Below, one piece after another: positions 1-64,000 of a stretch of DNA of 64,000 nt (position 1 is the first letter of the stretch; the number at the start of each line of letters is the position of its first letter). Below the pieces are notes generated by a model, which was given only the letters and a program-made list of their open reading frames with translations, ran no database searches and was not told the DNA's origin. The translations under genes were made by a program, and so were the position numbers. This stretch comes from Candidatus Rokuibacteriota bacterium. GTDB lineage: Bacteria; Methylomirabilota; Methylomirabilia; Rokubacteriales; CSP1-6. Where the stretch lies: the NCBI GenBank assembly GCA_003220475.1, contig QHSO01000031.1:509-64508 (forward strand). The letters run 5' to 3'.

Positions 1-731
1 GACACGCCCTCATGCGCGATGAGCGACAGCGCCTGCGCCGGGCTCCATTCCGGCTGGCACACGAAGCAGCCGTCGATGGCGGCCATGCTCGTCAGCGCGT
101 GGATGCCCATGGTGTGGTAGAGCGGCATGACGCCGAGCGTGCGCTCCTGCCACGTGTAGCCGCATTGCACGACCTGGGCGACCGCCCCCGCGACGTGATT
201 GCGGTGCGTCCGCGGGACGCCTTTCGGCCGGCCGGTCGTGCCGGACGTATAAAGGATGAGCGAGAGGTCGCGGGCGGCGACGACCGGCAGCGCGCCGGGC
301 CGTGTCGCGCCCACCTCGTCGAACGCGATCGCGCCGGGTGGGCCGTCCTCGCCCACCGCGACGAGCTCCACGTCGACGCCGCGCGCCGCCTCGGCCAGCG
401 CCCCGGCCGTGGACGTCTCGCCGATCGCGACGCGCGCGCCCGAGTCATGCAGCACGTAGCGGAGCTCCGCCGGCGCGAGCCGGAAGTTCACCGGCGTCGG
501 CACGCCGCCGAGCAGCTGCAGCGCCCAGTAGCCCAGCACGTGCTCGAGGCGGTTGCGTAGCACCAGAAGCACGCGATCCCCGCGACCGACGCCGAGACGG
601 CGAAAGCCTTCGGCCAGCGCGCGCGCCCGCGCGGCGAGCTCGGCGTAGGTCAGCCGGCGCTCGCCGTCCACGACCGCGTCGGCGTGCGGGCGTCGGAGGG
701 CGGCGCGCTCGAGGACGGCGGCGAGCGTCAA
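1..731 (-). CDS. AMP-dependent acyl-CoA synthetase/ligase (N-terminal ~243 codons; 3' end lies beyond window start)
   Basis: Own minus-strand translation: MTLAAVLERAALRRPHADAVVDGERRLTYAEL...DLSLILYTSGTTGRPKGVPRTHRNH, with the AMP-binding motif at about 215-260. Absent from the ORF track because there is no stop in the window. TTG start 731..729 overlaps the upstream TGA (TTGA). Confidence 0.8.
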   Translation of the reverse strand, partial: MTLAAVLERAALRRPHADAVVDGERRLTYAELAARARALAEGFRRLGVGRGDRVLLVLRNRLEHVLGYWALQLLGGVPTPVNFRLAPAELRYVLHDSGARVAIGETSTAGALAEAARGVDVELVAVGEDGPPGAIAFDEVGATRPGALPVVAARDLSLILYTSGTTGRPKGVPRTHRNHVAGAVAQVVQCGYTWQERTLGVMPLYHTMGIHALTSMAAIDGCFVCQPEWSPAQALSLIAHEGV

Positions 732-1756
732 GGGACGAGCAGGACCTTGCCCTTGTTTCGGCGCTCGAGCACGTGTTGCACGGCGGGGCGTGCGTCCTTG
801 AGCGCGAAGGCGCGGTCGATCACCGGCGTCAGCCGCCCGGCCGCGACGTACTCGAGCACCGTGCGCAGCTCCGCGATCGAGCCGAGGTTGGTCCCGACGA
901 TCCTGAGATTCTTCGAATAGACGTGACGCAGGTCGAGCCGGCCCCAGTGCGTGTCGTGTGAGCCGATGGAGACGAGCATGCCGAGGCGGCTCAGCGCGTA
1001 GGACGAGCGCTCGAACGTCTCGCCGCCGATGTGCTCGACGACGACGTCGACGCCGCGCTTGCCCGTCCACCGCTTGGCCTCTTCGACGAAATCCTGCGTG
1101 CGGTAGTTGACGACGTGCTCGGCGCCGAGCCCGCGCGCGAACTCGATCTTGTCGTCGCTGCCGACGGTCGTCATCACCCGCGCGCCGACCAGCCGCGCGA
1201 TCTGGATGGCCGCGCTGCCGACACCGCTGCCCGCCGCCTGCACGAGCACCGTCTGGCCTGGACGCAGGTCGGCCTGCGCGATCAACGCATGCCACGAGGT
1301 GAGCATGGCCAGCGGCACCGCCGCGCCCGCCTCGAACGAGATCGAGCCCGGCAGCGGCAGGAGGTTCGCGGCCGGCGCCTTCACGAGCTCGGCGTACCCA
1401 CCGTCCTTGTGGGCGCCGAGGTAGCCGTAGCGCAGGCAGACCGTGCGCTCACCGCGCAGACAGAACTCGCACGTGCCGCACGAGAACCCGGGAAAGATCA
1501 CGACGCGCTCGCCCCGCGCGCGGCCGCTGACGCCCTCGCCGAGCGTCTCGATCGTGCCCGTCACCTCGCAGCCGTTGACGTGCGGCAGCCCTTCGGGCGG
1601 CGGAAAGCGGCCATCGAGCAGCAGCATGTCGACGTGATTGAGCGCGCACGCCTTGACGCGCACGACCACCTCTGCGGCCGCGGGCGCCGGATCCCGATAG
1701 TCGCCATACAGGATTTTGTCGCTGCCGCCGTGCTCCTTGAAGTACGCCGCCTTCAA
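728..1756 (-). CDS. Zn-dependent alcohol dehydrogenase / quinone oxidoreductase (MDR superfamily)
   Basis: Last 343 codons of ORF 728..2323: (M)KAAYFKEHGG..., GCEVTGTIETLG, CGTCEFCLRGERTVC, AAGSGVGSAAIQIA (Rossmann motif). TTG start at 1756 is preceded by GGAGG and overlaps the upstream stop as TTGA. Confidence 0.85.
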   Translation of the reverse strand: MKAAYFKEHGGSDKILYGDYRDPAPAAAEVVVRVKACALNHVDMLLLDGRFPPPEGLPHVNGCEVTGTIETLGEGVSGRARGERVVIFPGFSCGTCEFCLRGERTVCLRYGYLGAHKDGGYAELVKAPAANLLPLPGSISFEAGAAVPLAMLTSWHALIAQADLRPGQTVLVQAAGSGVGSAAIQIARLVGARVMTTVGSDDKIEFARGLGAEHVVNYRTQDFVEEAKRWTGKRGVDVVVEHIGGETFERSSYALSRLGMLVSIGSHDTHWGRLDLRHVYSKNLRIVGTNLGSIAELRTVLEYVAAGRLTPVIDRAFALKDARPAVQHVLERRNKGKVLLVP

Positions 1757-3063
1757 AACGGCACCTCCGTTCGCTCGTCCTTCACCCGTCGCGCCTTGTG
1801 GTCCCAGCGCGGCAGCGCGCCGGGCTCGGTGGCCTCGACGGTGACGCGGATGCCCAGGCCGACGCGCAGCGCCTCGCTCAGCTGGCGACAGAGCCCGTCG
1901 CACTCCGCGCGCGCGAGCGCCGGCGACGGATCGATGCGCACCACGATGTCGTCCAGCCCCTCGTGTCGCCGGAAGACGATCTGGAACTCGTCGACGCCCG
2001 AGAACGGCCGCACCAGCTCCTCGACGCGACGCGGGTACACGATGATGCCGCGCACCTTCTTCATATCGTCCAGGCGAGCCAGCACGCCGCCCTCGAGTGC
2101 CAGCAGCGTCCGCCCACATGGGCAGCGACGGTCGGCCAGCTGCACCACGTCGCGCGTGCGGTAGCGGATGAGCGGCATGGCCTTGCGATAGAGACTCGTG
2201 AACACGAGCTCGCCGCGCCCGCCCGGCCTCACCGGCTCGCCGGCCTCGTCGAGCACCTCGGGATAGCAGTAATCCTCGTTGACGTGCACGAGGCCGGAGC
2301 GCGCGTCGCACTCGAAGCCCCACGCGGCGATCTCGGTCAGGCCCGGCAGATCGTAGGCGCGAGATCCGAAGGCCGCCTCGATCTTCGCCTTGGTGGCGGG
2401 GATCGACGCGCCGGGCTCACCCGTGTGCCACGTGATGCGCACCTTGGTGTCCTTCGCGAGGTCGATCCCCTTCTTCGCCGCCTGCTCGGCGAGGAACAGC
2501 GCATACGACGGCGTGCAGCCGAGCACGGTGATCGGCCACGTCCGCAGGGCGTCGATGCGCTGCTCGGTCGACAGCCCGCCCGCGGGGAAGACGAGGCAGC
2601 CGAGATCCTGCGCGGCATAGAAGCCCGACCAGTAGCCGATCCACGGGCCATAGGAGAACGCCGCCATCACCATGTCGGCTTTGCGAACGCCGAACGCGTG
2701 CAGCGCGCGCGCGTAAGAGTGATAGAAGCCGTACCAGTCCTCGGCGGTGTCCAGAAATGCGAGCGGACGACCGGTCGTCGCCGAGGTCATGTGGATGCGC
2801 AGCACGTCCTCGAACGGCACCGCCAGCACGTCGCCCCACGGCGGCTTCGCCGCCTGGTTGTCCTTCAGCTCGTCCTTGGTCGTGAAGGGCAGGCGCGCCA
2901 GATCCTCGAGCGTCTTGACCGTCGGTGCACCCGCGAGCTTGCGACGATAGAACGGGCTGCGGGCGCGGGCATGCGCGACTTGCTGGCGCACCCTCCGCGC
3001 CTGGAGCCGTCGCATGTCGGCGCGCGACGCGCGCTCGAGTCGCGGCTCGAGGTAGCGCGCCAC
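1753..3063 (-). CDS. phenylacetate-CoA ligase-like adenylate-forming enzyme (PaaK / coenzyme F390 synthetase family)
   Basis: 436-aa ORF with family-typical LPFTTKDELKDN, IHMTSATTGRPL, VLGCTPSYALFLAE, WHTGEPG and KKVRGIIVYP segments. Confidence 0.8.
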   Translation of the reverse strand: MARYLEPRLERASRADMRRLQARRVRQQVAHARARSPFYRRKLAGAPTVKTLEDLARLPFTTKDELKDNQAAKPPWGDVLAVPFEDVLRIHMTSATTGRPLAFLDTAEDWYGFYHSYARALHAFGVRKADMVMAAFSYGPWIGYWSGFYAAQDLGCLVFPAGGLSTEQRIDALRTWPITVLGCTPSYALFLAEQAAKKGIDLAKDTKVRITWHTGEPGASIPATKAKIEAAFGSRAYDLPGLTEIAAWGFECDARSGLVHVNEDYCYPEVLDEAGEPVRPGGRGELVFTSLYRKAMPLIRYRTRDVVQLADRRCPCGRTLLALEGGVLARLDDMKKVRGIIVYPRRVEELVRPFSGVDEFQIVFRRHEGLDDIVVRIDPSPALARAECDGLCRQLSEALRVGLGIRVTVEATEPGALPRWDHKARRVKDERTEVPF

Positions 3064-3066
3064 CGA

Positions 3067-3507
3067 CTACTTGCCTTGCAGCAGCTCGGACATCTTGCGG
3101 AAGAACTTGTCGGCCAGCATCTTCGACACACCGCCAAGCATGCGCTGGCCGACCGACGCGATCAGCCCGCCGACCTGGACGTCGGCGCTGTAGGCAACCC
3201 GCGTGCCGTTGTCGGCGTCGCTGAGCTTGATCAAGGTCTCCCCGCGGATGAAGCCGGGACCGCCGCTGCCTTCCACCGCCATCTTGTAAGACTCGGGGGG
3301 CTTCTTCTCGGTCAGCCGCACCTTGCCCTCGAAGGTGCCCTTCACGCCGCCGACGCCGACCTTCATCGTGGCCTTGTATTCGTCCGGACCGATGGCCTCG
3401 AGCTTTTCACAGCCCGGAATCGCCTGTTTGAGCCTCGCGGGATCGAGAAATGCGTCCCACACGGTCTGACGGGGCGCGGGGACCTCGTACGAGCCTTCGA
3501 GCTTCAT
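3067..3507 (-). CDS. SRPBCC-fold CoxG family protein (CO dehydrogenase subunit G-like)
   Basis: MKLEGSYEVPAPRQTVWDAFLDPARLKQAIPGCEKLE...GGLIASVGQRMLGGVSKMLADKFF is typical CoxG. ATG at 3507 is preceded by GGAGAG; the longer track ORF (to 3600) is probably over-extended. Confidence 0.8.
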   Translation of the reverse strand: MKLEGSYEVPAPRQTVWDAFLDPARLKQAIPGCEKLEAIGPDEYKATMKVGVGGVKGTFEGKVRLTEKKPPESYKMAVEGSGGPGFIRGETLIKLSDADNGTRVAYSADVQVGGLIASVGQRMLGGVSKMLADKFFRKMSELLQGK

Positions 3508-3624
3508 GCGGCGACTCTCCTTTTGGCCGGTCTGACGGACGCGGGCTCGAATCGTACCACGGGCATGCGCGTTGCAGCCTACCGCGACGGTCGAAACCAC
3601 ACCCCACAGGGAGGATCGTAGGCG

Positions 3625-3921
3625 ATGAAGAAATTGCTATCGGGCCTCTGCGCGCTCGCGCTGGCAGGCGGGATGACGGTCGCGTGCAATCGCACGGAGA
3701 CCGAGCGAGTCGGCAGCACGCCGGAGCGTCCGAGCCCGTCGGCGTCGCCGGCCACACCGCGCTCGTCGGACACGACGACGAGCTCCAGCACAACGACGAA
3801 GTCGACCGACACCACCGCGACGTCGCCGTCGACGAGTGGAAGCGCATCGGGCAGCGTCAGCGGTTCGGCGACGACCTCGCCGAGCGGCAGCAGCAGTTCC
3901 ACCAGCACCAGCACGAAGTAA
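3625..3921 (+). CDS. secreted or lipoprotein-like Ser/Thr-rich low-complexity protein
   Basis: GGGAGG Shine-Dalgarno 7 nt upstream of the ATG. N-terminal signal MKKLLSGLCALALAGGMTVAC, then about 75 residues that are almost entirely S/T/P/G/A. Confidence 0.55.
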   Translation: MKKLLSGLCALALAGGMTVACNRTETERVGSTPERPSPSASPATPRSSDTTTSSSTTTKSTDTTATSPSTSGSASGSVSGSATTSPSGSSSSTSTSTK

Positions 3922-3969
3922 CGGTCGCGGCGCCGGCGCGTCCGGGCTCTGCCTCGATGCGTCGGCGCC

Positions 3970-4872
3970 TCACCCGCCCCACGTCGCGCGACCCGCGATC
4001 AGCGTCGCGATGCGATCGGCCGCGACCGGCGTCTCGACGACGAGCCGACCCTCGTCAGGCTTGCACGCCCTGACGCGCGCGATGCCCAGTGTCTCGCCCG
4101 CGCTGCCGAGGACACCGAGCAGCCGTCCTGGTTCGACGTCGGCGACGGCGGTGCCGCGGCGGTCCCTCAGCGGAATGCGCGCGGTGTCGAGCTCGATGGT
4201 CGCGGCGCGCGCGAGGTAATCGCGCAGGATCCGCTCGCGGTGCTCGCGGCGACGCGCCGCCGTTCGGCGGACGACGGCCGACGACGGCACCAGGCGGACG
4301 ACGCGCGGGCGTGCCCCGCCACTCTCGAGCGCGCGCGCAATCGGCTCGCTCTCGTCCCGCCGCTGCAGCACGAGGACCAGATCGGGATCGACGGCGCGGA
4401 TCTTCGCGCGCTTGAGGGCGAGGCCGAGCGGCCCTTCGACCAGGCCACCGGTGTCGACGAGGACGCGCTCGAAGCCGGCGCTCAGCGCGCGGCGCACGAG
4501 CCGTCCCGTCGCCTCCGCCGTCTCACGGATGTAGCGCACCGGCGAGGTGTCGCCGACGAACTCGAGTGCGAGCACCTCGGCGTCCGCAAGCCGCGCGAGC
4601 TCGCCCGTCACCCGGCCGAGACCGACGGTGGTCGGTGGGCCGATCTCCGACTGCCCGACGTCGGCGTCCACGACGGCCACGCGGTCGCCGCGCGCAGCGA
4701 GCGCTCCGGCCAGGCGCGCGGCGAGCGAGGTCTTGCCGGTGTCGCTGGTGCCGAGAATCAGCGTGACGCGCGCCTCCGCCGCCACCTCGAGCGCCGGATC
4801 GAGGGGCGTCACGGCTGGGCCGGGACGCCCCGAGCGCTGGGGGGTTTGGGGGGCCATTTCGGGGCCCCCCAA
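3970..4872 (-). CDS. Clp1/Grc3-family P-loop polynucleotide kinase-like protein
   Basis: Walker A ILGTSDTGKTS followed by VVDADVGQSEIGPP, which matches the Clp1 DxDxGQ signature. Start (TTG 4872 or ATG 4857) lies 1 nt after the aminotransferase stop. Confidence 0.6.
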   Translation of the reverse strand: MGGPEMAPQTPQRSGRPGPAVTPLDPALEVAAEARVTLILGTSDTGKTSLAARLAGALAARGDRVAVVDADVGQSEIGPPTTVGLGRVTGELARLADAEVLALEFVGDTSPVRYIRETAEATGRLVRRALSAGFERVLVDTGGLVEGPLGLALKRAKIRAVDPDLVLVLQRRDESEPIARALESGGARPRVVRLVPSSAVVRRTAARRREHRERILRDYLARAATIELDTARIPLRDRRGTAVADVEPGRLLGVLGSAGETLGIARVRACKPDEGRLVVETPVAADRIATLIAGRATWGG

Positions 4873-4873
4873 C

Positions 4874-6073
4874 TCAGCTGACGGTCGCGATCGCGGCCTT
4901 CATCCGCGCGAGGCCCTCGGTGATGAGGGCATCGCTCGTCGCGTACGAGAGCCGGACGTGGGCGTCGGAGCCGAAGTCGAGGCCGGGGACGACGGCGACG
5001 CGCGCCGCCTCGAGCAGGAAGCCGGTGACGTCGAGCGAGCCCTTCAGCGTCGTCCGCGTCTGGCCGTGCGTCCACGTGCGGCCGAACAGGCCGGAGACGT
5101 TCGCGAAGGCGTAGAACGCGCCCTTCGGCATCACGCACGACATGCCGGGCAGCGCATTGAGACCGGCGATGATCAGACGCCGCCGGCGGTCGAACTCGCC
5201 TGCCATCTTTGCGACGTCGTCCTGCGGCCCCGACAGCGCCTCGACGGCGGCCCACTGAGCGATCGACGACGGGTTGGACGTCACCTGGCTCTGCACGTCC
5301 GTCATCGCGCGGATGACGTCGCGTGGGCCGGCGGCGTAGCCGATGCGCCAGCCGGTCATCGCGTAAGCCTTCGAGCACGTGTTGACGACGAGCGTGCGCG
5401 CCTTGACCTCCGGCCCCAACGACGCAATCGACACGTGACGGCCGTCGAAGGTCAGCGACTCGTAGCACTCGTCGGAGACGAGCCAGAGCCCGTGCTCGAC
5501 GGCCAACCGCGCCACCGTCTCGAGCGCCGCGCGCGAGAAGACGGCGCCCGTCGGGTTGTTCGGGCTGTTGAGCACGATCAGCTTCGTGCGTGGTGTGATC
5601 GCGTCGCGCACGCGCGCGGGATCCAGATCGAAGCCCGACGCCTCGCGGGTCTCGACGGGCACCGGCACGGCGTCCAGCAGTCGCGCCTGCTCGGGATATG
5701 AGACCCAGAACGGGCTCGGCACGACCACCTCGTCGCCGGGATTCAGTAGCGCGGTGGCGATGTTGTACAGCGTGTGCTTGGCGCCGCACGAGACCAGGAT
5801 CTCCGCCGGGGTGTAGTCCAGTCCCTGGTCGCGCTTGAGCTTGGCGCAGACCGCGGCGCGCAGCTCGGGAATGCCGCCGACCTCGGTGTATTTCGTCTGG
5901 CCGCGCCGCATCGCCTGCACGGCCGCGTCCTTGATGCGCTCGGGCGTGTCGAAGTCGGGCTCGCCGGCCCCGAACGAGATCACGTCGACACCGCGGGCCC
6001 GCAGCTCGCGCGCCTTGGCCTGCACCGCGAGCGTCGAGGACGGCGCCAGCGTCTTGAGTCGGTCGGCCAGCAT
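4874..6073 (-). CDS. class I PLP-dependent aminotransferase (aspartate aminotransferase type)
   Basis: 399 aa: ISFGAGEPDFDTP, LNSPNNPTG, and the PLP-lysine motif CSKAYAMTGWRIGY. Confidence 0.9.
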   Translation of the reverse strand: MLADRLKTLAPSSTLAVQAKARELRARGVDVISFGAGEPDFDTPERIKDAAVQAMRRGQTKYTEVGGIPELRAAVCAKLKRDQGLDYTPAEILVSCGAKHTLYNIATALLNPGDEVVVPSPFWVSYPEQARLLDAVPVPVETREASGFDLDPARVRDAITPRTKLIVLNSPNNPTGAVFSRAALETVARLAVEHGLWLVSDECYESLTFDGRHVSIASLGPEVKARTLVVNTCSKAYAMTGWRIGYAAGPRDVIRAMTDVQSQVTSNPSSIAQWAAVEALSGPQDDVAKMAGEFDRRRRLIIAGLNALPGMSCVMPKGAFYAFANVSGLFGRTWTHGQTRTTLKGSLDVTGFLLEAARVAVVPGLDFGSDAHVRLSYATSDALITEGLARMKAAIATVS

Positions 6074-6095
6074 CAGGGGGCGCCCGGAGCCCCGA

Positions 6096-6590
6096 TCATT
6101 TCAGCGGGAATCGCTCGGTGAGCCGCTTTTCGACGACGGGCGGCACCATGCCCGCGACGGACGTTCCAAAGCTCGCGACCTCTTTGATCAGCCGCGAAGC
6201 GATGTAGGTGTACTTCTCGTGCGGCATGAGGAACACCGTTTCGACCGTCGAGCGCAGCTTGCGGTTCATGAGCGCCATCTGGAACTCGTACTCGAAGTCC
6301 GAGACGGCGCGGATGCCGCGCACGATGCAATCGGCGCGCTCGCGAGCCACGAGGTCGATGAGCAGGCCGTCGAACGAGACGATGCGCAGGTGGGGACCGA
6401 CGCCGAGATTGGTTGTCGCCTCGTCGATCATCTCGAGTCGCTCCTCGACGGTGAAGAGCGGCTGCTTGGAGGGGTTGGCCACGACGGCCACGATCACCTC
6501 GTCGAAGATCGCGAGGCTGCGCTGGATGACGTCGACGTGGCCGTTGTGCAGCGGATCGAACATCCCGGGATAGACGGCACGCTTGGCCAC
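6096..6590 (-). CDS. coaD: phosphopantetheine adenylyltransferase
   Basis: AVYPGMFDPLHNGHVDVIQRS...RGIRAVSDFEYEFQMALMNR. GTG start at 6590 is preceded by GAGGGTGA. Confidence 0.92.
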   Translation of the reverse strand: MAKRAVYPGMFDPLHNGHVDVIQRSLAIFDEVIVAVVANPSKQPLFTVEERLEMIDEATTNLGVGPHLRIVSFDGLLIDLVARERADCIVRGIRAVSDFEYEFQMALMNRKLRSTVETVFLMPHEKYTYIASRLIKEVASFGTSVAGMVPPVVEKRLTERFPLK

Positions 6591-6594
6591 TCGA

Positions 6595-7214
6595 TCACCC
6601 TCGCTCGGTCGCGGCGTTGGACGTCGCATCGTAGCCGCCCGCTCGAAAGAAAGTCAAGGCGCCGAGCCCGCCCTTCGCCCGCATCACGTCCCGGAGCCGT
6701 TCGCGATCCTGCGCCGGCCACCGCGCGAGATCGGGAATCAAGCCGACCCGCGTCGCCAGCGATGCTGCGCGACCACCACCGCGCCGCCGCCGAGCAGCTC
6801 GGCGCCGCCGAGCGCGTCGAGCGTGCTCGCGACGTCATCGCCCTCGTACGGCGGATCGAGGAACACGACGTCGAATCGCTCGGCCTCGCGCCGCAGCGTC
6901 TGGAGCGCGCGCCGCACGTCGCCCCGGACGACGCGCGCCGCGCGCTCGACGCCGAGGCCGGTGACGTTCGCGCGCAGCGCCTGCACGGCCCGCGCGTCGC
7001 GCTCGACGAACGTGGCGTGGGCGGCGCCGCGCGACAATGCCTCCAGTCCCACGCCACCCGCGCCGGCGAACAGGTCGAGCACGCGCGCCTCGGGCAGCCA
7101 CGGCATCAACGCATCGAGCAGCGCGATCCGGACCTGATCGGCGGTTGGGCGCGTCGTCTCGCCGCGCGGCGTCGTGAGCCGGCGGCCTTTGTACGCGCCC
7201 GCGATGATCCGCAC
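6595..7214 (-). CDS. rsmD: 16S rRNA (guanine966-N2)-methyltransferase RsmD, reading frame interrupted near 6750-6765
   Basis: (V)RIIAGAYKGRRL, DLFAGAGGVGLEALSRGA and VFLDPPY motifs. The in-frame ORF stops at 6738, but a high-GC3 continuation in another frame (...RAKGGLGALTFFRAGGY...) ends at TGA 6597..6595, directly in front of the coaD start. Confidence 0.75.
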
Positions 7215-7215
7215 C

Positions 7216-9315
7216 TCAGCCGACGCTCGCGAGATCGAGCTTGCCGCGCCAGCGCGTGAGCAGCGCCTGCCGCAGGCCACGCTGCGCCGGCTGCCGAAGC
7301 TCGGGATCCTCCGCGGTGATCGTCTGCGCCTCGCGGCGCGCCTCCTCGAGGATCGCGGCATCGCGCAGCAGGTCGGCGACCCGGAACTCCGGCAAGCCGG
7401 ACTGCCGTGTGCCGAAGAACTCGCCGGGACCGCGCAGCTGCAGGTCGACCTCCGCGATCTTGAAGCCGTCGTTGGTCTCGACCATCGCCGCCACGCGGCG
7501 CTCGGCGTCCTCGCCGAGACGGCCGCTCGTGAGCAGGATGCAGTACGACTTCCAGGGCCCGCGGCCGACGCGGCCGCGCAGCTGGTGAAGCTGCGACAGT
7601 CCGAAGCGCTCGGCGTGCTCGATCAGCATGACGGAGGCATTCGGGACGTCGATGCCGACCTCGATCACGGTCGTGGCCACCAGCACGTGGATGGCGCCGG
7701 CCTTGAACGACCGCATGATCGCGTCCTTGTCCTCGCTCGCCAGGCGGCCGTGCAAGAGCCCGACGACGAGCTCGGGAAACACCTCGCGTTGCAGCTGCTG
7801 CGCCATGTCCGTGGCCGCTTTGAGATCAACCAGCTCGGACTCCTCGACGAGCGGGTAGACGACGTACACTTGCCGGCCGTCCGCGATCTGCTCGCGCAGG
7901 AAGGCGTAGATCGCGGCGCGCTTGCTCTCGGTGCGAGCGACGGTCGTGACGGGCTTGCGGCCCGGCGGCAGCTCGTCGATGACGCTCACGTCGAGATCGC
8001 CGTAGAGCGTGAGCGCGAGCGTGCGCGGAATCGGCGTGGCGGTCATCACGAGCACGTCGGGCCGCTCGCCCTTGCCCTTCAGGCGCGCCCGCTGGTGGAC
8101 GCCGAAGCGATGCTGCTCGTCCACGACGGCGAGACCGAGCCGCCGGAACTCGACCGACTCCTGCACCAGGGCATGGGTGCCGATGACGCAGCCGATCTCG
8201 CCGCTCGCGATCGCCGCGCGGCGGGTCGCACGCTCTTTCGCTTTCAGCCCCGACGTCAGCAGGGTCACCTTGATGCCGAGCGGCTCCAGCAGCCGGCGGA
8301 ACGTCGCGAGGTGCTGCTCGGCGAGAATCTCCGTCGGCGCCATGACCGCCGCCTGGTAGCCCGCCTCCACCGCCGCGCACACGGCGAGCGCGGCGACCAC
8401 GGTCTTGCCCGAGCCGACGTCGCCCTGCAGCAGGCGATGCATCGGATACGGCGCCGCCATGTCGCCGCGGATGTCGTCCCACACGCGCTCCTGCGCCGGC
8501 GTCAGCGCAAACGGCAGGCTCGCCCGCAGCCGCGCGAGGAGCTCGCCGCGCGGGCGCATCGACACCCCCCGCTGCCGCGTCGTGCGCGAGCGGAGGATCG
8601 CGAAGCCGAGCTGAAGGAGCAGGAAGTCGTCGAAGGCCAGGCGCCGGAGCGCGGCGACGCGCTCGGCTTCGCTCGCGGGAAAGTGAGCGCCGCGCAGGGC
8701 ATCGGCCAGCGGCGCGAGATGGCGGCGCGCACGCACAGCGTCGGGCAACGTCTCGTCCACCTCGTGCGCGTGCGCCTCGACGAGACGCCAGAGCAGCGAG
8801 CGCAGCGCCTGCTGCGGCAGCCCCTCGGTGGTCGAGTACACGGGCACGAGCGCGCCGGCGTGGATCGGCTCGTCGTCGCCCGCGTCGACCGTCTCCCATT
8901 CCTGAACGTGCAGGCTGATCTTGTCCTTGTAGCGCGCGCCGCGGCCGTGCACGATCAGCCGCTGCCCGCGCTGCACGGCGCGGGCGACCCACGGCCGCCC
9001 GAAGACGGTGGCGGTGCCATAGCCGCTCTCGTCACGAAGCACGATGGCCAGCGGCTGTCGGTGGCGACCGGGCGGCGGCGGACTGAGGCCGATCACCACG
9101 CCCGAACACGTCGCGACCTCGCCCGGGCGGAGCGCGCGCAGCGGTGTGAAGCGCGTGCGGTCCTCGTGGCGCAGTGGCAGGTGGAAGAGCGCGTCGCCGA
9201 CGGTGGTGAGGCCTTTCTTCGCCAATTGGGTGGCACGCTGCGGCCCCACGCCCTTCACGTACTGCAGCGGCGTGCCGAGGCCGACGGGCGCGCGCGTTTG
9301 CCGCGTCTCGGTCAT
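7216..9315 (-). CDS. recG: ATP-dependent DNA helicase RecG
   Basis: 720-aa ORF with GDVGSGKT (Walker A), DEQHRFG and [12 protein letters not shown] helicase motifs. Start at ATG 9315 (MTETRQ) is preferred over 9378. Confidence 0.93.
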
Positions 9316-9392
9316 CGTGTTATAAAACCTGCTGGTTCCGAGCCGTTCGCGATCCGCCCCAGGCGATCCGTAATGCAATTCGAGGAGTGATC

Positions 9393-9584
9393 ATGGCTCA
9401 GCGGTGTGATGTCTGCGGCAAAGGCCCTTCGGTCGGCAACTCGATCAGTCACGCTCACAAGCTGACGCGTCGCCGCTGGCTCCCGAATCTCGTGGCCATG
9501 CGCGCGCTGGTCGGCGGCCGCGCGAAACGCGTGCGCGTCTGCACGCGCTGTCTGAAGGCGGGCAAAGTCACGAAGGTCATTTAA
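9393..9584 (+). CDS. rpmB: 50S ribosomal protein L28
   Basis: [33 protein letters not shown]..., with GAGGAG Shine-Dalgarno upstream. Confidence 0.93.
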
Positions 9585-9587
9585 GCA

Positions 9588-9620
9588 CAGACGGGAGGGG
9601 GGTCGGCCCCCTCCCGTCTG
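9588..9620. terminator. 14-bp perfect GC-rich hairpin between convergent transcription units
   Basis: CAGACGGGAGGGGG (9588-9601), loop GTCGG, CCCCCTCCCGTCTG (9607-9620). A second imperfect hairpin lies at about 9624-9650. There is no U-tract. Confidence 0.6.
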
Positions 9621-9667
9621 GTGACTGGTGGAGGGCCGCGACCCCCCACCGGTGACTGATAACGTCC

Positions 9668-9706
9668 TTACTTCTTCTTTTTCTTGGTGGCCTTCTTCTT
9701 CGCCAT
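9668..9706 (-). CDS. candidate 12-codon polylysine micro-ORF (MAKKKATKKKKK)
   Basis: ATG at 9706 lies 7 nt after GGGAGGGAGGTGA (9714-9726); TAA is at 9670..9668. An AT-rich island in a 70% GC background, followed by hairpins. Confidence 0.3.
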   Translation of the reverse strand: MAKKKATKKKKK

Positions 9707-9754
9707 TGAGGTTTCACCTCCCTCCCTGTCGCAATCAGAATCGGGTGCTGCTCC

Positions 9755-10804
9755 TCAGTAGCCCATCGCCTCGCGGCGTAGATGCTCGGCCTGCTCGGCG
9801 CCTCGCGGCTCGTGGCCGACGAGATCGACATAGAGTTGCGGAAGGCTGACCACCTTCAGGCCCGCCTTTTCGAGTACGCCGTAGAACACACCCGGGTCGT
9901 AAGGCGAGAGCAGGTGTAGCGCGCCATCGCTCTGGCCCGCGGGCCGGAGCTCGAGCGCGGCCGCGACGGGCGCCGGATCGCCCTCGAGATAGCAATGCAG
10001 CCCGCTGAGTCGTGGCTGTGGTGCCACGAGCGACAAACCGGCGCCGAGCGTGAACGCGTATCGGCGGCCGTCGGCAGAGGCCGCGCGGGCGACGTCGGCC
10101 ATCAGTCGTCGGTTCACCCGCTCGGTCACGAAGTAGGACGCGATCTCGTTCACGCGATACGTATAGGACTCACGCCAGGCCTCGAGCAGGTCGGCTGGCT
10201 TGCCGAGATGCAGGCGCTGAGCGTGGTCGCGCTCGACCCAGCGCAGGTCCTCGAGCCGGCTGATCACGTTGTGCGAGTGGCCGAGGCTGACTTCGGCCGC
10301 CCTCGCCAGCTCTTCGAGCCGCCACGCGCGATGCGGCTCGGTGAGGAGCACGCGCACCACGCGCGTCGCGCGCGGCGCGAACAGCGAGCGCAACGGGCGC
10401 GTGGAGGGCCGGACGTTGCGCTTGCCCTCCTTCTCGATCAGGACGTGATCGAAGGCGAGGTAGCAGTTGCCGGAGAGGTCCACGTAACCGAGGTTGTTGT
10501 CCTTGAGGATGCGGGCGCTCTGCGGCCCGATGTACGTGGCGGCCGCCACGGGATATGCCGTCGGCAGCTCGCGCCGAACCTCGGCCAGCCGTGTCACCAC
10601 CGCGCGGATGTGCCGCGGCTGTCCCAGGGGGCTGACCTCAACGGCCAGGAGACGCTCCACCTCGCCGAGGCGGAATTTCACCGCCACGTCGATGGGTTTG
10701 CCCGCAATCCGGAGATCGGAAAGCTCCTCCCATGCTTTCGCTTTGGGAAAGAGCTCGCGAAGGCGCTGGGCTACTTGTCGCCGAATTTCCCCGGTTTTCG
10801 TCAT
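9755..10804 (-). CDS. hypothetical protein: nuclease-like N-terminal region + winged-helix + AbiEi-like C-terminal region
   Basis: 349 aa. N-terminus has a PD-(D/E)xK-like pattern (IDVAVKF..., LAVEVS, GYVDLSGNCYLAFDHVLIEKEGK). Centre is a wHTH-like segment, WRLEELARAAEVSLGHSHNVISRLEDLRWV. Then LLEAWRESYTY, reminiscent of AbiEi-type antitoxin regulators. Assignment is from memory only. Confidence 0.4.
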   Translation of the reverse strand: MTKTGEIRRQVAQRLRELFPKAKAWEELSDLRIAGKPIDVAVKFRLGEVERLLAVEVSPLGQPRHIRAVVTRLAEVRRELPTAYPVAAATYIGPQSARILKDNNLGYVDLSGNCYLAFDHVLIEKEGKRNVRPSTRPLRSLFAPRATRVVRVLLTEPHRAWRLEELARAAEVSLGHSHNVISRLEDLRWVERDHAQRLHLGKPADLLEAWRESYTYRVNEIASYFVTERVNRRLMADVARAASADGRRYAFTLGAGLSLVAPQPRLSGLHCYLEGDPAPVAAALELRPAGQSDGALHLLSPYDPGVFYGVLEKAGLKVVSLPQLYVDLVGHEPRGAEQAEHLRREAMGY

Positions 10805-10819
10805 GTTTCTCTCGTCCAG

Positions 10820-10863
10820 GGCGTTTCAGCATCCGCTGAAACAATAAAGACAACTGAAACGCC
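10820..10863. promoter_or_regulatory. nested inverted repeats (candidate operator) overlapping the promoter
   Basis: GGCGTTTCAG (10820-10829) pairs with CTGAAACGCC (10854-10863). The inner palindrome is GTTTCAGC-ATCC-GCTGAAAC (10823-10842). Confidence 0.5.
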
Positions 10864-10870
10864 TTGTCAA
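10841..10870 (-). promoter_or_regulatory. sigma70-like promoter for the 9755..10804 gene
   Basis: On the minus strand: TTGACA (10870..10865), an 18-nt spacer, then TATTGT (10846..10841), inside an AT-rich island. Confidence 0.5.
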
Positions 10871-10942
10871 CTCAAAACTTATCCCTCACGACTAGAACAC
10901 TGAGTGGGTTGGTGCGACCTGGATGTTTCGAGGCCGAGAAGC

Positions 10943-11317
10943 CTAGTCTTCGCCGTCCTCGATACGGTGCATGGTTTCGTCGTCGAGCCCGAAATAGTGC
11001 CCGAGCTCGTGCACGACCGTCTCGCGCACGATGTCGGCCATGTCTTCTTCGTCTTCGGCGTCTTCTTCGATCGGCCCCTGGTAGATCGTGACGACGTCGG
11101 GCAGGACGTTGCCATACGAGCCGTCGCGGCGGGTCAGGTCGATGCCACGGTACAAGCCATAGAGCGTGTCCGGCGGCTCGATGCCCATCTCGGCCAGCGT
11201 CTCGGCGTCAGCCCAGTCCTCGACGACAACCGCGATATTGGCGATCTTCTGCCGGAACTTCTTGGGCAGCCCCCGCACCGCCCGCTCCACCAGCGCCTCG
11301 AACTCCCCCCTCGTCAC
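10943..11317 (-). CDS. zincin-like metallopeptidase family protein (DUF1025-type)
   Basis: 124 aa with HExxH (VVHELGHYFG) and an acidic C-terminus. Confidence 0.75.
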   Translation of the reverse strand: MTRGEFEALVERAVRGLPKKFRQKIANIAVVVEDWADAETLAEMGIEPPDTLYGLYRGIDLTRRDGSYGNVLPDVVTIYQGPIEEDAEDEEDMADIVRETVVHELGHYFGLDDETMHRIEDGED

Positions 11318-11380
11318 GCCGCCTCAGTCCCCGCGAACCCTACCGCCCCGCTGACGGAAGTGCAGCTCGCGCCGTCCTCC

Positions 11381-11450
11381 CGGAGCGAAGCGACCGCGAA
11401 CCTTCGATGCTCGACGCCCTCGCGGAGCGAAGCGACCGCGAAAGTTCGAT
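11381..11450. repeat. two direct copies of a ~28-bp unit (period 42 bp)
   Basis: CGGAGCGAAGCGACCGCGAA followed by (CC/AG)TTCGAT, at 11381-11408 and 11423-11450. Confidence 0.8.
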
Positions 11451-11467
11451 ATCGAATGGCCACGGCG

Positions 11468-11594
11468 AGCGGAGCGACGAGATGGGTCCAGATGCGAGGC
11501 GGCGAGGAGCTCGCGACTGAGGCGTAGGCCGCCTACGCCGCAAGGAGCGAGCGACGAGCCAACGACGCAGATGGGCCCATCTCGTCGCTCCGCT
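11468..11594. repeat. 22-bp inverted repeat pair flanking a palindrome, immediately 3' of relA
   Basis: AGCGGAGCGACGAGATGGGTCC (11468-11489) versus GGGCCCATCTCGTCGCTCCGCT (11573-11594), with one mismatch. Central palindrome GGCGTAGGCCGCCTACGCC at 11521-11539. Confidence 0.75.
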
Positions 11595-13755
11595 ACAGGC
11601 CCCGGACGCGCTCAACATTGATGACGTCAGGAACCTCTCGGATCGCGGTCATAATGTCCTGCAGCTGGCTGAGGTCGGCAACTTCCACGACGAAGTTGTT
11701 GATGCCGTGGCGGTCGTCGGTGACGGTGACCTCGGCTTTGACGATGTTGCCGTTCTTGCTGCTGATGGCGCCCGTGATCTCGGAGAGCAGGCCGGGACGG
11801 TCGTTGCCGATGTAGACGGCGATGCGGACGGGACGCTTGGCCGGCTCCTGCGCGGGTGCCTCGACGTCCCACTCCACGTTGATGAGCCGCTCGCGGTCGA
11901 GCACGCTCTTGGCCACGGTCAGACAGTCGCGCGCATGAACCGTCAGGCCGCGGCCGCGCGTGATGAAGCCGACGATCTGATCTCCGGGCAGCGGGTTGCA
12001 GCACTTCGCGAAGCGCACGAGCAGGTCGTCGACGCCACGGATGCGCACGCCCTGATCGGTTTTCGGCCGCGTGCCCGCCGCCGCGGCCGCGCGCGGACGC
12101 TCGATCGTATCGAGCGTCGCGCCGGGCGCGAGCTTGTTCAGCAACTGATGGACGGAGGCCTTGCCGTAGCCCACCGCGGCCAGCACGTCCTCGGGCGTCG
12201 GGTAGCCGAGGTCCGCCGCCGCCCGCTGCATCTCCTCGCCGGCGAGAAGGGCAGCCGGATTGAGGCGATACTTCTTCGCCTCGCGCTCGAACAGCTCGCG
12301 GCCGAGCTCGATCGACCGGGCGCGCTCCTCGACCTTGAGCCACTGGTTGATCTTCGTGCGGGCGCGCGTCGATTTGACGAACTTGAGCCAGTCGCGGCTC
12401 GGGTGCTGGTTGGGAGACGTGACGATCTCGACGATGTCGCCCTGGCGCAGCGTGGTCCGCAGCGGAACGAGCTTGCCGTTCACTTTGGCGCCGACACAGT
12501 GCTCACCCACCTTCGTGTGCACGGCGTAGGCGAAATCGATCGGCGTCGCGCCGTCGGGCAGCGCCTTGACGTCGCCTTTGGGCGTGAAGACGTAGACCTC
12601 GTCGGGGAAGAGATCGACGCGCACGCTGTCGAGGAACTCGCGCGGATCCTTGGTGTCCTGCTGCGTCTCGATGAGCTGGCGCAGCCACACCAGGGACTCG
12701 TCGAGCTTGTCCTTCCCCGTCTTCTTTTCCTTGTAGAGCCAGTGGGCGGCGATGCCTTCCTCGGCGATGCGGTGCATCTCCCACGTGCGGATCTGGATCT
12801 CGACCGGGTCGCCCTTGGGTCCGATGACCGTCGTATGCAGCGACTGGTACATGTTGACCTTCGGCATCGCGATGAAGTCTTTGAACCGTCCCGGGACCGG
12901 CTTCCAGAGCGAGTGGATGACGCCGAGCGCGCCATAACAATCACGGACGGAATTGGTGATGACTCGGACGGCGGTAAGGTCGTAAATCTCGTCGAACTCG
13001 CGACCTTGATCATGCATCTTCTTGAAGATCGAGTAGAAGTGCTTGGGCCGGCCGCGGATCTGCGACTCGATGCCGACTTCCGACAGCTTGCGCTCGATGA
13101 TCGCGATGACCTGGTTGATGTCCGTCTCGCGCTCGAGCCGGCGCTTGGCCACGCGCTTTTGAAGATCCACGTAGGCGTCGGGCGACAGCGTGCGCAGGGC
13201 AAGATCCTCGAGCTCGGCCTTCACCTTGGCCATGCCGAGCCGGTGCGCCAGCGGCGCGTAGATGTCGAGCGTCTCCTGGGCGATCTTGCGGCCCCTGTCC
13301 GAGGCGAGGTAGTCGAGCGTGCGCATGTTGTGCAGGCGATCGGCGAGCTTGATCATCAGCACGCGCAGGTCGCGCGCCATCGCCACGAGCATCTTGCGGA
13401 AGTTCTCGGCCTGCCGCTCCTCGCGCGAGGAGAAGGCGAGCTTGCCGAGCTTCGTCACCCCGTCCACCAGCTCGGCGATCTCCTTGCCGAACTCGGTCTC
13501 GAGCTCCGCCTTGGTGGCGCCGGTGTCCTCGAGAACGTCGTGCAGCAGGCCGGCGGTCACCGTGGTGACGTCCATCTTGAAGCCGACGAGGAGGGTGGCG
13601 ACTTCCAGGGGGTGGGACAGGTACGGCTCGCCCGAGGCGCGCTGCTGACCGCGGTGGGATCGCTCAGAGAACCGGTAGGCGCGCTCCAGCATCGCCAGGT
13701 CGGCGCCCGGCAGATACTTCGGGATCTCCTCGATCAGCGCCTGTAGTTGGGTCAC
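11593..13755 (-). CDS. relA: bifunctional (p)ppGpp synthetase/hydrolase (RelA/SpoT homologue)
   Basis: 720 aa with an HD hydrolase domain (HRGQQRASGEPYLSHPLEVA, LHDVLEDT), a synthetase domain (YSIFKKM, YQSLHTTV), and TGS and ACT regions. Confidence 0.93.
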   Translation of the reverse strand: MTQLQALIEEIPKYLPGADLAMLERAYRFSERSHRGQQRASGEPYLSHPLEVATLLVGFKMDVTTVTAGLLHDVLEDTGATKAELETEFGKEIAELVDGVTKLGKLAFSSREERQAENFRKMLVAMARDLRVLMIKLADRLHNMRTLDYLASDRGRKIAQETLDIYAPLAHRLGMAKVKAELEDLALRTLSPDAYVDLQKRVAKRRLERETDINQVIAIIERKLSEVGIESQIRGRPKHFYSIFKKMHDQGREFDEIYDLTAVRVITNSVRDCYGALGVIHSLWKPVPGRFKDFIAMPKVNMYQSLHTTVIGPKGDPVEIQIRTWEMHRIAEEGIAAHWLYKEKKTGKDKLDESLVWLRQLIETQQDTKDPREFLDSVRVDLFPDEVYVFTPKGDVKALPDGATPIDFAYAVHTKVGEHCVGAKVNGKLVPLRTTLRQGDIVEIVTSPNQHPSRDWLKFVKSTRARTKINQWLKVEERARSIELGRELFEREAKKYRLNPAALLAGEEMQRAAADLGYPTPEDVLAAVGYGKASVHQLLNKLAPGATLDTIERPRAAAAAGTRPKTDQGVRIRGVDDLLVRFAKCCNPLPGDQIVGFITRGRGLTVHARDCLTVAKSVLDRERLINVEWDVEAPAQEPAKRPVRIAVYIGNDRPGLLSEITGAISSKNGNIVKAEVTVTDDRHGINNFVVEVADLSQLQDIMTAIREVPDVINVERVRGL

Positions 13756-13776
13756 CTGCCCCGCACCCCTGTGTAA

Positions 13777-14733
13777 TCATGTGATTTTACGCGCTTCTCC
13801 GCCTTTCGCCAGCCTTTTTTTGCGCGCGCCCAGCCGGCCCTCGACGTACAGCGTCCAGTCGACGACCAGCGCCGCAGCCACATAGGTGGTCGAATACGTG
13901 CCGGTGATGACCCCGACGAACAGGACGAAGGCGAAGTCTTCGAGCGTCTTGCCCCCGAAGGCCAACAAGATAGCGGTTGACAAGAAAACCGTCAGAGCGG
14001 TGAGGACCGTCCGCGACAGGGTCTGGTTGACCGCGTCGTTCATCTGCTCGGCAAACGGCCGCCCGCGGACCGTCGTCTTGCCCCGGTTCTCGCGCAGCCG
14101 GTCATAGGCGACGATCGTGTCGTTGACGGAGTAGCCGATGATCGTCAGCAGCGCCGCCAGCACCGGCAGCGAGAACTCCCGGTGCATGAGCGACATCGCG
14201 CCGAGGCAGACGATGACGTCGTGGAATACCGCCATGACCGCGGCCACGCCGCCCTTGAGGTCGAAGCGCAGCGCGATATAGAGAAGGATGCCGATCAGGC
14301 CGAACACGACGGCATAGATGGCCTGCCACTGCAGCTCCTTGCCGACCTGTGGTCCCACGAACTCGACACGGCGGATCTCGGGCTTGGCCAGGCTCGGCTC
14401 CGCGGCCAATGCCCTCTCCACTTTCTTCGTAAGCTCCTCGGACGAGGCGGCGGTGAGCGGCGCCCGGATGATGAACTCGCTGGTGCTGCCGAACTCCTGG
14501 ATGATCGACTCGCCCATCCCGATGCGGCTCAGCGCCTTGCGGATGTCGCCGACGGTCGGCGTCTTCTCGAAGCGCACTTGCACGAGGGTGCAACCGGTGA
14601 AGTCGATGTAGTAACGCAGGCCCTGCGTGGCCAGCGACACGAAGCCGATGAGCGTGATGAGGCCCGAGAGCAGGTATGCCCAGCGGCGATTCCCGATGAA
14701 ATTGTAGTTGGGGGTCCGGAAGATCTCGATCAT
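13777..14733 (-). CDS. secF: protein translocase subunit SecF
   Basis: MIEIFRTPNYNFIGNRRWAYLLSG.... The ATG overlaps the secD TGA (ATGA). The longer track ORF (to 15900) is an out-of-frame extension. Confidence 0.9.
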   Translation of the reverse strand: MIEIFRTPNYNFIGNRRWAYLLSGLITLIGFVSLATQGLRYYIDFTGCTLVQVRFEKTPTVGDIRKALSRIGMGESIIQEFGSTSEFIIRAPLTAASSEELTKKVERALAAEPSLAKPEIRRVEFVGPQVGKELQWQAIYAVVFGLIGILLYIALRFDLKGGVAAVMAVFHDVIVCLGAMSLMHREFSLPVLAALLTIIGYSVNDTIVAYDRLRENRGKTTVRGRPFAEQMNDAVNQTLSRTVLTALTVFLSTAILLAFGGKTLEDFAFVLFVGVITGTYSTTYVAAALVVDWTLYVEGRLGARKKRLAKGGEARKIT

Positions 14734-16181
14734 ATGGACACCGTCGCGACCTTCCGCCGGCCCATGTAGACGACGTCGAACAACAGCCGCGTGAAAAAGG
14801 TGTCGATGATCGTGCGGAACGCGCGATGGAAGCCCGCATCGATGGAAGCGCGCACGGTCTTGCCGATCCGCAGCTCCTCCCGGATCCGCTCGAAGATGAG
14901 GATGTTGGTGTCCACCGCCATGCCGATCGTCAGCGCGATGCCCGCGATGCCCGGCAGGGTCAGTGTCGCGCCGAAGGCGGCCATGCACGCGAGCAGGATG
15001 ATGAGGTTCAGGATGAGCGCCACGTCGGCGATGAGCCCGGACAGCCGGTAGTAGGCGAGCATGAAGAGGACGACGACAACCCCGGACGCGACGATCGCGA
15101 TCATGCCCTGCCGGATCGAATCGGCGCCGAGGGACGGGCCGACCGTCCGCTCCTCGAGGATCTGCACCGTCGCAGGCAGCGCGCCCTCGTTGAGCACGAT
15201 CTTCAGATCCTGTGCCTCCTGGATCGTGAACCGCCCGGTGATGACCGCGTTGCCGCCCGGTATCCGCTCGTTGATGCGCGGGGCCGAGCTGACGACGCCG
15301 TCGAGGACGATGGCCAGCGACCGGCCGACGTTCTGCTCGGTGATCTCGGCAAAGCGCTGCCGGCCCGCCTCGTTGAACGTGACGGTGACCTGCCAGTTGC
15401 CCGGCGAGTTCGGGTCCGCGGCGACGTTGGCGGAGGTCAGCGCCGATCCCGTCAGCAACGGACGCTTCTGAACCACGACGTACGGCACCAGTCGGTCGGT
15501 CTTGGTGTTGGGGTCGACGACGCGTCGCGGGAGGATCTCGACCTCCGGGCCGAGCTGCCGCGCCAGCGCCTCGGCGTCGCCGCCCTCGACGAAGCGCTCG
15601 ACGAGCCGAAACTCGAGGTAGCCGGTCTTTCCGATCAGATCCTTCGCGCGCTGGATGTCCTGGATCCCCGGCAGCTGGATGAGGATGCGGTCCTCGCCCT
15701 GGCGGGCGATCGTGGGCTCGGCGACGTTGAACTTGTCGATCCGGTTGCGCAGCTTCTCGAGCACCTGCTTGGCTGCGTCTTCCCTCACCTGACGCTGCAC
15801 ACGCGCAGACATCGTCATCCGGAAGCGTCCGGCCGCCTGGTCGTCGTTGCTGCGCTCGAACGTCTGGAACTCGTTCGCGACCGTGATCGCGTCGTTCCAT
15901 GACTGCGGCGCCGCCAACTCGACGACGAACGCGGCCAGGCCGTCGCGGGCGACGCGACGATGCGCGATGCCGCGGCGCTCGAGCGCGGCCGCAAAGTCCT
16001 CCGCCGCGCGGTCGCTCTGGTTGGCCACGTGCTTGTCGGTCTCGACGCCGAGCACGAGGTGGATCCCGCCCTGCAGGTCGAGTCCGAGGTTGATCGCCTT
16101 CTTCGGCGGGTACAGATACCAGAGCGAACCGAGGAGCACGACGAGGACGATGATGATGCGCGTCCGCAGATTCCTAGGCAT
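14730..16181 (-). CDS. secD: protein translocase subunit SecD
   Basis: 483 aa: MPRNLRTRIIIVLVVLLGSLWYLYP...LGLDLQGG..., with the C-terminal six-TM SecD/F domain. Confidence 0.92.
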   Translation of the reverse strand: MPRNLRTRIIIVLVVLLGSLWYLYPPKKAINLGLDLQGGIHLVLGVETDKHVANQSDRAAEDFAAALERRGIAHRRVARDGLAAFVVELAAPQSWNDAITVANEFQTFERSNDDQAAGRFRMTMSARVQRQVREDAAKQVLEKLRNRIDKFNVAEPTIARQGEDRILIQLPGIQDIQRAKDLIGKTGYLEFRLVERFVEGGDAEALARQLGPEVEILPRRVVDPNTKTDRLVPYVVVQKRPLLTGSALTSANVAADPNSPGNWQVTVTFNEAGRQRFAEITEQNVGRSLAIVLDGVVSSAPRINERIPGGNAVITGRFTIQEAQDLKIVLNEGALPATVQILEERTVGPSLGADSIRQGMIAIVASGVVVVLFMLAYYRLSGLIADVALILNLIILLACMAAFGATLTLPGIAGIALTIGMAVDTNILIFERIREELRIGKTVRASIDAGFHRAFRTIIDTFFTRLLFDVVYMGRRKVATVSI

Positions 16182-16518
16182 CCTTGTCGCCCTGCACCTC
16201 CACGACGCGCCCGATCGACGCGCGTTCGAACTCGAGCTTCACCTGGTCCGCGACACGCAGGGTCACGGTCTTGTCGGTGAGATTGGTCACGGTCCCGAAC
16301 ATGCCGCTCGTGGTGACGACCTTGTCGCCGCGCTTGATCGCCGACAGCATACGGTCGCGCTCCTGCCGCTGCTTCTGCTGCGGTCGGATCATCAGGAAAT
16401 AGAAGATGGCGAACATCGCGCCGAACATGATGAGCGTCGGCATGAGCTGCGAGCCGCCGATGCCGCCCCCCGGCGAGGGCGCCATCGCCCAGGCGACGTC
16501 GGGGAAAAACAGGTTCAT
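16174..16518 (-). CDS. yajC: preprotein translocase subunit YajC
   Basis: FAIFYFLMIRPQQKQRQERDRMLSAIKRGDKVVTTSGMFG. ATG at 16518 lies just after the tgt stop. Confidence 0.88.
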   Translation of the reverse strand: MNLFFPDVAWAMAPSPGGGIGGSQLMPTLIMFGAMFAIFYFLMIRPQQKQRQERDRMLSAIKRGDKVVTTSGMFGTVTNLTDKTVTLRVADQVKLEFERASIGRVVEVQGDKDA

Positions 16519-16525
16519 AGGGCAG

Positions 16526-17647
16526 TCAGCATACCCGATCGCTCGACAAAACATAGCGCGAGAAAAACGCGCGCCGGAAGGCGTCGAACGTTCGTGCGGC
16601 GATTGCCTCGCGCATTGTCGCCATCAGACGCAGATAGAACCGCACATTGTGCAGGGTGAGCAGCCGGTAGGCCAGCAGCTCTTCGGAGACGAACAGATGA
16701 CGCAGGTACCCGCGCGAGAAGGTGCGGCACGTGTAGCAGTCGCACGCGGCGTCGAGCGCCGCCGCCTCGCGCGTCCAGCGGGCCTGCTTGATCGTCACCG
16801 GCCCCGTCGAGGTGAACGCCTGGCCGTTGCGCGCATTGCGGGTGGGCAGCACGCAGTCGAACATGTCGACGCCGCACGCGACGCTCTCGACGAGGTCCTC
16901 GGGCTTGCCGACACCCATCAGGTAGCGCGGACGATCCGCGGGCAGCGCGGCGGCGACCCTCGCGGTGAGGTCGACCATCGTCGGCTTCGGCTCGCCGACG
17001 GCCATGCCGCCGATCGCATAGCCGTCGAAGCCGAGCGCCACGGTTCGTTCGACCGCCTCCGCGCGTAGATCCTCGTACGACCCGCCCTGGACGATGCCGA
17101 ACAGCGCCTGACCGCCGTCGCCCGCGGCATGCGCCGCGCGCGCGCGCTCGGCCCAGCGCAGCGTCAGCGCCAGCGAGCGCTCGGTCGCCTCACGGGTGGC
17201 GGGATACGCCAGACATTCGTCGAGCGGCATCGTGACGTCGGCGCCGAGCGCGCGCTGGATGTCGACGACCGACTCCGGCGACAGGAAGCGCGTCGCGCCG
17301 TCGAGGGGCGCGCGGAACTCGACGCCGTCGTCGCTGATCTTGCGGATCTTCGCGAGGCTGAAGACCTGGAAGCCGCCGGAATCGGTCAGGATGGCGCCGC
17401 GCCATCCCATGAAGCGATGGAGCCCGCCGAGGTCGCGCACGACGTCGGGGCCGGGACGCAGCAGGAGATGATAGGTATTGCCGAGCACGATCTGCGCGCC
17501 GGCGGCCTCGAGGTCCTCGGGCGTGAGCGCCTTGACGGTGGCCTGCGTGCCGACGGGCATGAAGACGGGCGTGTCCACGACGCCGTGGCCCGTGGTGAGT
17601 TGGCCGCGGCGCGCGGCGCCGTCGGTCGCCGTCACTTCGAACCGCAT
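16526..17647 (-). CDS. tgt: queuine tRNA-ribosyltransferase
   Basis: 373 aa: RRGQLTTGHGVVDTPVFMPVGT, LGNTYHL, DSGGFQV and the CDCYTC zinc site. Confidence 0.94.
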   Translation of the reverse strand: MRFEVTATDGAARRGQLTTGHGVVDTPVFMPVGTQATVKALTPEDLEAAGAQIVLGNTYHLLLRPGPDVVRDLGGLHRFMGWRGAILTDSGGFQVFSLAKIRKISDDGVEFRAPLDGATRFLSPESVVDIQRALGADVTMPLDECLAYPATREATERSLALTLRWAERARAAHAAGDGGQALFGIVQGGSYEDLRAEAVERTVALGFDGYAIGGMAVGEPKPTMVDLTARVAAALPADRPRYLMGVGKPEDLVESVACGVDMFDCVLPTRNARNGQAFTSTGPVTIKQARWTREAAALDAACDCYTCRTFSRGYLRHLFVSEELLAYRLLTLHNVRFYLRLMATMREAIAARTFDAFRRAFFSRYVLSSDRVC

Positions 17648-17742
17648 TTATTGGACCGGGGCCGGCGAGGCCGGCCCAAACCGAGGATGGCCTGAGCAAG
17701 ATGGTACCCGGCTCCGTGCGCCCATACGCGATCGGGTGCCCA

Positions 17743-18768
17743 TCACGAAATCAGCGTGGCGTCGCCGTAGGAATAGAACCGATAGCGGGCGGCGACGGCG
17801 TGGCGGTAGGCGGCGAGCACGGGGTCGCGACCCGCGAACGCGGCGACCAGCAGCAGCAGCGACGAGCGCGGCAGGTGGAAATTCGTCAGCAGCGCGTCGA
17901 CGACGCGGAACCGATGACCCGGCCGGATGGTGACGTCGGCGACGCCGTCGAACGGCCGCACGCGCCCCGTCTCGTCGGCGGCGCTCTCGAGCGCGCGCAC
18001 CGTCGTCGTGCCCACGGCGACCACGCGCCGGCCCTCGCTGCGCGCGCGATCGATCGCCTGCGCGGTGGCGTCCGTGATGCTGCCGCGCTCCGGCGCGATC
18101 CGATGCGCTTCCACCGTGGCCGCGACCACCGGCCGGAACGTCGCCGGCCCCACGTGCAGCGTCACGGCGTGGATCTCCACGCCGGCGGCACGAAGCGCCG
18201 CCAGCATCGCCTGGCTGAAGTGCAAGCCCGCCGTCGGTGCGGCGACGGAGCCGGGCGACGTCGCGTACACCGTCTGGTACCGCTCCCAGTCCTCCGGCGC
18301 CGGCTTGGCGTGACGCGTGATGTACGGCGGCAGCGGCGGCAGACCGTGCGCCTCGAGCAGCGCGGCGATCGTCCCCTGCTCACGCGCGATCACGCGCGCG
18401 CCGTCGGGGTCGGCGCCCATGACGCGCAGACGCACCCCGCCCGCGCGCAGGTGGGCGCCGGGCCGGCAGCGCCGACCCGGCCGCACCAGCGCGCGCCACG
18501 CGTGCTCGTTCAGTGGCTCGACGAACAGTAGCTCGACGGGCCGGCCGGCGTCGTCCTCGGCGAGCACGCGGGCGGGAATGACGCGCGAGTCGTTCACCAC
18601 CAGACAGTCACCGGCGCGCAGCAGGGACGGTAGCGCGGTAAACGTGCGGTCCGCGAGTTCGCCCGAGGTCCGCCGCAGCACCAGCAGCCGTGAGGCATCG
18701 CGCGTCTCCGCCGGCGCCTGGGCGATGAGCTCCGGCGGCAGCTCGTAGTCGAAGTCGCCAATGTTCAC
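17743..18768 (-). CDS. queA: S-adenosylmethionine:tRNA ribosyltransferase-isomerase
   Basis: MNIGDFDYELPPELIAQ...TAGLHF...VGTTTVRALES. Confidence 0.93.
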   Translation of the reverse strand: MNIGDFDYELPPELIAQAPAETRDASRLLVLRRTSGELADRTFTALPSLLRAGDCLVVNDSRVIPARVLAEDDAGRPVELLFVEPLNEHAWRALVRPGRRCRPGAHLRAGGVRLRVMGADPDGARVIAREQGTIAALLEAHGLPPLPPYITRHAKPAPEDWERYQTVYATSPGSVAAPTAGLHFSQAMLAALRAAGVEIHAVTLHVGPATFRPVVAATVEAHRIAPERGSITDATAQAIDRARSEGRRVVAVGTTTVRALESAADETGRVRPFDGVADVTIRPGHRFRVVDALLTNFHLPRSSLLLLVAAFAGRDPVLAAYRHAVAARYRFYSYGDATLIS

Positions 18769-18843
18769 GCCGTGTTAGTGTACATGCTCGCGAGCGTTGA
18801 CTGGCAGCCCCGCGGCCTCCTACAGTCGATTCAGAGGCCGCGC

Positions 18844-19422
18844 ATGCTCGCCTGGTTCCTCGATCCCATTGCCGCAGGCCTCACCCGCATCTACGGGCGC
18901 TCCCTCGGCCACGACGTTGCCGTCGTTTTCGTCGTCGCGTTCGTCCTCACCGTGATCGTCACCGCGCGCTGGAGCCGATCGGGGATCACCGCTGCCGTCG
19001 GAATGTCAGTCGTAAGCCCGCGCGGAACGCTGCGACTGCTCACGACGACGACACCCGCGATATGGCGCGGCACGGGCGGGGCGAAGGCCGCCGCGCTGGC
19101 GCTGGGGGCGTCCGTCCTCGCGACAGCGCTCACCGCGCTTCCCCTCGTCATCGGCACATGGCTCGTTCTCGACGGCGAGCTCGCCCGGGGCGTCATCTAT
19201 ACGCTGCTCGGCTACCTCTATATCTGGGTATTCCTCGGCCTGCTGCCCATCTGGGTCGTCGTCGGATGGTACGAGTACGGCTTCTGGCAGAGCCTGCTCG
19301 GCAACGGCCTGATGCTCCTCGCGCTGAGTGCTCCGGAGTGGCTGCTGGCGCGCGCACATCGCGCGGCGCCGGCGGCCGGCGACGTGACCGCCCACGCGGC
19401 GGCGAAAGAGGGAGCGCCATGA
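18844..19422 (+). CDS. hypothetical polytopic membrane protein
   Basis: ATG at 18844 follows AGAGG. Several hydrophobic helices and high GC3. The stop overlaps the next gene's ATG (ATGA). Confidence 0.5.
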   Translation: MLAWFLDPIAAGLTRIYGRSLGHDVAVVFVVAFVLTVIVTARWSRSGITAAVGMSVVSPRGTLRLLTTTTPAIWRGTGGAKAAALALGASVLATALTALPLVIGTWLVLDGELARGVIYTLLGYLYIWVFLGLLPIWVVVGWYEYGFWQSLLGNGLMLLALSAPEWLLARAHRAAPAAGDVTAHAAAKEGAP

Positions 19423-20267
19423 GGGGTTGGCTATCGACGTTCACGCTCGGGCTCGTGCTGCTGCTCAGCAGCGCCGCGTCGGCGACGGACCTCGCCGACT
19501 TCCATCCGGTGGCGGGACCGACCACGGTGGATCTCGGCCGCGACCTGGCGAGCCTCAACGTCGGCGCCGACTACTACTTCGTCGACGCCGCGAACACGAA
19601 GAAACTCATGCAGGCGCTCGGCAACCCCCCCTCCGACAGCGAGCTGGGAACGATCATTCCGAAGAAGGCCGCGGAGTGGTTCGTCGTGCTCGAGTACGAA
19701 GAAACGGGCTACGTGAAGGACGAGCAAGGCTCGTCGCTCGACGCCGCCGCGCTCCTCGAATCGATCCGCAAGGGCACCGAGCGCTCGAACGCGCAGCGCA
19801 AGCTTATGGGCCACCCGGCCATGCACCTCGTCGGCTGGGTCGAGCAGCCGCACTACGACGCCGTCAACAAGCGCCTGGTCTGGGCGCTGTCGGGGCGCGC
19901 GGAGGACGCGGAGGAAGAGGTCGTCAACTTCAACACCCGCGTGCTCGGCCGCCACGGACTGATCTCGGTCGTGCTCGTCACCGATCGCGGCCGCTTCGAG
20001 CGCGATCGCGCCGTCGTCCCGGACCTCATCGGTGGAATCAGCTTCAAGCCGGGCAAGCGCTACGAAGAGTTCGTGCGGGGCACGGACAAGGTTGCCGAGT
20101 ACGGCCTGGCTGCGCTCGTGGCGGGCGGCGCCGGCGTGGCGGTGGTGAAGGCGGCGCAGATGGGACTCCTCGCGCGGTTCTGGAAGGTGTTCGTCATCGG
20201 CGGTATCACGGCTATCGGAGGCTTCTGGCGATGGCTCACCGGTCGGGGGAAGACGGCGACCGCGTGA
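19419..20267 (+). CDS. DUF2167-like membrane-anchored protein
   Basis: Signal peptide MRGWLSTFTLGLVLLLSSAASA, then LNVGADYYFVDAANTKKLMQALGNPP... and C-terminal TM segments. GAGGGAG Shine-Dalgarno. Confidence 0.6.
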   Translation: MRGWLSTFTLGLVLLLSSAASATDLADFHPVAGPTTVDLGRDLASLNVGADYYFVDAANTKKLMQALGNPPSDSELGTIIPKKAAEWFVVLEYEETGYVKDEQGSSLDAAALLESIRKGTERSNAQRKLMGHPAMHLVGWVEQPHYDAVNKRLVWALSGRAEDAEEEVVNFNTRVLGRHGLISVVLVTDRGRFERDRAVVPDLIGGISFKPGKRYEEFVRGTDKVAEYGLAALVAGGAGVAVVKAAQMGLLARFWKVFVIGGITAIGGFWRWLTGRGKTATA

Positions 20268-20268
20268 G

Positions 20269-20739
20269 ATGACGGCGTCGAACACCGGGATCGATCGCCG
20301 GCGCGTCGCCGCGATGGCCGCGGAGCAGACGACCGGCGATCTCCTCGACACGTGGGCCTTCTTCCGAGACGAATTCGAGGACGGCGCGCAGGCCGTCCTC
20401 GCCTCTGAGCTCGCGTGCCGCGGCGTCAGCCTGGACGACGCGGATCTGGCCGCCTACCGCGAGCGCCGGCGCGCTGAGGTGCTGACGGTTCGCGATACGT
20501 TCGCACGCTGCCGCTACTGCGCGCGGCTCGCGCCCAACGGACTCTCCGTGCGCTTCTATCTGCTGCTGCTGATTCCGATCTGGTCCACGACCATCCACTT
20601 CTGCGACGCCCACGAGGGCGAGGTGTCGACGCTCACCGCGCGCCTGGCGCGCTGGGTGTCCAATCTTCTGTGGGGCGTGCGTTACGCGCGGGTGCGGGCG
20701 CGTCCCGGGCAACCCGGGGCGCTCCTCGATCCGGGCTAG
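20269..20739 (+). CDS. hypothetical protein
   Basis: ATG lies 1 nt after the upstream TGA. High GC3, one hydrophobic segment (FYLLLLIPIWSTT) and Cys/His pairs. No family recognised. Confidence 0.45.
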   Translation: MTASNTGIDRRRVAAMAAEQTTGDLLDTWAFFRDEFEDGAQAVLASELACRGVSLDDADLAAYRERRRAEVLTVRDTFARCRYCARLAPNGLSVRFYLLLLIPIWSTTIHFCDAHEGEVSTLTARLARWVSNLLWGVRYARVRARPGQPGALLDPG

Positions 20740-20742
20740 CGT

Positions 20743-21042
20743 TCAGCCGATCTTGCTGCCGGGCGAGACGGCCTGGTCGACGTTCAGCAGGACGACCTCA
20801 CCGCGCTCGTCGTAGGCGCCGAGCACGAGCACCTCCGAGACGAACGGCCCGATCTGCTTGGGCGCGAAGTTGACGACGGCGATGACGCGGCGGCCGATCA
20901 GCGCGCGGGCCGCGTAGTGCGCGGTGATCTGCGCGCTCGAGCGCTTGGTGCCGAGCTCGGGACCGAAGTCGATCCAGAGCTTCAGCGCGGGACGGTGGGC
21001 CTCGGGAAACGGCTGGGCGTCGGTCACGACGCCGACACGCAT
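20743..21042 (-). CDS. CsaA/EMAP-type tRNA-binding domain protein (true start probably upstream of 21042)
   Basis: ALKLWIDFGPELGTKRSSAQITAHY...VIAVVNFAPKQIGPFVSEVLVLG closely parallels B. subtilis CsaA. The homologous TEFEKVD residues lie upstream of the first ATG, where there is no canonical start. Confidence 0.8.
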   Translation of the reverse strand: MRVGVVTDAQPFPEAHRPALKLWIDFGPELGTKRSSAQITAHYAARALIGRRVIAVVNFAPKQIGPFVSEVLVLGAYDERGEVVLLNVDQAVSPGSKIG

Positions 21043-22219
21043 GTCGACCTTCTCGAACTCGGTTTGCTGGAGCGGGGGTGATTGTAGCGGGCGAGCCGAC
21101 TGTCGTCCCGGGATAGAAGAACTCGAGAATTTTGCGCGCGGAGTAGCCCTGCTCGGCCATGCCCTTGGCGCCCCACTGGCACATGCCGGCGCCGTGGCCG
21201 TAGCCGCGCCCGCTGAAATGCGCCCAGTCGCCGTCCATCGCCACCGCGAACAGCGTCGACTTGAGCCGATCGTAGCCGAGCATCCGGCGGAAGTCGTTGC
21301 CGCGAAGCCGCGCGCTGCTGCGGGCGCCGTGCACGGTGACGAGCGCCGCGCGCAGCGAGGGCGTGCGCTCGCTGACCTCGACGGCGCTGACGCCGCCGAC
21401 GTCGACGTTGTTCTTGCGCAGCACGTCGGTGAGCGCGTCCAGTCTGAGGTCGAGGTTCCAGTAGAAGTGCGGTGAGCCGACCGAGAAATCGCAGCGCACG
21501 GGCTTGAGCGCCGGCAGGTTGCGTGCCGCGAAGATCATGCGTGGATCCTCGGTGTAGCCGCCGCTCTCCGTGTGATAGAAGGCCGGAAACAGCTCGCCTT
21601 CCCACAGCAGCACCTGGCCGGCGGTGTCCCGCACCGCGCCCCAGATCGGCGAGGTGGCGGCGACGCGGCCCGCGTACTGCTGATGCACCGTGGACGCGAG
21701 GATGTGGTACGGCTTGCCGGTGGCGATGCTGCGGTGATAGGCCGCATACGTGCGCGCGACGACGGCCTGCGCGCGCAGCATTTCCAGCGGCCATTTCTCG
21801 CCCGCCTCCGCCCGCACCACACCGACCACGTAGTCTTCCAGGCGAAGCTCGTTCACCACGACGAGCCCCTCGCCGCTGCGCATGATCTCGAGCGGTGCGG
21901 GATAGTCGCGGCCGTTCAGCCGGATCACGTTCTCGCTGCGCAGGCGGAACGCCGAAGCGCGGCGGCCGTCGATCTCGACGGCGCCGCCCACAACACTCGC
22001 GTGCACGACCTCGGCACGCCAGGCGCCGGGCGCGCCCGACCCGAGCGGGACGATCTCGATGTCCACGCCGCGCAGCTCGGCGGCGCGCGCGCCGTCCACC
22101 ACGGCGACACGAATCGTGCTCTCGCCCGCGGCCGCATTCGTGTGAGCCACAGCAAGCGCAACGACTGCGAGCGCGACACGCCGAGCCGGCCTCGCGGCAC
22201 CCGCTACAACAACGCTCAG
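20798..22219 (-). CDS. SpoIID/LytB domain protein (ORF as encoded; last ~95 codons look non-genuine)
   Basis: LRAQAVVARTYAAYH, FYHTESGGYTED, GRGYGHGAGMCQWGAKGMAEQGYSARKILEFFYPGT. Signal-peptide-like N-terminus (M)SVVVAGAARPARRVALAVVALAVAHT, reachable only from CTG 22219, which overlaps the upstream TGA. No stop until 20798. Confidence 0.75.
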   Translation of the reverse strand: MSVVVAGAARPARRVALAVVALAVAHTNAAAGESTIRVAVVDGARAAELRGVDIEIVPLGSGAPGAWRAEVVHASVVGGAVEIDGRRASAFRLRSENVIRLNGRDYPAPLEIMRSGEGLVVVNELRLEDYVVGVVRAEAGEKWPLEMLRAQAVVARTYAAYHRSIATGKPYHILASTVHQQYAGRVAATSPIWGAVRDTAGQVLLWEGELFPAFYHTESGGYTEDPRMIFAARNLPALKPVRCDFSVGSPHFYWNLDLRLDALTDVLRKNNVDVGGVSAVEVSERTPSLRAALVTVHGARSSARLRGNDFRRMLGYDRLKSTLFAVAMDGDWAHFSGRGYGHGAGMCQWGAKGMAEQGYSARKILEFFYPGTTVGSPATITPAPANRVREGRHACRRRDRRPAVSRGPPSRAEALDRLRSRARHQALERADHRALRGPRADRPPRHRRRQLRAQADRAVRLGGARARRLRRAR

Positions 22220-22431
22220 CGCCGGCCGAACAGCCAGAACAGCAGCGAGAGCACGACCGAGAGCAGCAGCGACGTCGCGAGCGGGAAGTAAAAGGTCCAG
22301 TTGCCGCGCTGGACGTGGAGGTCGCCCGGCAGCCGTCCGAGCCACGGCACCTTGCCGACGAGCGAGATCAGCACGCCGACCACGACGAGCACGAGCCCCA
22401 GGATGACAAGCGCACGCCCGATGTCGCCCAC
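22216..22431 (-). CDS. DUF2905 family small membrane protein
   Basis: 71 aa: LGRLPGDLHVQRGNWTFYFPLATSLLLSVVLSLLFW. Confidence 0.75.
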   Translation of the reverse strand: MGDIGRALVILGLVLVVVGVLISLVGKVPWLGRLPGDLHVQRGNWTFYFPLATSLLLSVVLSLLFWLFGRR

Positions 22432-22436
22432 CGTGG

Positions 22437-23486
22437 TTACCTGTCAAACAGCGTACCCTGCCCGGCGACGGGCGCGGCGGGCGGCTGCTTGCCGAGGTGG
22501 GCATAGGCCTCTCGGGTCGCGCGGCGGCCGCGCGGCTCACGCGCGATGAAGCCGATCTTCAGCAGATAGGGCTCGACGATCTCCGATAGCGTCTCGGTGT
22601 CGTCGTTGATGGTGGCGGCGACGGCGTCGATGCCGACCGGCCCGCCGCCGTAGATATCGATGATCGCGTCCAGGAAGCGGCGGTCGAGCTTGTCCAGGCC
22701 GCGCGCGTCCACGCCCTCGCGTTGCAGGGCGTCGCGTGCCACCGCCTCGCTGATCACCCCGTCGGCCTTGACTTGCGCGTAGTCGCGCACGCGCCGCAAC
22801 AGCCGGTTGACGATGCGCGGCGTGCCGCGCGAGCGGCGCGAGATCTCGCGCGCGCCGGCCGACTCGATGCGCGCCTCGAGAATCGTCGCCGAGCGCGTCA
22901 CGATCTGCGTGAGCTCGTCGTCGGAATAGAAATCGAGGTGATGGAAGATGCCGAAGCGCTCGCGCAGCGGCGCCGACAGCATCCCGGGCCGCGTGGTCGC
23001 GCCCACCAGCGTGAACGGCGCCAGGCGGTGCTTGATGGAGCGCGCGTGCATGCCCTTCTCCATCACGAAATTGACGGCGAAGTCCTCCATGGCGGGATAG
23101 AGCAGCTCCTCGACGATGCGCGGCAACCGGTGGATCTCGTCGATGAAAAAGACGTCCTTCTCCGCCAGGTTGCTCAGGAGGCCGACGAGATCGCCGCCGC
23201 GCTCGATCGCCGGGCCGGACGTCGTCACGAGGTTCGTCCCCATCTCGTTGGCGATGATGCCGGCCAGCGTGGTCTTGCCGAGGCCGGGCGGGCCATAGAG
23301 GAGCACATGATCGACGCACTCCCCGCGCTGCTGGGCCGCCTGCACCGACACGCGGAGGCTGCCGACGGCCTGATGTTGGCCGACGTACTCGTCGAAGCTG
23401 CGCGGACGCAGCGCGCGCTCGAAGGGCGCGTCGTCCGGCGCCGGCGCACGGCTCAGAATCCGGCTGTCCTCGGCCGCCACGCTCAC
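22437..23486 (-). CDS. ruvB: Holliday junction branch migration ATPase RuvB
   Basis: LRPRSFDEYVGQ, LLYGPPGLGKTTLA, FIDEIHRL. GTG at 23486 overlaps the ruvA TGA (GTGA). Confidence 0.93.
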   Translation of the reverse strand: MSVAAEDSRILSRAPAPDDAPFERALRPRSFDEYVGQHQAVGSLRVSVQAAQQRGECVDHVLLYGPPGLGKTTLAGIIANEMGTNLVTTSGPAIERGGDLVGLLSNLAEKDVFFIDEIHRLPRIVEELLYPAMEDFAVNFVMEKGMHARSIKHRLAPFTLVGATTRPGMLSAPLRERFGIFHHLDFYSDDELTQIVTRSATILEARIESAGAREISRRSRGTPRIVNRLLRRVRDYAQVKADGVISEAVARDALQREGVDARGLDKLDRRFLDAIIDIYGGGPVGIDAVAATINDDTETLSEIVEPYLLKIGFIAREPRGRRATREAYAHLGKQPPAAPVAGQGTLFDR

Positions 23487-24145
23487 GTCCTCTTCGCCGC
23501 CGCCTGGCTGCGATAGATCTCGTCGAAGAGCTCTTCCGGCGTCGTCACCGTCGGCCGCCGGCGGAGCGCATCGGTGATCAGCTGCGAGGCCTCGGACGGG
23601 CGATGGCCGAGCTGCTTGGTGAGCACCTCCCACACCAGCTCGCGCAACCCTTCGGCGTCGGCGGCCACCGCGCTGGTCGCGGGTGCCTCGGCCGGCGCAT
23701 CCTCGCGGGCGAGCGCGAACTTCGCCACCTTGGACGACAGCTGCGCGACGATGTTCTTGGCCTTCTGCGGTCCGATGCCGGGCAGCGCGCGGAGGTACTT
23801 CTCGTCCTGGCGCGCGATGGCGGCGGCCAGCTCGGCGACCGGGGCCGCGAGCGCGCGGGCGGCGACCATCGGACCGATGTCTTTCACGGTGATGAGCTTC
23901 TCGAAGAACTCCTTGTCGAGGTCCGACGTGAAGCCGATCAGCACCGGGCGCGGTTGGTCGCGCGTCGCGTGATAGTAGATGACGAGCGCCAGCGGGCTCG
24001 CCTTGTCACCGCTCTCCGCGTGCGCGCCCTCGAGGGCGCGCAGGGCGATCGGGGGCAGGAAGACTTCGTAGCCCACGCCCATGACCTCGAGGATGATGCG
24101 ATCGTCGAGCCGCCGGCGCAGCTTTCCGCTGAGGGTCGCGATCAC
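23483..24145 (-). CDS. ruvA: Holliday junction DNA helicase RuvA
   Basis: (M)IATLSGKLRRRLDDRIILEVMGVGYEVFLP...LPGIGPQKAKNIV. GTG overlaps the ruvC TGA. Confidence 0.9.
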   Translation of the reverse strand: MIATLSGKLRRRLDDRIILEVMGVGYEVFLPPIALRALEGAHAESGDKASPLALVIYYHATRDQPRPVLIGFTSDLDKEFFEKLITVKDIGPMVAARALAAPVAELAAAIARQDEKYLRALPGIGPQKAKNIVAQLSSKVAKFALAREDAPAEAPATSAVAADAEGLRELVWEVLTKQLGHRPSEASQLITDALRRRPTVTTPEELFDEIYRSQAAAKRT

Positions 24146-24624
24146 GCCAGTCGACCTCCGGCGCGCGAGAACGCGGTGAGCGCGAGCGCCAGCGCGTCGG
24201 CCACGTGACTGGGCCGCGGCGCCGTCGGCAGGCGCAGCAAACGCCGCACGCTTTCCTGGACCTGCGCCTTCGAGGCCATGCCATGGGCGGCGACGGCGCG
24301 CTTGACCTCGGCCGGTGCCAGCGCGAGCACCGGGATCTTGTGCTGCTCGGCGGCCAGACAGATCACGCCGCGCGCGTGCGCCATGAGCAGGGCGGTACGC
24401 GGAAAGCTGTACTCGCTGTAGAGGTCCTCGACGACGACGCCGTCCGGCGCGTGCTCGGCGAGGAGGCGATCGACCCCGTCGTAGATCTGTTGCAGGCGCG
24501 CCTCGAGGGCGCGCTCGCCGTCGGTCACGATCACGCCGCTCACGACGACGACGACGGCGGCCGTCGGGCCGGGTCCGATGAGCCCGTATCCCGTGGCCAC
24601 GAGGCCGGGATCGATGCCGAGCAG
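24142..24624 (-). CDS. ruvC: crossover junction endodeoxyribonuclease RuvC (start uncertain, non-canonical)
   Basis: LLGIDPGLVATGYGLIG...VVVEDLY...ARGVICLAA.... The catalytic Asp of GIDPG lies upstream of the only GTG (24600). The only in-frame candidates after the yebC stop are CTG codons. Confidence 0.8.
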   Translation of the reverse strand: MLGIDPGLVATGYGLIGPGPTAAVVVVVSGVIVTDGERALEARLQQIYDGVDRLLAEHAPDGVVVEDLYSEYSFPRTALLMAHARGVICLAAEQHKIPVLALAPAEVKRAVAAHGMASKAQVQESVRRLLRLPTAPRPSHVADALALALTAFSRAGGRLA

Positions 24625-24631
24625 CCGCTGG

Positions 24632-25384
24632 CTAGGCAGCCGAGATGGCCTCGAGGACCTCGTCGGGAATGTCGTAGTTGGCGTAGACGTGCTGAACGTC
24701 GTCCAGCTCCTCCAGTGCCTCGATGAGCTTGACCACCGACGTGGCGTCCTTGCCCTCGACGCGCACCGTCGACTGCGGCACGTACGTCACCTGCGCTTCG
24801 GTAATCGGCACACTCGTCCGGGCCAGCGCGTCGCGCACCGCGTCCATTTGAGCAGGCGCGGTCGTGATCTCGAAAATTTTTTCGACGCGACGCACGTCGG
24901 TGGCGCCGGCGTCCAGCGCCTTTTCGAGCAGATCGTCCTCGGAGATCTTGTCGGCGTCGACGGAGATGATGCCCTTGCGCTCCAACATCCAGGCGACGGC
25001 GCCGGCCGCGCCCATGTTGCCGCCGAATTTTTCGAACGCGTGGCGGATCTCCGGGCCCGTCCGGTTCCGGTTGTCGGTGAGGACGTTGATCATCACGGCC
25101 ACGCCGCCCGGGGCGTAGCCCTCGTACGTGATCTCCTCGTACGACTCGCCGGGCAGCTCGCCGGTGCCCTTCTGCACCGCGCGCTTGATGTTGTCCTGCG
25201 GCATGTTGACTTCTTTGGCGGACTCGATCGCCGCCTTGAGCCGCATGTTGCCCTTGGGGTCGCCGCCGCCGTTCTTGGCGGCGACCGTGATCTCGCGGAG
25301 GATCTTCGAGAAGAGCTTGCCGCGCTGGACGTCGGCCTTGCCCTTCTTGCGCTTGATCTGCGACCACCGGGAGTGCCCTGACAT
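24632..25384 (-). CDS. yebC: YebC/PmpR family DNA-binding transcriptional regulator
   Basis: MSGHSRWSQIKRKKGKADVQRGKLFSKILREI... Confidence 0.92.
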   Translation of the reverse strand: MSGHSRWSQIKRKKGKADVQRGKLFSKILREITVAAKNGGGDPKGNMRLKAAIESAKEVNMPQDNIKRAVQKGTGELPGESYEEITYEGYAPGGVAVMINVLTDNRNRTGPEIRHAFEKFGGNMGAAGAVAWMLERKGIISVDADKISEDDLLEKALDAGATDVRRVEKIFEITTAPAQMDAVRDALARTSVPITEAQVTYVPQSTVRVEGKDATSVVKLIEALEELDDVQHVYANYDIPDEVLEAISAA

Positions 25385-25389
25385 CGCCG

Positions 25390-26379
25390 TTAACCTCTTT
25401 GTTCGTTCGAGAGTGCGGCCTTGAGCCGCTTCACGCGCTCCAGGCGCCGCTCACGCCGGGCGGCCGCCGCCTGCCAGCGACGCCGCTCGCCCTCGGTGCG
25501 CGGCGTGAACGGCCGGCACGGCTGCGGGCGGAGGTCGCCGCCGAGATGCACGTACGTCAGATACGCGGTGCACGCGTGGCGAATCTCGCCGCTCCACGGC
25601 TGCTCGGCCAGCACCTTCACCCCCACCTCGAGCGACGACGAGCCGACGTGGTTGAGCCCCGCCTTGAACGTGACCACCTCGTGCGTGTAGATCGGCGTAT
25701 AGAAGTCCATGGCGTCCAAGCACGCCGTCATCACCAGACCCTTGCAGTAGCGCATCGACAGGATCCCGCCCGCCTCGTCCAGCTCGAGCAGCATCTTGCC
25801 GGGGAACATCATGTTGCCGAAGAGCGCATCCTCGGGCAACACCGATCGCGCCGACTCGAAGCGCCACTGGAACTCTTCGTTCGCCGCGGTGTCGACGTCC
25901 TTGATCCGGGCCGCCTTCTCGGCGAAGCGCGCGAGCCGGTGCTGGCGGCGCGCCTGCGCCGCTTCCGCGAGCGCGCGCTCGGTGGCGTCTCGCGGCTCGA
26001 TCTTGAGGCCGACGGGCCGCGGGCGCTCCTGCGCGTCGACGCTGACGAAGACCAGGTGCGAGTTCAGCGTGACCGCGCGCTCGCCGGTGGCGACGTTCTC
26101 GGCCCAGACGCGCACGCCGACCTCCAGCGACGAGGTGCCGATGTATTCGACGCGCGCGCGCAGGATCGCGATCTGGCCGACCTTGACGGGGTGGAGGAAG
26201 TCGATGTCGTCCATCGCGCCGAGCAGGACGGTGCCCTTCGCGACGCGCGAGGCGGCCATGGTGCCGGCCTGGGTGATCCACTGCATCATGCGGCCGCCGT
26301 GGATCTGCCCGGGCGCGCCCGCGTGCTCCGGGAACACCCACTGTATCGTCTCCGTGACGGTATCGGCGATCGACGGCAT
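25390..26379 (-). CDS. acyl-CoA thioesterase with tandem hotdog domains
   Basis: MPSIADTV...IHGGRMMQWITQAGTMAA... and a second repeat, GKMLLELDEAGGILSMRY. ATG is at 26379; the upstream part of the 604-aa track ORF is Arg/Ala-rich noise. Confidence 0.8.
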   Translation of the reverse strand: MPSIADTVTETIQWVFPEHAGAPGQIHGGRMMQWITQAGTMAASRVAKGTVLLGAMDDIDFLHPVKVGQIAILRARVEYIGTSSLEVGVRVWAENVATGERAVTLNSHLVFVSVDAQERPRPVGLKIEPRDATERALAEAAQARRQHRLARFAEKAARIKDVDTAANEEFQWRFESARSVLPEDALFGNMMFPGKMLLELDEAGGILSMRYCKGLVMTACLDAMDFYTPIYTHEVVTFKAGLNHVGSSSLEVGVKVLAEQPWSGEIRHACTAYLTYVHLGGDLRPQPCRPFTPRTEGERRRWQAAAARRERRLERVKRLKAALSNEQRG

Positions 26380-26480
26380 GAACACGAGCGCCCCCGGGGA
26401 GCGACGTTCGGGGGCGCCGGTTCCGTTTCTAGCACGGCGGCGTGCCGGCGCGCAAACAGGCGCCGGCGCCGCCGTGAGGC

Positions 26481-27029
26481 TCAGGATCCCGAAGGGGCGG
26501 AGGCGGGGGCCGCGGCCGGAAGTGCGAGGCGCTCGGCGACGAGTCGGACGTGCGCACGGTCGGCTTCCGCGCCGCTCCGTGCGGCGAGCTTGTCGGCGAT
26601 CCGCAGCGCCAGCACGGCCGCGTCGCGATCGCCCAGACGCGCGAAGCCCTCGGCCGCGTTGAGCGCGCCATCGACGGCGCCCTCGGCGCGGGCGCGGAAG
26701 AGTGCGACCAGCCAGAGCTCGCGCGCGTTGCGCTTGGCCTCGTCGACACGCTCGATCACGGCGGCCAGGCGGAGCTCCGCGTCGGCGGCCTCGGCGGGCC
26801 CACGCCAGCCTCGCGTCCGCAGACCGAGCTCGCGCGCCTGCCGCCACGCCTGCACCGCGGCCGGGACATCGTAACGGGCGAGCGCCTCGTCCATCGCGGC
26901 GAGCGCGGCGAGCCGCTGAGGGTCGCGCGCGTCGGCCAGGCGGCCGCGGGCACCGGCCATGCTCGCAAGCGCGACGAGGCCCGCGATCATGACGGAGAAG
27001 ACGACGACTACTCTCGCTGTGCTGCGCAT
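26481..27029 (-). CDS. hypothetical signal-anchored alpha-helical protein
   Basis: GGGAGGGG Shine-Dalgarno. MRSTARVVVVFSVMIAGLVALASMAGA, then an Ala/Arg/Leu-rich helical region. GC-rich hairpins lie downstream at 26385-26470. Confidence 0.5.
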   Translation of the reverse strand: MRSTARVVVVFSVMIAGLVALASMAGARGRLADARDPQRLAALAAMDEALARYDVPAAVQAWRQARELGLRTRGWRGPAEAADAELRLAAVIERVDEAKRNARELWLVALFRARAEGAVDGALNAAEGFARLGDRDAAVLALRIADKLAARSGAEADRAHVRLVAERLALPAAAPASAPSGS

Positions 27030-27196
27030 GAACCCCTCCCGTCGGTCGAATCGGTCGGAGGGCTGGAGAGGCAACCGCGATGCCAGATTTGGACGTCGCG
27101 AGAGTGGCGAATTCCGCGGATTTCTGCGCGACGGCCGCGTGGCACCGGGCTCTTTGCCCGATCCGCCGTCGGCGGTGCGGGCGTCGCGCCTCGTCG

Positions 27197-28033
27197 TCAG
27201 GCACGCAGCCGAGGATCGAGCAGATCGCGTAGCCCGTCGCCGAGCAGGTTCATGCCGAGCACGGCCAGCAGCAGCGCCGCGCCGGGAAAAACCGCCACCC
27301 ACGGTGCGCTGGCCAGAAACGTCTGGCCGTCGGCGAGCATCGCGCCCCATGAGATGGTCGGTGCCTGCGCGCCGAGACCGAGGAACGACAGTCCCGCCTC
27401 GGCCACCATGTTGCCACCCACGCCGATCGTGGCGGCCACGAGCAGCGGCGCCAGCGCATTCGGCAGGAGATGGCGCACCATGATCGCGCGATGCCCACCG
27501 CCGAGCGCCCGCGCCGCGTGCACGAAGTCGCGCGTCTTGAGCGAGAGCACCTCGCCGCGCACCACGCGCGCGATCGTCGTCCAGCCGAGGGCGACCAGCA
27601 CGATGAAGACCTTGTCGAGGCCCGGCTGCTCGAAGACGGCGATGAGGCCGATCGCGAGCACGAGCGACGGGAACGCCATCACGACATCGGTGACGCGCAT
27701 GAGTGCGGCGTCCACCGGTCCGCCGAAGTAGCCGGCGAGCAGTCCGATGACGCAGCCGAGGACGACGACGAGCGCTTCGACGCCGACGCCGACCGCGAGC
27801 GACACGCGCCCGCCCCACAGCACGCGGGACAGGACGTCGCGGCCGAGCGCGTCGGTGCCGAGCGGATGGCTCGCGGTGGGGCCCTCCAGTGTGGCCCCGC
27901 CGCCGCTCGCGACCGCGTGCGGATCCTCGGGCGCGAGCACCGGGGCGAGCAGCGCGGCGCCGGCGAAGAGCGCGACCAGGATCGCGCCGGCGAGGAAGCC
28001 ATGATGCGAGAGCGGCCTACGCGCGGACGGCAT
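27197..28033 (-). CDS. peptide/nickel ABC transporter permease (DppC/OppC type)
   Basis: HPLGTDALGRDVLSRVLWGGRVSL and the EAA-like region HAARALGGGHRAIMVRHLLPNA. Confidence 0.88.
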   Translation of the reverse strand: MPSARRPLSHHGFLAGAILVALFAGAALLAPVLAPEDPHAVASGGGATLEGPTASHPLGTDALGRDVLSRVLWGGRVSLAVGVGVEALVVVLGCVIGLLAGYFGGPVDAALMRVTDVVMAFPSLVLAIGLIAVFEQPGLDKVFIVLVALGWTTIARVVRGEVLSLKTRDFVHAARALGGGHRAIMVRHLLPNALAPLLVAATIGVGGNMVAEAGLSFLGLGAQAPTISWGAMLADGQTFLASAPWVAVFPGAALLLAVLGMNLLGDGLRDLLDPRLRA

Positions 28034-28952
28034 CGCGCATCCGGGGATCGATCACGAGATAGGCGAGATCGACCAGCAGGTTGCCCAGGACGTACACGAG
28101 CGCGAAGACGAGCACGGCGCCCATCACGACCGGCAGATCCCGCTGTCCCACCGCGGCGACGAGCAGGCGTCCAACGCCCGGCCATGCGAACACGGTCTCG
28201 GTCAGCGGCGCGCCGACGAGCAGGTCGGCGAGACCGATGCCGATCACGGTGACGACGGGCACCAGCGCGTTGCGCAGCGCGTGCTTGCCGAGGACGGTCC
28301 ACTCCGAGAGTCCCTTGGCGCGCGCGGTGGCCATGAAGTCCTGACGGACGACCTCGAGCAGGCTCGAGCGCGTCATGCGGGCGACGGTGCCCGTGTGCAG
28401 CGCGCCCAGCGTGACGGCCGGCAAGACGAGATTGCGGAGCGCGCCGTCGCCGTAGCCGGACACGGGCAGCCAGCCGAGCGTGACCGAGAACACGAGCGCG
28501 AGCATCAGGCCGAGCCAGAAGACCGGCGTCGAAATGCCGAGCACCGCGAGCCCCATCAAGACATGGTCGAGCGTGGAGCGCGCCCGGACCGCGGCGATCG
28601 CGCCGATGCCGACGCCGAAGACGACGGAGACCAGCGTGGCGGCGAGCGCCAGACGCGCCGTCGCCGGCAGTCGCTCGACGATGACCTCGCGCACCGGCCG
28701 CTGCTCGCGGAACGACTCGCCGAGATCAGCGCGCGCGAGCCGCGCGAGCCACGTGGCGTACTGCACGGGCAGCGGCCGGTCGAGCGCGTACTCGCGGCGA
28801 AGCCGCTCGAGCGTCTCGGGATCCGCGCGCTGTCCCATCGCCGCACGCGCGGGGTCGCCGAGGGCGGCGGCGTTGAGCGCGAAGACGAGAACGGTGACAC
28901 CGAGCACCACGGGGACGAGCGCGACCAGGCGCGAGGCGACCGAGCGGAGCAG
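28017..28952 (-). CDS. peptide/nickel ABC transporter permease (DppB/OppB type); probable CTG start
   Basis: (M)LRSVASRLVALVPVVLGVTVLVFALNAAALGDPA matches the conserved DppB N-terminus. It is reachable only from CTG 28952, 1 nt after the upstream TAG. The track ORF starts at GTG 28910. Confidence 0.85.
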   Translation of the reverse strand: MLRSVASRLVALVPVVLGVTVLVFALNAAALGDPARAAMGQRADPETLERLRREYALDRPLPVQYATWLARLARADLGESFREQRPVREVIVERLPATARLALAATLVSVVFGVGIGAIAAVRARSTLDHVLMGLAVLGISTPVFWLGLMLALVFSVTLGWLPVSGYGDGALRNLVLPAVTLGALHTGTVARMTRSSLLEVVRQDFMATARAKGLSEWTVLGKHALRNALVPVVTVIGIGLADLLVGAPLTETVFAWPGVGRLLVAAVGQRDLPVVMGAVLVFALVYVLGNLLVDLAYLVIDPRMRDAVRA

Positions 28953-28953
28953 G

Positions 28954-30537
28954 CTAGCGCTCGAGCCAGACCTTGCGGAGCGGGGCCAGGAACTCGGGCG
29001 CGGTGGACTGCGCGCTGCGCTCGAGGCCTTTGACGTGGGGCTTGATCAGCCCGCGGCTCGCGTAGAAGTAGAGCGAGATCCAGACCGCGTCGTCGAGGAT
29101 CATCTGCTCCGCCTCCTGGTAGCGCTTCATCCGCGGCGCGCCGGACGGCATCGTGTCGGCCTCGTCGAGCAGCCGATCGACGGCGGGATTGCGATACCGC
29201 GACGTGTTGCCCGGCGCGCCGACGTTGCGGCTGTGGAAGAGCACCGTCAGGAAATTCTCCGGATCGGGATAGTCCGCGATCCAGCCCTGACGGAAGAAGC
29301 CGGCGCTGCCGTCGTCCACGAGCTTGATGTGCGCGGCCCAGTCCAGTCGCCGCAGCTCCAGCGTCACGCCGATTTCCTTCAGCTGTGCCTGGATCAGCTC
29401 GGCGATGCGCTGGTTCGCGTCACTCGTGTTGAAGTGATACGCCAGCGGCCCAAGGCCGCGGCCACTGGGAAAGCCGGCCTCAGCCAGCAGACTGCGCGCC
29501 CGCTCGCGATCGAGCGGCACTCGCCTGGCCGTGGCCGTCCATCCGGCGAGCACGGGCGGCACGATGCCCGGCGCGGGCGTGACGCAGCCCTCGAGCAGGC
29601 GATCGACGATGATCGTGGGATCGATGGCGTGCGCGATGGCGCGGCGCACGCGCACATCGCTGAACGGCGCGCGCTCCACATTGAAGCGCAGCGCGCTGGT
29701 GCCGAGCGTCGGCCAGATCGCGACGTCTGCCTTGAGCTTCGGATCGGCCTGCACGGCGCGGCAGCGCCCGGTCGGGATGTCGGTGACGTCGAGCTGACCC
29801 GTGACGTACTCGTTGAACCGCGTGGCCTCGGCGGGAATGACGCGGAACACGACGCGCTCGAGATGGGCGGGACCGCGGAAGTGCTCGGGGAAGCGTTCGA
29901 GCACCACCTGGTCGTCGCGCCGCCACGACACGAAGCGGAACGCCCCCGTCCCCACCGGATGGCTCGCGAACCCGGCGCCGCGCTTGTCCACCTCCTCGCG
30001 CGGCACGATCGAGGCCGCGTCGTAGGCGACGAGGTGCAGGAACGGCGCGAACGGCCGCTCGAGGCGCAGCTCGATGGTCGCGTCGTCGATCACGCGCACG
30101 CCGGAAATCTCCGCGGCCGCGCCCTTGATGAACTCGGGCGCCCCGACCAGCTTCTCGAACACCCAGGGCCGCTTGCCGCGGGCCGCGCGCTCGAACGAGT
30201 ACTTCACGTCGGCCGCGCGCACCTCGCGGCCATTGTGGAACTTCGCGCCGCGACGGAGGTGGAAGGTGTAGGTGCGGTGATCGGCGGAGACCATCCAGCG
30301 CTCGGCGAGCGCGGGAGCGGGCACGAGCTTGTCGTCCAGCTCCAGCAGGGCGTCGAAGACCTGGCGGATCACCGCGGACGACGTCAGATCGCTCGCGTGG
30401 GCGGGATCCAGCGTTGGGGGATCGGACACGAACACCATCCGCAGCGTGCCGCCGGGCTTCGCGGCGTCGGCGGCGCCGGCGAGCCCCGCGACGATCACTC
30501 CGAGCGCGAGCGCGGCGACCAGCGCCGCGCGCGTCAC
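28954..30537 (-). CDS. ABC transporter substrate-binding protein, family 5 (peptide/nickel type), copy 2
   Basis: GTG 30537 overlaps the upstream TGA. Signal peptide VTRAALVAALALGVIVAGLAGAADA, then KPGGTLRMVF...DPAHA. Confidence 0.85.
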   Translation of the reverse strand: MTRAALVAALALGVIVAGLAGAADAAKPGGTLRMVFVSDPPTLDPAHASDLTSSAVIRQVFDALLELDDKLVPAPALAERWMVSADHRTYTFHLRRGAKFHNGREVRAADVKYSFERAARGKRPWVFEKLVGAPEFIKGAAAEISGVRVIDDATIELRLERPFAPFLHLVAYDAASIVPREEVDKRGAGFASHPVGTGAFRFVSWRRDDQVVLERFPEHFRGPAHLERVVFRVIPAEATRFNEYVTGQLDVTDIPTGRCRAVQADPKLKADVAIWPTLGTSALRFNVERAPFSDVRVRRAIAHAIDPTIIVDRLLEGCVTPAPGIVPPVLAGWTATARRVPLDRERARSLLAEAGFPSGRGLGPLAYHFNTSDANQRIAELIQAQLKEIGVTLELRRLDWAAHIKLVDDGSAGFFRQGWIADYPDPENFLTVLFHSRNVGAPGNTSRYRNPAVDRLLDEADTMPSGAPRMKRYQEAEQMILDDAVWISLYFYASRGLIKPHVKGLERSAQSTAPEFLAPLRKVWLER

Positions 30538-32087
30538 GAGCCGGGCTCGAGCGTGACGGCGGTCAGCCGATGCAGGCCAGTGGGATGCAGACGAAGATTG
30601 CGGACCTCGGGGCGTGTCACCCCCCACACCAGCCGCACGTAGATCGGGATCCACGGCATGTCCTCGGCCAGGAGCGCCTGCGCACGCTGATAGAGCCGCG
30701 CGCGCTCGACGCGCGAGGACAGCTGGCTCGCGCGGATGAGCACGTCGTCCAGCCTCGGGTTGCGATAGAAGGAGTAGTTGCGCGCGAGCGTGCCGGGCCG
30801 CGCGCCCTCGCTCGTGGAGAGCGGATAGAGGAGCATGTGCGGATCGCCGCCGATGACGGCGGCCTCGGCCAGCGCGATCTCGTGGGCGCCCGCCTGGTGC
30901 GCCGTCCGCACTGCGTCGGCCGGTTGCAGCTCCACGCGCACCGGGATGTCGGCGGCGCCGAGCATCGTGCCGATCGCCCGGGCGAGCTTCGGCACATTCA
31001 CGCCCGACACTTCGGAGGGCGCGAGCATCGTGGGGGTGGCCCCCTGCGGCCAGGCACCCTGCGCGAGGAGCGCGCGGACCTGCGTACGCGTACCGCCGAG
31101 CACAGGCCCGCCCTCGCGTCGGGCCCACACGCCGGGCGGCAGAAAGGACTGCAGCGGCACCGCGGCATGGTCCAGCGCGACCGCGAGCGCGGCAGGATCG
31201 AGCGCGGCGGCCACCGCCTGGCGCAGCGGCTTGCGCGTGAACGGCTCCTTTTCCGTCTGGAAGGCGAGGTAGCCGACCCGCAGGCCCGGCAGGGACAGGG
31301 CTCGGTCCGCCCGGCGTGGCGCGTTGGCGGGGAACCAGATGTCGAGCGCCCGCGCGTCCATCTCGGCCTCGGCGTGATCGTCGGTGCCGACCTCGAGGAA
31401 GACGATCCGCTCGGTGTGCGGCGGTCCGGCCCAGTGACCGGCCACCGCCTCCAGCGCCATGCGACCCGGGGACGCATCGACGACACGGTAGGGCCCGGTG
31501 CCGACCAGGCGAACGCTGCCCTCGAGCTGACTCGCGGTCCGCACGATGGCCAGCGCGGGATGCGCCAGCACGGTGAGCAGCGGCGCGTAGGGCTGCGAGA
31601 GGACGATGTGGACGGTGCGGGCGTCGGCCGCGCGTACCTCCTTGAGAACACCGGGAGCGCCGCGCAGCAGCGCGGCCCAGGCTGCCGGCGGAGCCGCGGG
31701 GTCGGCTTTGAGGCCGCGGCCGAAGCTGGCGGCGACTTCCGCCGCGGTGAGCGGCGCGCCGTCGGCGAACTTTACACCTTCACGCAGCCAGAAGGTCCAC
31801 GTGAGTCCGTCCTTCGAGACCGCCCAGCGCGTCGCCAGCGCCGGCTCGATGTCGGTGGAGCCTTCGCGGAACGCAACGAGCGTATCGAAGACCTGATGCG
31901 CGATCAGCGGCGTCGCGCCGTCGAGTGCGGTCGTCGGCTCGAGCGTCGCGGGCACGCCGGCCACACCGACACGTAATTCCTTCCTTGCTTGTGCCGAAAC
32001 GGGAATTATCCACAGCAGCGAGAAAAGCGAGCACGCGAGCAGAGGGACGATGAAGAAACAGGCGCGCAGCATCTTCGACAGCGCCAT
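30534..32087 (-). CDS. ABC transporter substrate-binding protein, family 5 (peptide/nickel type), copy 1
   Basis: ATG 32087 follows AGAGGG. Signal MALSKMLRACFFIVPLLACSLFSLLWIIPVSAQA. LEPTTALDGATPLIAHQVFDTLV is typical of SBP family 5. Confidence 0.85.
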   Translation of the reverse strand: MALSKMLRACFFIVPLLACSLFSLLWIIPVSAQARKELRVGVAGVPATLEPTTALDGATPLIAHQVFDTLVAFREGSTDIEPALATRWAVSKDGLTWTFWLREGVKFADGAPLTAAEVAASFGRGLKADPAAPPAAWAALLRGAPGVLKEVRAADARTVHIVLSQPYAPLLTVLAHPALAIVRTASQLEGSVRLVGTGPYRVVDASPGRMALEAVAGHWAGPPHTERIVFLEVGTDDHAEAEMDARALDIWFPANAPRRADRALSLPGLRVGYLAFQTEKEPFTRKPLRQAVAAALDPAALAVALDHAAVPLQSFLPPGVWARREGGPVLGGTRTQVRALLAQGAWPQGATPTMLAPSEVSGVNVPKLARAIGTMLGAADIPVRVELQPADAVRTAHQAGAHEIALAEAAVIGGDPHMLLYPLSTSEGARPGTLARNYSFYRNPRLDDVLIRASQLSSRVERARLYQRAQALLAEDMPWIPIYVRLVWGVTRPEVRNLRLHPTGLHRLTAVTLEPGS

Positions 32088-32285
32088 TGCCCTCTTCTTA
32101 TACGGTGGAACCCGTGTGGTACGCCACCCGTTTCGAGACAAACGAATCGCTGCCGGCTGCGGTACGGAACTTGCTCTGACAACAGGCAGCGCGTGACGGC
32201 GCGGGTGCGGCGGAGACGAGCCGTTGCGGTTGGCGAAAGGCGCGCAAATTCGCGCACGAGAACGCCGCCGAAGGACCTGACAACC

Positions 32286-32315
32286 TTGACTTTCTTTTTT
32301 ACAGCCGCCTATACT
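32286..32315 (+). promoter_or_regulatory. sigma70-like promoter upstream of mpa
   Basis: TTGACT (32286-32291), an 18-nt T-rich spacer, then TATACT (32310-32315), in an AT-rich island about 65 nt upstream of the ATG. Confidence 0.5.
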
Positions 32316-32380
32316 CGGTCAGCATTTGAGCCGATCGAGCGAGGGCGGTGTTCGAAGAGTCAAGAGAGAAGGGATGGGCT

Positions 32381-34198
32381 ATGAAGGAGTTCGACAAAAA
32401 GAGTAGCCCGGGCCGAGAGGGCTTCTCAAAGTTCCTTCCCGCCTCCATGTCCGACTCGAGCACGCGCCGTCGGCTCACCGAGTACGAGATCCAGGTGCAG
32501 GACCTGCAGGCGTATGTGCGGTCACTCGAGGCCGAGACCGTGCACCTGCGCAAGAAGCTCGAGGACACACCCAAGGACTTCATGGTGATCGAAAACAAGC
32601 TGCGCGAGGCCAACCGTCAGCTCGTGCAGGCGTTCAATCAGAACGAAAAGCTGGTCAACGCCCTCTATGAGGCGCGCGAGCAGATCACCGCGCTCAAAGA
32701 GGAAGTCGACAAGCTCTGCGCGCCGCCGTCGACGTACGGCGTCTATCTGTCGGCGAACGACGACGGCACGGTCAATATTCTCGCGCAGGGACGCAAGGTG
32801 AAGGTCAACCTGCATCCGTCGATCAAGGCGGAGACGATCAAGCCCGGCCAGGAGCTGGTGCTGAACGAAGGCCTCAACGTCGTCGAGACCGCCGGCTACG
32901 AGATCCAGGGCGAGGTCGTCATTCTCAAGGAGCAGCTCGATCCCGAGCGCGCCGTCGTCACGCTACGTGCCGACGAGGACAAGGTCGGCATCATCGCCGA
33001 CCCGCTGCGCACGCTGCGTCTGAAGACCGGCGACCATCTCCTGATGGACTCGAAGTCCGGATACCTGCTCGAGAAGCTGCCGAAGAGCGAGGTCGAGGAT
33101 CTGTCGCTCGAGGAAGTGCCGGACATCGGCTACGAGCAGATCGGCGGCCTCGGCACCCAGATCGAGACGATCAAGGATGCCGTCGAGCTGCCGTACCTGT
33201 ACGCCGACTACTATAAGGAGCACAAGCTCACGCCGCCCAAGGGCGTGCTGCTCTATGGACCTCCCGGCTGCGGCAAGACCATGATCGCCAAGGCCGTCGC
33301 GAACAACCTCGCCGAGAAGATCTCCGAGAAGCGCGGCGAGAAGATCAAGGGCTTCTTCCTCAACATCAAGGGCCCCGAGCTGCTCAACAAGTACGTCGGC
33401 GAGACCGAGCGGAAGATCCGCGAGATCTTCGTGAAGGCCAAGGAGAAGGCCAACGAGGACGTGCCGGTCGTCGTGTTCTTCGACGAGATGGACGCCCTGT
33501 TCCGCACGCGCGGCACGGGCATCAGCTCCGACGTCGAGACGACGATCGTCCCGCAGCTGCTCGCCGAGATCGACGGCGTCGAGGGCCTGAAGAACGTGAT
33601 CGTGATCGGTGCCTCCAACCGGCAGGACCTCATCGACCCGGCGATTCTGCGGCCGGGCCGGCTGGACGTGAAGATCAAGATCGAGCGCCCCGATCAGGCG
33701 GCGGCGTCGGACATCTTCCACAAGTACCTGACGCCGGAGATCCCGATCGCCGAGTCCGAGACGAAGCCGCGCAGCGGCAACATGCAGGAAGCGATCGATC
33801 AGATGCTCCGGACGACGATCGAGGCGATGTACAGCCTCAGCGAGGAAAACCGGTTCCTCGAGGTGACGTACGCCAACGGCGACAAGGAGGTCCTCTACTT
33901 CAAGGACTTCTCGTCGGGCGCGATGATCGAGTCCGTCGTGCGGCGAGCCAAGAAGCTGGCCCTCAAGCGCTACATCGGCGGGGGCGAGAAGGGCATCACC
34001 ACCGACGACCTGCTCAACGCGGTTCGCGAGGAGTTCAAGGAGAACGAGGATCTGCCGAACACGACGAACCCGGACGACTGGGCGAAGATCGCCGGTAAGA
34101 AGGGTGAGCGCATCGTCTACGTCAAGCCGCTGATGGGCGAGACGCAGAAGGAAAAGCGCAACGTCGAGCGCATCGTGAACACCGGGCAATACCTCTAA
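32381..34198 (+). CDS. mpa: proteasome-associated AAA+ ATPase (Mpa/ARC)
   Basis: N-terminal coiled coil. [73 protein letters not shown]. The C-terminal GQYL matches the mycobacterial Mpa proteasome-docking tail. Confidence 0.93.
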
Positions 34199-34205
34199 GA
34201 GGGCG

Positions 34206-34285
34206 CCCGACGCCCATACAACGGGGGGGCGTCGGGCCCCCCCGTTCCCCCCCGCCGCAGCAAAGGCCGGGGGGTTCGTTTTTCA
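34206..34285 (+). terminator. two consecutive hairpins after mpa, the second followed by a T-tract
   Basis: CCCGACGCCC (34206-15) pairs with GGGCGTCGGG (34227-36). Then CCCCCCCGCC...GGCCGGGGGG (about 34247-34274) is followed by TTCGTTTTT. Confidence 0.6.
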
Positions 34286-34333
34286 CGGTATCGTTTTCAG
34301 CGAGCGTGGTACGGACTTCGTAGAGGGGACCGC

Positions 34334-35836
34334 ATGGCCATCCCAAAAGTCATGGGCATCGAAACCGAGTACGGGATCACGGTGAAGAACCAGCCCGACT
34401 TCAATCCGATCCTGTCCTCCCTCCTGCTGATCAACTCCTATGAGACCTACCGCAGCTCGCGGGTGCGGTGGGACTACGAGGCAGAAAGCCCGCTGCGGGA
34501 TGCCCGTGGCTTCGAGTACATGGAGGAGAAGGAAGGAACGTCGAAGGAGGAGTCGCGGCTCATCAACCTGATCCTGTCCAACGGAGCGCGCTTCTACGTC
34601 GACCACGCGCACCCCGAGTACTCGAGCCCGGAGACGACCAACCCGCGCGACACGGTCATCTGGGACCGCGCGGGCGAGCGCATCCTGAACCTCTCGCGGC
34701 AGCGCGCGGAGGCGGTGTCGCCGCCCGAGCAGCGCATCCTCATCTACAAGAACAACACCGACAGCAAAGGCAACTCGTACGGCACCCACGAGAACTATCT
34801 GATGGACCGCAAGGTGCCGTTCGCGCGCATCGTGCAGCACATGATGCCGTTCTTCGTGACGCGTCAGGTGTACACGGGCGCCGGCAAGGTCGGCTACGAG
34901 AACAACGCCGAGCCGTGCGAGTACCAGATCTCGCAGCGCGCCGACTTCCTCGAGACGGAGGTCGGGCTCGAGACGATGCACTCGCGGCCGATCGTCAACA
35001 CGCGCGACGAGCCCCACGCCGATCCCGAGAAGTACCGCCGTCTGCACGTGATCGTTGGCGACGCCAACATGGCCGAGGTCTCGACCTACCTGAAGGTCGG
35101 CACCATGGCCATCGTGCTGAGCATGGTGGAGGACGACTTCATCGAGAAGGACCTCTCCATCGATGGTCCAGTGGCCGCCTTCCGCAAGGTCTCCCGCGAC
35201 CTCGCCTGCCGCGACACCATCCGGCTCAAGGACGGTCGGACGATTTCGGCCATCGATCACCAGCGCGAGTTCCTCGCCCTCGCCCAGCGCTATTTCAAGG
35301 AGCGCCAGCAGCCCGAGCCGTGGGTCGGCGAGGTGATGGGCAAGTGGGAGGCGACGCTCGACCGCCTGGCCGAGGATCCCGCCCAGCTCGGCCGCGAGCT
35401 CGACTGGGTCATCAAGCGGCAGCTCATCGAGAACTACGTGGCCAAGCACGATCTCGAGTGGAACGACCACCGGGTGTCGATGATCGATCTGCAGTACCAC
35501 GACATCCGGCCCGGCAAGGGCCTCTACTACAAGCTGGAGGAGTCCGAGGCGGTGGACCGCATCGTCACCGATGACGAGATCTCGAAGGCGATCTACGATC
35601 CGCCCAAAGACACGCGCGCCTACTTCCGCGGGATGTGCCTGCAGCGCTACAGCGACGAGATCGTGTCGGCCTCCTGGGACTCGGTCATCTTCGACCTCAA
35701 GGAAGGTCCCCTCAAGAAGATCTTCATGCTCGAGCCGCTGCGAGGCACCGAGGCGCACGTGCGGCAGCTCCTGACGGAATCGCCCACGGCCGCCGACCTG
35801 CTCCGGAACATCTCGCGGCCCAGCTTCGGCATGTGA
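34334..35836 (+). CDS. dop: Pup deamidase/depupylase (Dop-type)
   Basis: [10 protein letters not shown], then a ~40-aa insertion ([30 protein letters not shown]) that is absent from the second paralogue. 500 aa. [26 protein letters not shown]. Confidence 0.88.
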
Positions 35837-35858
35837 CGCGTCGTACACAAGGATCGCC

Positions 35859-36605
35859 ATGAACGACCAGCGCTGGCAGCACCTGTTCCGCGACTACGCC
35901 GATTCGAGCTTCAGCGAATTGCTGCGTCGCGACTCGCCGCACCTCTTTCCCGGGCCCGAGACGCATCCGCCCTCGGGGCCCGCGCCGGTCGAGGCAGTGC
36001 CGCACGGCACGACCGTGCTCGCGCTGCGCTATCGCGACGGCGTGATCATGGCGGGCGACCGCCAGGCCACCGCGGGTTACCAGGTGGCGAGCCGTCGCAT
36101 CGAGAAGATCTTCAAGGCCGACGATCTCTCCGGCGTGGGTATCGCCGGCGCGGCCGGCCCGGCCATGGAAATGGCCAAGCTGTTCCAGACCGAGCTCGAG
36201 CACTACGAGAAGGTCGAGGGCGACAACCTCTCGCTCGACGGCAAGGCCAACAAGCTCGGCCAGATGATCCGCATGAACCTGCAGGCCGCCATGATGGGCC
36301 TGGCGGTGGTGCCGATCTTCGCCGGCTTCGACGAGAAGGCGGGCGTCGGACGACTGTTCAAGTACGACATCACGGGCGGTCGCTACGAGGAGACGAACTA
36401 CGACTCCCAGGGGTCGGGCAGCAAGGACGCGCGCGACTCGCTGAAGAAACTGTGGAAGCGCCACATGAGCCGCGACGACGCGCTGCGCGTCTCGCTGGAG
36501 GCGCTGACAAGCGCGTGTGCGAGACAATCCTCGCCGACCGCGCGAAGACCGGAAACGGGGGCTAGCGCATGCCGCTGCCGTATTACGTCAGCCCCGAGCA
36601 GATGA
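35859..36605 (+). CDS. prcB: 20S proteasome beta subunit PrcB, 3' end disrupted
   Basis: Propeptide [16 protein letters not shown]...PHG|TTVLALRY gives the Thr1 active site; GSGS is present. After ...LRVSLEAL the frame loses GC3 bias and runs 37 nt into prcA. The alternative frame ends at TAG 36563-36565, 3 nt before the prcA ATG. Confidence 0.85.
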
Positions 36606-37261
36606 TGAAGGACAAGGCCGAGTATGCTCGCAAGGGCATCTCGCGCGGCCGGTCCATCGTCACCCTCGAGATCCGCGACGGCATCCTGCTGGTGGCCGAG
36701 AATCCGTCGACGCTGCTGCACAAGGTCTCGGAGATCTACGACCGCATCGCCTTCGCGGGTGTCGGCAAGTACAACGAGTTCGAAAATCTGCGGATCGCGG
36801 GCATCCGGCACGCCGACATCAAAGGCTATTCCTATAGCCGGGGTGACGTCACGGCCAAAGCGCTCGCCAACGCGTACTCGCAGGCGCTCGGCAACATCTT
36901 TACCCAGGACATCAAGCCGTTCGAGGTCGAGGTGCTGGTGGCCGAGGTGGCCGAGGGCAACGGCAGCCGCAACGAGATCTACCACATCCTCTATGACGGC
37001 ACGATCGAGGACGAGCGCAACTACGCGGCGATGGGCGGCCAGGCCGACGAGATCCGGCGGTTTCTGAAGGACCACTTCCGCGAGGGGCTGCCGCTGGACG
37101 AAGCGCTGCAGCTCGGTGTCCGCGCGCTGACGGTGACGCAAAACAAGACACTCAGCGAGCGCGATCTGGAGGTCGCGGTGCTCGACCGCGCGAAGGAGCG
37201 GCGCAAGTTCCGGCGCATCCCACCCGAGGCGCTGAGCCAACTCTTGGGCACACAGAGGTAG
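36569..37261 (+). CDS. prcA: 20S proteasome alpha subunit PrcA
   Basis: [31 protein letters not shown]...[19 protein letters not shown] parallels M. tuberculosis PrcA throughout. Confidence 0.93.
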
Positions 37262-37283
37262 GACGTGCTAGGCTGAGACCGAG

Positions 37284-38639
37284 ATGAAGCGCCGCATCTT
37301 CGGCCTGGAGAACGAATACGGCCTGACCTGCACGCTCAACGGCCAGCGGCGCCTCTCGCCCGACAACGTCGCGCGGTATCTTTTCGAGAAAGTCATCCCC
37401 GGCGCCCGCAACGCCAACGTGTTCCTCGAAAACGGCGCGCGGCTCTACCTCGACACCGGATTTCATCCCGAGTACGCGACGCCCGAGTGCGACGACGTGG
37501 TCGAGCTCGTCATCCACGACAAGGCCGGCGAGCGCATCGTCGAGGATCTCCTGCACCAGGCCGAGAAGCGGCTGCGCGAGGACGGTATCTCGGGCAACAT
37601 CCTCCTCTTCAAGAACAACACGGATTCGGCGGGTAACTCCTACGGATGTCATGAGAATTACCTGGTCAGCAGAGACGTATCGTTCCAGAGGCTCGCAGAA
37701 GCGCTGATTCCGTTCTTCGTCACGCGACAAATATTCGCCGGCGCGGGCAAGGTGTTGCAGACGCCGAGAGGATTCCACTATTGCTTGAGCCAGAGGGCTC
37801 AGCATATTTGTCAGGAGATCTCCGGCGCCACAACCTCCTCCCGCTCGATCATCAACACGCGCGACGAGCCGCACGCCGATGCCGAGCGCTATCGCCGGCT
37901 CCACGTCATCGTCGGCGACTCGAATATGTCGGAAGTTGCGACATACCTGAAGATTGGAACGACGGCGCTGGTCCTTGACATGATCGAAGATGGCTTCTTC
38001 GACCGCGATTACTCCTTGCAGTCGCCGGTGCAGGCCATCCGCGATATTTCTCACGACCCGACGCTGAAGGAGACGATCAAGCTCAAGGACGGCCGCTCGA
38101 TCTCCGCGCTGCAGATGCAGCTCGAGTACCTCGAGTACACCACGCGCTACGTCAATTCGATCAGCGCCGACGCCGCGTCCAAGGACGTGCTCGCGCGCTG
38201 GACCGAGGTGATGGAAAAGCTCGAGGCCGACCCGATGCAGCTCGATCGCGAGCTGGACTGGGTCATCAAGCGCCAGTGGATCGAGAGCTACATGACGCGC
38301 AATCGGCTCTCGTGGCGCGACCCGAAGATCTCGCTGATGGACCTGCAGTACCACGACATCCGACCCGACCGCGGCCTCTACTACAAGCTCGTCGGCAAGG
38401 ACATGGTCGACCGCATCACCGACGACGAGACCATCGAGCGCGCCAAGCACGAGCCGCCGCAGACCACGCGCGCGCGACTGCGCGGTGAGTTCATCCGGCA
38501 GGCCAACCTCAAGGGCAAGGACTACCGCGTCGACTGGGTCTACCTGAAGCTCAACGACCCCGAGCGCGAGACGATCCTCTGCAAGGACCCGTTCCAGTCC
38601 CACGACGAACGGGTCGAGCGCCTCATCCGCTCCTTCTGA
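37284..38639 (+). CDS. pafA: Pup-protein ligase (PafA-type)
   Basis: [10 protein letters not shown] without the Dop insertion. 451 aa. [26 protein letters not shown]. Confidence 0.88.
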
Positions 38640-40040
38640 CCGCCCTGGATCCCTACCAGGGATTCCGCGCCGTCCGTCTCGTCCTGCTGCTGGTCCTCGC
38701 CGGCGTCTTTTTCTGGCTCGCGGCCAGCCGCACGCCGTCGCGTCGCGTCTCCGTGGTGGCGGCGATCCTGGCCGTCGCGGCCGCGCTCGCCTACCCGAAC
38801 CTCGGCTTGTTCCACGTGCGCGATCGCAGCCCGATCCACTGGCACGAGAGCTTTCACTATTTCATGGGGCCGAAGTATCTGCCCGAGCTCGGCTATACGC
38901 GGCTCTACGAGGCGACGTGGGTGGCGGGCCGCGAGCTCGGCGCGTTCGCGCAGATCCGCCAGGTCCGCGATCTCGCCACGTACGCACTTCGCGACGTCGC
39001 GACGCTCGACGCGGCGGCGGTGCGGGCGCGCTTCGCGCCCGCGCGCTGGCAGGCGTTCAAGCGCGACCTGCGCGTGTTCGGCCCGCGCATCAATCATTGG
39101 GACGCCCTGCTGGTCGACCACGGCTACAACGATCCGCCGCCGCGCGCGCTGGCCCTGCACGTCCTCGTGCGCTGGGTGCCCGCCTCCGCGGCGGCGCTCG
39201 GCGTGCTGACCTCGCTCGACTACGCGCTCATGGCGATCGCCTTCTGGGCGGTGCGCCGCGCCTTCGGGGGTCTCGCGGCCAGCCTCGCCTTCGCGTTCCT
39301 CGCGCTCTCCTTCTTCGCGCGCTTCGACTTCATCGGCGGCTCGCCGTTGCGGTGGGACTGGACCGCCGCGCTGCTCATCGGCGCCGCCGGCCTCGCGCGC
39401 GGCGCGGGCGTCCTGCCTCGCCACCGCGGCCGTGCTGGTGATCGCGGTGACGCTCGTCCTGGTGGCGATGCCCGCCACCCGCACGCTCTCAGAGGATTTC
39501 GTGGCCAAGATCGAGCGCCACAATCGCGGCGTGTACTCGAACCACGTCGGCCTCGGCTCGCTGCTCGTGTTCCATGCGACGCCGTGGGCCGAGCGGCCCG
39601 ACGGCACCGTCTTCGTGGACCACGACGCCGCGTTGGCCGCGCGTCCGGCGCCGTGGGTGCTGCCGGCCGCCGGCGCGCTCTACTTCCTCCTCGCGCTGCC
39701 GCTGATGCTTCGGGCGCGGCCGCTGGAGTCGATCATGTATGCGGTGCCGCTGGTCTTCGTCGCGCTGAGCCCGGCGGGCTACTACTACTCGTTCCTCGTG
39801 CTGCTCGTGCTCCTGGCCTGGCGCGACGGCGCCGCCGACCCCCTGCGTCTCGTCGCGATGGCCCTGCTCGCCGTCGTGGGCGCCGGCGGCTATGCCCTGG
39901 AGCTCGCTTCCGCGGATATGCTGCCGCTCTTCTACAACGTGTCGATCCAGCTGGGCCTCTTCTTCGTCGTGTGGCTCGGCCTCGAGTATGTGCGGCTCGC
40001 CGCCCGACCGACCGCCGAGCGGGCCGCTGTCGGGGATTGA
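38636..40040 (+). CDS. hypothetical polytopic membrane protein, frame interrupted near 39411-39420; probable CTG start
   Basis: The frame opens at CTG 38636, overlapping the pafA TGA (CTGA): (M)[29 protein letters not shown].... A plausible membrane protein runs to ...[13 protein letters not shown]. It then continues convincingly only in the frame of ORF 39432..40040 ([13 protein letters not shown]...). Confidence 0.55.
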
Positions 40041-40139
40041 CCCGGTTCGGCCGGCAATGCTACATCTGACTTCGACCCCTTTCGCCGCGTGGCTCCCACG
40101 CGCTGCGTGTCCCTGACAGGCACTTCGAAAAGGAGGCGC

Positions 40140-40556
40140 ATGTTCGGTAAGAAGAACGGCAAGACGGCGAGCTCCCGCGGCGGCGACCTCACCGCGTTCA
40201 TCGACGAGGCCTCCGAGATCGAGGGCAAGTACACGTTCAGCGGCACGGTGATGCTGAACGGCAAGTTCAAGGGCGAGATCATCTCCACCGATACGCTGAT
40301 CATCGGCGAGAAGGCGGTCGTCAACGCGTCGATCCGCGCGGGCATCGTGCTCATCAGCGGCGAGGTCGTCGGCAACGTGCTGGCCGGCGAGCGCGTGGAG
40401 CTGCGCGGAACGGCGCGGGTGTTCGGCGACGTAGAGGCGCCCGTGGTCGTTGTCGAGGAGGGCGTGACCTTCGAGGGCAAGTGCCGCATGACCCGCGAGA
40501 CCGACGGCGCCGCCGCTGCCGTCTCCCCCGACTCGCCCGTCCGTTCGAAGCGCTGA
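40140..40556 (+). CDS. bactofilin (polymer-forming cytoskeletal protein)
   Basis: AAAGGAGG Shine-Dalgarno. IEGKYTFSGTVMLNGKFKGEIISTDTLIIGEKAVVNASIRAGIVLISGEVVGNV...VELRGTARVFGDVEAP is a typical DUF583 beta-helix repeat. Confidence 0.88.
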   Translation: MFGKKNGKTASSRGGDLTAFIDEASEIEGKYTFSGTVMLNGKFKGEIISTDTLIIGEKAVVNASIRAGIVLISGEVVGNVLAGERVELRGTARVFGDVEAPVVVVEEGVTFEGKCRMTRETDGAAAAVSPDSPVRSKR

Positions 40557-40562
40557 GCGCGC

Positions 40563-40871
40563 TCAGGCCGCGCGTCGTGGCAGCTCGGCCAGCGGGCGCG
40601 TCAGCCGCGGGCGCTCGGTGTCGCTGAGGTCGAGCGCGTCCCACGGCACGATGTGACGCTGCGGCTCGGGCGCGAAGCCTCCGAGCAGGCTCACCACGAG
40701 GTCTCCCGCGGCCAGCCGCTCGACGAGTCCGCCGACACCCAGCACGTATTCGCGCACGATCCACTCACCGTCCTCACGCTCGGCGTGCACCTCTTCGATC
40801 CGCCCGACCACGCGGCCACGGCGATCGATCACGCGCCGCCCGAGGAGATGCTCGAGCCGGATTTCCGCCAT
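40563..40871 (-). CDS. PRC-barrel domain protein
   Basis: MAEIRLEHLLGRRVIDRRGRVVGRIEEVHAEREDGEWIVREYVLG. The ATG shares one base with the upstream TGA (TGATG). The rest of the 630-aa track ORF is spurious. Confidence 0.7.
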   Translation of the reverse strand: MAEIRLEHLLGRRVIDRRGRVVGRIEEVHAEREDGEWIVREYVLGVGGLVERLAAGDLVVSLLGGFAPEPQRHIVPWDALDLSDTERPRLTRPLAELPRRAA

Positions 40872-41215
40872 CACCGGCCTCCGGGGATGCGCGCGATCAG
40901 ACGCGCGAGCCATTTCTCGACGCGCCACGCCGGCGTCTCGGTCGCGTCGATGCCGACGCGGATCTCTCGCGCGACGCTCAACACCGCCGAGCGCGGGATG
41001 CGCGTCGCGGTCGCACGCGTCGCCAGGCGGCCGAGCGGTCGCGTCATCCAGCGGGGCAGCCGCGCCAGGCGCGTCGCCGCGCCCACTTCGAGCGCGACCA
41101 CCCGCGGCGGCGCATCCGGGCGGAGCTCGAGCACCACGCCGTCGACCTTGCCGAACGGTCGCCCTTCGGCGTCGAGCAGCTGCTTGTCGAGCACGTCGCG
41201 CCCGAGAGAGAGCAC
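40871..41215 (-). CDS. PRC-barrel-like domain protein
   Basis: (M)LSLGRDVLDKQLLDAEGRPFGKVDGVVLELRPDAPPRVVALEVG. GTG at 41215 lies 3 nt after the transporter stop. Confidence 0.6.
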   Translation of the reverse strand: MLSLGRDVLDKQLLDAEGRPFGKVDGVVLELRPDAPPRVVALEVGAATRLARLPRWMTRPLGRLATRATATRIPRSAVLSVAREIRVGIDATETPAWRVEKWLARLIARIPGGR

Positions 41216-41218
41216 GGC

Positions 41219-42430
41219 TCAGCCTCCCAGCAGATCGAGTGGCACGGACACGATCGCGAGCACACACGCGAGCACGACCACGCCCAGCACGAACGCGTTG
41301 CCGAGACGGCTGTTGCTCCGGTCGCCGACGTACTCGCGATCGTTCATGAGCACGAGAAAGGGCACGACCGCGAGTGGCAGGCAGGCGGCGTTGAGCGCCA
41401 TCGCCACGTTGGTCAGCCGCAGGGGATCGAGGCCGATCGCCGCCGGCGCCGCGGCCAGGACGAGCGCCACCGTGTAGGAGACGCTGAAGCGTGCGGCCTC
41501 GCGCGGCCGTACGTTCTCGCCCCAGTTCCACCCGAAGCCCTGCGCGATCATGTAGGCGAGCGCCAGGGCCACCTCGAGCGCGGCGCCGAAGCACGCGATG
41601 CCCAGCGCCGCCACGAACAGCGGAAATCCCCACGGTCCGAGCGCGTCGGTGAGCATCGGCGCCATCTGGTCGAACGACTCGAGCCGGGCGCCGCGCATGA
41701 ACACGAGCGCGGCCACGACCAGCACGGCCGCCGCCAACGTCGCGCCGAATCCCATGCCGAACGTCGACACGAAGCGGTTGGCCGGCACGTCGTCCGGCTC
41801 CCAGCCGTCCTCCACCGCCCCCGATGAGTAGAAGTAGAAGAGATATGGCGTCAGCGTCGCGCCGAGGATGCTCACGGCCAGGAACCAGTAGCGACTCGCG
41901 TCGTAGGGAGCGCCCGACGGAACGAAGCCGGCGGCCATCTCGCGCACCGTCGGATGTAGCCGAGCCGCCGCCACCAGGAACACCACGGTCACCAGGCCGA
42001 GCAGCGACACGCCGTTTTCGACGACGCCGAAGTTCCCGCGCCAGAGCAGGAGCCAGAGCGCCACCATGACCGGCACCGCCCACCATTGAAAGCTGACCCC
42101 CGTCGCGAGTTGCAGCGCTATGCACACCGCGCCGAGCTCGGCGGCGAGGGTCAGGACACTGACAGCGACGACGCCGACGAGCGGCAACACGAAGAAGCGC
42201 AGTCCGAAGCGCTCGCGCATCGCGCCGGCGATCGTGTGATGGCTCATCGCCGCCAGCCGGCCGGACATCTCGATCAGCGCGACCAGGCAGATCGTTCCGA
42301 CGAGCAGCACCCACAGCAGCGAATAGCCGTACTCGGCGCCGGCCTGGATCGAGGTGGTGATGGAACCGGCTTCGAGGAAACCGCCGAAGCTCGTGACGAT
42401 GCCGAGGGCGACGTGCAGGAGCTTCTTCAC
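41219..42430 (-). CDS. NRAMP-related transporter with non-canonical metal-site residues
   Basis: IQAGAEYGYSLLWVLL and ILGATLTPYLFYFYSS align to MntH TM1/TM6. DPGN is replaced by EAGS (42373..42362) and MPH by TPY (41851..41843). GTG start at 42430. Confidence 0.8.
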   Translation of the reverse strand: MKKLLHVALGIVTSFGGFLEAGSITTSIQAGAEYGYSLLWVLLVGTICLVALIEMSGRLAAMSHHTIAGAMRERFGLRFFVLPLVGVVAVSVLTLAAELGAVCIALQLATGVSFQWWAVPVMVALWLLLWRGNFGVVENGVSLLGLVTVVFLVAAARLHPTVREMAAGFVPSGAPYDASRYWFLAVSILGATLTPYLFYFYSSGAVEDGWEPDDVPANRFVSTFGMGFGATLAAAVLVVAALVFMRGARLESFDQMAPMLTDALGPWGFPLFVAALGIACFGAALEVALALAYMIAQGFGWNWGENVRPREAARFSVSYTVALVLAAAPAAIGLDPLRLTNVAMALNAACLPLAVVPFLVLMNDREYVGDRSNSRLGNAFVLGVVVLACVLAIVSVPLDLLGG

Positions 42431-42485
42431 GCCCCTTCGACGCTGCAACCGACATGCCTCAGGGGCGCGTGAATTGCAGATCAGC

Positions 42486-44327
42486 GTGCCGGGAGCGCAG
42501 GAGATCGTGGACTGGTGGAATGCGGGACGTCGTAGACACCGCCGGCGCGTCGCCGCCCTCGGGGTGGCATTGCTGGTCGCGCTTCTCACAATCATCGTCG
42601 CCGTCCACTCCGACCATCACGCGCTGGCTGCCGTGGGCGAGGACGGTCAATGGCTGCGCGCCGCCGGCGACTACGCGAGCACGCGCTACAGTCCGCTGGC
42701 GCAGATTACTGCAGCGAACGTCAGGCAGCTCCGTCCGGCCTGGTCGTTTTCCACCGGCGGCGCGCGCGGTCACGAGGCCGCGCCGCTCGTGGTGGGCGAC
42801 ACGATGTACGTCGTGACGCCCTATCCGAACGTCGTCTATGCGCTCGACCTGCGCGCCGGCGGCGGCACCGTGCGGTGGAAGTACGAGCCGAAGCCCGCCG
42901 CGGCGGCGCAGGGCGTGGCGTGCTGCGACGTCGTCAATCGCGGCGCCGCCTATGCCGACGGCCGGGTCGTCTTCAACACGCTCGACGCGCACACGATCGC
43001 GGTGGACGCGCGCACCGGCCGCGAGCTGTGGAACACGAAGCTCGGCGAGATCAACCGCGGCGAGACGATGACGATGGCGCCGCTGATCGTGCGCGATCGC
43101 GTCCTGGTCGGCAACAGCGGCGGCGAGCTCGGCGTGCGCGGCTGGCTGGCCGGGCTCGACCTGGCCACCGGCGCCGTCGCGTGGCGGGCGTACAGCACGG
43201 GTCCGGACCGCGACGTGCTGATCGGTCGCGCGTTCCGTCCGTTTTACGCGGCCGATCGCGTCCCGAATCTCGGCGTCACGACGTGGCCCGCCGAGGCGTG
43301 GCGCATCGGCGGCGGCACCATGTGGGGCTGGATCTCGTACGATCCCGAGCTCGATCTCGTCTATCACGGCACGGGTAACCCCGGTCCGTGGAATCCCGAC
43401 CAGCGGCCGGGCGACAACAAGTGGACGTCGGCGATCTTCGCGCGCCGCCCGGCGACCGGTGAAGCGGTGTGGGCGTATCAGCTCTCGCCGCACGATCTGC
43501 ACGACTACGACGGCATCAACGAGCAGATTCTGCTCGACCTCGACATCAAGGGCCGTCGCCGCAAGGTCCTCGTGCGCCCGGATCGCAACGGCTACGTCTA
43601 CGTGATGGACCGGGCGACGGGCGAGGTCCTGTCCGCGACGCCATTTGCGCACGTCAACACCAGCAAGGGCGTCGACCTCGCCACGGGCCAGCTGAGCTTG
43701 AACGACGAAAAAACGCCGGTGCTCGGCAAGGTCGTGCGCGACATCTGCCCGGCGGCGCCGGGCGCCAAGGACTGGCAGCCGTCGGCGTGGTCGCCGCGGA
43801 CCGGCCTGCTCTACGTGCCGCACCAGAACCTCTGCATGGACGTCGAATCGGTCGAGACCGGCTACATCGCCGGCACGCCGTTCGTCGGCATGAACGTGCG
43901 CATGTACAGTGGCCCCGGCGGGCACCGCGGCGAGGTCACGGCGTGGGATCCCGTCAACGCGCGCGCGGCGTGGAAGCTGAAGGAGCCCTTTCCCGTGTGG
44001 AGCGGCGCGCTCGCGACGGCGGGCGACGTCGTCTTCTACGGCACGATGGACCGCTGGTTCAAGGCGGTGGACGCGAAGACCGGGGAGCTGCTCTGGCGCT
44101 TCCAGACGGCCTCGGGAATCATCGGCCAGCCGATCACCTATCGCGGTCCCGACGGCAAGCAGTACGTCGCGGTCCTGGACGGCGTCGGCGGCTGGGCCGG
44201 CGCGATCGTGTCCGCCGACCTCGATCCGCGGGACACCGGCGCCGCGCTCGGCTTCGTGAACGCGATGCGGGATCTGCCCGCGCACACGGCCAAGGGCGGC
44301 ACGCTGTGGGTCTTCGCGCTGCCATGA
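42486..44327 (+). CDS. xoxF: PQQ-dependent methanol/ethanol-family dehydrogenase, XoxF-like (lanthanide signature)
   Basis: YSPLAQITAANVRQLRPAWSFSTG, GHEAAPLVVGDTMYVVTPYPN, the vicinal disulfide ACCD, GDNKWTSAIFARR and HDLHDYDG (the DYD motif). Start is uncertain (GTG 42486 or 42507). Confidence 0.88.
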   Translation: MPGAQEIVDWWNAGRRRHRRRVAALGVALLVALLTIIVAVHSDHHALAAVGEDGQWLRAAGDYASTRYSPLAQITAANVRQLRPAWSFSTGGARGHEAAPLVVGDTMYVVTPYPNVVYALDLRAGGGTVRWKYEPKPAAAAQGVACCDVVNRGAAYADGRVVFNTLDAHTIAVDARTGRELWNTKLGEINRGETMTMAPLIVRDRVLVGNSGGELGVRGWLAGLDLATGAVAWRAYSTGPDRDVLIGRAFRPFYAADRVPNLGVTTWPAEAWRIGGGTMWGWISYDPELDLVYHGTGNPGPWNPDQRPGDNKWTSAIFARRPATGEAVWAYQLSPHDLHDYDGINEQILLDLDIKGRRRKVLVRPDRNGYVYVMDRATGEVLSATPFAHVNTSKGVDLATGQLSLNDEKTPVLGKVVRDICPAAPGAKDWQPSAWSPRTGLLYVPHQNLCMDVESVETGYIAGTPFVGMNVRMYSGPGGHRGEVTAWDPVNARAAWKLKEPFPVWSGALATAGDVVFYGTMDRWFKAVDAKTGELLWRFQTASGIIGQPITYRGPDGKQYVAVLDGVGGWAGAIVSADLDPRDTGAALGFVNAMRDLPAHTAKGGTLWVFALP

Positions 44328-45118
44328 GGGCGACGGCAGGCGCGCTGCTCGCGCTGCTGCTGCTCGGCGCGGCGCCGGCGCCGGCGCCGCTGCGCGTCTG
44401 CGCCGATCCCAACAACCTGCCGTTTTCGAACGCGCGTGGCGAGGGGTTCGAGAACCGCATCGCCGAGCTGCTCGCGCGCGAGCTCGGCACGCGCGTGGAA
44501 TACACGTGGTGGGCGCAGCGGCGCGGGCTCGTGCGCCACACGCTGGCGGCCGGCGCGTGCGACCTGCTGGTGGGCGTGCCGGCGGGGTGGGACCCCGTGC
44601 TCGCGACGCGTCCGTACTATCGCTCGACGTACGTCTTCGCCTGGCGACGAGACCGCGCGCTCGACGTGCGCAGCCTCGACGATCCGCGGCTGCGGACACT
44701 CAGGCTCGGCGTGCAGCTCATCGGCGACAACGGTGTGAACACGCCGCCGGCGCACGCGCTGGCGCGCCGCGGAATCGTGCAGAACGTCCGCGGCTATCCC
44801 ATCTACGGTGACTACGCGCGGCCGAGTCCGGCGGCACAGATCCTCCACGCGGTGGCCGACGACGAGATCGACGTCGCGGTCGTCTGGGGGCCGCTGGCCG
44901 GCTACTTCGCCGACCGCCTCACGACGCCGCTCGCATTCGCCCCCGTCACGCCGGCGATCGACCCACCGGGATTGCGCTTCACGTTCGCGATGGCGGCGGG
45001 CGTGCGCAAGGGCGACACGCCGCTGCGCGATCGGCTGCAGGCCGCGCTCGACCGTCGCGCCGACGATGTGCGCGCGATCCTGGATGCCTACGCGGTCCCG
45101 CGTGTGGAGCAGCCGTGA
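44324..45118 (+). CDS. xoxJ: MxaJ/XoxJ-like periplasmic binding protein associated with quinoprotein dehydrogenases
   Basis: ATGA overlap with xoxF. Signal peptide, then LRVCADPNNLPFSN...RPYYRSTYVF...DVAVVWGPLAGYF. Confidence 0.8.
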   Translation: MRATAGALLALLLLGAAPAPAPLRVCADPNNLPFSNARGEGFENRIAELLARELGTRVEYTWWAQRRGLVRHTLAAGACDLLVGVPAGWDPVLATRPYYRSTYVFAWRRDRALDVRSLDDPRLRTLRLGVQLIGDNGVNTPPAHALARRGIVQNVRGYPIYGDYARPSPAAQILHAVADDEIDVAVVWGPLAGYFADRLTTPLAFAPVTPAIDPPGLRFTFAMAAGVRKGDTPLRDRLQAALDRRADDVRAILDAYAVPRVEQP

Positions 45119-45618
45119 GCCGGGTGGCCGCGCTGGCGTGCGTGATGCTCGCGCTCGTCGCGTGCGAGCGAGAGCACCGCCGCTTCAGCGAGGTCGCGCC
45201 GGCGTCGGGCCGGCCGACGCACGTCACGCCGCAGCCATCGCGCAACCCGGCGGAGGGTAACGCCTGGGCCATCGCGCAGGGCAAGCAGCTCTACGAGGCA
45301 TACAACTGCAACGGCTGTCACGCCAACGGCGGGGGCGGCATGGGGCCCGCGCTGATGGACGCCACGTGGCTCTATGGCAGTGAGCCGCAGGACGTCTACA
45401 CGAGCATCGTCGAGGGGCGCCCCAACGGCATGCCGGCGTTCGGCGGACGGATTCCCGACGTGCAGGTCTGGCAGCTCGTCGCGTACGTGCGCTCGATGAG
45501 CGGCCAGACGCGCTTCGACGTGCGGCCGGCGCGCAGCGATCACATGCGCGTGAAGGAATCCGAGCAGGCGCGTCGCCCGGAGCGGCCGGTCACCGCCGCG
45601 CCGTCGGGTCGGCCATGA
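45115..45618 (+). CDS. c-type cytochrome (mono-haem, lipoprotein-like signal)
   Basis: GTGA overlap. LALVAC, then the CNGCH haem site and the GMPAF Met-ligand region. Confidence 0.8.
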   Translation: MSRVAALACVMLALVACEREHRRFSEVAPASGRPTHVTPQPSRNPAEGNAWAIAQGKQLYEAYNCNGCHANGGGGMGPALMDATWLYGSEPQDVYTSIVEGRPNGMPAFGGRIPDVQVWQLVAYVRSMSGQTRFDVRPARSDHMRVKESEQARRPERPVTAAPSGRP

Positions 45619-46619
45619 GCCGCGCGGCCATCGTCGTCGCCGCCGTCGCGTGCGCGGCGTGCAGCGGACGCATGCCCGTGCTCGATCCCGGCGGGCCACA
45701 GGCCGCGCGCATCGCCACGTACTGGTGGATCGTGTTCTGGCTGTCGGCGCTCATCCTCGCCGCCGTGGTCGCGTTCCTGCTCCACACGCTCGCGCATCGG
45801 CGCGTGGCCGCGGCGCCGGCGAGCCTCGTCGAGGACACGCGCGTTGAGCGTCGGCTCGCGCTCGGCGTGGCCGCGGCGGTGGGGCTCACGGCGCTCACGC
45901 TGGTGGTCTTGCTCGTCACGAGCGTTGCCACCGGTCGCGCGCTGCGCAGCTTCGGCGGCACCGATCCGCTCACGCTCGAGGTGACGGGATATCAGTGGTG
46001 GTGGGACGTCGAGTACTGGGATCCCGTGCCGTCGCAGCGCGTGCGCACGGCCAACGAGATCCACATTCCGGTCGGCCGGCCGGTCCTCGTCAAGACGCGC
46101 TCGCTCGACGTCATCCACAGCTTCTGGGTGCCCGGCCTGCATGGCAAGAAGGACAACATCCCGGGCCACGGCTCGTCCCTCGTGCTGCAGGCCGACCGTG
46201 CGGGTACCTTCATCGGTCGCTGCGCGGAGTTCTGCGGCGTCCAGCACGCGCACATGCAGCTGCTGGTCATTGCCGACCAGCCGGAGGTCTTCGACGCATG
46301 GCTGCAGGCGCAGCGGCGATCGGCGGTCGTGCCGACGGACGCGTTCGCGCGACACGGCTTCGACCTGTTCATGACGGGCCCGTGCGCGCTCTGCCACACG
46401 GTACTCGGCACGCCGGCGGGCGGCCGGCGCGGTCCCGATCTGACGCACCTGGCGTCGCGCCGGACGCTCGCCGCCGGCACGCTACCAAACACCGTGGGCC
46501 ATCTCGCCGGGTGGATCATCGATCCGCAGGCTCAGAAGCCCGGCGCGCAGATGCCTGGCAATGCCTTCGGCGCCGACGATCTGAGCGCGCTGCTCGCGTT
46601 CCTCGGAGGGCTCTCGTGA
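45615..46619 (+). CDS. coxB: cytochrome c oxidase subunit II with C-terminal cytochrome c domain
   Basis: ATGA overlap. CuA motif CAEFCGVQHAHM, SLDVIHSFWVPGLHGKKD, and a C-terminal CALCH haem site. Confidence 0.9.
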   Translation: MSRAAIVVAAVACAACSGRMPVLDPGGPQAARIATYWWIVFWLSALILAAVVAFLLHTLAHRRVAAAPASLVEDTRVERRLALGVAAAVGLTALTLVVLLVTSVATGRALRSFGGTDPLTLEVTGYQWWWDVEYWDPVPSQRVRTANEIHIPVGRPVLVKTRSLDVIHSFWVPGLHGKKDNIPGHGSSLVLQADRAGTFIGRCAEFCGVQHAHMQLLVIADQPEVFDAWLQAQRRSAVVPTDAFARHGFDLFMTGPCALCHTVLGTPAGGRRGPDLTHLASRRTLAAGTLPNTVGHLAGWIIDPQAQKPGAQMPGNAFGADDLSALLAFLGGLS

Positions 46620-48547
46620 GCTCGACCGTCGGCCCGACGAGCACGCTCGCACCCGGCGAGGCCGCGCGCGAGACGCTGGACCGCGCCGCGCTCGAGCGCG
46701 TCTGGTCGACGCCGCCGGGCTTCCTGGGATGGCTGACGAGCGCGAGCCACAAGTCCGTGGCCCTGCGCTACATCGTGACGGCATTCGGCTTCTTCGCGCT
46801 CGGCGGCGTGCTCGCCGCGCTCATGCGACTGCAGCTCACGCGCCCGGAGAGCCGCCTCATCGGCCCCGACCTCTACAACCAGATCTTCACGATGCACGGC
46901 AGCACGATGATGTTCCTGTTCGCGGTGCCGGTGATGGAGGCGTTCGGCATCTACCTCGTGCCGCTCATGATCGGCACGCGCAACGTCGCCTTTCCGCGCA
47001 TGAACAACTTCGGGTACTGGATCTATCTCTTCGGCGGCCTCATGCTGTGGACGGCGTTCGCGCTCGACATCGGACCGGACACCGGCTGGTTCGCGTACGT
47101 CCCGCTGTCGGGCCCCGCCTACTCGCCGGGCAAGCGCGTCGACATCTGGGCGCAGCTGATCACGTTCACGGAGATCGCCGCGCTCGTGGCCGCCGTCGAG
47201 CTCATCGTCACCACGCTGAAGATGCGCTGTCCGGGCATGTCGCTCAACCGGATGCCGCTGTTCGTGTGGGCGATGCTCGTGACCGCGTTCATGGTCATCT
47301 TCGCCATGCCGGCCATCATGGTGGCCAGCACGATGCTGGCGATGGACCGGCTCGTCGACACGCACTTCTTCAATCCGGCCGAGGGCGGCGACGCGCTGCT
47401 GTGGCAGCACCTGTTCTGGTTCTTCGGCCATCCCGAGGTCTACATCATCTTCATTCCGGCCACGGGCTTCGTGTCCACGATCGTGTCGACCTTCGCGCGC
47501 CGGCGCATCGTCGGCTATCCGGCCATGGTGCTGGCGCTCATCGCGACCGGCTTCCTCGGCTTCAGCCTGTGGGTGCACCACATGTTCGCCGTCGGCCTGC
47601 CGCAGCTCGGCGAGGCGTTTTTCACGGCCGCGAGCATGATGATCGCGATCCCCAGCGGCATCCAGGTCTTCTGCTGGCTCGCCACGCTGCGCGGGGGCCG
47701 CATCGTGATGCGCGCCCCGCTGCTCTGGGCGCTGGGGTTCATCGCGCTCTTCGTGATCGGCGGACTCACCGGCGTCATGACGGCGGCCGTGCCGCTCGAC
47801 CTGCAGCTGCACGACACCTACTTCGTCGTGGCGCACTTCCACTACGTGCTGATCGGCGGCGCGCTGTTCCCGCTCCTCGGCGCCGTCCTGTTCTGGCTGC
47901 CGAAGATGTGCGGGCGGATGCCCGACGAGCGGCTCGGACGAGTGAGCTTCTGGATCACGTTCGTGGGCTTCAACCTCACGTTCTTTCCGATGCACCTGCT
48001 CGGCCTCGGCGGGATGCCGCGGCGGGTCTACACCTACGCGCGCGACGCCGGCCTGACGACGGGCAACGTCGTGGCGAGCGCGGGCGCGGTGGTGCTGACG
48101 GCCGGCATCCTGGTGTTCCTGGCCAATGTCGCGTGGACGTTGCGTCGCGGCGCGCCCGCCGGCGACGATCCCTGGGGCGCGGAGACGCTCGAGTGGGCCA
48201 CCGCCTCGCCGCCGCCGTCGTACAACTTCGCCTACCTGCCAACGGTGGACGGCCAGGCACCGCTCTGGTCGACGCAGGAGCGCCCCGTCGTCACGGGACT
48301 GCGCACCGACGTCCGCGAAGTCCTCATCACCGACGGCGTCGACGCCACGCCCGATCACCGGCATCGGCTCGACGGCGCGAGCGTCTGGCCGTTCCTGACG
48401 GCCGTCGCGGCCACGATCGGCGTGGTCACCGCGCTCTTCACACCCTGGGGCGTGACCATCGGCTCACTGCTCGCGCTGGTGACGCTCACCGGGTGGTTCT
48501 GGCCGCGCGGCGCGCCGGCGCACGAAACGGTGGAGCAACGTCCGTGA
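46616..48547 (+). CDS. coxA: cytochrome c oxidase subunit I
   Basis: GTGA overlap. NQIFTMHGSTMMFLF, WFFGHPEVYIIFIP, WVHHMFAVG, HFHYVLIGG. Confidence 0.93.
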   Translation: MSSTVGPTSTLAPGEAARETLDRAALERVWSTPPGFLGWLTSASHKSVALRYIVTAFGFFALGGVLAALMRLQLTRPESRLIGPDLYNQIFTMHGSTMMFLFAVPVMEAFGIYLVPLMIGTRNVAFPRMNNFGYWIYLFGGLMLWTAFALDIGPDTGWFAYVPLSGPAYSPGKRVDIWAQLITFTEIAALVAAVELIVTTLKMRCPGMSLNRMPLFVWAMLVTAFMVIFAMPAIMVASTMLAMDRLVDTHFFNPAEGGDALLWQHLFWFFGHPEVYIIFIPATGFVSTIVSTFARRRIVGYPAMVLALIATGFLGFSLWVHHMFAVGLPQLGEAFFTAASMMIAIPSGIQVFCWLATLRGGRIVMRAPLLWALGFIALFVIGGLTGVMTAAVPLDLQLHDTYFVVAHFHYVLIGGALFPLLGAVLFWLPKMCGRMPDERLGRVSFWITFVGFNLTFFPMHLLGLGGMPRRVYTYARDAGLTTGNVVASAGAVVLTAGILVFLANVAWTLRRGAPAGDDPWGAETLEWATASPPPSYNFAYLPTVDGQAPLWSTQERPVVTGLRTDVREVLITDGVDATPDHRHRLDGASVWPFLTAVAATIGVVTALFTPWGVTIGSLLALVTLTGWFWPRGAPAHETVEQRP

Positions 48548-49149
48548 GCCAACGCGCGCTCGACGTCTCCGCGCTGCCCACGATCGCTTACGGGCCCCGC
48601 GCGAGCATCTGGTGGGGCGTGCTCGGCCTCGTCGCCATCGAGGGCAGCGCGCTCGCCATCGTCGGCGTCTCGTACCTCTATCTGCGGCAGAATTTCGTCG
48701 CGTGGCCGCCGCCGGGAACGCCCCTGCCCGCGCTCGGAGCGGCCACCGGGGACCTCGTCGTGCTGCTCGCCAGCATCGTGCCCATGGCGATCGTCGATCG
48801 GCTCGCACGCGCCGAGCGGCGCCGTCCGGTGGCGATCGGCCTCGGCGTCATGGTGCTGCTGGGGCTCGCGTCGCTGGCGCTGCGCGCGCTGCAGTTCGCC
48901 GGCGCGCTCGGATGTCGCTGGGACAGCCACGCCTACGGCTCGGTCGTGTGGACGCTGCTCGGCATGCACGCCGCCCACGTGTTGACCTCCACGCTCGAGA
49001 ATGCGCTGCTCATGGCCGTGCTCGTCGTCGGTCCCGTCGAGCGCAAGGACTTCGTCGATGCGCACGTGAACGCGTTCTACTGGTATTTCATCGCCGCGGT
49101 GTGGGTGCCGACGTACGCGCTCGTCTATCTCGCCCCCCGCTTCCTATGA
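48544..49149 (+). CDS. coxC: cytochrome c oxidase subunit III-like
   Basis: GTGA overlap. Five-TM protein with WTLLGMHAAHVLTS and YWYFIAAVWVPTYALVY. Confidence 0.8.
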   Translation: MSQRALDVSALPTIAYGPRASIWWGVLGLVAIEGSALAIVGVSYLYLRQNFVAWPPPGTPLPALGAATGDLVVLLASIVPMAIVDRLARAERRRPVAIGLGVMVLLGLASLALRALQFAGALGCRWDSHAYGSVVWTLLGMHAAHVLTSTLENALLMAVLVVGPVERKDFVDAHVNAFYWYFIAAVWVPTYALVYLAPRFL

Positions 49150-49511
49150 GCCCTCCCTTCGGTAGGACAAGCGTGCGACGACTCTGGCTCGCGATCGCGC
49201 TCGGTCCGCTCGCCTGGCTCACCTACGTCGTGATCGCCTATGCCCTCGTGCCGCTGGCGTGCCGCCACCCGGGCGCGGCCTCGCGCATCGGACTCTATGG
49301 CGTCGGTGCCGCCACGCTCGTGATGGCGCTCGGCGCCGTCGTTCTCGCGTGGCCCGCCTGGCGCACCACCGATCGCGCCACCGCCGACGATGCGCCGCCG
49401 GCGGGGCTGATGCGCTTCATGGCGATGACGGGCCTCGGCTCCGGCGCGCTGTTCGTCGTGGTGGCCATCGCCGGCATCCTGCCGCTCTTCTTGCTGGCGC
49501 CATGCGAGTGA
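49146..49511 (+). CDS. small hypothetical membrane protein in the oxidase operon
   Basis: ATGA overlap. 121 aa with three or four hydrophobic helices. No family recognised. Confidence 0.55.
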   Translation: MSPPFGRTSVRRLWLAIALGPLAWLTYVVIAYALVPLACRHPGAASRIGLYGVGAATLVMALGAVVLAWPAWRTTDRATADDAPPAGLMRFMAMTGLGSGALFVVVAIAGILPLFLLAPCE

Positions 49512-50659
49512 GCACGCTGCGCGCGTGCGCCATCGCCGTCCTCGTCGTTGGCGCGCCCGCGACGGCGGCCGCACACGGTGACGAGGCCAGCGTGGCGTCG
49601 CGCGCGCCGCTCATCGCCCTGCTCGCGCTCGGCGCGTGGCTGTACGCGCGCGGCGTCCGGCGGCTCGGCCCGCGCTGGCCACGCCGTCGGGTCGCGGCCG
49701 CGGCCGCCGGTGCCTGCACCATCGCCGCCGCGCTGCTGTCGCCGCTCGACACGCTGGCGGCCTCCAGCATCACCGCGCACATGGCCCAGCACACGCTGTT
49801 GATCCTGGTCGCCGCGCCGTTGCTCGCGCTCGGCCGCCCCATCGCCGTGATGGCCGCCGCGCTGCCGCGGGCGCCGCGGGCCGGCCGCCTGCTCGCGACG
49901 CCGCGACCGGGTGTGGCGTGCGGCGCGCATGCGGCCGCGCTGTGGCTGTGGCATCTGCCGCCGCTGTACGACATCGCGCTCGCGCGGCCCTGGGTTCACG
50001 CGCTCGCCCACGCCACGCTGCTCGGCACGGCCACGCTTCTCTGGTGGTCGGTCGCGCGCGGCCGTGCGCGCGTCATCGGCGCGCTGTGGCTGTTCATCAC
50101 CGCGTTCCACGCCGGCGGCCTCGGCGCGCTGCTGGCGTTGTCGTCGCGACCGTGGTTTGCCGGCGCGTCGCTCGAAGATCAACAACTCGGTGGACTGCTG
50201 ATGTGGGTGCCGGCGGGCGCGCTGCTGACGGCGATCGCGCTGGCCCTGCTCGCCGGCTGGCTCCGCGCGGGCGCGGCGTCCGTGTCCGCCAGCCGGTTCG
50301 GCGTCGTGATCGTCGCGACACTCGCCGCCGCGGCGCTGAGCGCCTGCGATCAGGCCGGACCCACGGCGACGACGATGGCCGCCGGCGACCCGTCGCGTGG
50401 CCGCGAGGCGCTAAGAACGTACGGCTGCGTGACGTGCCACACGATTCCCGGCGTGCCCAACGCCGCCGGCGCCGTCGGTCCGCCGCTGACGCAGCTGGCG
50501 CGACGCGCGTACATCGCGGGCGCGCCGAACGATCCCGACCACCTGGTGCGCTTCATCGCTCATCCGCGTCAGGAGCGGCCCGGCACGCCGATGCCCGAGC
50601 TCGGCGTGAGCGACCACGACGCGCGCGACATGGCCGCCTACCTCTACACGCTGCGCTGA
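49502..50659 (+). CDS. ctaG: CtaG (caa3-type) oxidase assembly factor fused to a C-terminal cytochrome c domain
   Basis: TAHMAQHTLLILVAAPLL, WLWHLPPLYD and the LMWVPAGALL membrane core. After a lipobox-like LSAC comes a soluble domain with CVTCH and a PGTPMP Met ligand. Confidence 0.75.
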   Translation: MRVSTLRACAIAVLVVGAPATAAAHGDEASVASRAPLIALLALGAWLYARGVRRLGPRWPRRRVAAAAAGACTIAAALLSPLDTLAASSITAHMAQHTLLILVAAPLLALGRPIAVMAAALPRAPRAGRLLATPRPGVACGAHAAALWLWHLPPLYDIALARPWVHALAHATLLGTATLLWWSVARGRARVIGALWLFITAFHAGGLGALLALSSRPWFAGASLEDQQLGGLLMWVPAGALLTAIALALLAGWLRAGAASVSASRFGVVIVATLAAAALSACDQAGPTATTMAAGDPSRGREALRTYGCVTCHTIPGVPNAAGAVGPPLTQLARRAYIAGAPNDPDHLVRFIAHPRQERPGTPMPELGVSDHDARDMAAYLYTLR

Positions 50660-50667
50660 CCGGCCCC

Positions 50668-51963
50668 TCAAAGCCTCCAATCACGCGTGAGCGCGGCGAC
50701 GCGCGCGAGCAGCTCTCCTTCCGACACGCGCGTCAGACGGCCGCTCTCGACAACGCGCTCGCCGTGGACCCAGACGTCGCTCACGGCCTGCGGCGACATC
50801 GCGAACACGACGTTCGCCAGCAGATTCGTCGGCGGGTGCAGCGAGGCGTGGCCGAGGTCCACGGCGACCAGATCGGCGAGGCGACCGGCCTCGATGCGGC
50901 CGGCGTCCAGCTCCAGGATCGCGGCGCCGCCCTCCGTACCGAGCCCGAACACCTCGGTCGCCGGCAGCGCGCCGCCGTCCAGGAGCCGCACGCGCTGCAG
51001 CAGCGACGCCATGCGCATCTCCTCGAAGATCGACAGCCGATTGTTGGTACAGCCGCCGTCGGTGCCGAGCCCGGCGCGCACGCCGGCGCGCCGCAGCTCC
51101 GGCAGGCGCGTCACGCCGTCGCCGAGGAACATGTTGCTCGACGGGCAGTACGCCAGGGCCGCGCCGCGCGCGCCCATGAGCGCGATCTCCTCGTCGTCGA
51201 GCCAGACCGCGTGCACGGCGATCGTGCGCGGGCCGAGCGCGCCCAGACGATCCAGGTAGCGCACAGGAGTCGTACCGTGCTCGCGCCGCGTGCGCTCGCC
51301 CTCGTAGCGCCCCTCCGCCACATGGATGTGCAGCGGCACCCGCTCGGTCTGCGCCACGTCGGCGCCCGCCTGGATCATGGTCGCAGACGCGCCGTGAGGG
51401 CTGTGCGGCGCCGCGTGGATGTCGACCGTCGCGTCGTGACGGTGCGCGGCGATCAGCTCGCGCACGCGGCGCGCGGCGTCGGCCGGGCTCTCCCGATAGC
51501 GCTTGGGCGCGCCCTCCCAGTCGTACATCGTCCGCGCGAGGACCAGGCGGATCCCGACGGCGCGCGCCGCGGCGATGACCGCCTCCGCGTTGTCGTTGCT
51601 CGCGTCGTTGAGATAGAAGAAGTCCACGCACGTCGTCACGCCGTGGCGGAGCATCTCGGCGAACGCGAAGGCGGCGCCCAGCGCGATGCCGTCGCGATCG
51701 AGGCGTTCGGAGAAGGGATACAGCACGCGATCGCGCCAGCCGGCGAAGTCGAGATCGTCGCCGAGGCCGCGCAGCAGCGACTGGAACGTGTGGCAGTGCG
51801 CGTTGACCGTGCCCGGCAGCAGCGCGCGCCCCGGCAGCATGACGTCGCCGGGCTGCCGCGGCTGCGCCACGCCGACGTGCGCGATGCGGCCGTCGGTGAC
51901 GGCGATGGCGACGTCGCGCCGCCAGCCCTCGGGCGTCAGCGCGCGCTCGGGCACGAGTCTCAT
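50668..51963 (-). CDS. amidohydrolase family protein (chlorohydrolase/aminohydrolase type)
   Basis: MRLVPERAL...LLPGTVNAHCHTFQS...HIHVAEG...AVHAVWLDDEE...GTDGG. ATG is at 51963; the upstream part of the track ORF is spurious. Confidence 0.85.
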   Translation of the reverse strand: MRLVPERALTPEGWRRDVAIAVTDGRIAHVGVAQPRQPGDVMLPGRALLPGTVNAHCHTFQSLLRGLGDDLDFAGWRDRVLYPFSERLDRDGIALGAAFAFAEMLRHGVTTCVDFFYLNDASNDNAEAVIAAARAVGIRLVLARTMYDWEGAPKRYRESPADAARRVRELIAAHRHDATVDIHAAPHSPHGASATMIQAGADVAQTERVPLHIHVAEGRYEGERTRREHGTTPVRYLDRLGALGPRTIAVHAVWLDDEEIALMGARGAALAYCPSSNMFLGDGVTRLPELRRAGVRAGLGTDGGCTNNRLSIFEEMRMASLLQRVRLLDGGALPATEVFGLGTEGGAAILELDAGRIEAGRLADLVAVDLGHASLHPPTNLLANVVFAMSPQAVSDVWVHGERVVESGRLTRVSEGELLARVAALTRDWRL

Positions 51964-52032
51964 CGGCGGCCGTCGAGTATACTGCCGACCCGTGATGCGC
52001 ATCTCCGCGCTCGTTGGCGTCGTCGCGCGCTG

Positions 52033-53025
52033 ATGCGGCTGGGCTTCGTGCTCGCCGGTGCGGCCGCCCTGCCCGCCGCCGAGTTCGCCGACATCGTGCG
52101 CGAGACCGAGGCCCGCGGCTATCACACGGCGTGGACGGGCGAGACCGGCGGCTACGACGCCATCGCCGTCATGGCGACGATTCTCGCCCGGAGCACGCGG
52201 CTGAACGTCGGCTCCGCGGTCGTGCCGGTGCAGACGCGCACGCCGACGCTGCTCGGCATGAGCGCCGCGACGCTCGGCCATCTGGCGCCGGGCCGCGTGG
52301 CGCTCGGCATCGGGCTGTCGAGCCGGATCATCGTCGAGCAGTGGCACGGCCTGAAATATTCCGCCGCGCTGGCGCAGATCCGCGAGGCGGTCCAGATCAT
52401 CCGGCTGGTGACGGCCGGCGAGCGCGTGAACTTCGAGGGCGAGTTCTATCGCGTGAAGAACTTTCGGCTCAGTGCGCCGGCGGCGCCGGTGCGCGTCGTG
52501 CTGGCGGCGCTGGGCCCGGAGATGCTCGAGCTGGCCGGCGAGATCGCCGACGGCGTCGTGCTCAACTGGATCCCGCCCGAGGCGGTGCCGGCCTCCATCG
52601 CGCATCTCGAGGCGGGCGCGCGGCGGGCCGGCCGCCCGCTCGAGGGCTTCGAGATCGCCTGCTTCATTCGCACGTGCGTCACCGACGACGTCGAGTCGGC
52701 ACGCGCGGCGCTCGCGCGCGACATCACCGCCTACGCGATCGTCGACGTGTACGCCTCGTTCTTCCGCACCGCGGGGTTCGGCGCCGAGGTCGACGCCGTC
52801 AATCGGCGCTGGCAGGCCGGCGATCGCGCCGGCGCCGTCGGAGAGATCTCGCCGCGCGTGCTCGACGGCCTTGGCGTCGTCGGCGACGCCGCCGTCTGCC
52901 GGGCACGCCTCGACGCCTTCGCGCGCGCCGGGCTCACGATGCCGGTGGTGCTGCCGTTCAATCCTGCCGCCGGGGGCGATCCGCGGCCGGCGCTGCTGCG
53001 CACGCTGCGCGCGTTCGGCGCATGA
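52033..53025 (+). CDS. luciferase-like monooxygenase (LLM) class flavin/F420-dependent oxidoreductase
   Basis: MRLGFVLAG...YHTAWTGETGGYDAIAVMA...GRVALGIGLSS.... This is only the last 330 codons of the 1129-aa track ORF. Confidence 0.8.
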   Translation: MRLGFVLAGAAALPAAEFADIVRETEARGYHTAWTGETGGYDAIAVMATILARSTRLNVGSAVVPVQTRTPTLLGMSAATLGHLAPGRVALGIGLSSRIIVEQWHGLKYSAALAQIREAVQIIRLVTAGERVNFEGEFYRVKNFRLSAPAAPVRVVLAALGPEMLELAGEIADGVVLNWIPPEAVPASIAHLEAGARRAGRPLEGFEIACFIRTCVTDDVESARAALARDITAYAIVDVYASFFRTAGFGAEVDAVNRRWQAGDRAGAVGEISPRVLDGLGVVGDAAVCRARLDAFARAGLTMPVVLPFNPAAGGDPRPALLRTLRAFGA

Positions 53026-53756
53026 CGCTGCGGGTGCTCGGCGTCATCCCGGCCCGCCTGGCATCCACGCGCCTGCCGCGAAAGCTCCTCCGCGAGATCG
53101 CGGGCCGGCCGCTCATCTGCTGGACGTGGGAGGCGGCGAAGCGCGCGCCCCAGTTGCGCGACGTCCTGGTCGCCACCGACGCGCAGGAGATCGTGGACGT
53201 GTGCGCGCGGTATGGCATCCCGGCCATCCTCACGTCGCCCACGCATCCGTCGGGCACCGATCGCGTGTGGGAAGTGGCACAGGGCCGCGCCGCCGACGTC
53301 TACGTCAACGTGCAGGGCGACGAGCCGCTGGTCACGCCGGACCACGTCGCACGCCTGGTCGCGCCGTTCCTCACGCATCCGGACACGCAGGTCAGCACAC
53401 TCAAGATCCGCGCGACCGAGGCCGAGAAGCCGCTGCCGAGCGTCAACAAGGTGGTCGTCGACGCCGATGGCCACGCGCTCTACTTCTCGAAGTTCCCGAT
53501 CCCGTTCGACCGCGACGGCATCGGCACGCCCGTTTACAAGCACATCGGCCTGTATGCGTATCGCCGCGCAGCGCTGGAGGCCTTCCACCGCCTGCCGCCG
53601 TCGGAGCTCGAGCAGACCGAGCGGCTCGAGCAGCTGCGGTTTCTCGAAAACGGCATTCCGATCACCGTGGTCGAGACCACCGAGCCGACGGTCGGCGTCG
53701 ACACCGAGGAGGATCTGCGCGTCGTCGAGCCACTGCTCGCGGCGCGGCGGCGGTGA
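53022..53756 (+). CDS. kdsB: 3-deoxy-manno-octulosonate cytidylyltransferase (CMP-Kdo synthetase)
   Basis: ATGA overlap. VIPARLASTRLPRKLL, VNVQGDEPL, HIGLYAYR, LEQLRFLENG. Confidence 0.92.
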   Translation: MTLRVLGVIPARLASTRLPRKLLREIAGRPLICWTWEAAKRAPQLRDVLVATDAQEIVDVCARYGIPAILTSPTHPSGTDRVWEVAQGRAADVYVNVQGDEPLVTPDHVARLVAPFLTHPDTQVSTLKIRATEAEKPLPSVNKVVVDADGHALYFSKFPIPFDRDGIGTPVYKHIGLYAYRRAALEAFHRLPPSELEQTERLEQLRFLENGIPITVVETTEPTVGVDTEEDLRVVEPLLAARRR

Positions 53757-54952
53757 CGGCACCCGGCCGCCAGCGATGGGTCATCCTCGCGGTCATCGTG
53801 CTGGCGCAGACGATGGCCAACGTCGGCCCGCTCGGCATCCCGGCCATCGCCTCGCTGATCCGCGCCGACCTCGGCCTCACGCTGACGCAGGCGGGCTCCT
53901 TCCTCTCCGTGTACTACCTCGGCCCTGTGACGATGTCGTTCTTCGCCGGCATGCTCGCCGATCGCTGGGGAACGGCGAAGACGCTCGTGCTCGGCCAGGC
54001 GCTGATCGCCGGCGGACTCCTGGCGGCGAGCAGCGCGCCCAGCTACGGCAGCCTGCTGGCGCTGCTCGGCATCGCGGGCGTCGGCTACGGCACGCTGAAC
54101 CCGGCCTCCACCACGGCGGCGATGTCGTGGTTTCCGCCGCGCCAGCGCGCGACCGTCGTCGGCCTCAAGCAGGTCGGCCTGCCGTTCGGCGGCATGCTGG
54201 GCGCGGCGCTGATGCCCGCGCTCGCGCTGCGGCTCGGGTGGCGGTGGGCGATCGTCGTGGCCGCGCTGCTGCTCGGAGCATGCGCGGTGCTGTCCGCGGT
54301 CGTCTATCGCGATCCGCCCGGCGAGGCGCCGCTGCGCCGCGCGGCCGGCGAGCGGGGTGCGGTGACCGAGGTGCTCCGCTCGCGTGATCTCTGGCTGGTC
54401 GCCAGCGCCACGCTGGTGTTCGCCGCGATGCAGACGGTGTGGATGGCGTTCCTCGCACTCTACCTGCAAGAAATGGTCGGGCTCGCCCTGCTCGCGGCGA
54501 GCCGCTATCTGGCGCTCGCCCAGGCCGGCGGCGTGCTCGGCCGCGTCGCGTTCGGCGTGCTGTCCGATCGCACGTTCGGCGGGCGTCGGCGCACGCCGCT
54601 CGTCATCGCCGGCTGCGGCTCGGCGCTCTGCTCGCTCGTCATCGCCTTCACCGGCGCGGGCGCGGGGCCGTGGCTCCTCACGCCGCTGGCGCTCGTGTTC
54701 GGCTTCTTCGGCATCGGCTGGAACGGCGTGCAGCACACGCTGATGGCCGAGCTCGCCGGCCCGCGTGCGGCGGGCACCGCCGTCGGCCTCGGCCTGGCCG
54801 TGTCCTCGCTCGGCGTGACGCTCGGCCCGCCGGTCTTCGGCTGGTGCGTGACCGCCGCGGGAGGCTATCGCGGACCGTGGATCGGCCTGGCTCTCGTGAT
54901 GCTCGCAGGCTTAGCACTGCTGGCACTCGTGCGCGAGAAGTCCCGCTTCTAG
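53753..54952 (+). CDS. MFS transporter
   Basis: GTGA overlap with kdsB. Twelve-TM pattern with a GMLADRWG loop motif. Confidence 0.8.
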   Translation: MTAPGRQRWVILAVIVLAQTMANVGPLGIPAIASLIRADLGLTLTQAGSFLSVYYLGPVTMSFFAGMLADRWGTAKTLVLGQALIAGGLLAASSAPSYGSLLALLGIAGVGYGTLNPASTTAAMSWFPPRQRATVVGLKQVGLPFGGMLGAALMPALALRLGWRWAIVVAALLLGACAVLSAVVYRDPPGEAPLRRAAGERGAVTEVLRSRDLWLVASATLVFAAMQTVWMAFLALYLQEMVGLALLAASRYLALAQAGGVLGRVAFGVLSDRTFGGRRRTPLVIAGCGSALCSLVIAFTGAGAGPWLLTPLALVFGFFGIGWNGVQHTLMAELAGPRAAGTAVGLGLAVSSLGVTLGPPVFGWCVTAAGGYRGPWIGLALVMLAGLALLALVREKSRF

Positions 54953-55006
54953 CGTCCGCGAGGCGCGGGAGCCGCAGGACGTGCGTGCTATCGTAGCGTT
55001 CGTTCC

Positions 55007-56209
55007 ATGCGTCGCGTGTTCTACGGCTGGATCGTCGTCGCTGCCTCCGCCGCCATCGTCTGCATCGGCATGGGCTGCCTGTTCGCGCTGGGCGTATTCC
55101 TCGTCCCGATCGAGCGCGCGATGGGCTGGAGCCGCGGCGCGATCTCGACGGTCGCGCTGCTCAACTGGATCGCGATGGGCCTCGGCTCGTTCTTCTGGGG
55201 CGCGCTCTCCGATCGCATCGGCGGCCGCGGCGTTGCGGTCGGCGGTGGCGTTCTGCTCGGTCTCGGGCTCGTGCTCGCAAGCCAGGCGCAGGCGCTGTGG
55301 CAGTTCTACGTCACGTTCGGCTTTCTCGTCGGGTTCGCCGTCGGCGCCTTCTACGCACCGCTGACGTCCACGACCACCAAATGGTTCACGGCGCGGCGCG
55401 GCCTGGCCGTCGCGCTCGTCGCCGCGGGCATCGGCTTCGGCATTCTGCTGATCGCGCCGCTGGCGCGCGCGCTGACGAGCGCGTGGGACTGGCGCGTCGC
55501 GATGCTGGTGCTCGGCGATCTGGCGTGGCTCGTCATCGTGCCCGTCGCCCTGCTGCTGCGCGAGCCGGCGAGCGAGGATCGGCCCGCGCCGGCCCCGGGT
55601 GCGACCCGGCGCGAGTACACGACGCGCGAGGTGCTGGCGGCGCCGCAGTTCTGGGCCATCGCGCTCACCCACTTCGCGTGCTGCGCCGCGCACTCGGGGC
55701 CGATCTTCCACATGGTCACGCACGCCACGGACCAGGGCGTGGCCGTCATGGCGGCGGCGACGGTGTTCGGCATCTCCGGCCTCGCCTCGATCGCCGGCCG
55801 TGTCGGTGGCGGGCTGCTCGCCGACCGCTTCGGCGCCAAGCCGACGCTGATCACCGGTCTGGCGATACAGGCCGCGATGATCTTCGGTTATCTCTTCGCG
55901 CGCGACCTCGGCGCCTTCGTGGGCCTCGCGCTGGTCTTCGGCGCGGCGTACGGCGGGGTCATGCCCCTCTACGCGCTGGTCACGCGCGAGTACTTCGGCG
56001 AAAAGGTCATGGGCACCGCGTACGGCGCGGTCTTCCTGATCTCGACGCTCGGCATGGGGGTCGGCTCGTTCGCTGGCGGCGCGATCTACGATCGGCTCGG
56101 CGCATACACGTGGCTGTTCCTCGGCTCTGCCGCGATCGGCGTGATGGCCGTCGTGCTCGCCTTCACCTTCCGCCGCCCGCGCGTCGGCGCCCTTCAGCCC
56201 GCTTTCTAG
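55007..56209 (+). CDS. MFS transporter (oxalate/formate antiporter-like)
   Basis: MRRVFYGWIVVAASAAIVCIGMG...GALSDRIGGR..., 400 aa. Confidence 0.8.
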   Translation: MRRVFYGWIVVAASAAIVCIGMGCLFALGVFLVPIERAMGWSRGAISTVALLNWIAMGLGSFFWGALSDRIGGRGVAVGGGVLLGLGLVLASQAQALWQFYVTFGFLVGFAVGAFYAPLTSTTTKWFTARRGLAVALVAAGIGFGILLIAPLARALTSAWDWRVAMLVLGDLAWLVIVPVALLLREPASEDRPAPAPGATRREYTTREVLAAPQFWAIALTHFACCAAHSGPIFHMVTHATDQGVAVMAAATVFGISGLASIAGRVGGGLLADRFGAKPTLITGLAIQAAMIFGYLFARDLGAFVGLALVFGAAYGGVMPLYALVTREYFGEKVMGTAYGAVFLISTLGMGVGSFAGGAIYDRLGAYTWLFLGSAAIGVMAVVLAFTFRRPRVGALQPAF

Positions 56210-56241
56210 GCTCGCCTGGGACCGCCGAGCGGCCGCGGCCA

Positions 56242-56271
56242 TTGACGTGTGGCCCCCGGCGGTGGTATCAC
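56242..56271 (+). promoter_or_regulatory. possible sigma70-like promoter for the binding-protein array
   Basis: TTGACG (56242-47), an 18-nt spacer, then TATCAC (56266-71). Followed by GTCAC-N6-GTCAC. This is a weak call. Confidence 0.3.
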
Positions 56272-56400
56272 TGCGTCACTTTTCTGTCACGTTTCCCGGA
56301 GGTTTAGCCCGCACACCAGGCCGCCTGCCCGGTCGCGATGTTCCCAGGGAAACCAGCGCAGCCCGTGCGCCAGTTAAAAGGATCAAGGAGGATCCAACGA

Positions 56401-57705
56401 ATGGACGTGAAGTCGATGGATCGGCGACATTTCATCAAGGTCACTGGCATCGCCGGCATTCTGGCCGCGCGGCAGGCCCCGGCGTTCGCGCAGGGAAGCA
56501 CGCTGCACTGGGTGCGGTGGGTGGACTTCATTCCGGAATCGGACGTCGAGCTCAAGCGCCAGATGCCGGAGGCGGAAAAGGCGCTCGGCGCGAAGATCCA
56601 GTTCGAGACCATCAACGCCAACGACCTGCAGGCGCGCATCACCGCAGCGGTCCAGTCCGGGAGCGGCGCCGACATCTTCAACTTCCAGTACAACTGGGCG
56701 CACCTCTACCAGAACGCCGTCATCGACGTCAGCGACGTCGCGAACGCGCTGTCGAAGGCGGAGGGTGGCTTCTACGAGGTCTGGGCGCCGTCCTGCCAGG
56801 TCAACGGCAAGTGGCTCTCGGCGCCGCACTCGATCGTCGGCAACGCCGTCGCGTACCGGAAGTCGTGGCTGAAGGAGGCGGGGGCGAGTGCCTATCCCAA
56901 GACGTGGGACGAGGCGCGCAAGCTCTTCGCCGGGCTCAAGAAGAAGGGCAAGCCGTACGGACAGACGCTCGGCCACACGTTCGGTGACGCCCCCACCTTC
57001 ACCTATCCGATGACGTGGGCGTTCGGCGCCGCCGAGACCGACAAGTCGGGCAAGAAGGTCGTCTTGAACAGCAAGGGCGCCGTCGAGGCCGTGAAGTTCA
57101 TGCAGGCCTTCTGGAAAGAATGCTGCGACGAGGGCGGACTGGCGTGGGACGACACGAACAACAACCGCGCCTTCCACGCCGGCGAGATCTCGGCCACGCT
57201 CAACGGCGCGTCCATCTACATCGTCGCCAAGCGGCAGAAGGAAAAGATCAAGGACGACAAGGGCGAGCCGCTGTTCCAGGACATCGACCACGCGCCGCTG
57301 CCGACCGGGCCCTCGGGCGGCTATCTGTTGTTCCTCAACCAGTCGCACGCCGTCATGAAGTATTCGAAGAATCCCAAGCTCGCGAAGGACTTCCTCACCT
57401 GGCTGCACAAGCCCGAGAACTACGGCAAGTGGTTCGCCTCGCAGGAAGGCTATTCGGTCGGCTCCACCCACAAGTGGGAGAACGACCCGATGTGGGGCAA
57501 GCTGGACGAGCCGCTCAAGATGTTCCGTACGGCCGCGCGCAACACGCGGCTGTTCGGCTATGCCGGGCCCGCGACGGCGAAGGCCACCGAGGCGTACACG
57601 AAGTACATCATCACTGACATGTACGCCAAGGGCGTGCAGGGCACGTCGGCCGAGGACGCCGTGAAGTGGGCGGAGTCCGAACTCAAGAAGATCTACGAAG
57701 GCTAA
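56401..57705 (+). CDS. ABC transporter substrate-binding protein (family 1, sugar type), TAT signal, paralogue A
   Basis: AAGGAGGA Shine-Dalgarno. MDVKSMDRRHFIKVTGIAGILAARQAPAFAQG. Shares the WDDTNNNRAF and KYSKNPKLAKDFL blocks with paralogues B-D. Confidence 0.88.
   Translation: MDVKSMDRRHFIKVTGIAGILAARQAPAFAQGSTLHWVRWVDFIPESDVELKRQMPEAEKALGAKIQFETINANDLQARITAAVQSGSGADIFNFQYNWAHLYQNAVIDVSDVANALSKAEGGFYEVWAPSCQVNGKWLSAPHSIVGNAVAYRKSWLKEAGASAYPKTWDEARKLFAGLKKKGKPYGQTLGHTFGDAPTFTYPMTWAFGAAETDKSGKKVVLNSKGAVEAVKFMQAFWKECCDEGGLAWDDTNNNRAFHAGEISATLNGASIYIVAKRQKEKIKDDKGEPLFQDIDHAPLPTGPSGGYLLFLNQSHAVMKYSKNPKLAKDFLTWLHKPENYGKWFASQEGYSVGSTHKWENDPMWGKLDEPLKMFRTAARNTRLFGYAGPATAKATEAYTKYIITDMYAKGVQGTSAEDAVKWAESELKKIYEG
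56837..56995 (+). repeat. 159-nt tract 100% identical to 58155-58313 (paralogue A versus B)
   Basis: Compared base by base. The flanking sequence of A and B is clearly diverged. Confidence 0.9.
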
Positions 57706-57733
57706 CGCGTCGTCGACGACGAGGAGGGGCCCG

Positions 57734-58906
57734 ATGGAACGCCGATCGTTCCTCAAGCTGACGGGTATCGCTGGGATCCTGGCCACCCACCGGGCCCCCG
57801 CCTTCGCACAGGGGACCAAGCTGCACATCGTGCGTTGGGTCGACTTCATCCCCGAGGCCGACGTCGAGCTCAAGCGCCAGGCGCCGGAGGCGTCCAAGGC
57901 GCTCGGCGCCGAGGTGCAGCTCGAGTTCATCAACGCCAACGACCTGCAGCCACGCATCACGGCGGCGATCCAGTCGGGAAGCGGCGCCGACATCATCCAG
58001 ATGCTGTGGAACTGGCCGCAGCTCTATGCCAATGGCCTCCTCGACGTCTCCGACGTCGCCGAGCCGATCGGTAAGGCGCAGGGCGGGTTCTACGAGGTCT
58101 TCGACGCGGCCGCCAAGGTCAACGGCCGCTGGCTGGCCGTGCCGCACGCCGTCATCGGCAACGCCGTCGCGTACCGGAAGTCGTGGCTGAAGGAGGCGGG
58201 GGCGAGTGCCTATCCCAAGACGTGGGACGAGGCGCGCAAGCTCTTCGCCGGGCTCAAGAAGAAGGGCAAGCCGTACGGACAGACGCTCGGCCACACGTTC
58301 GGTGACGCCCCCAAGGACGCCTGCGACGAGGGCGGCCTCGCATGGGATGACACGAACAACAACCGCGCCTTCCACGCCGGCGAGATCGCCGCGACGCTGA
58401 ACGGCGCCTCGATCTATATCGTCGCCAAGCGCCAGCGGGACAAGATCAAGGACGAGAAGGGCGAGCCGCTCGTCCAGGACATCGAGCACGCGGCGTTGAT
58501 GCCCGCAGGCCCGGCCGGCCAGTTCGCGCTCTACGGCGGCCAGCAGCACTCGATCATGAAGTACAGCAAGAACGTCAAGCTCGCGAAGGACTTCCTCCGC
58601 TGGCTGCACCAGAAGGAAAACTACGAGAAGTGGTTCCAGGTGAACGAGGGCTACTCGGTCGGCTCGACCAAGGTCTGGGAAGAGCACCCGATGTGGGGGC
58701 AGATCGACAAGCCGCTGCAGGTCTTCCGGCAGGCGGTGCGCAAGACGTTTGCCTTCGGGCATCCCGGGCCGGCATCCGCCAAGGCGACCGAAGCCTACAC
58801 GAAGTACATCATCGTCGACATGTACGCCAAGGCGGCGCAGGGCATGAAGGCAGAGGAGGCCGTGAAGTGGGCCGAGACCGAGCTCAAGAAGATCTACGAG
58901 GGTTGA
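57734..58906 (+). CDS. ABC substrate-binding protein paralogue B (40-codon internal in-frame deletion)
   Basis: GAGGAGGGG Shine-Dalgarno. MERRSFLKLTGIAGILATHRAPAFAQG. 390 aa against 430-434 aa for A, C and D; GDAP is joined directly to KDACDEGG. Confidence 0.8.
   Translation: MERRSFLKLTGIAGILATHRAPAFAQGTKLHIVRWVDFIPEADVELKRQAPEASKALGAEVQLEFINANDLQPRITAAIQSGSGADIIQMLWNWPQLYANGLLDVSDVAEPIGKAQGGFYEVFDAAAKVNGRWLAVPHAVIGNAVAYRKSWLKEAGASAYPKTWDEARKLFAGLKKKGKPYGQTLGHTFGDAPKDACDEGGLAWDDTNNNRAFHAGEIAATLNGASIYIVAKRQRDKIKDEKGEPLVQDIEHAALMPAGPAGQFALYGGQQHSIMKYSKNVKLAKDFLRWLHQKENYEKWFQVNEGYSVGSTKVWEEHPMWGQIDKPLQVFRQAVRKTFAFGHPGPASAKATEAYTKYIIVDMYAKAAQGMKAEEAVKWAETELKKIYEG
57794..57916 (+). repeat. 123-nt tract 100% identical to 58969-59091 (paralogue B versus C)
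   Basis: Compared base by base. Confidence 0.9.
58155..58313 (+). repeat. 159-nt tract 100% identical to 56837-56995; ends exactly at the deletion junction in B
   Basis: Compared base by base. Confidence 0.9.
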
Positions 58907-58908
58907 GC

Positions 58909-60201
58909 ATGGAACGCCGAGCTTTTCTCAAGATCACCGGCCTCGCCGGCATCCTGGCCGCTCATCGCGCCCCCGCCTTCGCACAGGGGACCAAGCTGCA
59001 CATCGTGCGTTGGGTCGACTTCATCCCCGAGGCCGACGTCGAGCTCAAGCGCCAGGCGCCGGAGGCGTCCAAGGCGCTCGGCGCCGAGGTGACGTTTGAG
59101 TTCATCAACGCCAACGACCTGCAGCCGCGCATCACCGCCGCCATTCAATCCGGCAGCGGCGCCGACATCATCCAGATGCTCTGGAACTGGCCGCACCTCT
59201 ACGCGAATGGCCTCGTCGACGTCTCCGACGTGGCCGAGCCGATCGGCAAGAGTCAGGGCGGGTTCTACGACGTGTTCAGCGCCAGCGCCAAGGTGGGCGG
59301 CAAGTGGCTCTCGATGCCGCACGGCGTGGGCGCGAATGCGATCGCCTATCGCCGCTCCTGGCTCGACGAGGTCGGTGCCAAGGAATTCCCGAAGACCTGG
59401 GACGAGTACCGTGAAGTGGGAAAGAAACTGAAGGCGAAGGGCAGGCCGGTCGGCCAGGCGCTCGGCCACAGCTTCGGCGATCCTCCGACCTTCGCGTATC
59501 CGTTCCTCTGGGACTTCGGCGGCGCCGAGGTCGACCGGTCGGGCAAGAAGGTGGCGATCAACAGCAAGGGCGCCATCGAGGCCGTGAAGTTCTTGCAGGC
59601 ATTCTGGAAAGAATGCTGCGACGAGGGCGGACTGGCGTGGGACGACACCAACAACAACCGTGCCTTCCACGCCGGGGAGATCTCGGCCACGCTCAACGGC
59701 GCCTCGATCTACATCGTCGCCAAGCGGCAGAAGGACAAGATCAAGGACGAGAAGGGCGAGCCGCTCTTCCAGGACATCGAGCACGCGGCGCCGATGCCCA
59801 AAGGCCCCGGCGGTCAGTTCGCGCTTTACGTCCCCTTCCAGCACTCGATCATGAAGTACAGCAAGAACCCGAAGCTCGCGAAGGACTTCCTCAAGTGGCT
59901 CCATGAGGACGCGAACTACGGCAAGTGGTTCGAGGTCAACGAGGGCTACAGCGTCGGGTCCACCAAGAAATGGGAAGAGCACCCGATGTGGGCGAGGATC
60001 GACAAGCCGCTACAGGTCTTCCGCAAGGCCGCGCGCGCCGCGAACATGCTCGGCTATCCCGGCCCCGCCACCGCCAAAGCCACCGAGGCCTACACGAAGT
60101 ACATCGTCGTCGACATGTTCGCCAAGGGCGTCCAGGGCACGAAGGCCGAGGACGCCGTGAAGTGGGCCGAGACCGAGCTGAAGAAAATTTACGAGGGCTG
60201 A
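58909..60201 (+). CDS. ABC substrate-binding protein paralogue C
   Basis: ATG lies 2 nt after the B stop. MERRAFLKITGLAGILAAHRAPAFAQG. Confidence 0.88.
   Translation: MERRAFLKITGLAGILAAHRAPAFAQGTKLHIVRWVDFIPEADVELKRQAPEASKALGAEVTFEFINANDLQPRITAAIQSGSGADIIQMLWNWPHLYANGLVDVSDVAEPIGKSQGGFYDVFSASAKVGGKWLSMPHGVGANAIAYRRSWLDEVGAKEFPKTWDEYREVGKKLKAKGRPVGQALGHSFGDPPTFAYPFLWDFGGAEVDRSGKKVAINSKGAIEAVKFLQAFWKECCDEGGLAWDDTNNNRAFHAGEISATLNGASIYIVAKRQKDKIKDEKGEPLFQDIEHAAPMPKGPGGQFALYVPFQHSIMKYSKNPKLAKDFLKWLHEDANYGKWFEVNEGYSVGSTKKWEEHPMWARIDKPLQVFRKAARAANMLGYPGPATAKATEAYTKYIVVDMFAKGVQGTKAEDAVKWAETELKKIYEG
58969..59091 (+). repeat. 123-nt tract 100% identical to 57794-57916
   Basis: Compared base by base. 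Confidence 0.9.
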
Positions 60202-60203
60202 GC

Positions 60204-61505
60204 ATGACGACACGACGGATCACCCGGCGCACGTTCGTGAAGGCCGCGGCCACGGCGGCGGCGGTGACGGCGGCCGGCCGCGCGCCGGCGTTCGCGCAGG
60301 GCACGAAGCTGCACATCCTGCGCTGGGTCGATTTCATCCCGGCCTGCGACGTCGAGCTGAAGAAGCAGGCGGCCGACGCGTCGAAACTGCTCGGCGCGGA
60401 GGTGCAGTTCGAATTCATCAACGCCAACGACCTGCAGTCGCGGATCACCGCGTCGGTCCAGTCGCAGAGCGGCCCCGACATCATCCATATGCTGCACAAC
60501 TGGCCGCACCTCTACGAGAACGGGCTCCTGGACGTCAGCGATCTCGCGGACTGGCAGGGGAAGGACCAGGGTGGCTTCTACCCGCAGTCGGAGGCGTACG
60601 CGAAGGTCGGCGGCCGCTTTCTCGCGCTGCCCCACAGCATCGTGCCCGGGCTGATCGCCTACCGGAAGTCGTGGTTCGACGAGATCGGCGTCAAGACGTT
60701 CCCGAAGACCTACGACGATCTGCGCGCGGTCGGCACCCAGCTGAAGAAGAAGGGCCATCCGTACGGACAGACGCTGGGCCACACGTTCGGCGACGCGCCC
60801 GCGTGGGCGTACCCGCTCATGTGGAACTTCGGCGGACAGGAGACCGATCGCAGCGGCAAGACGGCCATCGACGGCAAGGGCTCCGTCGAGGCCGTGAAGT
60901 TCATGACCGCCTTCTGGAAGGACGCGTGCGACGAAGGCGGCCTGGCGTGGGACGATACCAACAACAACCGCGCGTTCCTCGGTGGTGAGATCTGCGCCAC
61001 GCTCAACGGCGCGTCGATCTACATCGCGGCCAAGCGCGGGCAGGAGAAGATCAAGGACGAGCGCGGTGAGCCGCTGGTGCGCGACATCCAGCACGCGCGG
61101 CTGCCGGCGGGACCGGCCGGCTCGTGGAGTTACCACACCGCCTTCGCGCACGGGGTGATGAAGTACACGAAGAACCCGAAGCTCGCGAAGGACTTCCTGA
61201 AGTGGTTCCACGGTCAGGAGGCGTTCGGGCGCTGGTTCGAAGTGGCCGAGGGCTTCTCCGTCGGCGCCACGAAGCGCTGGGAGCGCCATCCGCTCTGGAC
61301 CACGATCGACGAGCCGATGAAGGGTTTCCGGACGGCGCCCGACAACTCGCGTACGATGGGCTACGCTGGTCCGCCCTCGGCGAAGGCGACGGAGGTCTAC
61401 AGCAAGTACGTGATCGTGGATATGTTCGCCAAGGGCGCCCAGGCGGCCCGGCCGGAGGACGCCGTCAAGTGGGCGGCCGCCGAGCTGAAGAAGATTTACG
61501 GATAA
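60204..61505 (+). CDS. ABC substrate-binding protein paralogue D
   Basis: ATG lies 2 nt after the C stop. MTTRRITRRTFVKAAATAAAVTAAGRAPAFAQG. Confidence 0.88.
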   Translation: MTTRRITRRTFVKAAATAAAVTAAGRAPAFAQGTKLHILRWVDFIPACDVELKKQAADASKLLGAEVQFEFINANDLQSRITASVQSQSGPDIIHMLHNWPHLYENGLLDVSDLADWQGKDQGGFYPQSEAYAKVGGRFLALPHSIVPGLIAYRKSWFDEIGVKTFPKTYDDLRAVGTQLKKKGHPYGQTLGHTFGDAPAWAYPLMWNFGGQETDRSGKTAIDGKGSVEAVKFMTAFWKDACDEGGLAWDDTNNNRAFLGGEICATLNGASIYIAAKRGQEKIKDERGEPLVRDIQHARLPAGPAGSWSYHTAFAHGVMKYTKNPKLAKDFLKWFHGQEAFGRWFEVAEGFSVGATKRWERHPLWTTIDEPMKGFRTAPDNSRTMGYAGPPSAKATEVYSKYVIVDMFAKGAQAARPEDAVKWAAAELKKIYG

Positions 61506-61518
61506 GCAGGGCGCAGCG

Positions 61519-62478
61519 GTGAAGAAACCGATCGCGGGCGGAACGAACGGCGCGGTGGTGGTGGCGCTGCCCCACCCGCGCACCCGGCACTCCCGAGGGT
61601 TGACGCGCTTCCTCGAGAGCGAGCGCCTGCTCGCCGCGCTGCTGCTGACACCGACCGTGTTGTTGCTCGGCATGTTCATCGCCTACCCGTTCGTTTCCGG
61701 CGTATGGCTGTCGCTGTCCGACACGAGCGTCGGCAATCCCGGGCACTTCGTGGGGCTGCACAACTTCGTCAAGGCGTGGGACGACTCGATCTTCCGGGAG
61801 GCGTTCGGCAACACGGTCTTCTATACGTTCTGGGCGACCATCTTCAAGCTGGTGCTCGGCATGTGGCTGGCGCTGCTGCTCAATCGATCGTTCCGCGGCA
61901 AGCGGCTGGTGCGTGCGTCCATGCTGCTGCCGTTCATCATCCCGACCGTGCTGTCGACCTTCGCCTGGCGCTGGATGTTCGATCCGACGTTCAGCGTGCT
62001 CAACTGGCTGCTCTATCGCACGGGCTTCATCGTTACCAAGATCCCGTTCCTGTCCGACGGCGTGTACGGCATGTGGTGCGCCATCGTCGTCAATACGTGG
62101 CGCGGCATGCCGTTCTTCGCGATCACGCTGCTGGCGGGGTTGCAGACGATCAACCCCGATCTGCACGAAGCGGCCTCGCTGGACGGCGCCAACGGCTGGA
62201 AGCGCTTCTGGCACGTGACCTGGCCGCTGCTCAAGCCGGTGACGCTCGTGGTCGTGGTGTTCTCGATCATCCAGACGTTCTCGGACTTCCAGCTCATCTA
62301 CGTGCTCACCGGCGGTGGACCGGCGAACTCGACGCATCTGCTCGCGACGTATGCCTACCAGATCGGTGTGGCCACCGGCCTGCTCGGTGAGGGCGCCGCC
62401 ATCTCGCTCTTCATGCTGCCGGTGCTGTTCATCGTGGTCTGGGTGCAGCTGCGCTACCTGCGCAGACTGGAAGCGTAA
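61519..62478 (+). CDS. carbohydrate ABC transporter permease (MalF/UgpA type)
   Basis: LLLTPTVLLLGMFIAYPFVSGVWLSLSD and the EAA loop HEAASLDGANGWKRFWHVTWPLLKP. Confidence 0.88.
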   Translation: MKKPIAGGTNGAVVVALPHPRTRHSRGLTRFLESERLLAALLLTPTVLLLGMFIAYPFVSGVWLSLSDTSVGNPGHFVGLHNFVKAWDDSIFREAFGNTVFYTFWATIFKLVLGMWLALLLNRSFRGKRLVRASMLLPFIIPTVLSTFAWRWMFDPTFSVLNWLLYRTGFIVTKIPFLSDGVYGMWCAIVVNTWRGMPFFAITLLAGLQTINPDLHEAASLDGANGWKRFWHVTWPLLKPVTLVVVVFSIIQTFSDFQLIYVLTGGGPANSTHLLATYAYQIGVATGLLGEGAAISLFMLPVLFIVVWVQLRYLRRLEA

Positions 62479-62561
62479 TGCCGGTGAGATCGGGCGTGTC
62501 GGAGCCACGCGCATCTAGCTCAGGCCACCCGCGGTTCTACCCGATCTGGAGCCCTCGATAA

Positions 62562-63413
62562 ATGGTCATCGAGCGGCCGTGGAAGCGGTGGGTGTACTTC
62601 TACATCCCGCTCACGCTCTTCATCATCGGCACGCTCTTTCCGTTCTACTGGATGCTCATCACCGCCATCCGACCCGACGCGGAGCTCTATCGCTCGTGGC
62701 GCGCCGTCAACAACACGCCGTTCTGGACGCTGCATCCGACCCTCGAGCACTTCCGCGATCTGTTCGAGAAGACGACCTTTCCGTACTGGCTCTGGAACAC
62801 CTTCTTCATCGCCGTGGTGTCCACCGGCATCTCGTTGTTTTGTGGCCTGCTGGCCGGCTACGCGCTGGCGCGGCTGAAATTCCCGATGGCGGGGACGCTC
62901 GGCACCTCGATCTTCGTCACCTATCTCGTGCCGCCGACATTGTTGTTCATTCCGCTGGCCGACATCATCCGCAACCTTCAGCTCGGCAATACGCCGTGGG
63001 CGCTGATCCTCACCTATCCGACGTTTCTGATCCCCTTCTGTACCTGGCTGTTGATGGGGTACTTCAAGACGATTCCGAAAGAGCTCGAAGAGTGCGCGCG
63101 CATCGATGGCGCCACGCGCTTCGGGGCCATGACGCGGATCATCTTTCCGATCGCCGTGCCCGGCATCCTGTCGGCGGGCATCTTCGCGTTCACGCTGTCG
63201 TGGAACGAGTTCATCTACGCGCTCGTGTTCCTCTCGTCGCCGGAGCGCAAGACGGTGCCCGTGGGCGTCGTCTCCGAGATGATCCGCGGCGACATCTACT
63301 TCTGGGGGCAACTCATGGCGGGCGCGCTGCTCGGCAGCATCCCGGTCGCGCTCGTCTACTCCTTCTTCGTCGAATACTACGTCACGGGCCTCACCGGCTC
63401 GGTCAAGGGGTGA
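62562..63413 (+). CDS. carbohydrate ABC transporter permease (MalG/UgpE type)
   Basis: LFPFYWMLITAIRP and the EAA loop ELEECARIDGATRFGAMTRIIFPIAVPG. Confidence 0.88.
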   Translation: MVIERPWKRWVYFYIPLTLFIIGTLFPFYWMLITAIRPDAELYRSWRAVNNTPFWTLHPTLEHFRDLFEKTTFPYWLWNTFFIAVVSTGISLFCGLLAGYALARLKFPMAGTLGTSIFVTYLVPPTLLFIPLADIIRNLQLGNTPWALILTYPTFLIPFCTWLLMGYFKTIPKELEECARIDGATRFGAMTRIIFPIAVPGILSAGIFAFTLSWNEFIYALVFLSSPERKTVPVGVVSEMIRGDIYFWGQLMAGALLGSIPVALVYSFFVEYYVTGLTGSVKG

Positions 63414-63466
63414 GCCCAAGCGCCCGGAGCACCCGACTCCGGGGAACCTATTGAGGGGAGACACGA

Positions 63467-64000
<534 letters not shown>

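Follow-up and report, generated by a model that had tools for sequence, protein, structure and literature searches.

To our knowledge, all characterised members of the Nramp family (PF01566) carry divalent cations of the Mn2+ class. Within the wider family, EleNRMT and CabNRMT are NRAMP-related Mg2+ transporters (PDB 7QIA; PMC8806188, PMC4072509); in EleNRMT the losses equivalent to D131, H232, H237 and R353 go together with uncoupled transport, and Q379 on TM10 is required for transport (PMC8806188). The plant NRATs, which carry Al3+ and are proposed to be proton-uncoupled, have AxxT on TM6 and more negative charge near the site (PMC10115441). An NRAMP protein is also encoded in the XoxF3 systems of Acidobacteria and Gemmatimonadetes, XoxF3 being the most abundant XoxF type in soils, and lanthanide transport has been proposed for it (Voutsinos et al., BMC Biol 2024, PMC10875860). 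The link between NRAMP and XoxF3 has been in print since that study, which left aside the binding site, the nature of the small proteins encoded next to the NRAMP gene and the spread of the family beyond XoxF genomes (PMC10875860). New here are the site signature of the clade as read from alignments, an apparent kinship nearer to NRMT than to MntH, the likely position of the clade inside an uncharacterised radiation, the PRC-barrel and lipoprotein genes that accompany the NRAMP gene, the spread of its linkage to xoxF, and a pair of sigma-54-like elements in the intergenic region.

The window, i.e. the whole stretch of DNA that we analysed (64 kb), holds a locus of the same family and arrangement as those systems, in which the NRAMP gene is flanked by genes for small hypothetical proteins of about 110-130 aa and accompanied by xoxF3, xoxJ, xoxG, coxI-III and ctaG. 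The order in the window (NRAMP, small genes, xoxF-xoxJ-cytochrome c-coxI/II/III-ctaG) agrees with the description of the accessory NRAMP of XoxF3 systems, and differs from the published clusters in that the locus is of a Rokubacteria/Methylomirabilota type, its transporter cassette is divergent from xoxF, and a lipoprotein gene is missing (PMC10875860). The transporter gene (41219..42430, minus strand; 403 aa) starts with a GTG preceded by an SD-like AAGGGG, and the homologues of its product are 403-404 aa long with the N-terminus MKK.L..ALG. The product scored 207.2 bits with the Pfam Nramp model, whose cutoff is 29.8, with residues 24-374 aligned to model positions 1-356 of 357, in agreement with the family assignment of the first-pass annotation. 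Its AF2 model (pLDDT 81.7, pTM 0.85) has helix breaks at 17-20 and 193-194, the parts of TM1 and TM6 that NRAMPs have unwound, and Foldseek gave TM-scores of 0.82-0.90 to EleNRMT and DraNramp, with EleNRMT as the best fold match (0.89). The predicted structure shows the LeuT/NRAMP fold with unwound TM1 and TM6.

The changed metal site that had been read from the sequence is borne out as well. In independent HMMER and MAFFT alignments with DraNramp and EleNRMT, the DraNramp residues D56, N59, M230, H232 and H237 correspond to E20 (42373..42371), S23 (42364..42362), T194 (41851..41849), Y196 (41845..41843) and Y201, so that the canonical DPGN, AxxMPH and second histidine read EAGS, AxxTPY and Tyr (on TM6, A-T-L-T-P-Y followed by Y201). 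The proton-relay positions D131 and R353 are occupied by L95 (TM3) and Y319 (TM9), and E134 is kept as E98 (TM3); the alignment shows that both TM6b histidines are gone, and with them the charge relay that TM3 and TM9 form in the proton-coupled NRAMPs. On TM10, Q378 is replaced by M344, a Met found in 119 of 120 homologues, and TM8 carries an extra Glu (E286) that is kept throughout the surrounding radiation and is absent from MntH and NRMT. The site residues accordingly lie on the TM1 break (E20, S23), TM3 (E98), TM6 (A191, T194, Y196, Y201), TM8 (E286) and TM10 (M344). The changes are not noise, because the columns are conserved among the 120 homologues of at least 59% identity (E in 116/118, S in 118/118, T or S in all 120, and each Tyr in 119/120), and the signature of the clade (ExGS, AxxT/S-P-Y, Gln to Met on TM10 and the extra TM8 Glu) persists down to about 43% identity.

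As judged from these alignments, the predicted substrate site is shown to be rebuilt as E20/S23, the A191 carbonyl with T194, E98, E286 and M344, and a remodelling towards oxygen donors and more negative charge (E20, S23, T194, E98, E286) is supported. The alignment to DraNramp (PMC10185341) would place both E286 and M344 facing the site. The claim that the soft Met had been lost stands for TM6, where it became T194, and fails for the site region as a whole, in which the conserved TM10 Met appears to keep a thioether. In the clade, the site Met thus seems to have shifted from TM6 to TM10; M344 may also be just a hydrophobic gate residue, its position being V, I or L in sister clades. An oxygen-rich, more acidic site with an NRAT-like AxxT would suit Fe2+ or Cu less well than a hard cation, trivalent or otherwise.

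The protein had been aligned to the MntH type, and this kinship was not upheld. It shares with the canonical MntH/NRAMP proteins (DraNramp, ScaDMT, EcoDMT, DMT1) the LeuT fold, the unwound TM1 and TM6, the equivalent of the TM3 Glu E134 and a strongly similar TM1b (IQAGAEYGYSLLWVLL versus IEGGARYGYSLLWVIL), whereas DPGN and AxxMPH have given way to other residues, as have the second TM6b His, the TM10 Gln and D131/R353, which excludes a canonical SLC11/MntH by site. Its similarity is 78 bits on the MntH side against 112 bits on the side of NRMT and the 'Nramp outgroup'. It falls far below the cutoffs of the NCBIfam MntH model (NF001923; 105.7 versus 430) and of TIGR01197 (59.4 versus 272.5), and barely passes that of the broad model NF037982 (54.3 versus 50).

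The closest PDB sequence is that of EleNRMT (7QIA; 112 bits, about 26% identity in HMMER). Common to the window protein and the NRMTs are an insertion after TM8 (GW..G....K/R.A..F), the loss of the TM6b histidines and of the TM3/TM9 proton relay, the retained TM3 Glu and the absence of the canonical TM6 Met. Nevertheless, it is not an NRMT by signature, as it has ExxS-AxxT where DxxG-TxxA/T is expected (PMC8806188), with Ala and not Thr at position 191, and a Glu in place of the TM1 Asp that has been called universally conserved in SLC11. It also has the additional TM8 Glu, and the near-invariant Met on TM10 where EleNRMT needs Q379. In a rough neighbour-joining tree of the window protein, two close homologues, two PDB references and 36 representatives at 50% identity (41 sequences in all), the clade is monophyletic and outside the NRMT clade, within an uncharacterised radiation that is sister to NRMT (the DAGG/TTIAPW group). 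The tree and the comparison of binding-site columns, both suggested earlier as checks, give a kinship and no class, i.e. the clade is placed near NRMT and fits none of the NRMT, NRAT and MntH signatures. Riboswitches were looked for since the M-box was the clue that identified the NRMTs; Rfam searches at gathering thresholds in the window and seven diverse loci found no M-box (which is typical of NRMT, not obligatory) and no other riboswitch, with one tRNA as the only match. Like the plant NRATs (OsNrat1, SiNRAT; PDB 8ONT), the window protein has an AxxT on TM6 that swaps the soft Met for a hydroxyl, and increased negative charge near the site. The NRATs, however, are near kin of the plant NRAMPs, with only 40 bits between 8ONT and the window protein, and they retain DPSN and gain a TM3 Asp (D140), whereas the bacterial protein has EAGS, T94 at the TM3 position and its extra acid on TM8, so that membership in this group is rejected too.

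Another difference from EleNRMT and CabNRMT lies in the constant pairing of the gene with two small partners. The first, s114 (40871..41215, minus strand; 114 aa), starts 3 nt past the stop codon of the transporter gene, and the ATG of the second, PRC102 (40563..40871, minus strand; 102 aa), overlaps the stop codon of s114. For s114 there is no Pfam match, and its family profile found nothing meaningful in the PDB; its fold was recognised only after structure prediction, as a cytosolic PRC-barrel with a C-terminal helix (AF2 pLDDT 82.5; Foldseek matches to the PRC-barrels 1PM3 and 8ONW/8QZO, i.e. the CdpB1/B2 heterodimer, and to reaction-centre H subunits). PRC102 reaches the Pfam PRC model (PF05239) at 21.2 bits, exactly the cutoff, and its profile weakly matched PRC-barrel entries in the PDB; the top matches of this profile, to designed PPR proteins, were discarded as repeat artefacts. 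An hhalign comparison of the two (96% probability, E 4.7e-9) points to paralogues, and the gene spacing suggests that two paralogous PRC-barrel proteins are co-transcribed with the transporter gene. Both genes lie downstream of it in 80 of the 80 best loci (see below). The lipoprotein gene, which precedes the transporter gene in 63 of these 80, was not found elsewhere in the window by tblastn. A literature search for PRC-barrel and Nramp together found nothing relevant.

On the other side of the transporter gene lies an island in the plus direction. It begins with a XoxF-type PQQ methanol/ethanol dehydrogenase (42507..44327; TIGR03075 at 641 bits), the best PDB match of which is the lanthanide enzyme 4MAE (656 bits), with the lanthanide Asp in an HDYDG aligned to the WDYDG of 4MAE. 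It is followed by a XoxJ/MoxJ-like periplasmic binding protein (44324..45118; TIGR03871, 301 bits) and, at the position of XoxG, a c-type cytochrome (45115..45618; PF13442 and PF00034). By tblastn with Pfam-labelled genes of the relative L085, we then located coxII (45615-46619), coxI (46616-48547), coxIII (48544-49149, with a COX3 Pfam match), a small membrane gene, c16 (49146-49511), and a gene for an assembly factor of the Caa3_CtaG type whose C-terminus is cytochrome c-like (~49523-50659). The likeliest start of xoxF is GTG 42507, which is preceded by AGGAG and leaves a gap of 76 nt to the divergent transporter gene, or 55 nt if GTG 42486 is used; the divergence of about 55-75 nt from a XoxF-like enzyme with DYD, as annotated before, is hereby essentially reproduced. 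Also in line with that annotation, the about 30 larger ORFs of the window that were scanned included neither a TonB receptor nor a lanmodulin-like or lut-type gene. ABC solute-binding and permease genes occur at 56-63 kb of the window.

The 76-nt region between the two genes contains, back to back, two consensus matches to a sigma-54-type -24/-12 element, namely GGCATGTCGGTTGCA towards the transporter gene (42444..42458, minus strand) and GGCGCGTGAATTGCA towards xoxF (42464..42478, plus strand), about 29 nt upstream of GTG 42507. The pattern GGC-N7-TTGCW has only three matches on both strands of the 64 kb, of which GGCATGTCGGTTGCA is one, and the element facing the transporter gene is conserved in four Rokubacteria relatives (L001, L002, L084, L085); the pairing of the two elements is conserved in relatives as well. 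The transcription start predicted from it would leave the transporter gene next to no leader. A scan for sigma-70 promoters between 40 and 43 kb gave no matches. Sigma-54-type regulation would be lineage-specific, because the elements are absent upstream of the cassette, i.e. the transporter gene with its small partners, outside Rokubacteria; 11 upstream regions of Mesorhizobium cassettes, inspected visually for metalloregulator and EcfG-type boxes, had neither a convincing palindrome in common nor a GGAAC-N16-CGTT promoter.

The evidence is combined in a proposal that we prefer tentatively, stopping somewhat short of calling it probable, namely that the protein is the membrane component of a conserved module of three or four genes for cation uptake that serves a need for hard or borderline metals and is partly tied to the XoxF island. 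The module would consist of [lipoprotein]-NRAMP-like carrier-PRC-barrel-PRC-barrel. The carrier, kin to the proton-uncoupled Mg2+/Mn2+ transporter EleNRMT, would be an alternating-access importer for a hard or borderline metal cation, driven by the membrane potential and free of proton coupling; s114 and PRC102 would probably pair as a heterodimer and dock on the cytoplasmic face of the carrier or regulate it there. In the Rokubacteria-type genome of the window, the divergent sigma-54-type promoters probably place the module under joint control with the XoxF-XoxJ-cytochrome c-caa3 oxidase-CtaG island, so that the module would serve the metal economy of this respiratory island. Both the direction of transport and the substrate are here inferences from sequence, and a search of the literature found no experimental reports of transport, binding or lanthanide-responsive expression for members of the clade.

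How tightly the cassette is tied to xoxF can be judged from its distribution. A pattern scan yielded at least 599 stretches (567 confirmed), of which the 80 best tblastn matches were compared; these cluster phylogenetically, with many Nostoc species among them. Among these best 80 loci, xoxF occurs in the flanks of 10 and cox, ctaG or yncE in the flanks of 18. Linkage to xoxF-xoxJ-cytochrome c-cox-ctaG was found in Rokubacteria, Acidobacteria, Gemmatimonadetes and on a Mesorhizobium plasmid, in at least three gene orders; it is real and recurrent in four phyla. Nevertheless, most of the best 80 loci are without xoxF, so the clade is not XoxF-dedicated. Co-occurrence with xoxF, the other check proposed at first, is supported by the four phyla and weakened by 42 cyanobacterial loci and by L081, a close Rokubacteria relative. 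The cyanobacterial loci have the cassette with an identical site signature and neither xoxF nor cox in their flanks. Their neighbours include, by reading of similarity, a GH31 hydrolase, a sensor kinase, an SDR and a phytoene/squalene-synthase-like gene; no metal-related theme was seen in these neighbourhoods.

Such a distribution could mean that the linkage is incidental, the cassette being a general homeostasis or stress cation transporter (e.g. for Mg2+/Mn2+) beside which a xoxF-cox block was inserted or lost. In Rokubacteria the same genomic slot (amidohydrolase ... bactofilin-PafA-proteasome) indeed holds the cassette with or without the 8-gene block, L081 having the cassette and lacking the block; in Mesorhizobium the cassette is surrounded by genes of a general-stress type (CsbD, DUF3618, holin-like, ferritin-like), on one plasmid with no xoxF nearby; and of the characterised relatives the nearest is a uniporter for Mg2+/Mn2+. 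Against this, recurrence in four phyla and different gene orders is far above a chance level of roughly 1% (estimated from typical genome sizes), the cassette of Acidobacteria and Gemmatimonadetes is embedded between ctaG and yncE in a co-directional cluster, remnants of the island adjoin it in L081/L003 and L088, and no M-box or other riboswitch was found in the window and the seven further loci. We regard incidental linkage as distinctly improbable.

The same comparison bears on the oxidase. Copper import for an oxidase has a precedent in CcoA, an MFS Cu importer required for the assembly of cbb3 oxidase, and by analogy the module might import a metal (Cu, Fe2+ for haem, or Mn2+/Mg2+) for the caa3-type oxidase and its cytochromes. 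Every xoxF-linked locus is also cox/ctaG-linked, the latter being the larger set (18 versus 10 of the best 80). In L082 the cassette is followed by COX2-COX1-COX3-small-CtaG, co-directional and tightly spaced, and in several Gemmatimonadales ctaG is immediately upstream of the carrier gene. The conserved TM10 Met, and the high demand of cyanobacteria for Cu, Fe and Mn, would be in keeping with such a role. On the other hand, a Glu/Ser/Thr site with a single Met differs from known Cu(I) sites, 62 of the best 80 loci have no cox gene nearby, and the contig of L082, on which no xoxF was seen, ends 1.5 kb upstream of the cassette, so that xoxF may lie beyond. An oxidase partner seems improbable to us.

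The remaining explanation is a dedicated lanthanide importer, which moves Ln3+ from the periplasm to the cytoplasm and thereby enables lanthanide sensing, storage and xoxF expression. Known lanthanide uptake systems are LutH with LutAEF in Methylorubrum extorquens and PedA1A2BC in Pseudomonas putida, and in the studied proteobacterial models cytoplasmic lanthanide import is needed for growth on lanthanides. Direct metallation of XoxF by an inner-membrane importer is not possible, as the enzyme is periplasmic. The role would be that of LutAEF or PedA1A2BC, i.e. the inner-membrane Ln3+ step to the cytoplasm in organisms with XoxF or PedH; these, however, are ABC importers that are driven by ATP, work with periplasmic binding proteins and a TonB receptor, and bear no homology to the NRAMP-like protein, whereas the window system would be a secondary carrier whose PRC-barrel partners are cytosolic. 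Both the first-pass annotation, as one possibility, and Voutsinos et al. (2024) proposed such an importer, and the repeated embedding in XoxF3 islands of four phyla (PMC10875860), the gain of oxygen donors and carboxylates (E20, E98, E286, S23, T194) with an AxxT of the type found in carriers of a trivalent cation (PMC10115441), the likely co-regulation with xoxF suggested by the sigma-54-like matches, the lack of a TonB receptor or recognisable lut/lanM-type gene among the window ORFs scanned, and a TonB-receptor-like fragment upstream of the L082 cassette all speak for it. It is weakened by the many loci without xoxF, including all 42 cyanobacterial ones, by the cassette kept in L081, by the cox-only linkage of L082, by the conserved Met at the TM10 site position and by the absence of the NRAT-specific TM3 Asp (T94). 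The earlier hypothesis of a hard-cation importer serving the dehydrogenase is partly supported: the oxygen-donor site, the recurrent XoxF linkage and the sigma-54-like pair speak for it, and xoxF in the flanks of just 10 of the best 80 loci tells against a clade dedicated to XoxF. A dedicated lanthanide importer thus seems to us rather unlikely, and lanthanide uptake by the carrier as such plausible, if doubtful.

Returning to the preferred uptake module, since the family is not XoxF-specific, a cation of general use is a more likely substrate for it than lanthanides alone. The carrier would take Mn2+-class divalents, possibly also larger or more highly charged hard cations, and this broader role is at least as likely as lanthanide uptake, with lanthanide import for sensing or storage as the leading, unproven, context-specific candidate. 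A more far-reaching version, which we consider unlikely, is that the ExGS/AxxT/TM8-Glu clade is a new class of secondary transporters whose substrates are trivalent rare-earth cations or other hard cations of high charge, complexed with a cytosolic PRC-barrel heterodimer and supplying inner-membrane lanthanide uptake in XoxF3 organisms (Rokubacteria, Acidobacteria, Gemmatimonadetes and some rhizobia); if true, it would imply an unrecognised lanthanide biology in many terrestrial cyanobacteria.

The gene is a candidate, as yet unproven, for the uptake of rare-earth or other hard metals, and with its conserved site, two PRC-barrel partners and a regulatory region that is probably shared, the locus offers a defined candidate for inner-membrane lanthanide entry outside Proteobacteria. 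The lanthanide question is genetically testable because the whole island is also found on a plasmid of a cultured strain, Mesorhizobium sp. B1-1-8 (pB1-1-8, NZ_CP083957, with pqqBCDE, cassette, yncE, cox genes and a DYD dehydrogenase within 25 kb; the cassette genes there are FJ974_RS29930-29945). Independent of lanthanides, the clade would represent a fourth rebuild of the NRAMP metal site, after NRAMP, NRAT and NRMT, and the replaced 'universally conserved' TM1 Asp and the suggested shift of Met from TM6 to TM10 bear on the evolution of ion selectivity in SLC11-type transporters. The first-pass annotation had overlooked M344 on TM10, E286 on TM8, the two PRC-barrel genes and the cox and ctaG genes downstream of xoxF.

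The NRAMP-related transporter gene of the window (41219..42430, minus strand) starts at a GTG (42430) preceded by AAGGGG and encodes a protein of 403 aa, and its homologues, the closest of which stem from Candidatus Rokuibacteriota/Methylomirabilota MAGs, are 403-404 aa long and start at the same position. Pfam Nramp (PF01566) is matched end to end (207 bits). The affinity to MntH-type proteins, i.e. the canonical bacterial NRAMPs, given in the first-pass annotation has to be revised. The NCBI MntH cutoffs are widely missed (106 vs 430) and the top match across all PDB sequences is EleNRMT (7QIA, 112.7 bits), the Mg2+/Mn2+ transporter of Eggerthella lenta; DraNramp/MntH comes second (~78 bits), and SiNRAT, which transports Al3+ in plants, scores 40 bits. 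The AlphaFold2 model (pLDDT 81.7, pTM 0.85) likewise superposes best on EleNRMT (Foldseek, TM 0.89-0.90) and next on DraNramp, and its helix breaks at 17-20 and 193-194 are those expected for an unwound TM1 and TM6. A further structural match is Bacillus subtilis YcsG (9a52_A; TM 0.84, 16% identity), another divergent NRAMP-family protein, which in that integrative model is combined with a partner protein.

The altered metal site is real and conserved. The changes in DPGN, MPH and the second TM6 His had been recognised correctly from the sequence, down to the nucleotide positions of the codons: HMMER and MAFFT alignments are concordant in placing DraNramp D56/N59 at E20/S23, A227/M230/H232 at A191/T194/Y196 and H237 at Y201, and the corresponding columns (L-E-[AVI]-G-S and G-A-[TS]-[LI]-[TS]-P-Y..Y) are near-invariant among 120 homologues of at least 59% identity. 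Glu occupies the position of the TM1 Asp that was called universally conserved in SLC11 by Ramanadane et al. (PMC8806188). Two further site changes had been missed. The TM10 Gln, which in DraNramp (Q378) is involved in water-mediated Mn2+ binding and outer-gate closure (PMC10185341) and whose mutation in EleNRMT (Q379) strongly compromises transport (PMC8806188), is a Met (M344) in 119 of the 120 homologues. In addition, TM8 carries a Glu (E286, motif GAALE, codon 41573..41575) that is conserved in the window clade and in sister clades of an uncharacterised radiation and that neither NRMT nor MntH nor the GPGT group shows in the alignment, which makes it a candidate for the defining residue of that NRAMP-related radiation. 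The TM3 Glu is retained (DraNramp E134, window E98), and the proton-relay residues D131 and R353 are replaced by Leu and Tyr. The same relay residues are lost in EleNRMT (PMC8806188), and by analogy the carrier, presumably an importer, may function without proton coupling.

Published site signatures are DxxN-A/CxxM for NRAMP, DxxN-AxxT for the plant NRATs and DxxG-TxxA/T for the Mg2+-transporting NRMTs (PMC8806188, PMC10115441); the window protein reads ExxS-AxxT and therefore fails all three alike. Its AxxT motif is shared with NRAT. An exhaustive search yielded 3307 relatives (representatives at 50% identity), of which the full-length ones keep the ExGS/[ST]PY/TM10-Met signature down to ~43% identity; past that point a diverse radiation is found (VDxG[ADEGQ], VExGE and others), and NRMT-type DAGG/TTIAPW sequences lie farther still. 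According to a rough neighbour-joining tree, the window clade is monophyletic within this radiation and the radiation is sister to NRMT; it probably corresponds to part of the widespread uncharacterised 'Nramp outgroup' (Cellier; Shin et al.; PMC9606685, PMC4072509). Among representatives in the radiation (P0121-P0264), a Met in TM6 goes with V or I in TM10 (5 of 5) and T, S, A or V in TM6 with a Met in TM10 (11 of 16; window residues 194 and 344), an apparent exchange with a Fisher p of 0.012 in a sample that is small and non-independent. This suggests that a thioether may stay near the site, shifted from TM6 to TM10.

The divergent neighbour, separated from the transporter gene by 76 nt, is indeed XoxF-like: it encodes a methanol/ethanol-family PQQ dehydrogenase (TIGR03075, 641 bits) whose closest match is 4MAE (656 bits), a lanthanide enzyme from Methylacidiphilum fumariolicum; the HDYDG of the window protein aligns with the Ln-binding DYD of 4MAE. 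Located 3' of xoxF are genes for a MoxJ-like binding protein, a c-type cytochrome, coxII, coxI, coxIII, a small membrane protein and a Caa3_CtaG-type assembly protein. The latter gene (~49523..50659, plus strand) appears to carry a fused C-terminal segment that resembles the CoxII cytochrome c domain (tblastn match at 50399..50656). The intergenic region holds two sigma-54-type -24/-12-like elements back to back, both consensus matches and both conserved among Rokubacteria relatives: GGCATGTCGGTTGCA (42458..42444, minus strand) faces the NRAMP gene and GGCGCGTGAATTGCA (42464..42478, plus strand) faces xoxF. GGC-N7-TTGCW has three matches on both strands of the 64-kb window, a number that overall equals chance expectation; the two elements of this region account for all but one, GGCATGCGCGTTGCA (3562..3576, plus strand), which is located within or close to small ORFs of the reverse strand. 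Other phyla lack such elements upstream of the cassette. The motifs suggest shared control of NRAMP and xoxF in the Rokubacteria lineage, where the cassette would be co-regulated with xoxF.

In all of the best 80 of 599 loci, two small genes homologous to those of the window come directly after the transporter gene. In the window, the first (40871..41215, minus strand) lies 3 nt from the NRAMP gene and has no Pfam match, and the second (40563..40871, minus strand) overlaps the first by ATGA and just reaches the Pfam PRC-barrel threshold; profile-profile comparison identifies them as paralogues (96%, E 4.7e-9). The predicted structure of the first protein (pLDDT 82.5) matches PRC-barrels, namely MTH1859, the archaeal CdpB1/CdpB2 heterodimer and the H subunit, which caps photosynthetic reaction centres on the cytoplasmic face. 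Inspection of the sequences revealed no signal peptide or TM helix in either small protein and both are therefore presumed to be cytosolic; the pair probably acts on the cytosolic face of the carrier. Immediately upstream of the transporter, 63 of the same best 80 loci carry a ~120-aa lipoprotein gene with a lipobox and the motif SWxATxxMVxxAW (e.g. L008:9583-9996; loci range L003-L080), which is missing in the window and in nine of the ten xoxF-linked loci. The XoxF-NRAMP association itself has been published, without analysis of the site and the small proteins (Voutsinos et al. 2024, PMC10875860), and literature searches returned no functional study of xoxF and Nramp or of lanthanide and NRAMP. 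Novelty appears to lie in the signature of the site, the delimitation of the clade, the PRC-barrel partners, the possible shift of the Met and the sigma-54 elements.

The best 80 of 599 loci comprise 42 from cyanobacteria, 13 from Gemmatimonadetes, 11 from Mesorhizobium, 7 from Acidobacteria, 5 from Rokubacteria, 1 from Chloroflexia and 1 unclassified. The fetched flanks contain a XoxF homologue in 10 (3 Rokubacteria, 4 Acidobacteria, 3 Gemmatimonadetes) and cox, ctaG or yncE in 18 of these best 80, and all xoxF-linked loci are also cox-linked. The acidobacterial and gemmatimonadetal loci share the single-strand order xoxF-xoxJ-cyt c-coxII-coxI-coxIII-small-ctaG-NRAMP-PRC-PRC-yncE, which places the cassette within the cluster. 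In the Rokubacteria loci, cassette and xoxF are divergently oriented. Plasmid pB1-1-8 of the cultured Mesorhizobium sp. B1-1-8 (NZ_CP083957.1 436683-479172), a tractable test system, has pqqBCDE at 5 kb from the cassette and yncE, ctaG, cox genes, xoxJ and a DYD-bearing dehydrogenase at 13-15 kb, with ferritin-like, 'low affinity iron permease' and general-stress-type genes in the same ~25 kb. With such recurrence, an incidental linkage of cassette and island is improbable, the most so of the readings considered.

The cassette also occurs without xoxF. A sister Mesorhizobium plasmid carries it without the pqq, yncE, ctaG, cox, xoxJ and dehydrogenase genes. A Rokubacteria locus (L081, GCA_044869815.1 JBIOXS010000143.1) with a 72% identical homologue has the cassette and the lipoprotein gene in flanks identical to the window slot 40000..52600 (amidohydrolase ... 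bactofilin-PafA-proteasome), lacks the ~8-kb xoxF-to-ctaG block and retains, beside the cassette, a 113-aa gene like the coxIII/ctaG spacer gene; the island as a whole is thus polymorphic by insertion or deletion. At a further locus (L082, homologue 65% identical) the cassette is co-directional with a directly adjoining COX2-COX1-COX3-small-CtaG block (3471-7909) and the locus sequence contains no xoxF; even with such cox-only linkage, an oxidase-specific role of the module is quite unlikely. Upstream of that cassette, L082:2-670 (plus strand) encodes a C-terminal fragment resembling a TonB-dependent receptor. In cyanobacteria, all 42 loci lack xoxF and cox near the cassette, and the neighbours there show no metal theme. 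Linkage with the XoxF3-Cox island is therefore genuine and recurs, but it is facultative: it is seen in Rokubacteria, Acidobacteria, Gemmatimonadetes and on pB1-1-8 and is missing at the majority of loci. At L088:12972-13319, 2 kb downstream of a cassette otherwise without the XoxF island, a 115-aa PQQ dehydrogenase fragment (63% identity with the XoxF of the window across 43 aa) may be a remnant.

The proposal of an importer of hard cations or Ln3+ serving the dehydrogenase stands in part. The recurrent island context and the larger number of O-donors at the site, the three membrane carboxylates and the NRAT-like AxxT motif would suit a hard or highly charged cation such as Ln3+, and the two studied lanthanide systems require cytoplasmic import through ABC transporters. 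Dedicated lanthanide import is nevertheless doubtful, if possible: the majority of loci are cyanobacterial, cassettes are kept where xoxF is missing, linkage to cox alone occurs, a Met is conserved in TM10, and XoxF is a periplasmic enzyme. We lean, tentatively, towards a general hard-cation uptake module (Mn2+-class, possibly broader) that was recruited to the respiratory island. With the window transporter, lanthanide uptake in XoxF3 organisms becomes an experimentally testable question.

Elsewhere the window contains housekeeping genes, ABC sugar-type transport genes and a Pup-proteasome cluster, and among the window ORFs scanned there is no TonB receptor or lanmodulin-like gene, as had been noted before. 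The Pup-proteasome cluster is complete (32348..38639, plus strand; ARC ATPase, Dop/PafA-type ligases, PrcB, PrcA) and is followed by a ~430-aa membrane protein without Pfam family and a bactofilin (40089..40556, plus strand), an order that is syntenic across all Rokubacteria relatives.

Follow-up and report, generated by a model that had tools for sequence, protein, structure and literature searches.

A probable Rokubacterial copy of the XoxF3 system encoding an alcohol dehydrogenase together with a caa3-type oxidase that lacks canonical proton-channel residues

The occurrence of genes for a periplasmic alcohol dehydrogenase and for a terminal oxidase within one run of genes in a Rokubacterial genome raises the question of whether this locus represents an unusual, hard-wired dehydrogenase-oxidase module, as suggested in its initial annotation. 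The window analyzed is a stretch of 64,000 nucleotides from a soil metagenome-assembled genome (MAG) of Candidatus Rokuibacteriota. Reading of open reading frames in this window recovered eight consecutive plus-strand genes at 42486-50659, each in the expected frame, in the order xoxF, xoxJ, cytochrome c, coxB, coxA, coxC, the gene of a 121-aa protein, and ctaG. The features of the locus are as follows.

41219..42430, minus strand: NRAMP-family transporter (PF01566, 4.9e-61), a divergent neighbor outside the operon
42486..44327, plus strand: probable XoxF3-type PQQ-dependent, predicted lanthanide-type methanol/alcohol dehydrogenase (TIGR03075) with N-terminal export signal
44324, plus strand: ATGA of the xoxF/xoxJ junction
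44324..45118, plus strand: XoxJ-like periplasmic binding protein (TIGR03871)
45115, plus strand: GTGA of the xoxJ/cytochrome c junction
45115..45618, plus strand: mono-haem class I cytochrome c (PF13442, 1.2e-15; PF00034) with a CNGCH motif
45615, plus strand: ATGA of the cytochrome c/coxB junction
45615..46619, plus strand: CoxB, oxidase subunit II of the caa3 type (TIGR02866), with CuA site and C-terminal cytochrome c domain
46616, plus strand: GTGA of the coxB/coxA junction
46616..48547, plus strand: CoxA, A-family haem-copper oxidase subunit I (TIGR02891) with a C-terminal two-helix extension
48544, plus strand: GTGA of the coxA/coxC junction
48544..49149, plus strand: CoxC, short subunit III of 201 aa (PF00510)
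49146, plus strand: ATGA of the junction between coxC and the 121-aa protein gene
49146..49511, plus strand: conserved three-helix membrane protein of 121 aa, with homologues directly after coxC
49502, plus strand: 10-nt overlap of the 121-aa protein gene with ctaG (start ATG 49502)
49502..50659, plus strand: caa3-type CtaG assembly factor (PF09678) with a C-terminal cytochrome c domain; alternative start GTG 49508

Direct reading of the junction sequences confirmed the stop/start overlaps by which the initial annotation had joined these eight genes. The genes are tightly coupled, with overlaps at 7/7 junctions, and if ctaG starts at the in-frame GTG 49508, its junction with the 121-aa protein gene also becomes a 4-nt GTGA overlap. 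The start of xoxF is ambiguous by 12 nt (GTG 42486 or TTG 42474), and the database copy of the protein has 617 aa. The operon is flanked by the divergent NRAMP gene and by a convergent amidohydrolase gene.

The synteny search that had been proposed along with the annotation shows that the layout is common. Among the 55 related loci whose downstream DNA is long enough to be informative, coxB-coxA follows xoxF in 51, and the order xoxF-xoxJ-cytochrome c-coxB-coxA-coxC is kept in 51/55; in one further locus, from Methylocaldum, the cox genes are located just upstream. Loci with coxB-coxA after xoxF come from Methylomirabilota, Binatia, Acidobacteriota, Gemmatimonadota, Burkholderiales, Rhizobiales and Methylococcaceae, and the arrangement spans at least seven lineages, with Mesorhizobium, Chelativorans, Pseudaminobacter, Noviherbaspirillum and Methylocaldum as cultured carriers among the relatives. 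Pairwise distances of XoxF and CoxA co-vary (Mantel r = 0.77; 0/2000 permutations as high).

The same gene set, including the small protein encoded between CoxIII and CtaG, was described as "XoxF3 systems" by Voutsinos et al. 2024 (BMC Biol, PMC10875860; preprint 10.1101/2022.03.08.483559). These authors trace the first mention of cox and ctaG within xoxF3 operons to Keltjens et al. 2014 and refer to earlier metagenomic work for the occurrence of XoxF3 in Rokubacteria. The genes that define an XoxF3 system in that text, i.e. xoxJ, cytochrome c, coxI/II/III, a small hypothetical protein and ctaG together with xoxF, are all found here. The claim that such a hard-wired module would be unusual is therefore refuted, as the layout, although genuine, is found widely and is already known as the XoxF3 system. 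We consider it very probable that the operon is the Rokubacteria (Methylomirabilota) copy of this published system, with a periplasmic path from alcohol to O2. The XoxF3 clusters in the available text of PMC10875860 are described for Acidobacteria, Gemmatimonadetes and Verrucomicrobia, whereas the present one comes from a Rokubacteria/Methylomirabilota MAG and, as another difference from them, overlaps at every junction. NRAMP transporters are frequent neighbors in XoxF3 regions, and their genes are mentioned there in the same text.

The dehydrogenase matches TIGR03075 over its full length (640.7 bits, cut-off 480.05), and its best solved relative is XoxF from Methylacidiphilum fumariolicum SolV (4MAE, 655.7 bits). 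Its HDYDG aligns with WDYDG of SolV XoxF, which places the lanthanide DYD motif, with an extra Asp 2 residues past the catalytic Asp, in the expected position; the vicinal Cys-Cys is also aligned, and ACCDVVNRG is conserved. By these motif criteria (DYD and the vicinal Cys pair) the enzyme is predicted to be of the lanthanide type. The nearest genomic relatives are from Methylomirabilota/Rokuibacteriota MAGs (84-86% identity), and identity to proteins from Acidobacteriota, Gemmatimonadota and Rokubacteria ranges over 66-86%; the protein is closer to these than to the solved XoxF1, XoxF2, XoxF5 and MxaF proteins. Synteny, taxon range and exclusion of the clades with solved structures suggest a tentative placement in the XoxF3 clade, and the taxon range reported for that clade in PMC10875860 fits the nearest relatives of the protein.

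XoxJ scores 301.5 bits (cut-off 212) against TIGR03871 (MoxJ_2, 'quinoprotein dehydrogenase-associated SBP') and is encoded downstream of xoxF in most of 80 related loci. The following cytochrome c, probably a lipoprotein judging by its LVAC lipobox, occupies the position of XoxG and is a generic class I cytochrome c. Its assignment as a cytochrome cL/XoxG equivalog was rejected, as it scores 32.5 bits against the MoxG model TIGR03872 (cut-off 147.8), an observation which counts against our preferred explanation. Genes pqqC and pqqE are found elsewhere in the MAG.

In terms of domain composition, the oxidase genes encode a complete caa3-like set. CoxB exceeds the TIGR02866 cut-off (151.8 bits, cut-off 147.7), carries a PF00034 domain at residues 247-333, and contains in its translation both the CuA motif H...CAEFCGVQHAHM and the haem motif CALCH; its best solved full-length relative is subunit II of Thermus caa3 (2YEV_B, 1.1e-48). 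CoxA scores 727.6 bits against TIGR02891 (cut-off 670.75). CoxC matches PF00510 (8.6e-07) at profile positions 112-255 only, and its gene is colinear in related loci. CtaG combines PF09678 (1.6e-42, residues 46-255) with PF00034 (residues 299-384) and a CVTCH motif. The features expected of a caa3-type enzyme, namely six His ligands, the His-Tyr cross-link motif, and a CuA site and cytochrome c domain on subunit II, are all present. These family assignments and cofactor motifs fit the gene identities given in the initial annotation. Since the MAG encodes two further, canonical CoxA proteins, the xoxF-linked oxidase is an extra one.

The electron path proposed in the initial annotation, from the dehydrogenase through free cytochrome c and the cytochrome c domain of CoxB to O2, with an assembly factor alongside, fits the sequence evidence and is the most likely one. 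Alcohol would be oxidized at PQQ/Ln3+ in the periplasm, and electrons would pass to the free, membrane-tethered cytochrome c, then to the cytochrome c domain of CoxB, CuA and haem a, with O2 reduced at haem a3-CuB; such a path would bypass the quinone pool and complex III. XoxJ would act as a helper and CtaG, which itself carries a cytochrome c domain, as a factor for copper insertion, and the oxidase would be a complete A-family, caa3-like enzyme composed of CoxB, CoxA, CoxC and the small three-helix protein. This pairing of donor and acceptor is inferred, as is any energy conservation along the path; methanol is one candidate substrate, with another alcohol or an aldehyde as alternatives.

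It could be argued that xoxFJ and the cytochrome c gene on one side and the cox genes on the other form neighboring operons with internal promoters, rather than one transcription unit. Short soil metatranscriptome contigs match xoxF and coxA with 0-2 mismatches and, though possibly reflecting DNA carry-over, count in favor of our preferred explanation; none of them crosses a junction, which would agree with separate operons, as would the short gap often found between xoxF and xoxJ in relatives (a 4-nt overlap is possible in only 12/69 related loci). However, cytochrome c and coxB overlap by 4 nt here, and an in-frame overlap of this length is possible at the same junction in 42/61 related loci; a consensus scan for sigma-70-like promoters found none in the operon, a scan for terminator-like hairpins found none between genes and only weak intragenic ones (stems of 5-6 bp), and intergenic space is zero at every junction. 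In-frame 4-nt overlaps are also possible at coxA-coxC in 47/54, at xoxJ-cytochrome c in 36/68, and at coxB-coxA in 34/57 related loci; with a chance of ~0.2 per junction by rough estimate, the overlaps exceed chance. Separate operons appear very unlikely to us, and a single transcript is the expected arrangement. The in vivo role of the dehydrogenase is less certain, as it may act not on methanol but on another alcohol, an aldehyde or formaldehyde, in general scavenging or detoxification by a non-methylotroph. Five further PQQ alcohol dehydrogenase genes in the MAG (35-41% identity) are consistent with this, as is the patchy occurrence of the module (3/6 sampled genomes of the genus), which suits an accessory function; XoxF3 enzymes and the oxidases linked to them are, moreover, described as uncharacterised in PMC10875860. 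On the other hand, solved methanol dehydrogenases (XoxF1, XoxF2, XoxF5 and MxaF) score 520-656 bits against the protein, as compared with ~317-338 bits for the ethanol dehydrogenases PedH/ExaA, and we regard a role apart from methanol as unlikely.

Within the favored reading of a XoxF3 path from alcohol to O2, the oxidase itself departs from expectation. The active site of CoxA is kept (six His ligands, Glu and Tyr of GHPEVY, and the Arg pair), but the canonical A-family K-channel Lys and D-channel entrance Asp/Asn are absent: at the Rhodobacter sphaeroides positions K362, N121, D132 and N207 it has Gln, Ile, Asn and Glu. Without this Lys, and with several residues of the D-channel missing, CoxA may not show normal proton-pumping aa3/caa3 behavior. 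One may thus ask whether this oxidase belongs to an A-family lineage with a rebuilt proton supply instead of being an ordinary energy-conserving pump, in which case it could have a lower H+/e- ratio, use another proton route, or serve chiefly to take up electrons quickly from the periplasmic dehydrogenase. Across 62 xoxF-linked CoxA proteins the K362 position is Gln in 61/62 and Thr in 1/62, the N121 position is never Asn, D132 is replaced by Asn/Ser in 46, and N207 is Asn in only 4, while the other two CoxA proteins of the same MAG keep Lys, Asn, Asp and Asn; the residue of CoxB aligned to the K-channel entrance Glu of subunit II is not Glu, although this local alignment is of low confidence, and our literature search found no paper on Gln at the K-channel Lys or an altered D-channel in xoxF-linked CoxA. 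Against this, the His ligands, the cross-link Tyr, the GHPEVY Glu atop the D-channel and the Arg pair are invariant among all 62, and normal O2 reduction chemistry is expected for that reason; B-family oxidases function without the Lys, so that its loss need not stop proton uptake. The Gln-type CoxA lineage also occurs without adjacent xoxF in three Methylomirabilota genomes, and the feature is therefore not specific to methanol oxidation. The argument is drawn from sequence, and we consider a rebuilt proton supply less likely than not. A wider proposal, more tentative still, is that the xoxF3 oxidase forms a distinct A-family lineage that has given up canonical K- and D-channel residues while keeping a complete O2-reducing center, with a proton route or energy coupling that may differ and would suit a donor releasing protons in the periplasm, and with the three-helix, two-Cys protein possibly as its own subunit or copper-handling factor.

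This 121-aa protein has no match in Pfam or NCBIfam at E values up to 0.01, and a fold search of the PDB gave no match at E <0.1. Prokaryotic oxidase subunit IV was considered and rejected, as neither search revealed similarity to it. In 42 other loci the gene directly 3' of coxC encodes a homologue; P21 is invariant, conservation of Y32, C39 and C120 reaches at least 90%, and the AlphaFold2 model (pLDDT 88.3) consists of three long helices with the two conserved Cys predicted to face the periplasm. The protein corresponds to the hypothetical one of ~110-130 aa that PMC10875860 places between CoxIII and CtaG, and it may either handle copper or form an extra, lineage-specific subunit of the oxidase.

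Of the lanthanide-enzyme genes in metagenomes from soil and weathered rock, those for XoxF3 belong to the most abundant (10.64898/2026.07.10.737718). Where a dehydrogenase and its own oxidase are encoded together, a short branch of respiration leading from methanol or other volatile alcohols to O2 is implied for common soil phyla, most of them uncultured, and this bears on soil methanol turnover. The Rokubacteria operon adds only one more host phylum to the published pattern, and the non-canonical proton-channel residues of the linked oxidase are the more useful lead.

Several known systems share parts of this organization. The mxaFJGI and xoxFGJ clusters of proteobacterial methylotrophs and the exa/ped clusters for ethanol in Pseudomonas likewise combine a dehydrogenase, a J-type binding protein and a dedicated c-type cytochrome, though the cytochrome c of the operon is not an equivalog of cytochrome cL or c550 PedF; genes for a terminal oxidase are not known from these clusters. 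The lanthanide methanol dehydrogenase SolV XoxF (4MAE/6FKW) has the DYD motif, vicinal Cys pair and eight-bladed propeller family in common with XoxF of the operon, but scores well below the synteny-sharing relatives (830-1039 bits, tblastn); it is assigned to another XoxF clade, and its gene is not known to adjoin an oxidase. Thermus thermophilus caa3 (2YEV) has the same fused cytochrome c domain on subunit II and an A-family subunit I, whereas the operon encodes subunits I and III separately, and its CoxA carries Gln in place of the K-channel Lys together with changed residues at the D-channel entrance. The rus operon of Acidithiobacillus ferrooxidans (cyc2-cyc1-coxBACD-rus) encodes an electron-donor chain and a dedicated aa3-type oxidase in one operon. 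Likened by description, it follows the same logic as the XoxF3 operon, a periplasmic/outer donor chain with its own oxidase, but its donor is Fe(II), via Cyc2, rusticyanin and Cyc1, without a PQQ dehydrogenase.

Long spurious open reading frames are plentiful in the window because its G+C content is 63-74%. All eight frames of the plus-strand operon at 42486-50659 translate without stops, and a profile search returned clear family matches for seven of the eight proteins, the exception being a small protein of 121 amino acids.

Features of the eight-gene operon, in gene order, and of its flanking genes
41219-42430, minus strand: NRAMP-family transporter gene, divergent from xoxF, one boundary of the string
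operon, plus strand: xoxF, dehydrogenase of the PQQ-dependent methanol/ethanol family (TIGR03075, 640.7 bits, cut-off 480)
operon, plus strand: xoxJ, MoxJ_2-type periplasmic binding protein associated with quinoprotein dehydrogenases (TIGR03871, 301.5 bits, cut-off 212)
operon, plus strand: cytochrome c, mono-haem, class I
operon, plus strand: coxB, oxidase subunit II with a C-terminal cytochrome c domain
46616-48547, plus strand: coxA (TIGR02891, 727.6 bits, cut-off 670.75)
operon, plus strand: coxC, a short CoxC
49146-49511, plus strand: hydrophobic protein of 121 aa, no family
49502-50659, plus strand: ctaG, assembly factor of the Caa3_CtaG family (PF09678), fused at its C-terminus to a cytochrome c domain (CVTCH)
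50668-52605, minus strand: amidohydrolase gene, convergent, the other boundary of the string

Read directly, six of the operon junctions are 4-nt overlaps of the form ATGA or GTGA and one is a 10-nt overlap, which becomes a 4-nt GTGA overlap if ctaG begins at the alternative in-frame GTG at 49508. With the frames open, seven families recognized and the overlaps read from the DNA, the eight genes and their junctions stand as the initial annotation had described them. The string is a discrete eight-gene unit, since it is flanked by the divergent NRAMP gene and the convergent amidohydrolase gene. Scanning the operon against consensus sequences revealed nothing promoter-like, and the five terminator-like hits recovered there are weak and are all intragenic hairpins. 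A search for regulatory RNA gave no Rfam match anywhere in the window, and a repeat search of the window gave only high-GC noise. A 114-aa open reading frame (40871-41215, minus strand) lies beside the NRAMP gene, both being divergent from xoxF, and the start codons of xoxF and the NRAMP gene are only about 45-55 nt apart. Just past this neighborhood, a bactofilin-domain protein is encoded at 40089-40556 on the plus strand (PF04519, 1.1e-25).

Among solved structures, the dehydrogenase matches best a lanthanide methanol dehydrogenase, that of Methylacidiphilum fumariolicum SolV (4MAE, 655.7 bits); the remaining XoxF and MxaF structures score 490-585 bits, and the ethanol dehydrogenases PedH/ExaA fall far below them, at about 317-338 bits. 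Alignment to the SolV enzyme shows that the DYD motif, which specifies lanthanide, and the vicinal cysteine pair are kept. The translated CoxB shows the ligand pattern of a CuA site as well as a haem motif, CXXCH, and its entire length can be aligned with Thermus caa3 subunit II (2YEV_B, 1.1e-48); the oxidase is therefore of the caa3 type.

The best-supported reading of the operon is a short respiratory branch from alcohol to O2. Alcohol would be oxidized in the periplasm at PQQ/Ln3+, and electrons would then pass to the operon cytochrome c, which is probably lipid-anchored, judging by an LVAC lipobox in its sequence. They would continue through the cytochrome c domain of CoxB to CuA and haem a and reach haem a3-CuB, where O2 would be reduced, with CtaG presumably serving in copper insertion. 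This alcohol-cytochrome c-oxidase path, also proposed in the initial annotation, is a reasonable interpretation of the gene content, cofactor motifs and conserved linkage that we observed; from these we infer the substrate, the partner specificity, a single transcript and the energy yield.

Relatives of the dehydrogenase were sought in one genome per GTDB species, which returned at least 585 loci, and the best 80 were used. Among these best 80 of at least 585 loci, the closest relatives, at 84-86% identity, come from Candidatus Methylomirabilota/Rokuibacteriota MAGs, and the order xoxF-xoxJ-cytochrome c-coxB-coxA-coxC, traced by tblastn with the eight proteins, is near-universal. Their hosts belong to Methylomirabilota, Binatia, Gemmatimonadota, Burkholderiales, Methylococcaceae, Acidobacteriota (Pyrinomonadaceae, Blastocatellia, Thermoanaerobaculia) and Rhizobiales (Mesorhizobium, Chelativorans, Pseudaminobacter). 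Cultured hosts include Mesorhizobium sp. B2-1-3A and LNHC252B00, Chelativorans sp. J32, Pseudaminobacter soli HC19, Noviherbaspirillum pedocola DKR-6 and Methylocaldum sp. GT1BB. Fifty-five of the 80 are informative, with 6.5 kb or more of DNA on the downstream side of xoxF, and coxB followed by coxA lies on the same strand within 8 kb of xoxF in 51 of the 55; in Methylocaldum, one of the four exceptions, the cox genes are found just upstream instead. Tight coupling of the junctions is also kept among relatives, an in-frame 4-nt overlap being possible for coxA-coxC in 47/54 related loci, cytochrome c-coxB in 42/61, xoxJ-cytochrome c in 36/68 and coxB-coxA in 34/57. XoxF and the linked CoxA have correlated pairwise distances (Mantel r = 0.77, a value reached in 0 of 2000 permutations). 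This fits inheritance or transfer of the genes as one unit, with a contribution from shared species phylogeny.

The arrangement is already in print as the XoxF3 system (Voutsinos et al. 2024, PMC10875860). According to that paper, XoxF3 is present in Rokubacteria, XoxF3 regions carry NRAMP and small-protein genes, and the presence of cox genes and ctaG in a few xoxF3 operons had been noted by a 2014 mini-review (Keltjens et al.). The cluster in the window matches the system described there in every element, including the small protein and the adjacent NRAMP gene. The initial annotation had taken the linkage of dehydrogenase and oxidase to be unusual; given the count of informative loci and this publication, that view has to be given up. 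Within this enzyme clade such a layout is commonplace, and it has already been described.

The genome holding the window is a MAG of 4.8 Mb in 329 contigs, 92% complete. Six of its genes pass the family cut-off for PQQ alcohol dehydrogenases, and the MAG can make the PQQ cofactor, as both pqqC and pqqE were found. Because it also contains three A-family subunit I genes, the oxidase of the operon is an extra rather than a housekeeping enzyme. A housekeeping oxidase that came to lie beside xoxF by chance is ruled out, since the gene order is kept from phylum to phylum and two further oxidases, both canonical, are encoded in the MAG. In four soil metatranscriptome runs, consisting of short contigs only, contigs with 0-2 mismatches map to the 5' end of xoxF (42468-42658) and to coxA (e.g. 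46967-47129), and none of these short contigs crosses a junction. Read depth on coxA comes mostly from other organisms at 90-95% likeness. The contigs with 0-2 mismatches suggest that xoxF and coxA are expressed in situ, although they may stem from DNA carry-over.

Homologues of the 121-aa protein follow coxC in 42 other loci, with P21 invariant and Y32, C39 and C120 at least 90% conserved. An AlphaFold2 model (pLDDT 88.3) consists of three long helices, and by the positive-inside rule C39 and C120 are both predicted to face the periplasm. A Foldseek search of the PDB gave no significant match: all hits were generic helical bundles, none with an E value of 0.28 or below, so that subunit IV and other known folds were rejected. 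A likeness to a 'vesicle-transport protein' is suggested for the small protein of the XoxF3 system in PMC10875860; among our Foldseek matches a syntaxin chain ranks no higher than 49th, and the suggested likeness is probably the same generic three-helix resemblance. The protein may act as an additional subunit of the oxidase, or as a factor for copper or thiols.

The remaining interest of the XoxF3 system lies in the bench study it has yet to receive, according to PMC10875860, and in the non-canonical proton-channel residues of its oxidase. We aligned 62 xoxF-linked CoxA sequences with M. smegmatis CtaD and the two other CoxA of the MAG (R. sphaeroides numbering). The six histidine ligands, the Glu and Tyr of GHPEVY and the arginine pair are invariant in all 62. 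At K362, the K-channel lysine, 61 of the 62 have Gln and one has Thr; Asn is found at N121 in none of them, D132 is replaced by Asn or Ser in 46 (Asp in only 12), and N207 is mainly Glu, Val or Ala. In the CoxA of the window, Gln occupies the K-channel position, and the D-channel positions N121, D132 and N207 hold Ile, Asn and Glu, respectively; at all four sites both further CoxA of the MAG carry the canonical residue. No Glu of the window CoxB aligns with the K-channel-entrance Glu of subunit II, in a region where the alignment is weak. Literature searches combining these topics found no paper on such an oxidase.

The module is patchily distributed in the phylum: CoxA of this Gln type occurs in only 8 of 121 sampled genomes, among them three of six in the genus of the window (found in G000, G061 and G110; not found in G031, G084 and G093). 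At genus level the module thus looks accessory, with the caveat that some of the MAGs are incomplete. Tandem xoxF duplicates precede xoxJ and the cox genes at nine loci (L011, L014, L018, L026, L034, L039, L048, L068 and L069), from Longimicrobium/Longimicrobiaceae and one host labelled only Gemmatimonadota, and at L048 another Gln-type cox cluster lies some 4 kb upstream. A strict tie of the Gln-type oxidase to xoxF is ruled out by three Methylomirabilota genomes in which the 7 kb or more around such a CoxA hold no PQQ dehydrogenase, and the lineage is thus wider than the XoxF3 system. At these loci, L112 (G106:C209), L113 (G019:C95) and L115 (G064:C92), CoxA is 49-62% identical to that of the window, and its neighbors include solute-binding proteins, hydantoinases, a short-chain dehydrogenase and a luciferase-like monooxygenase.
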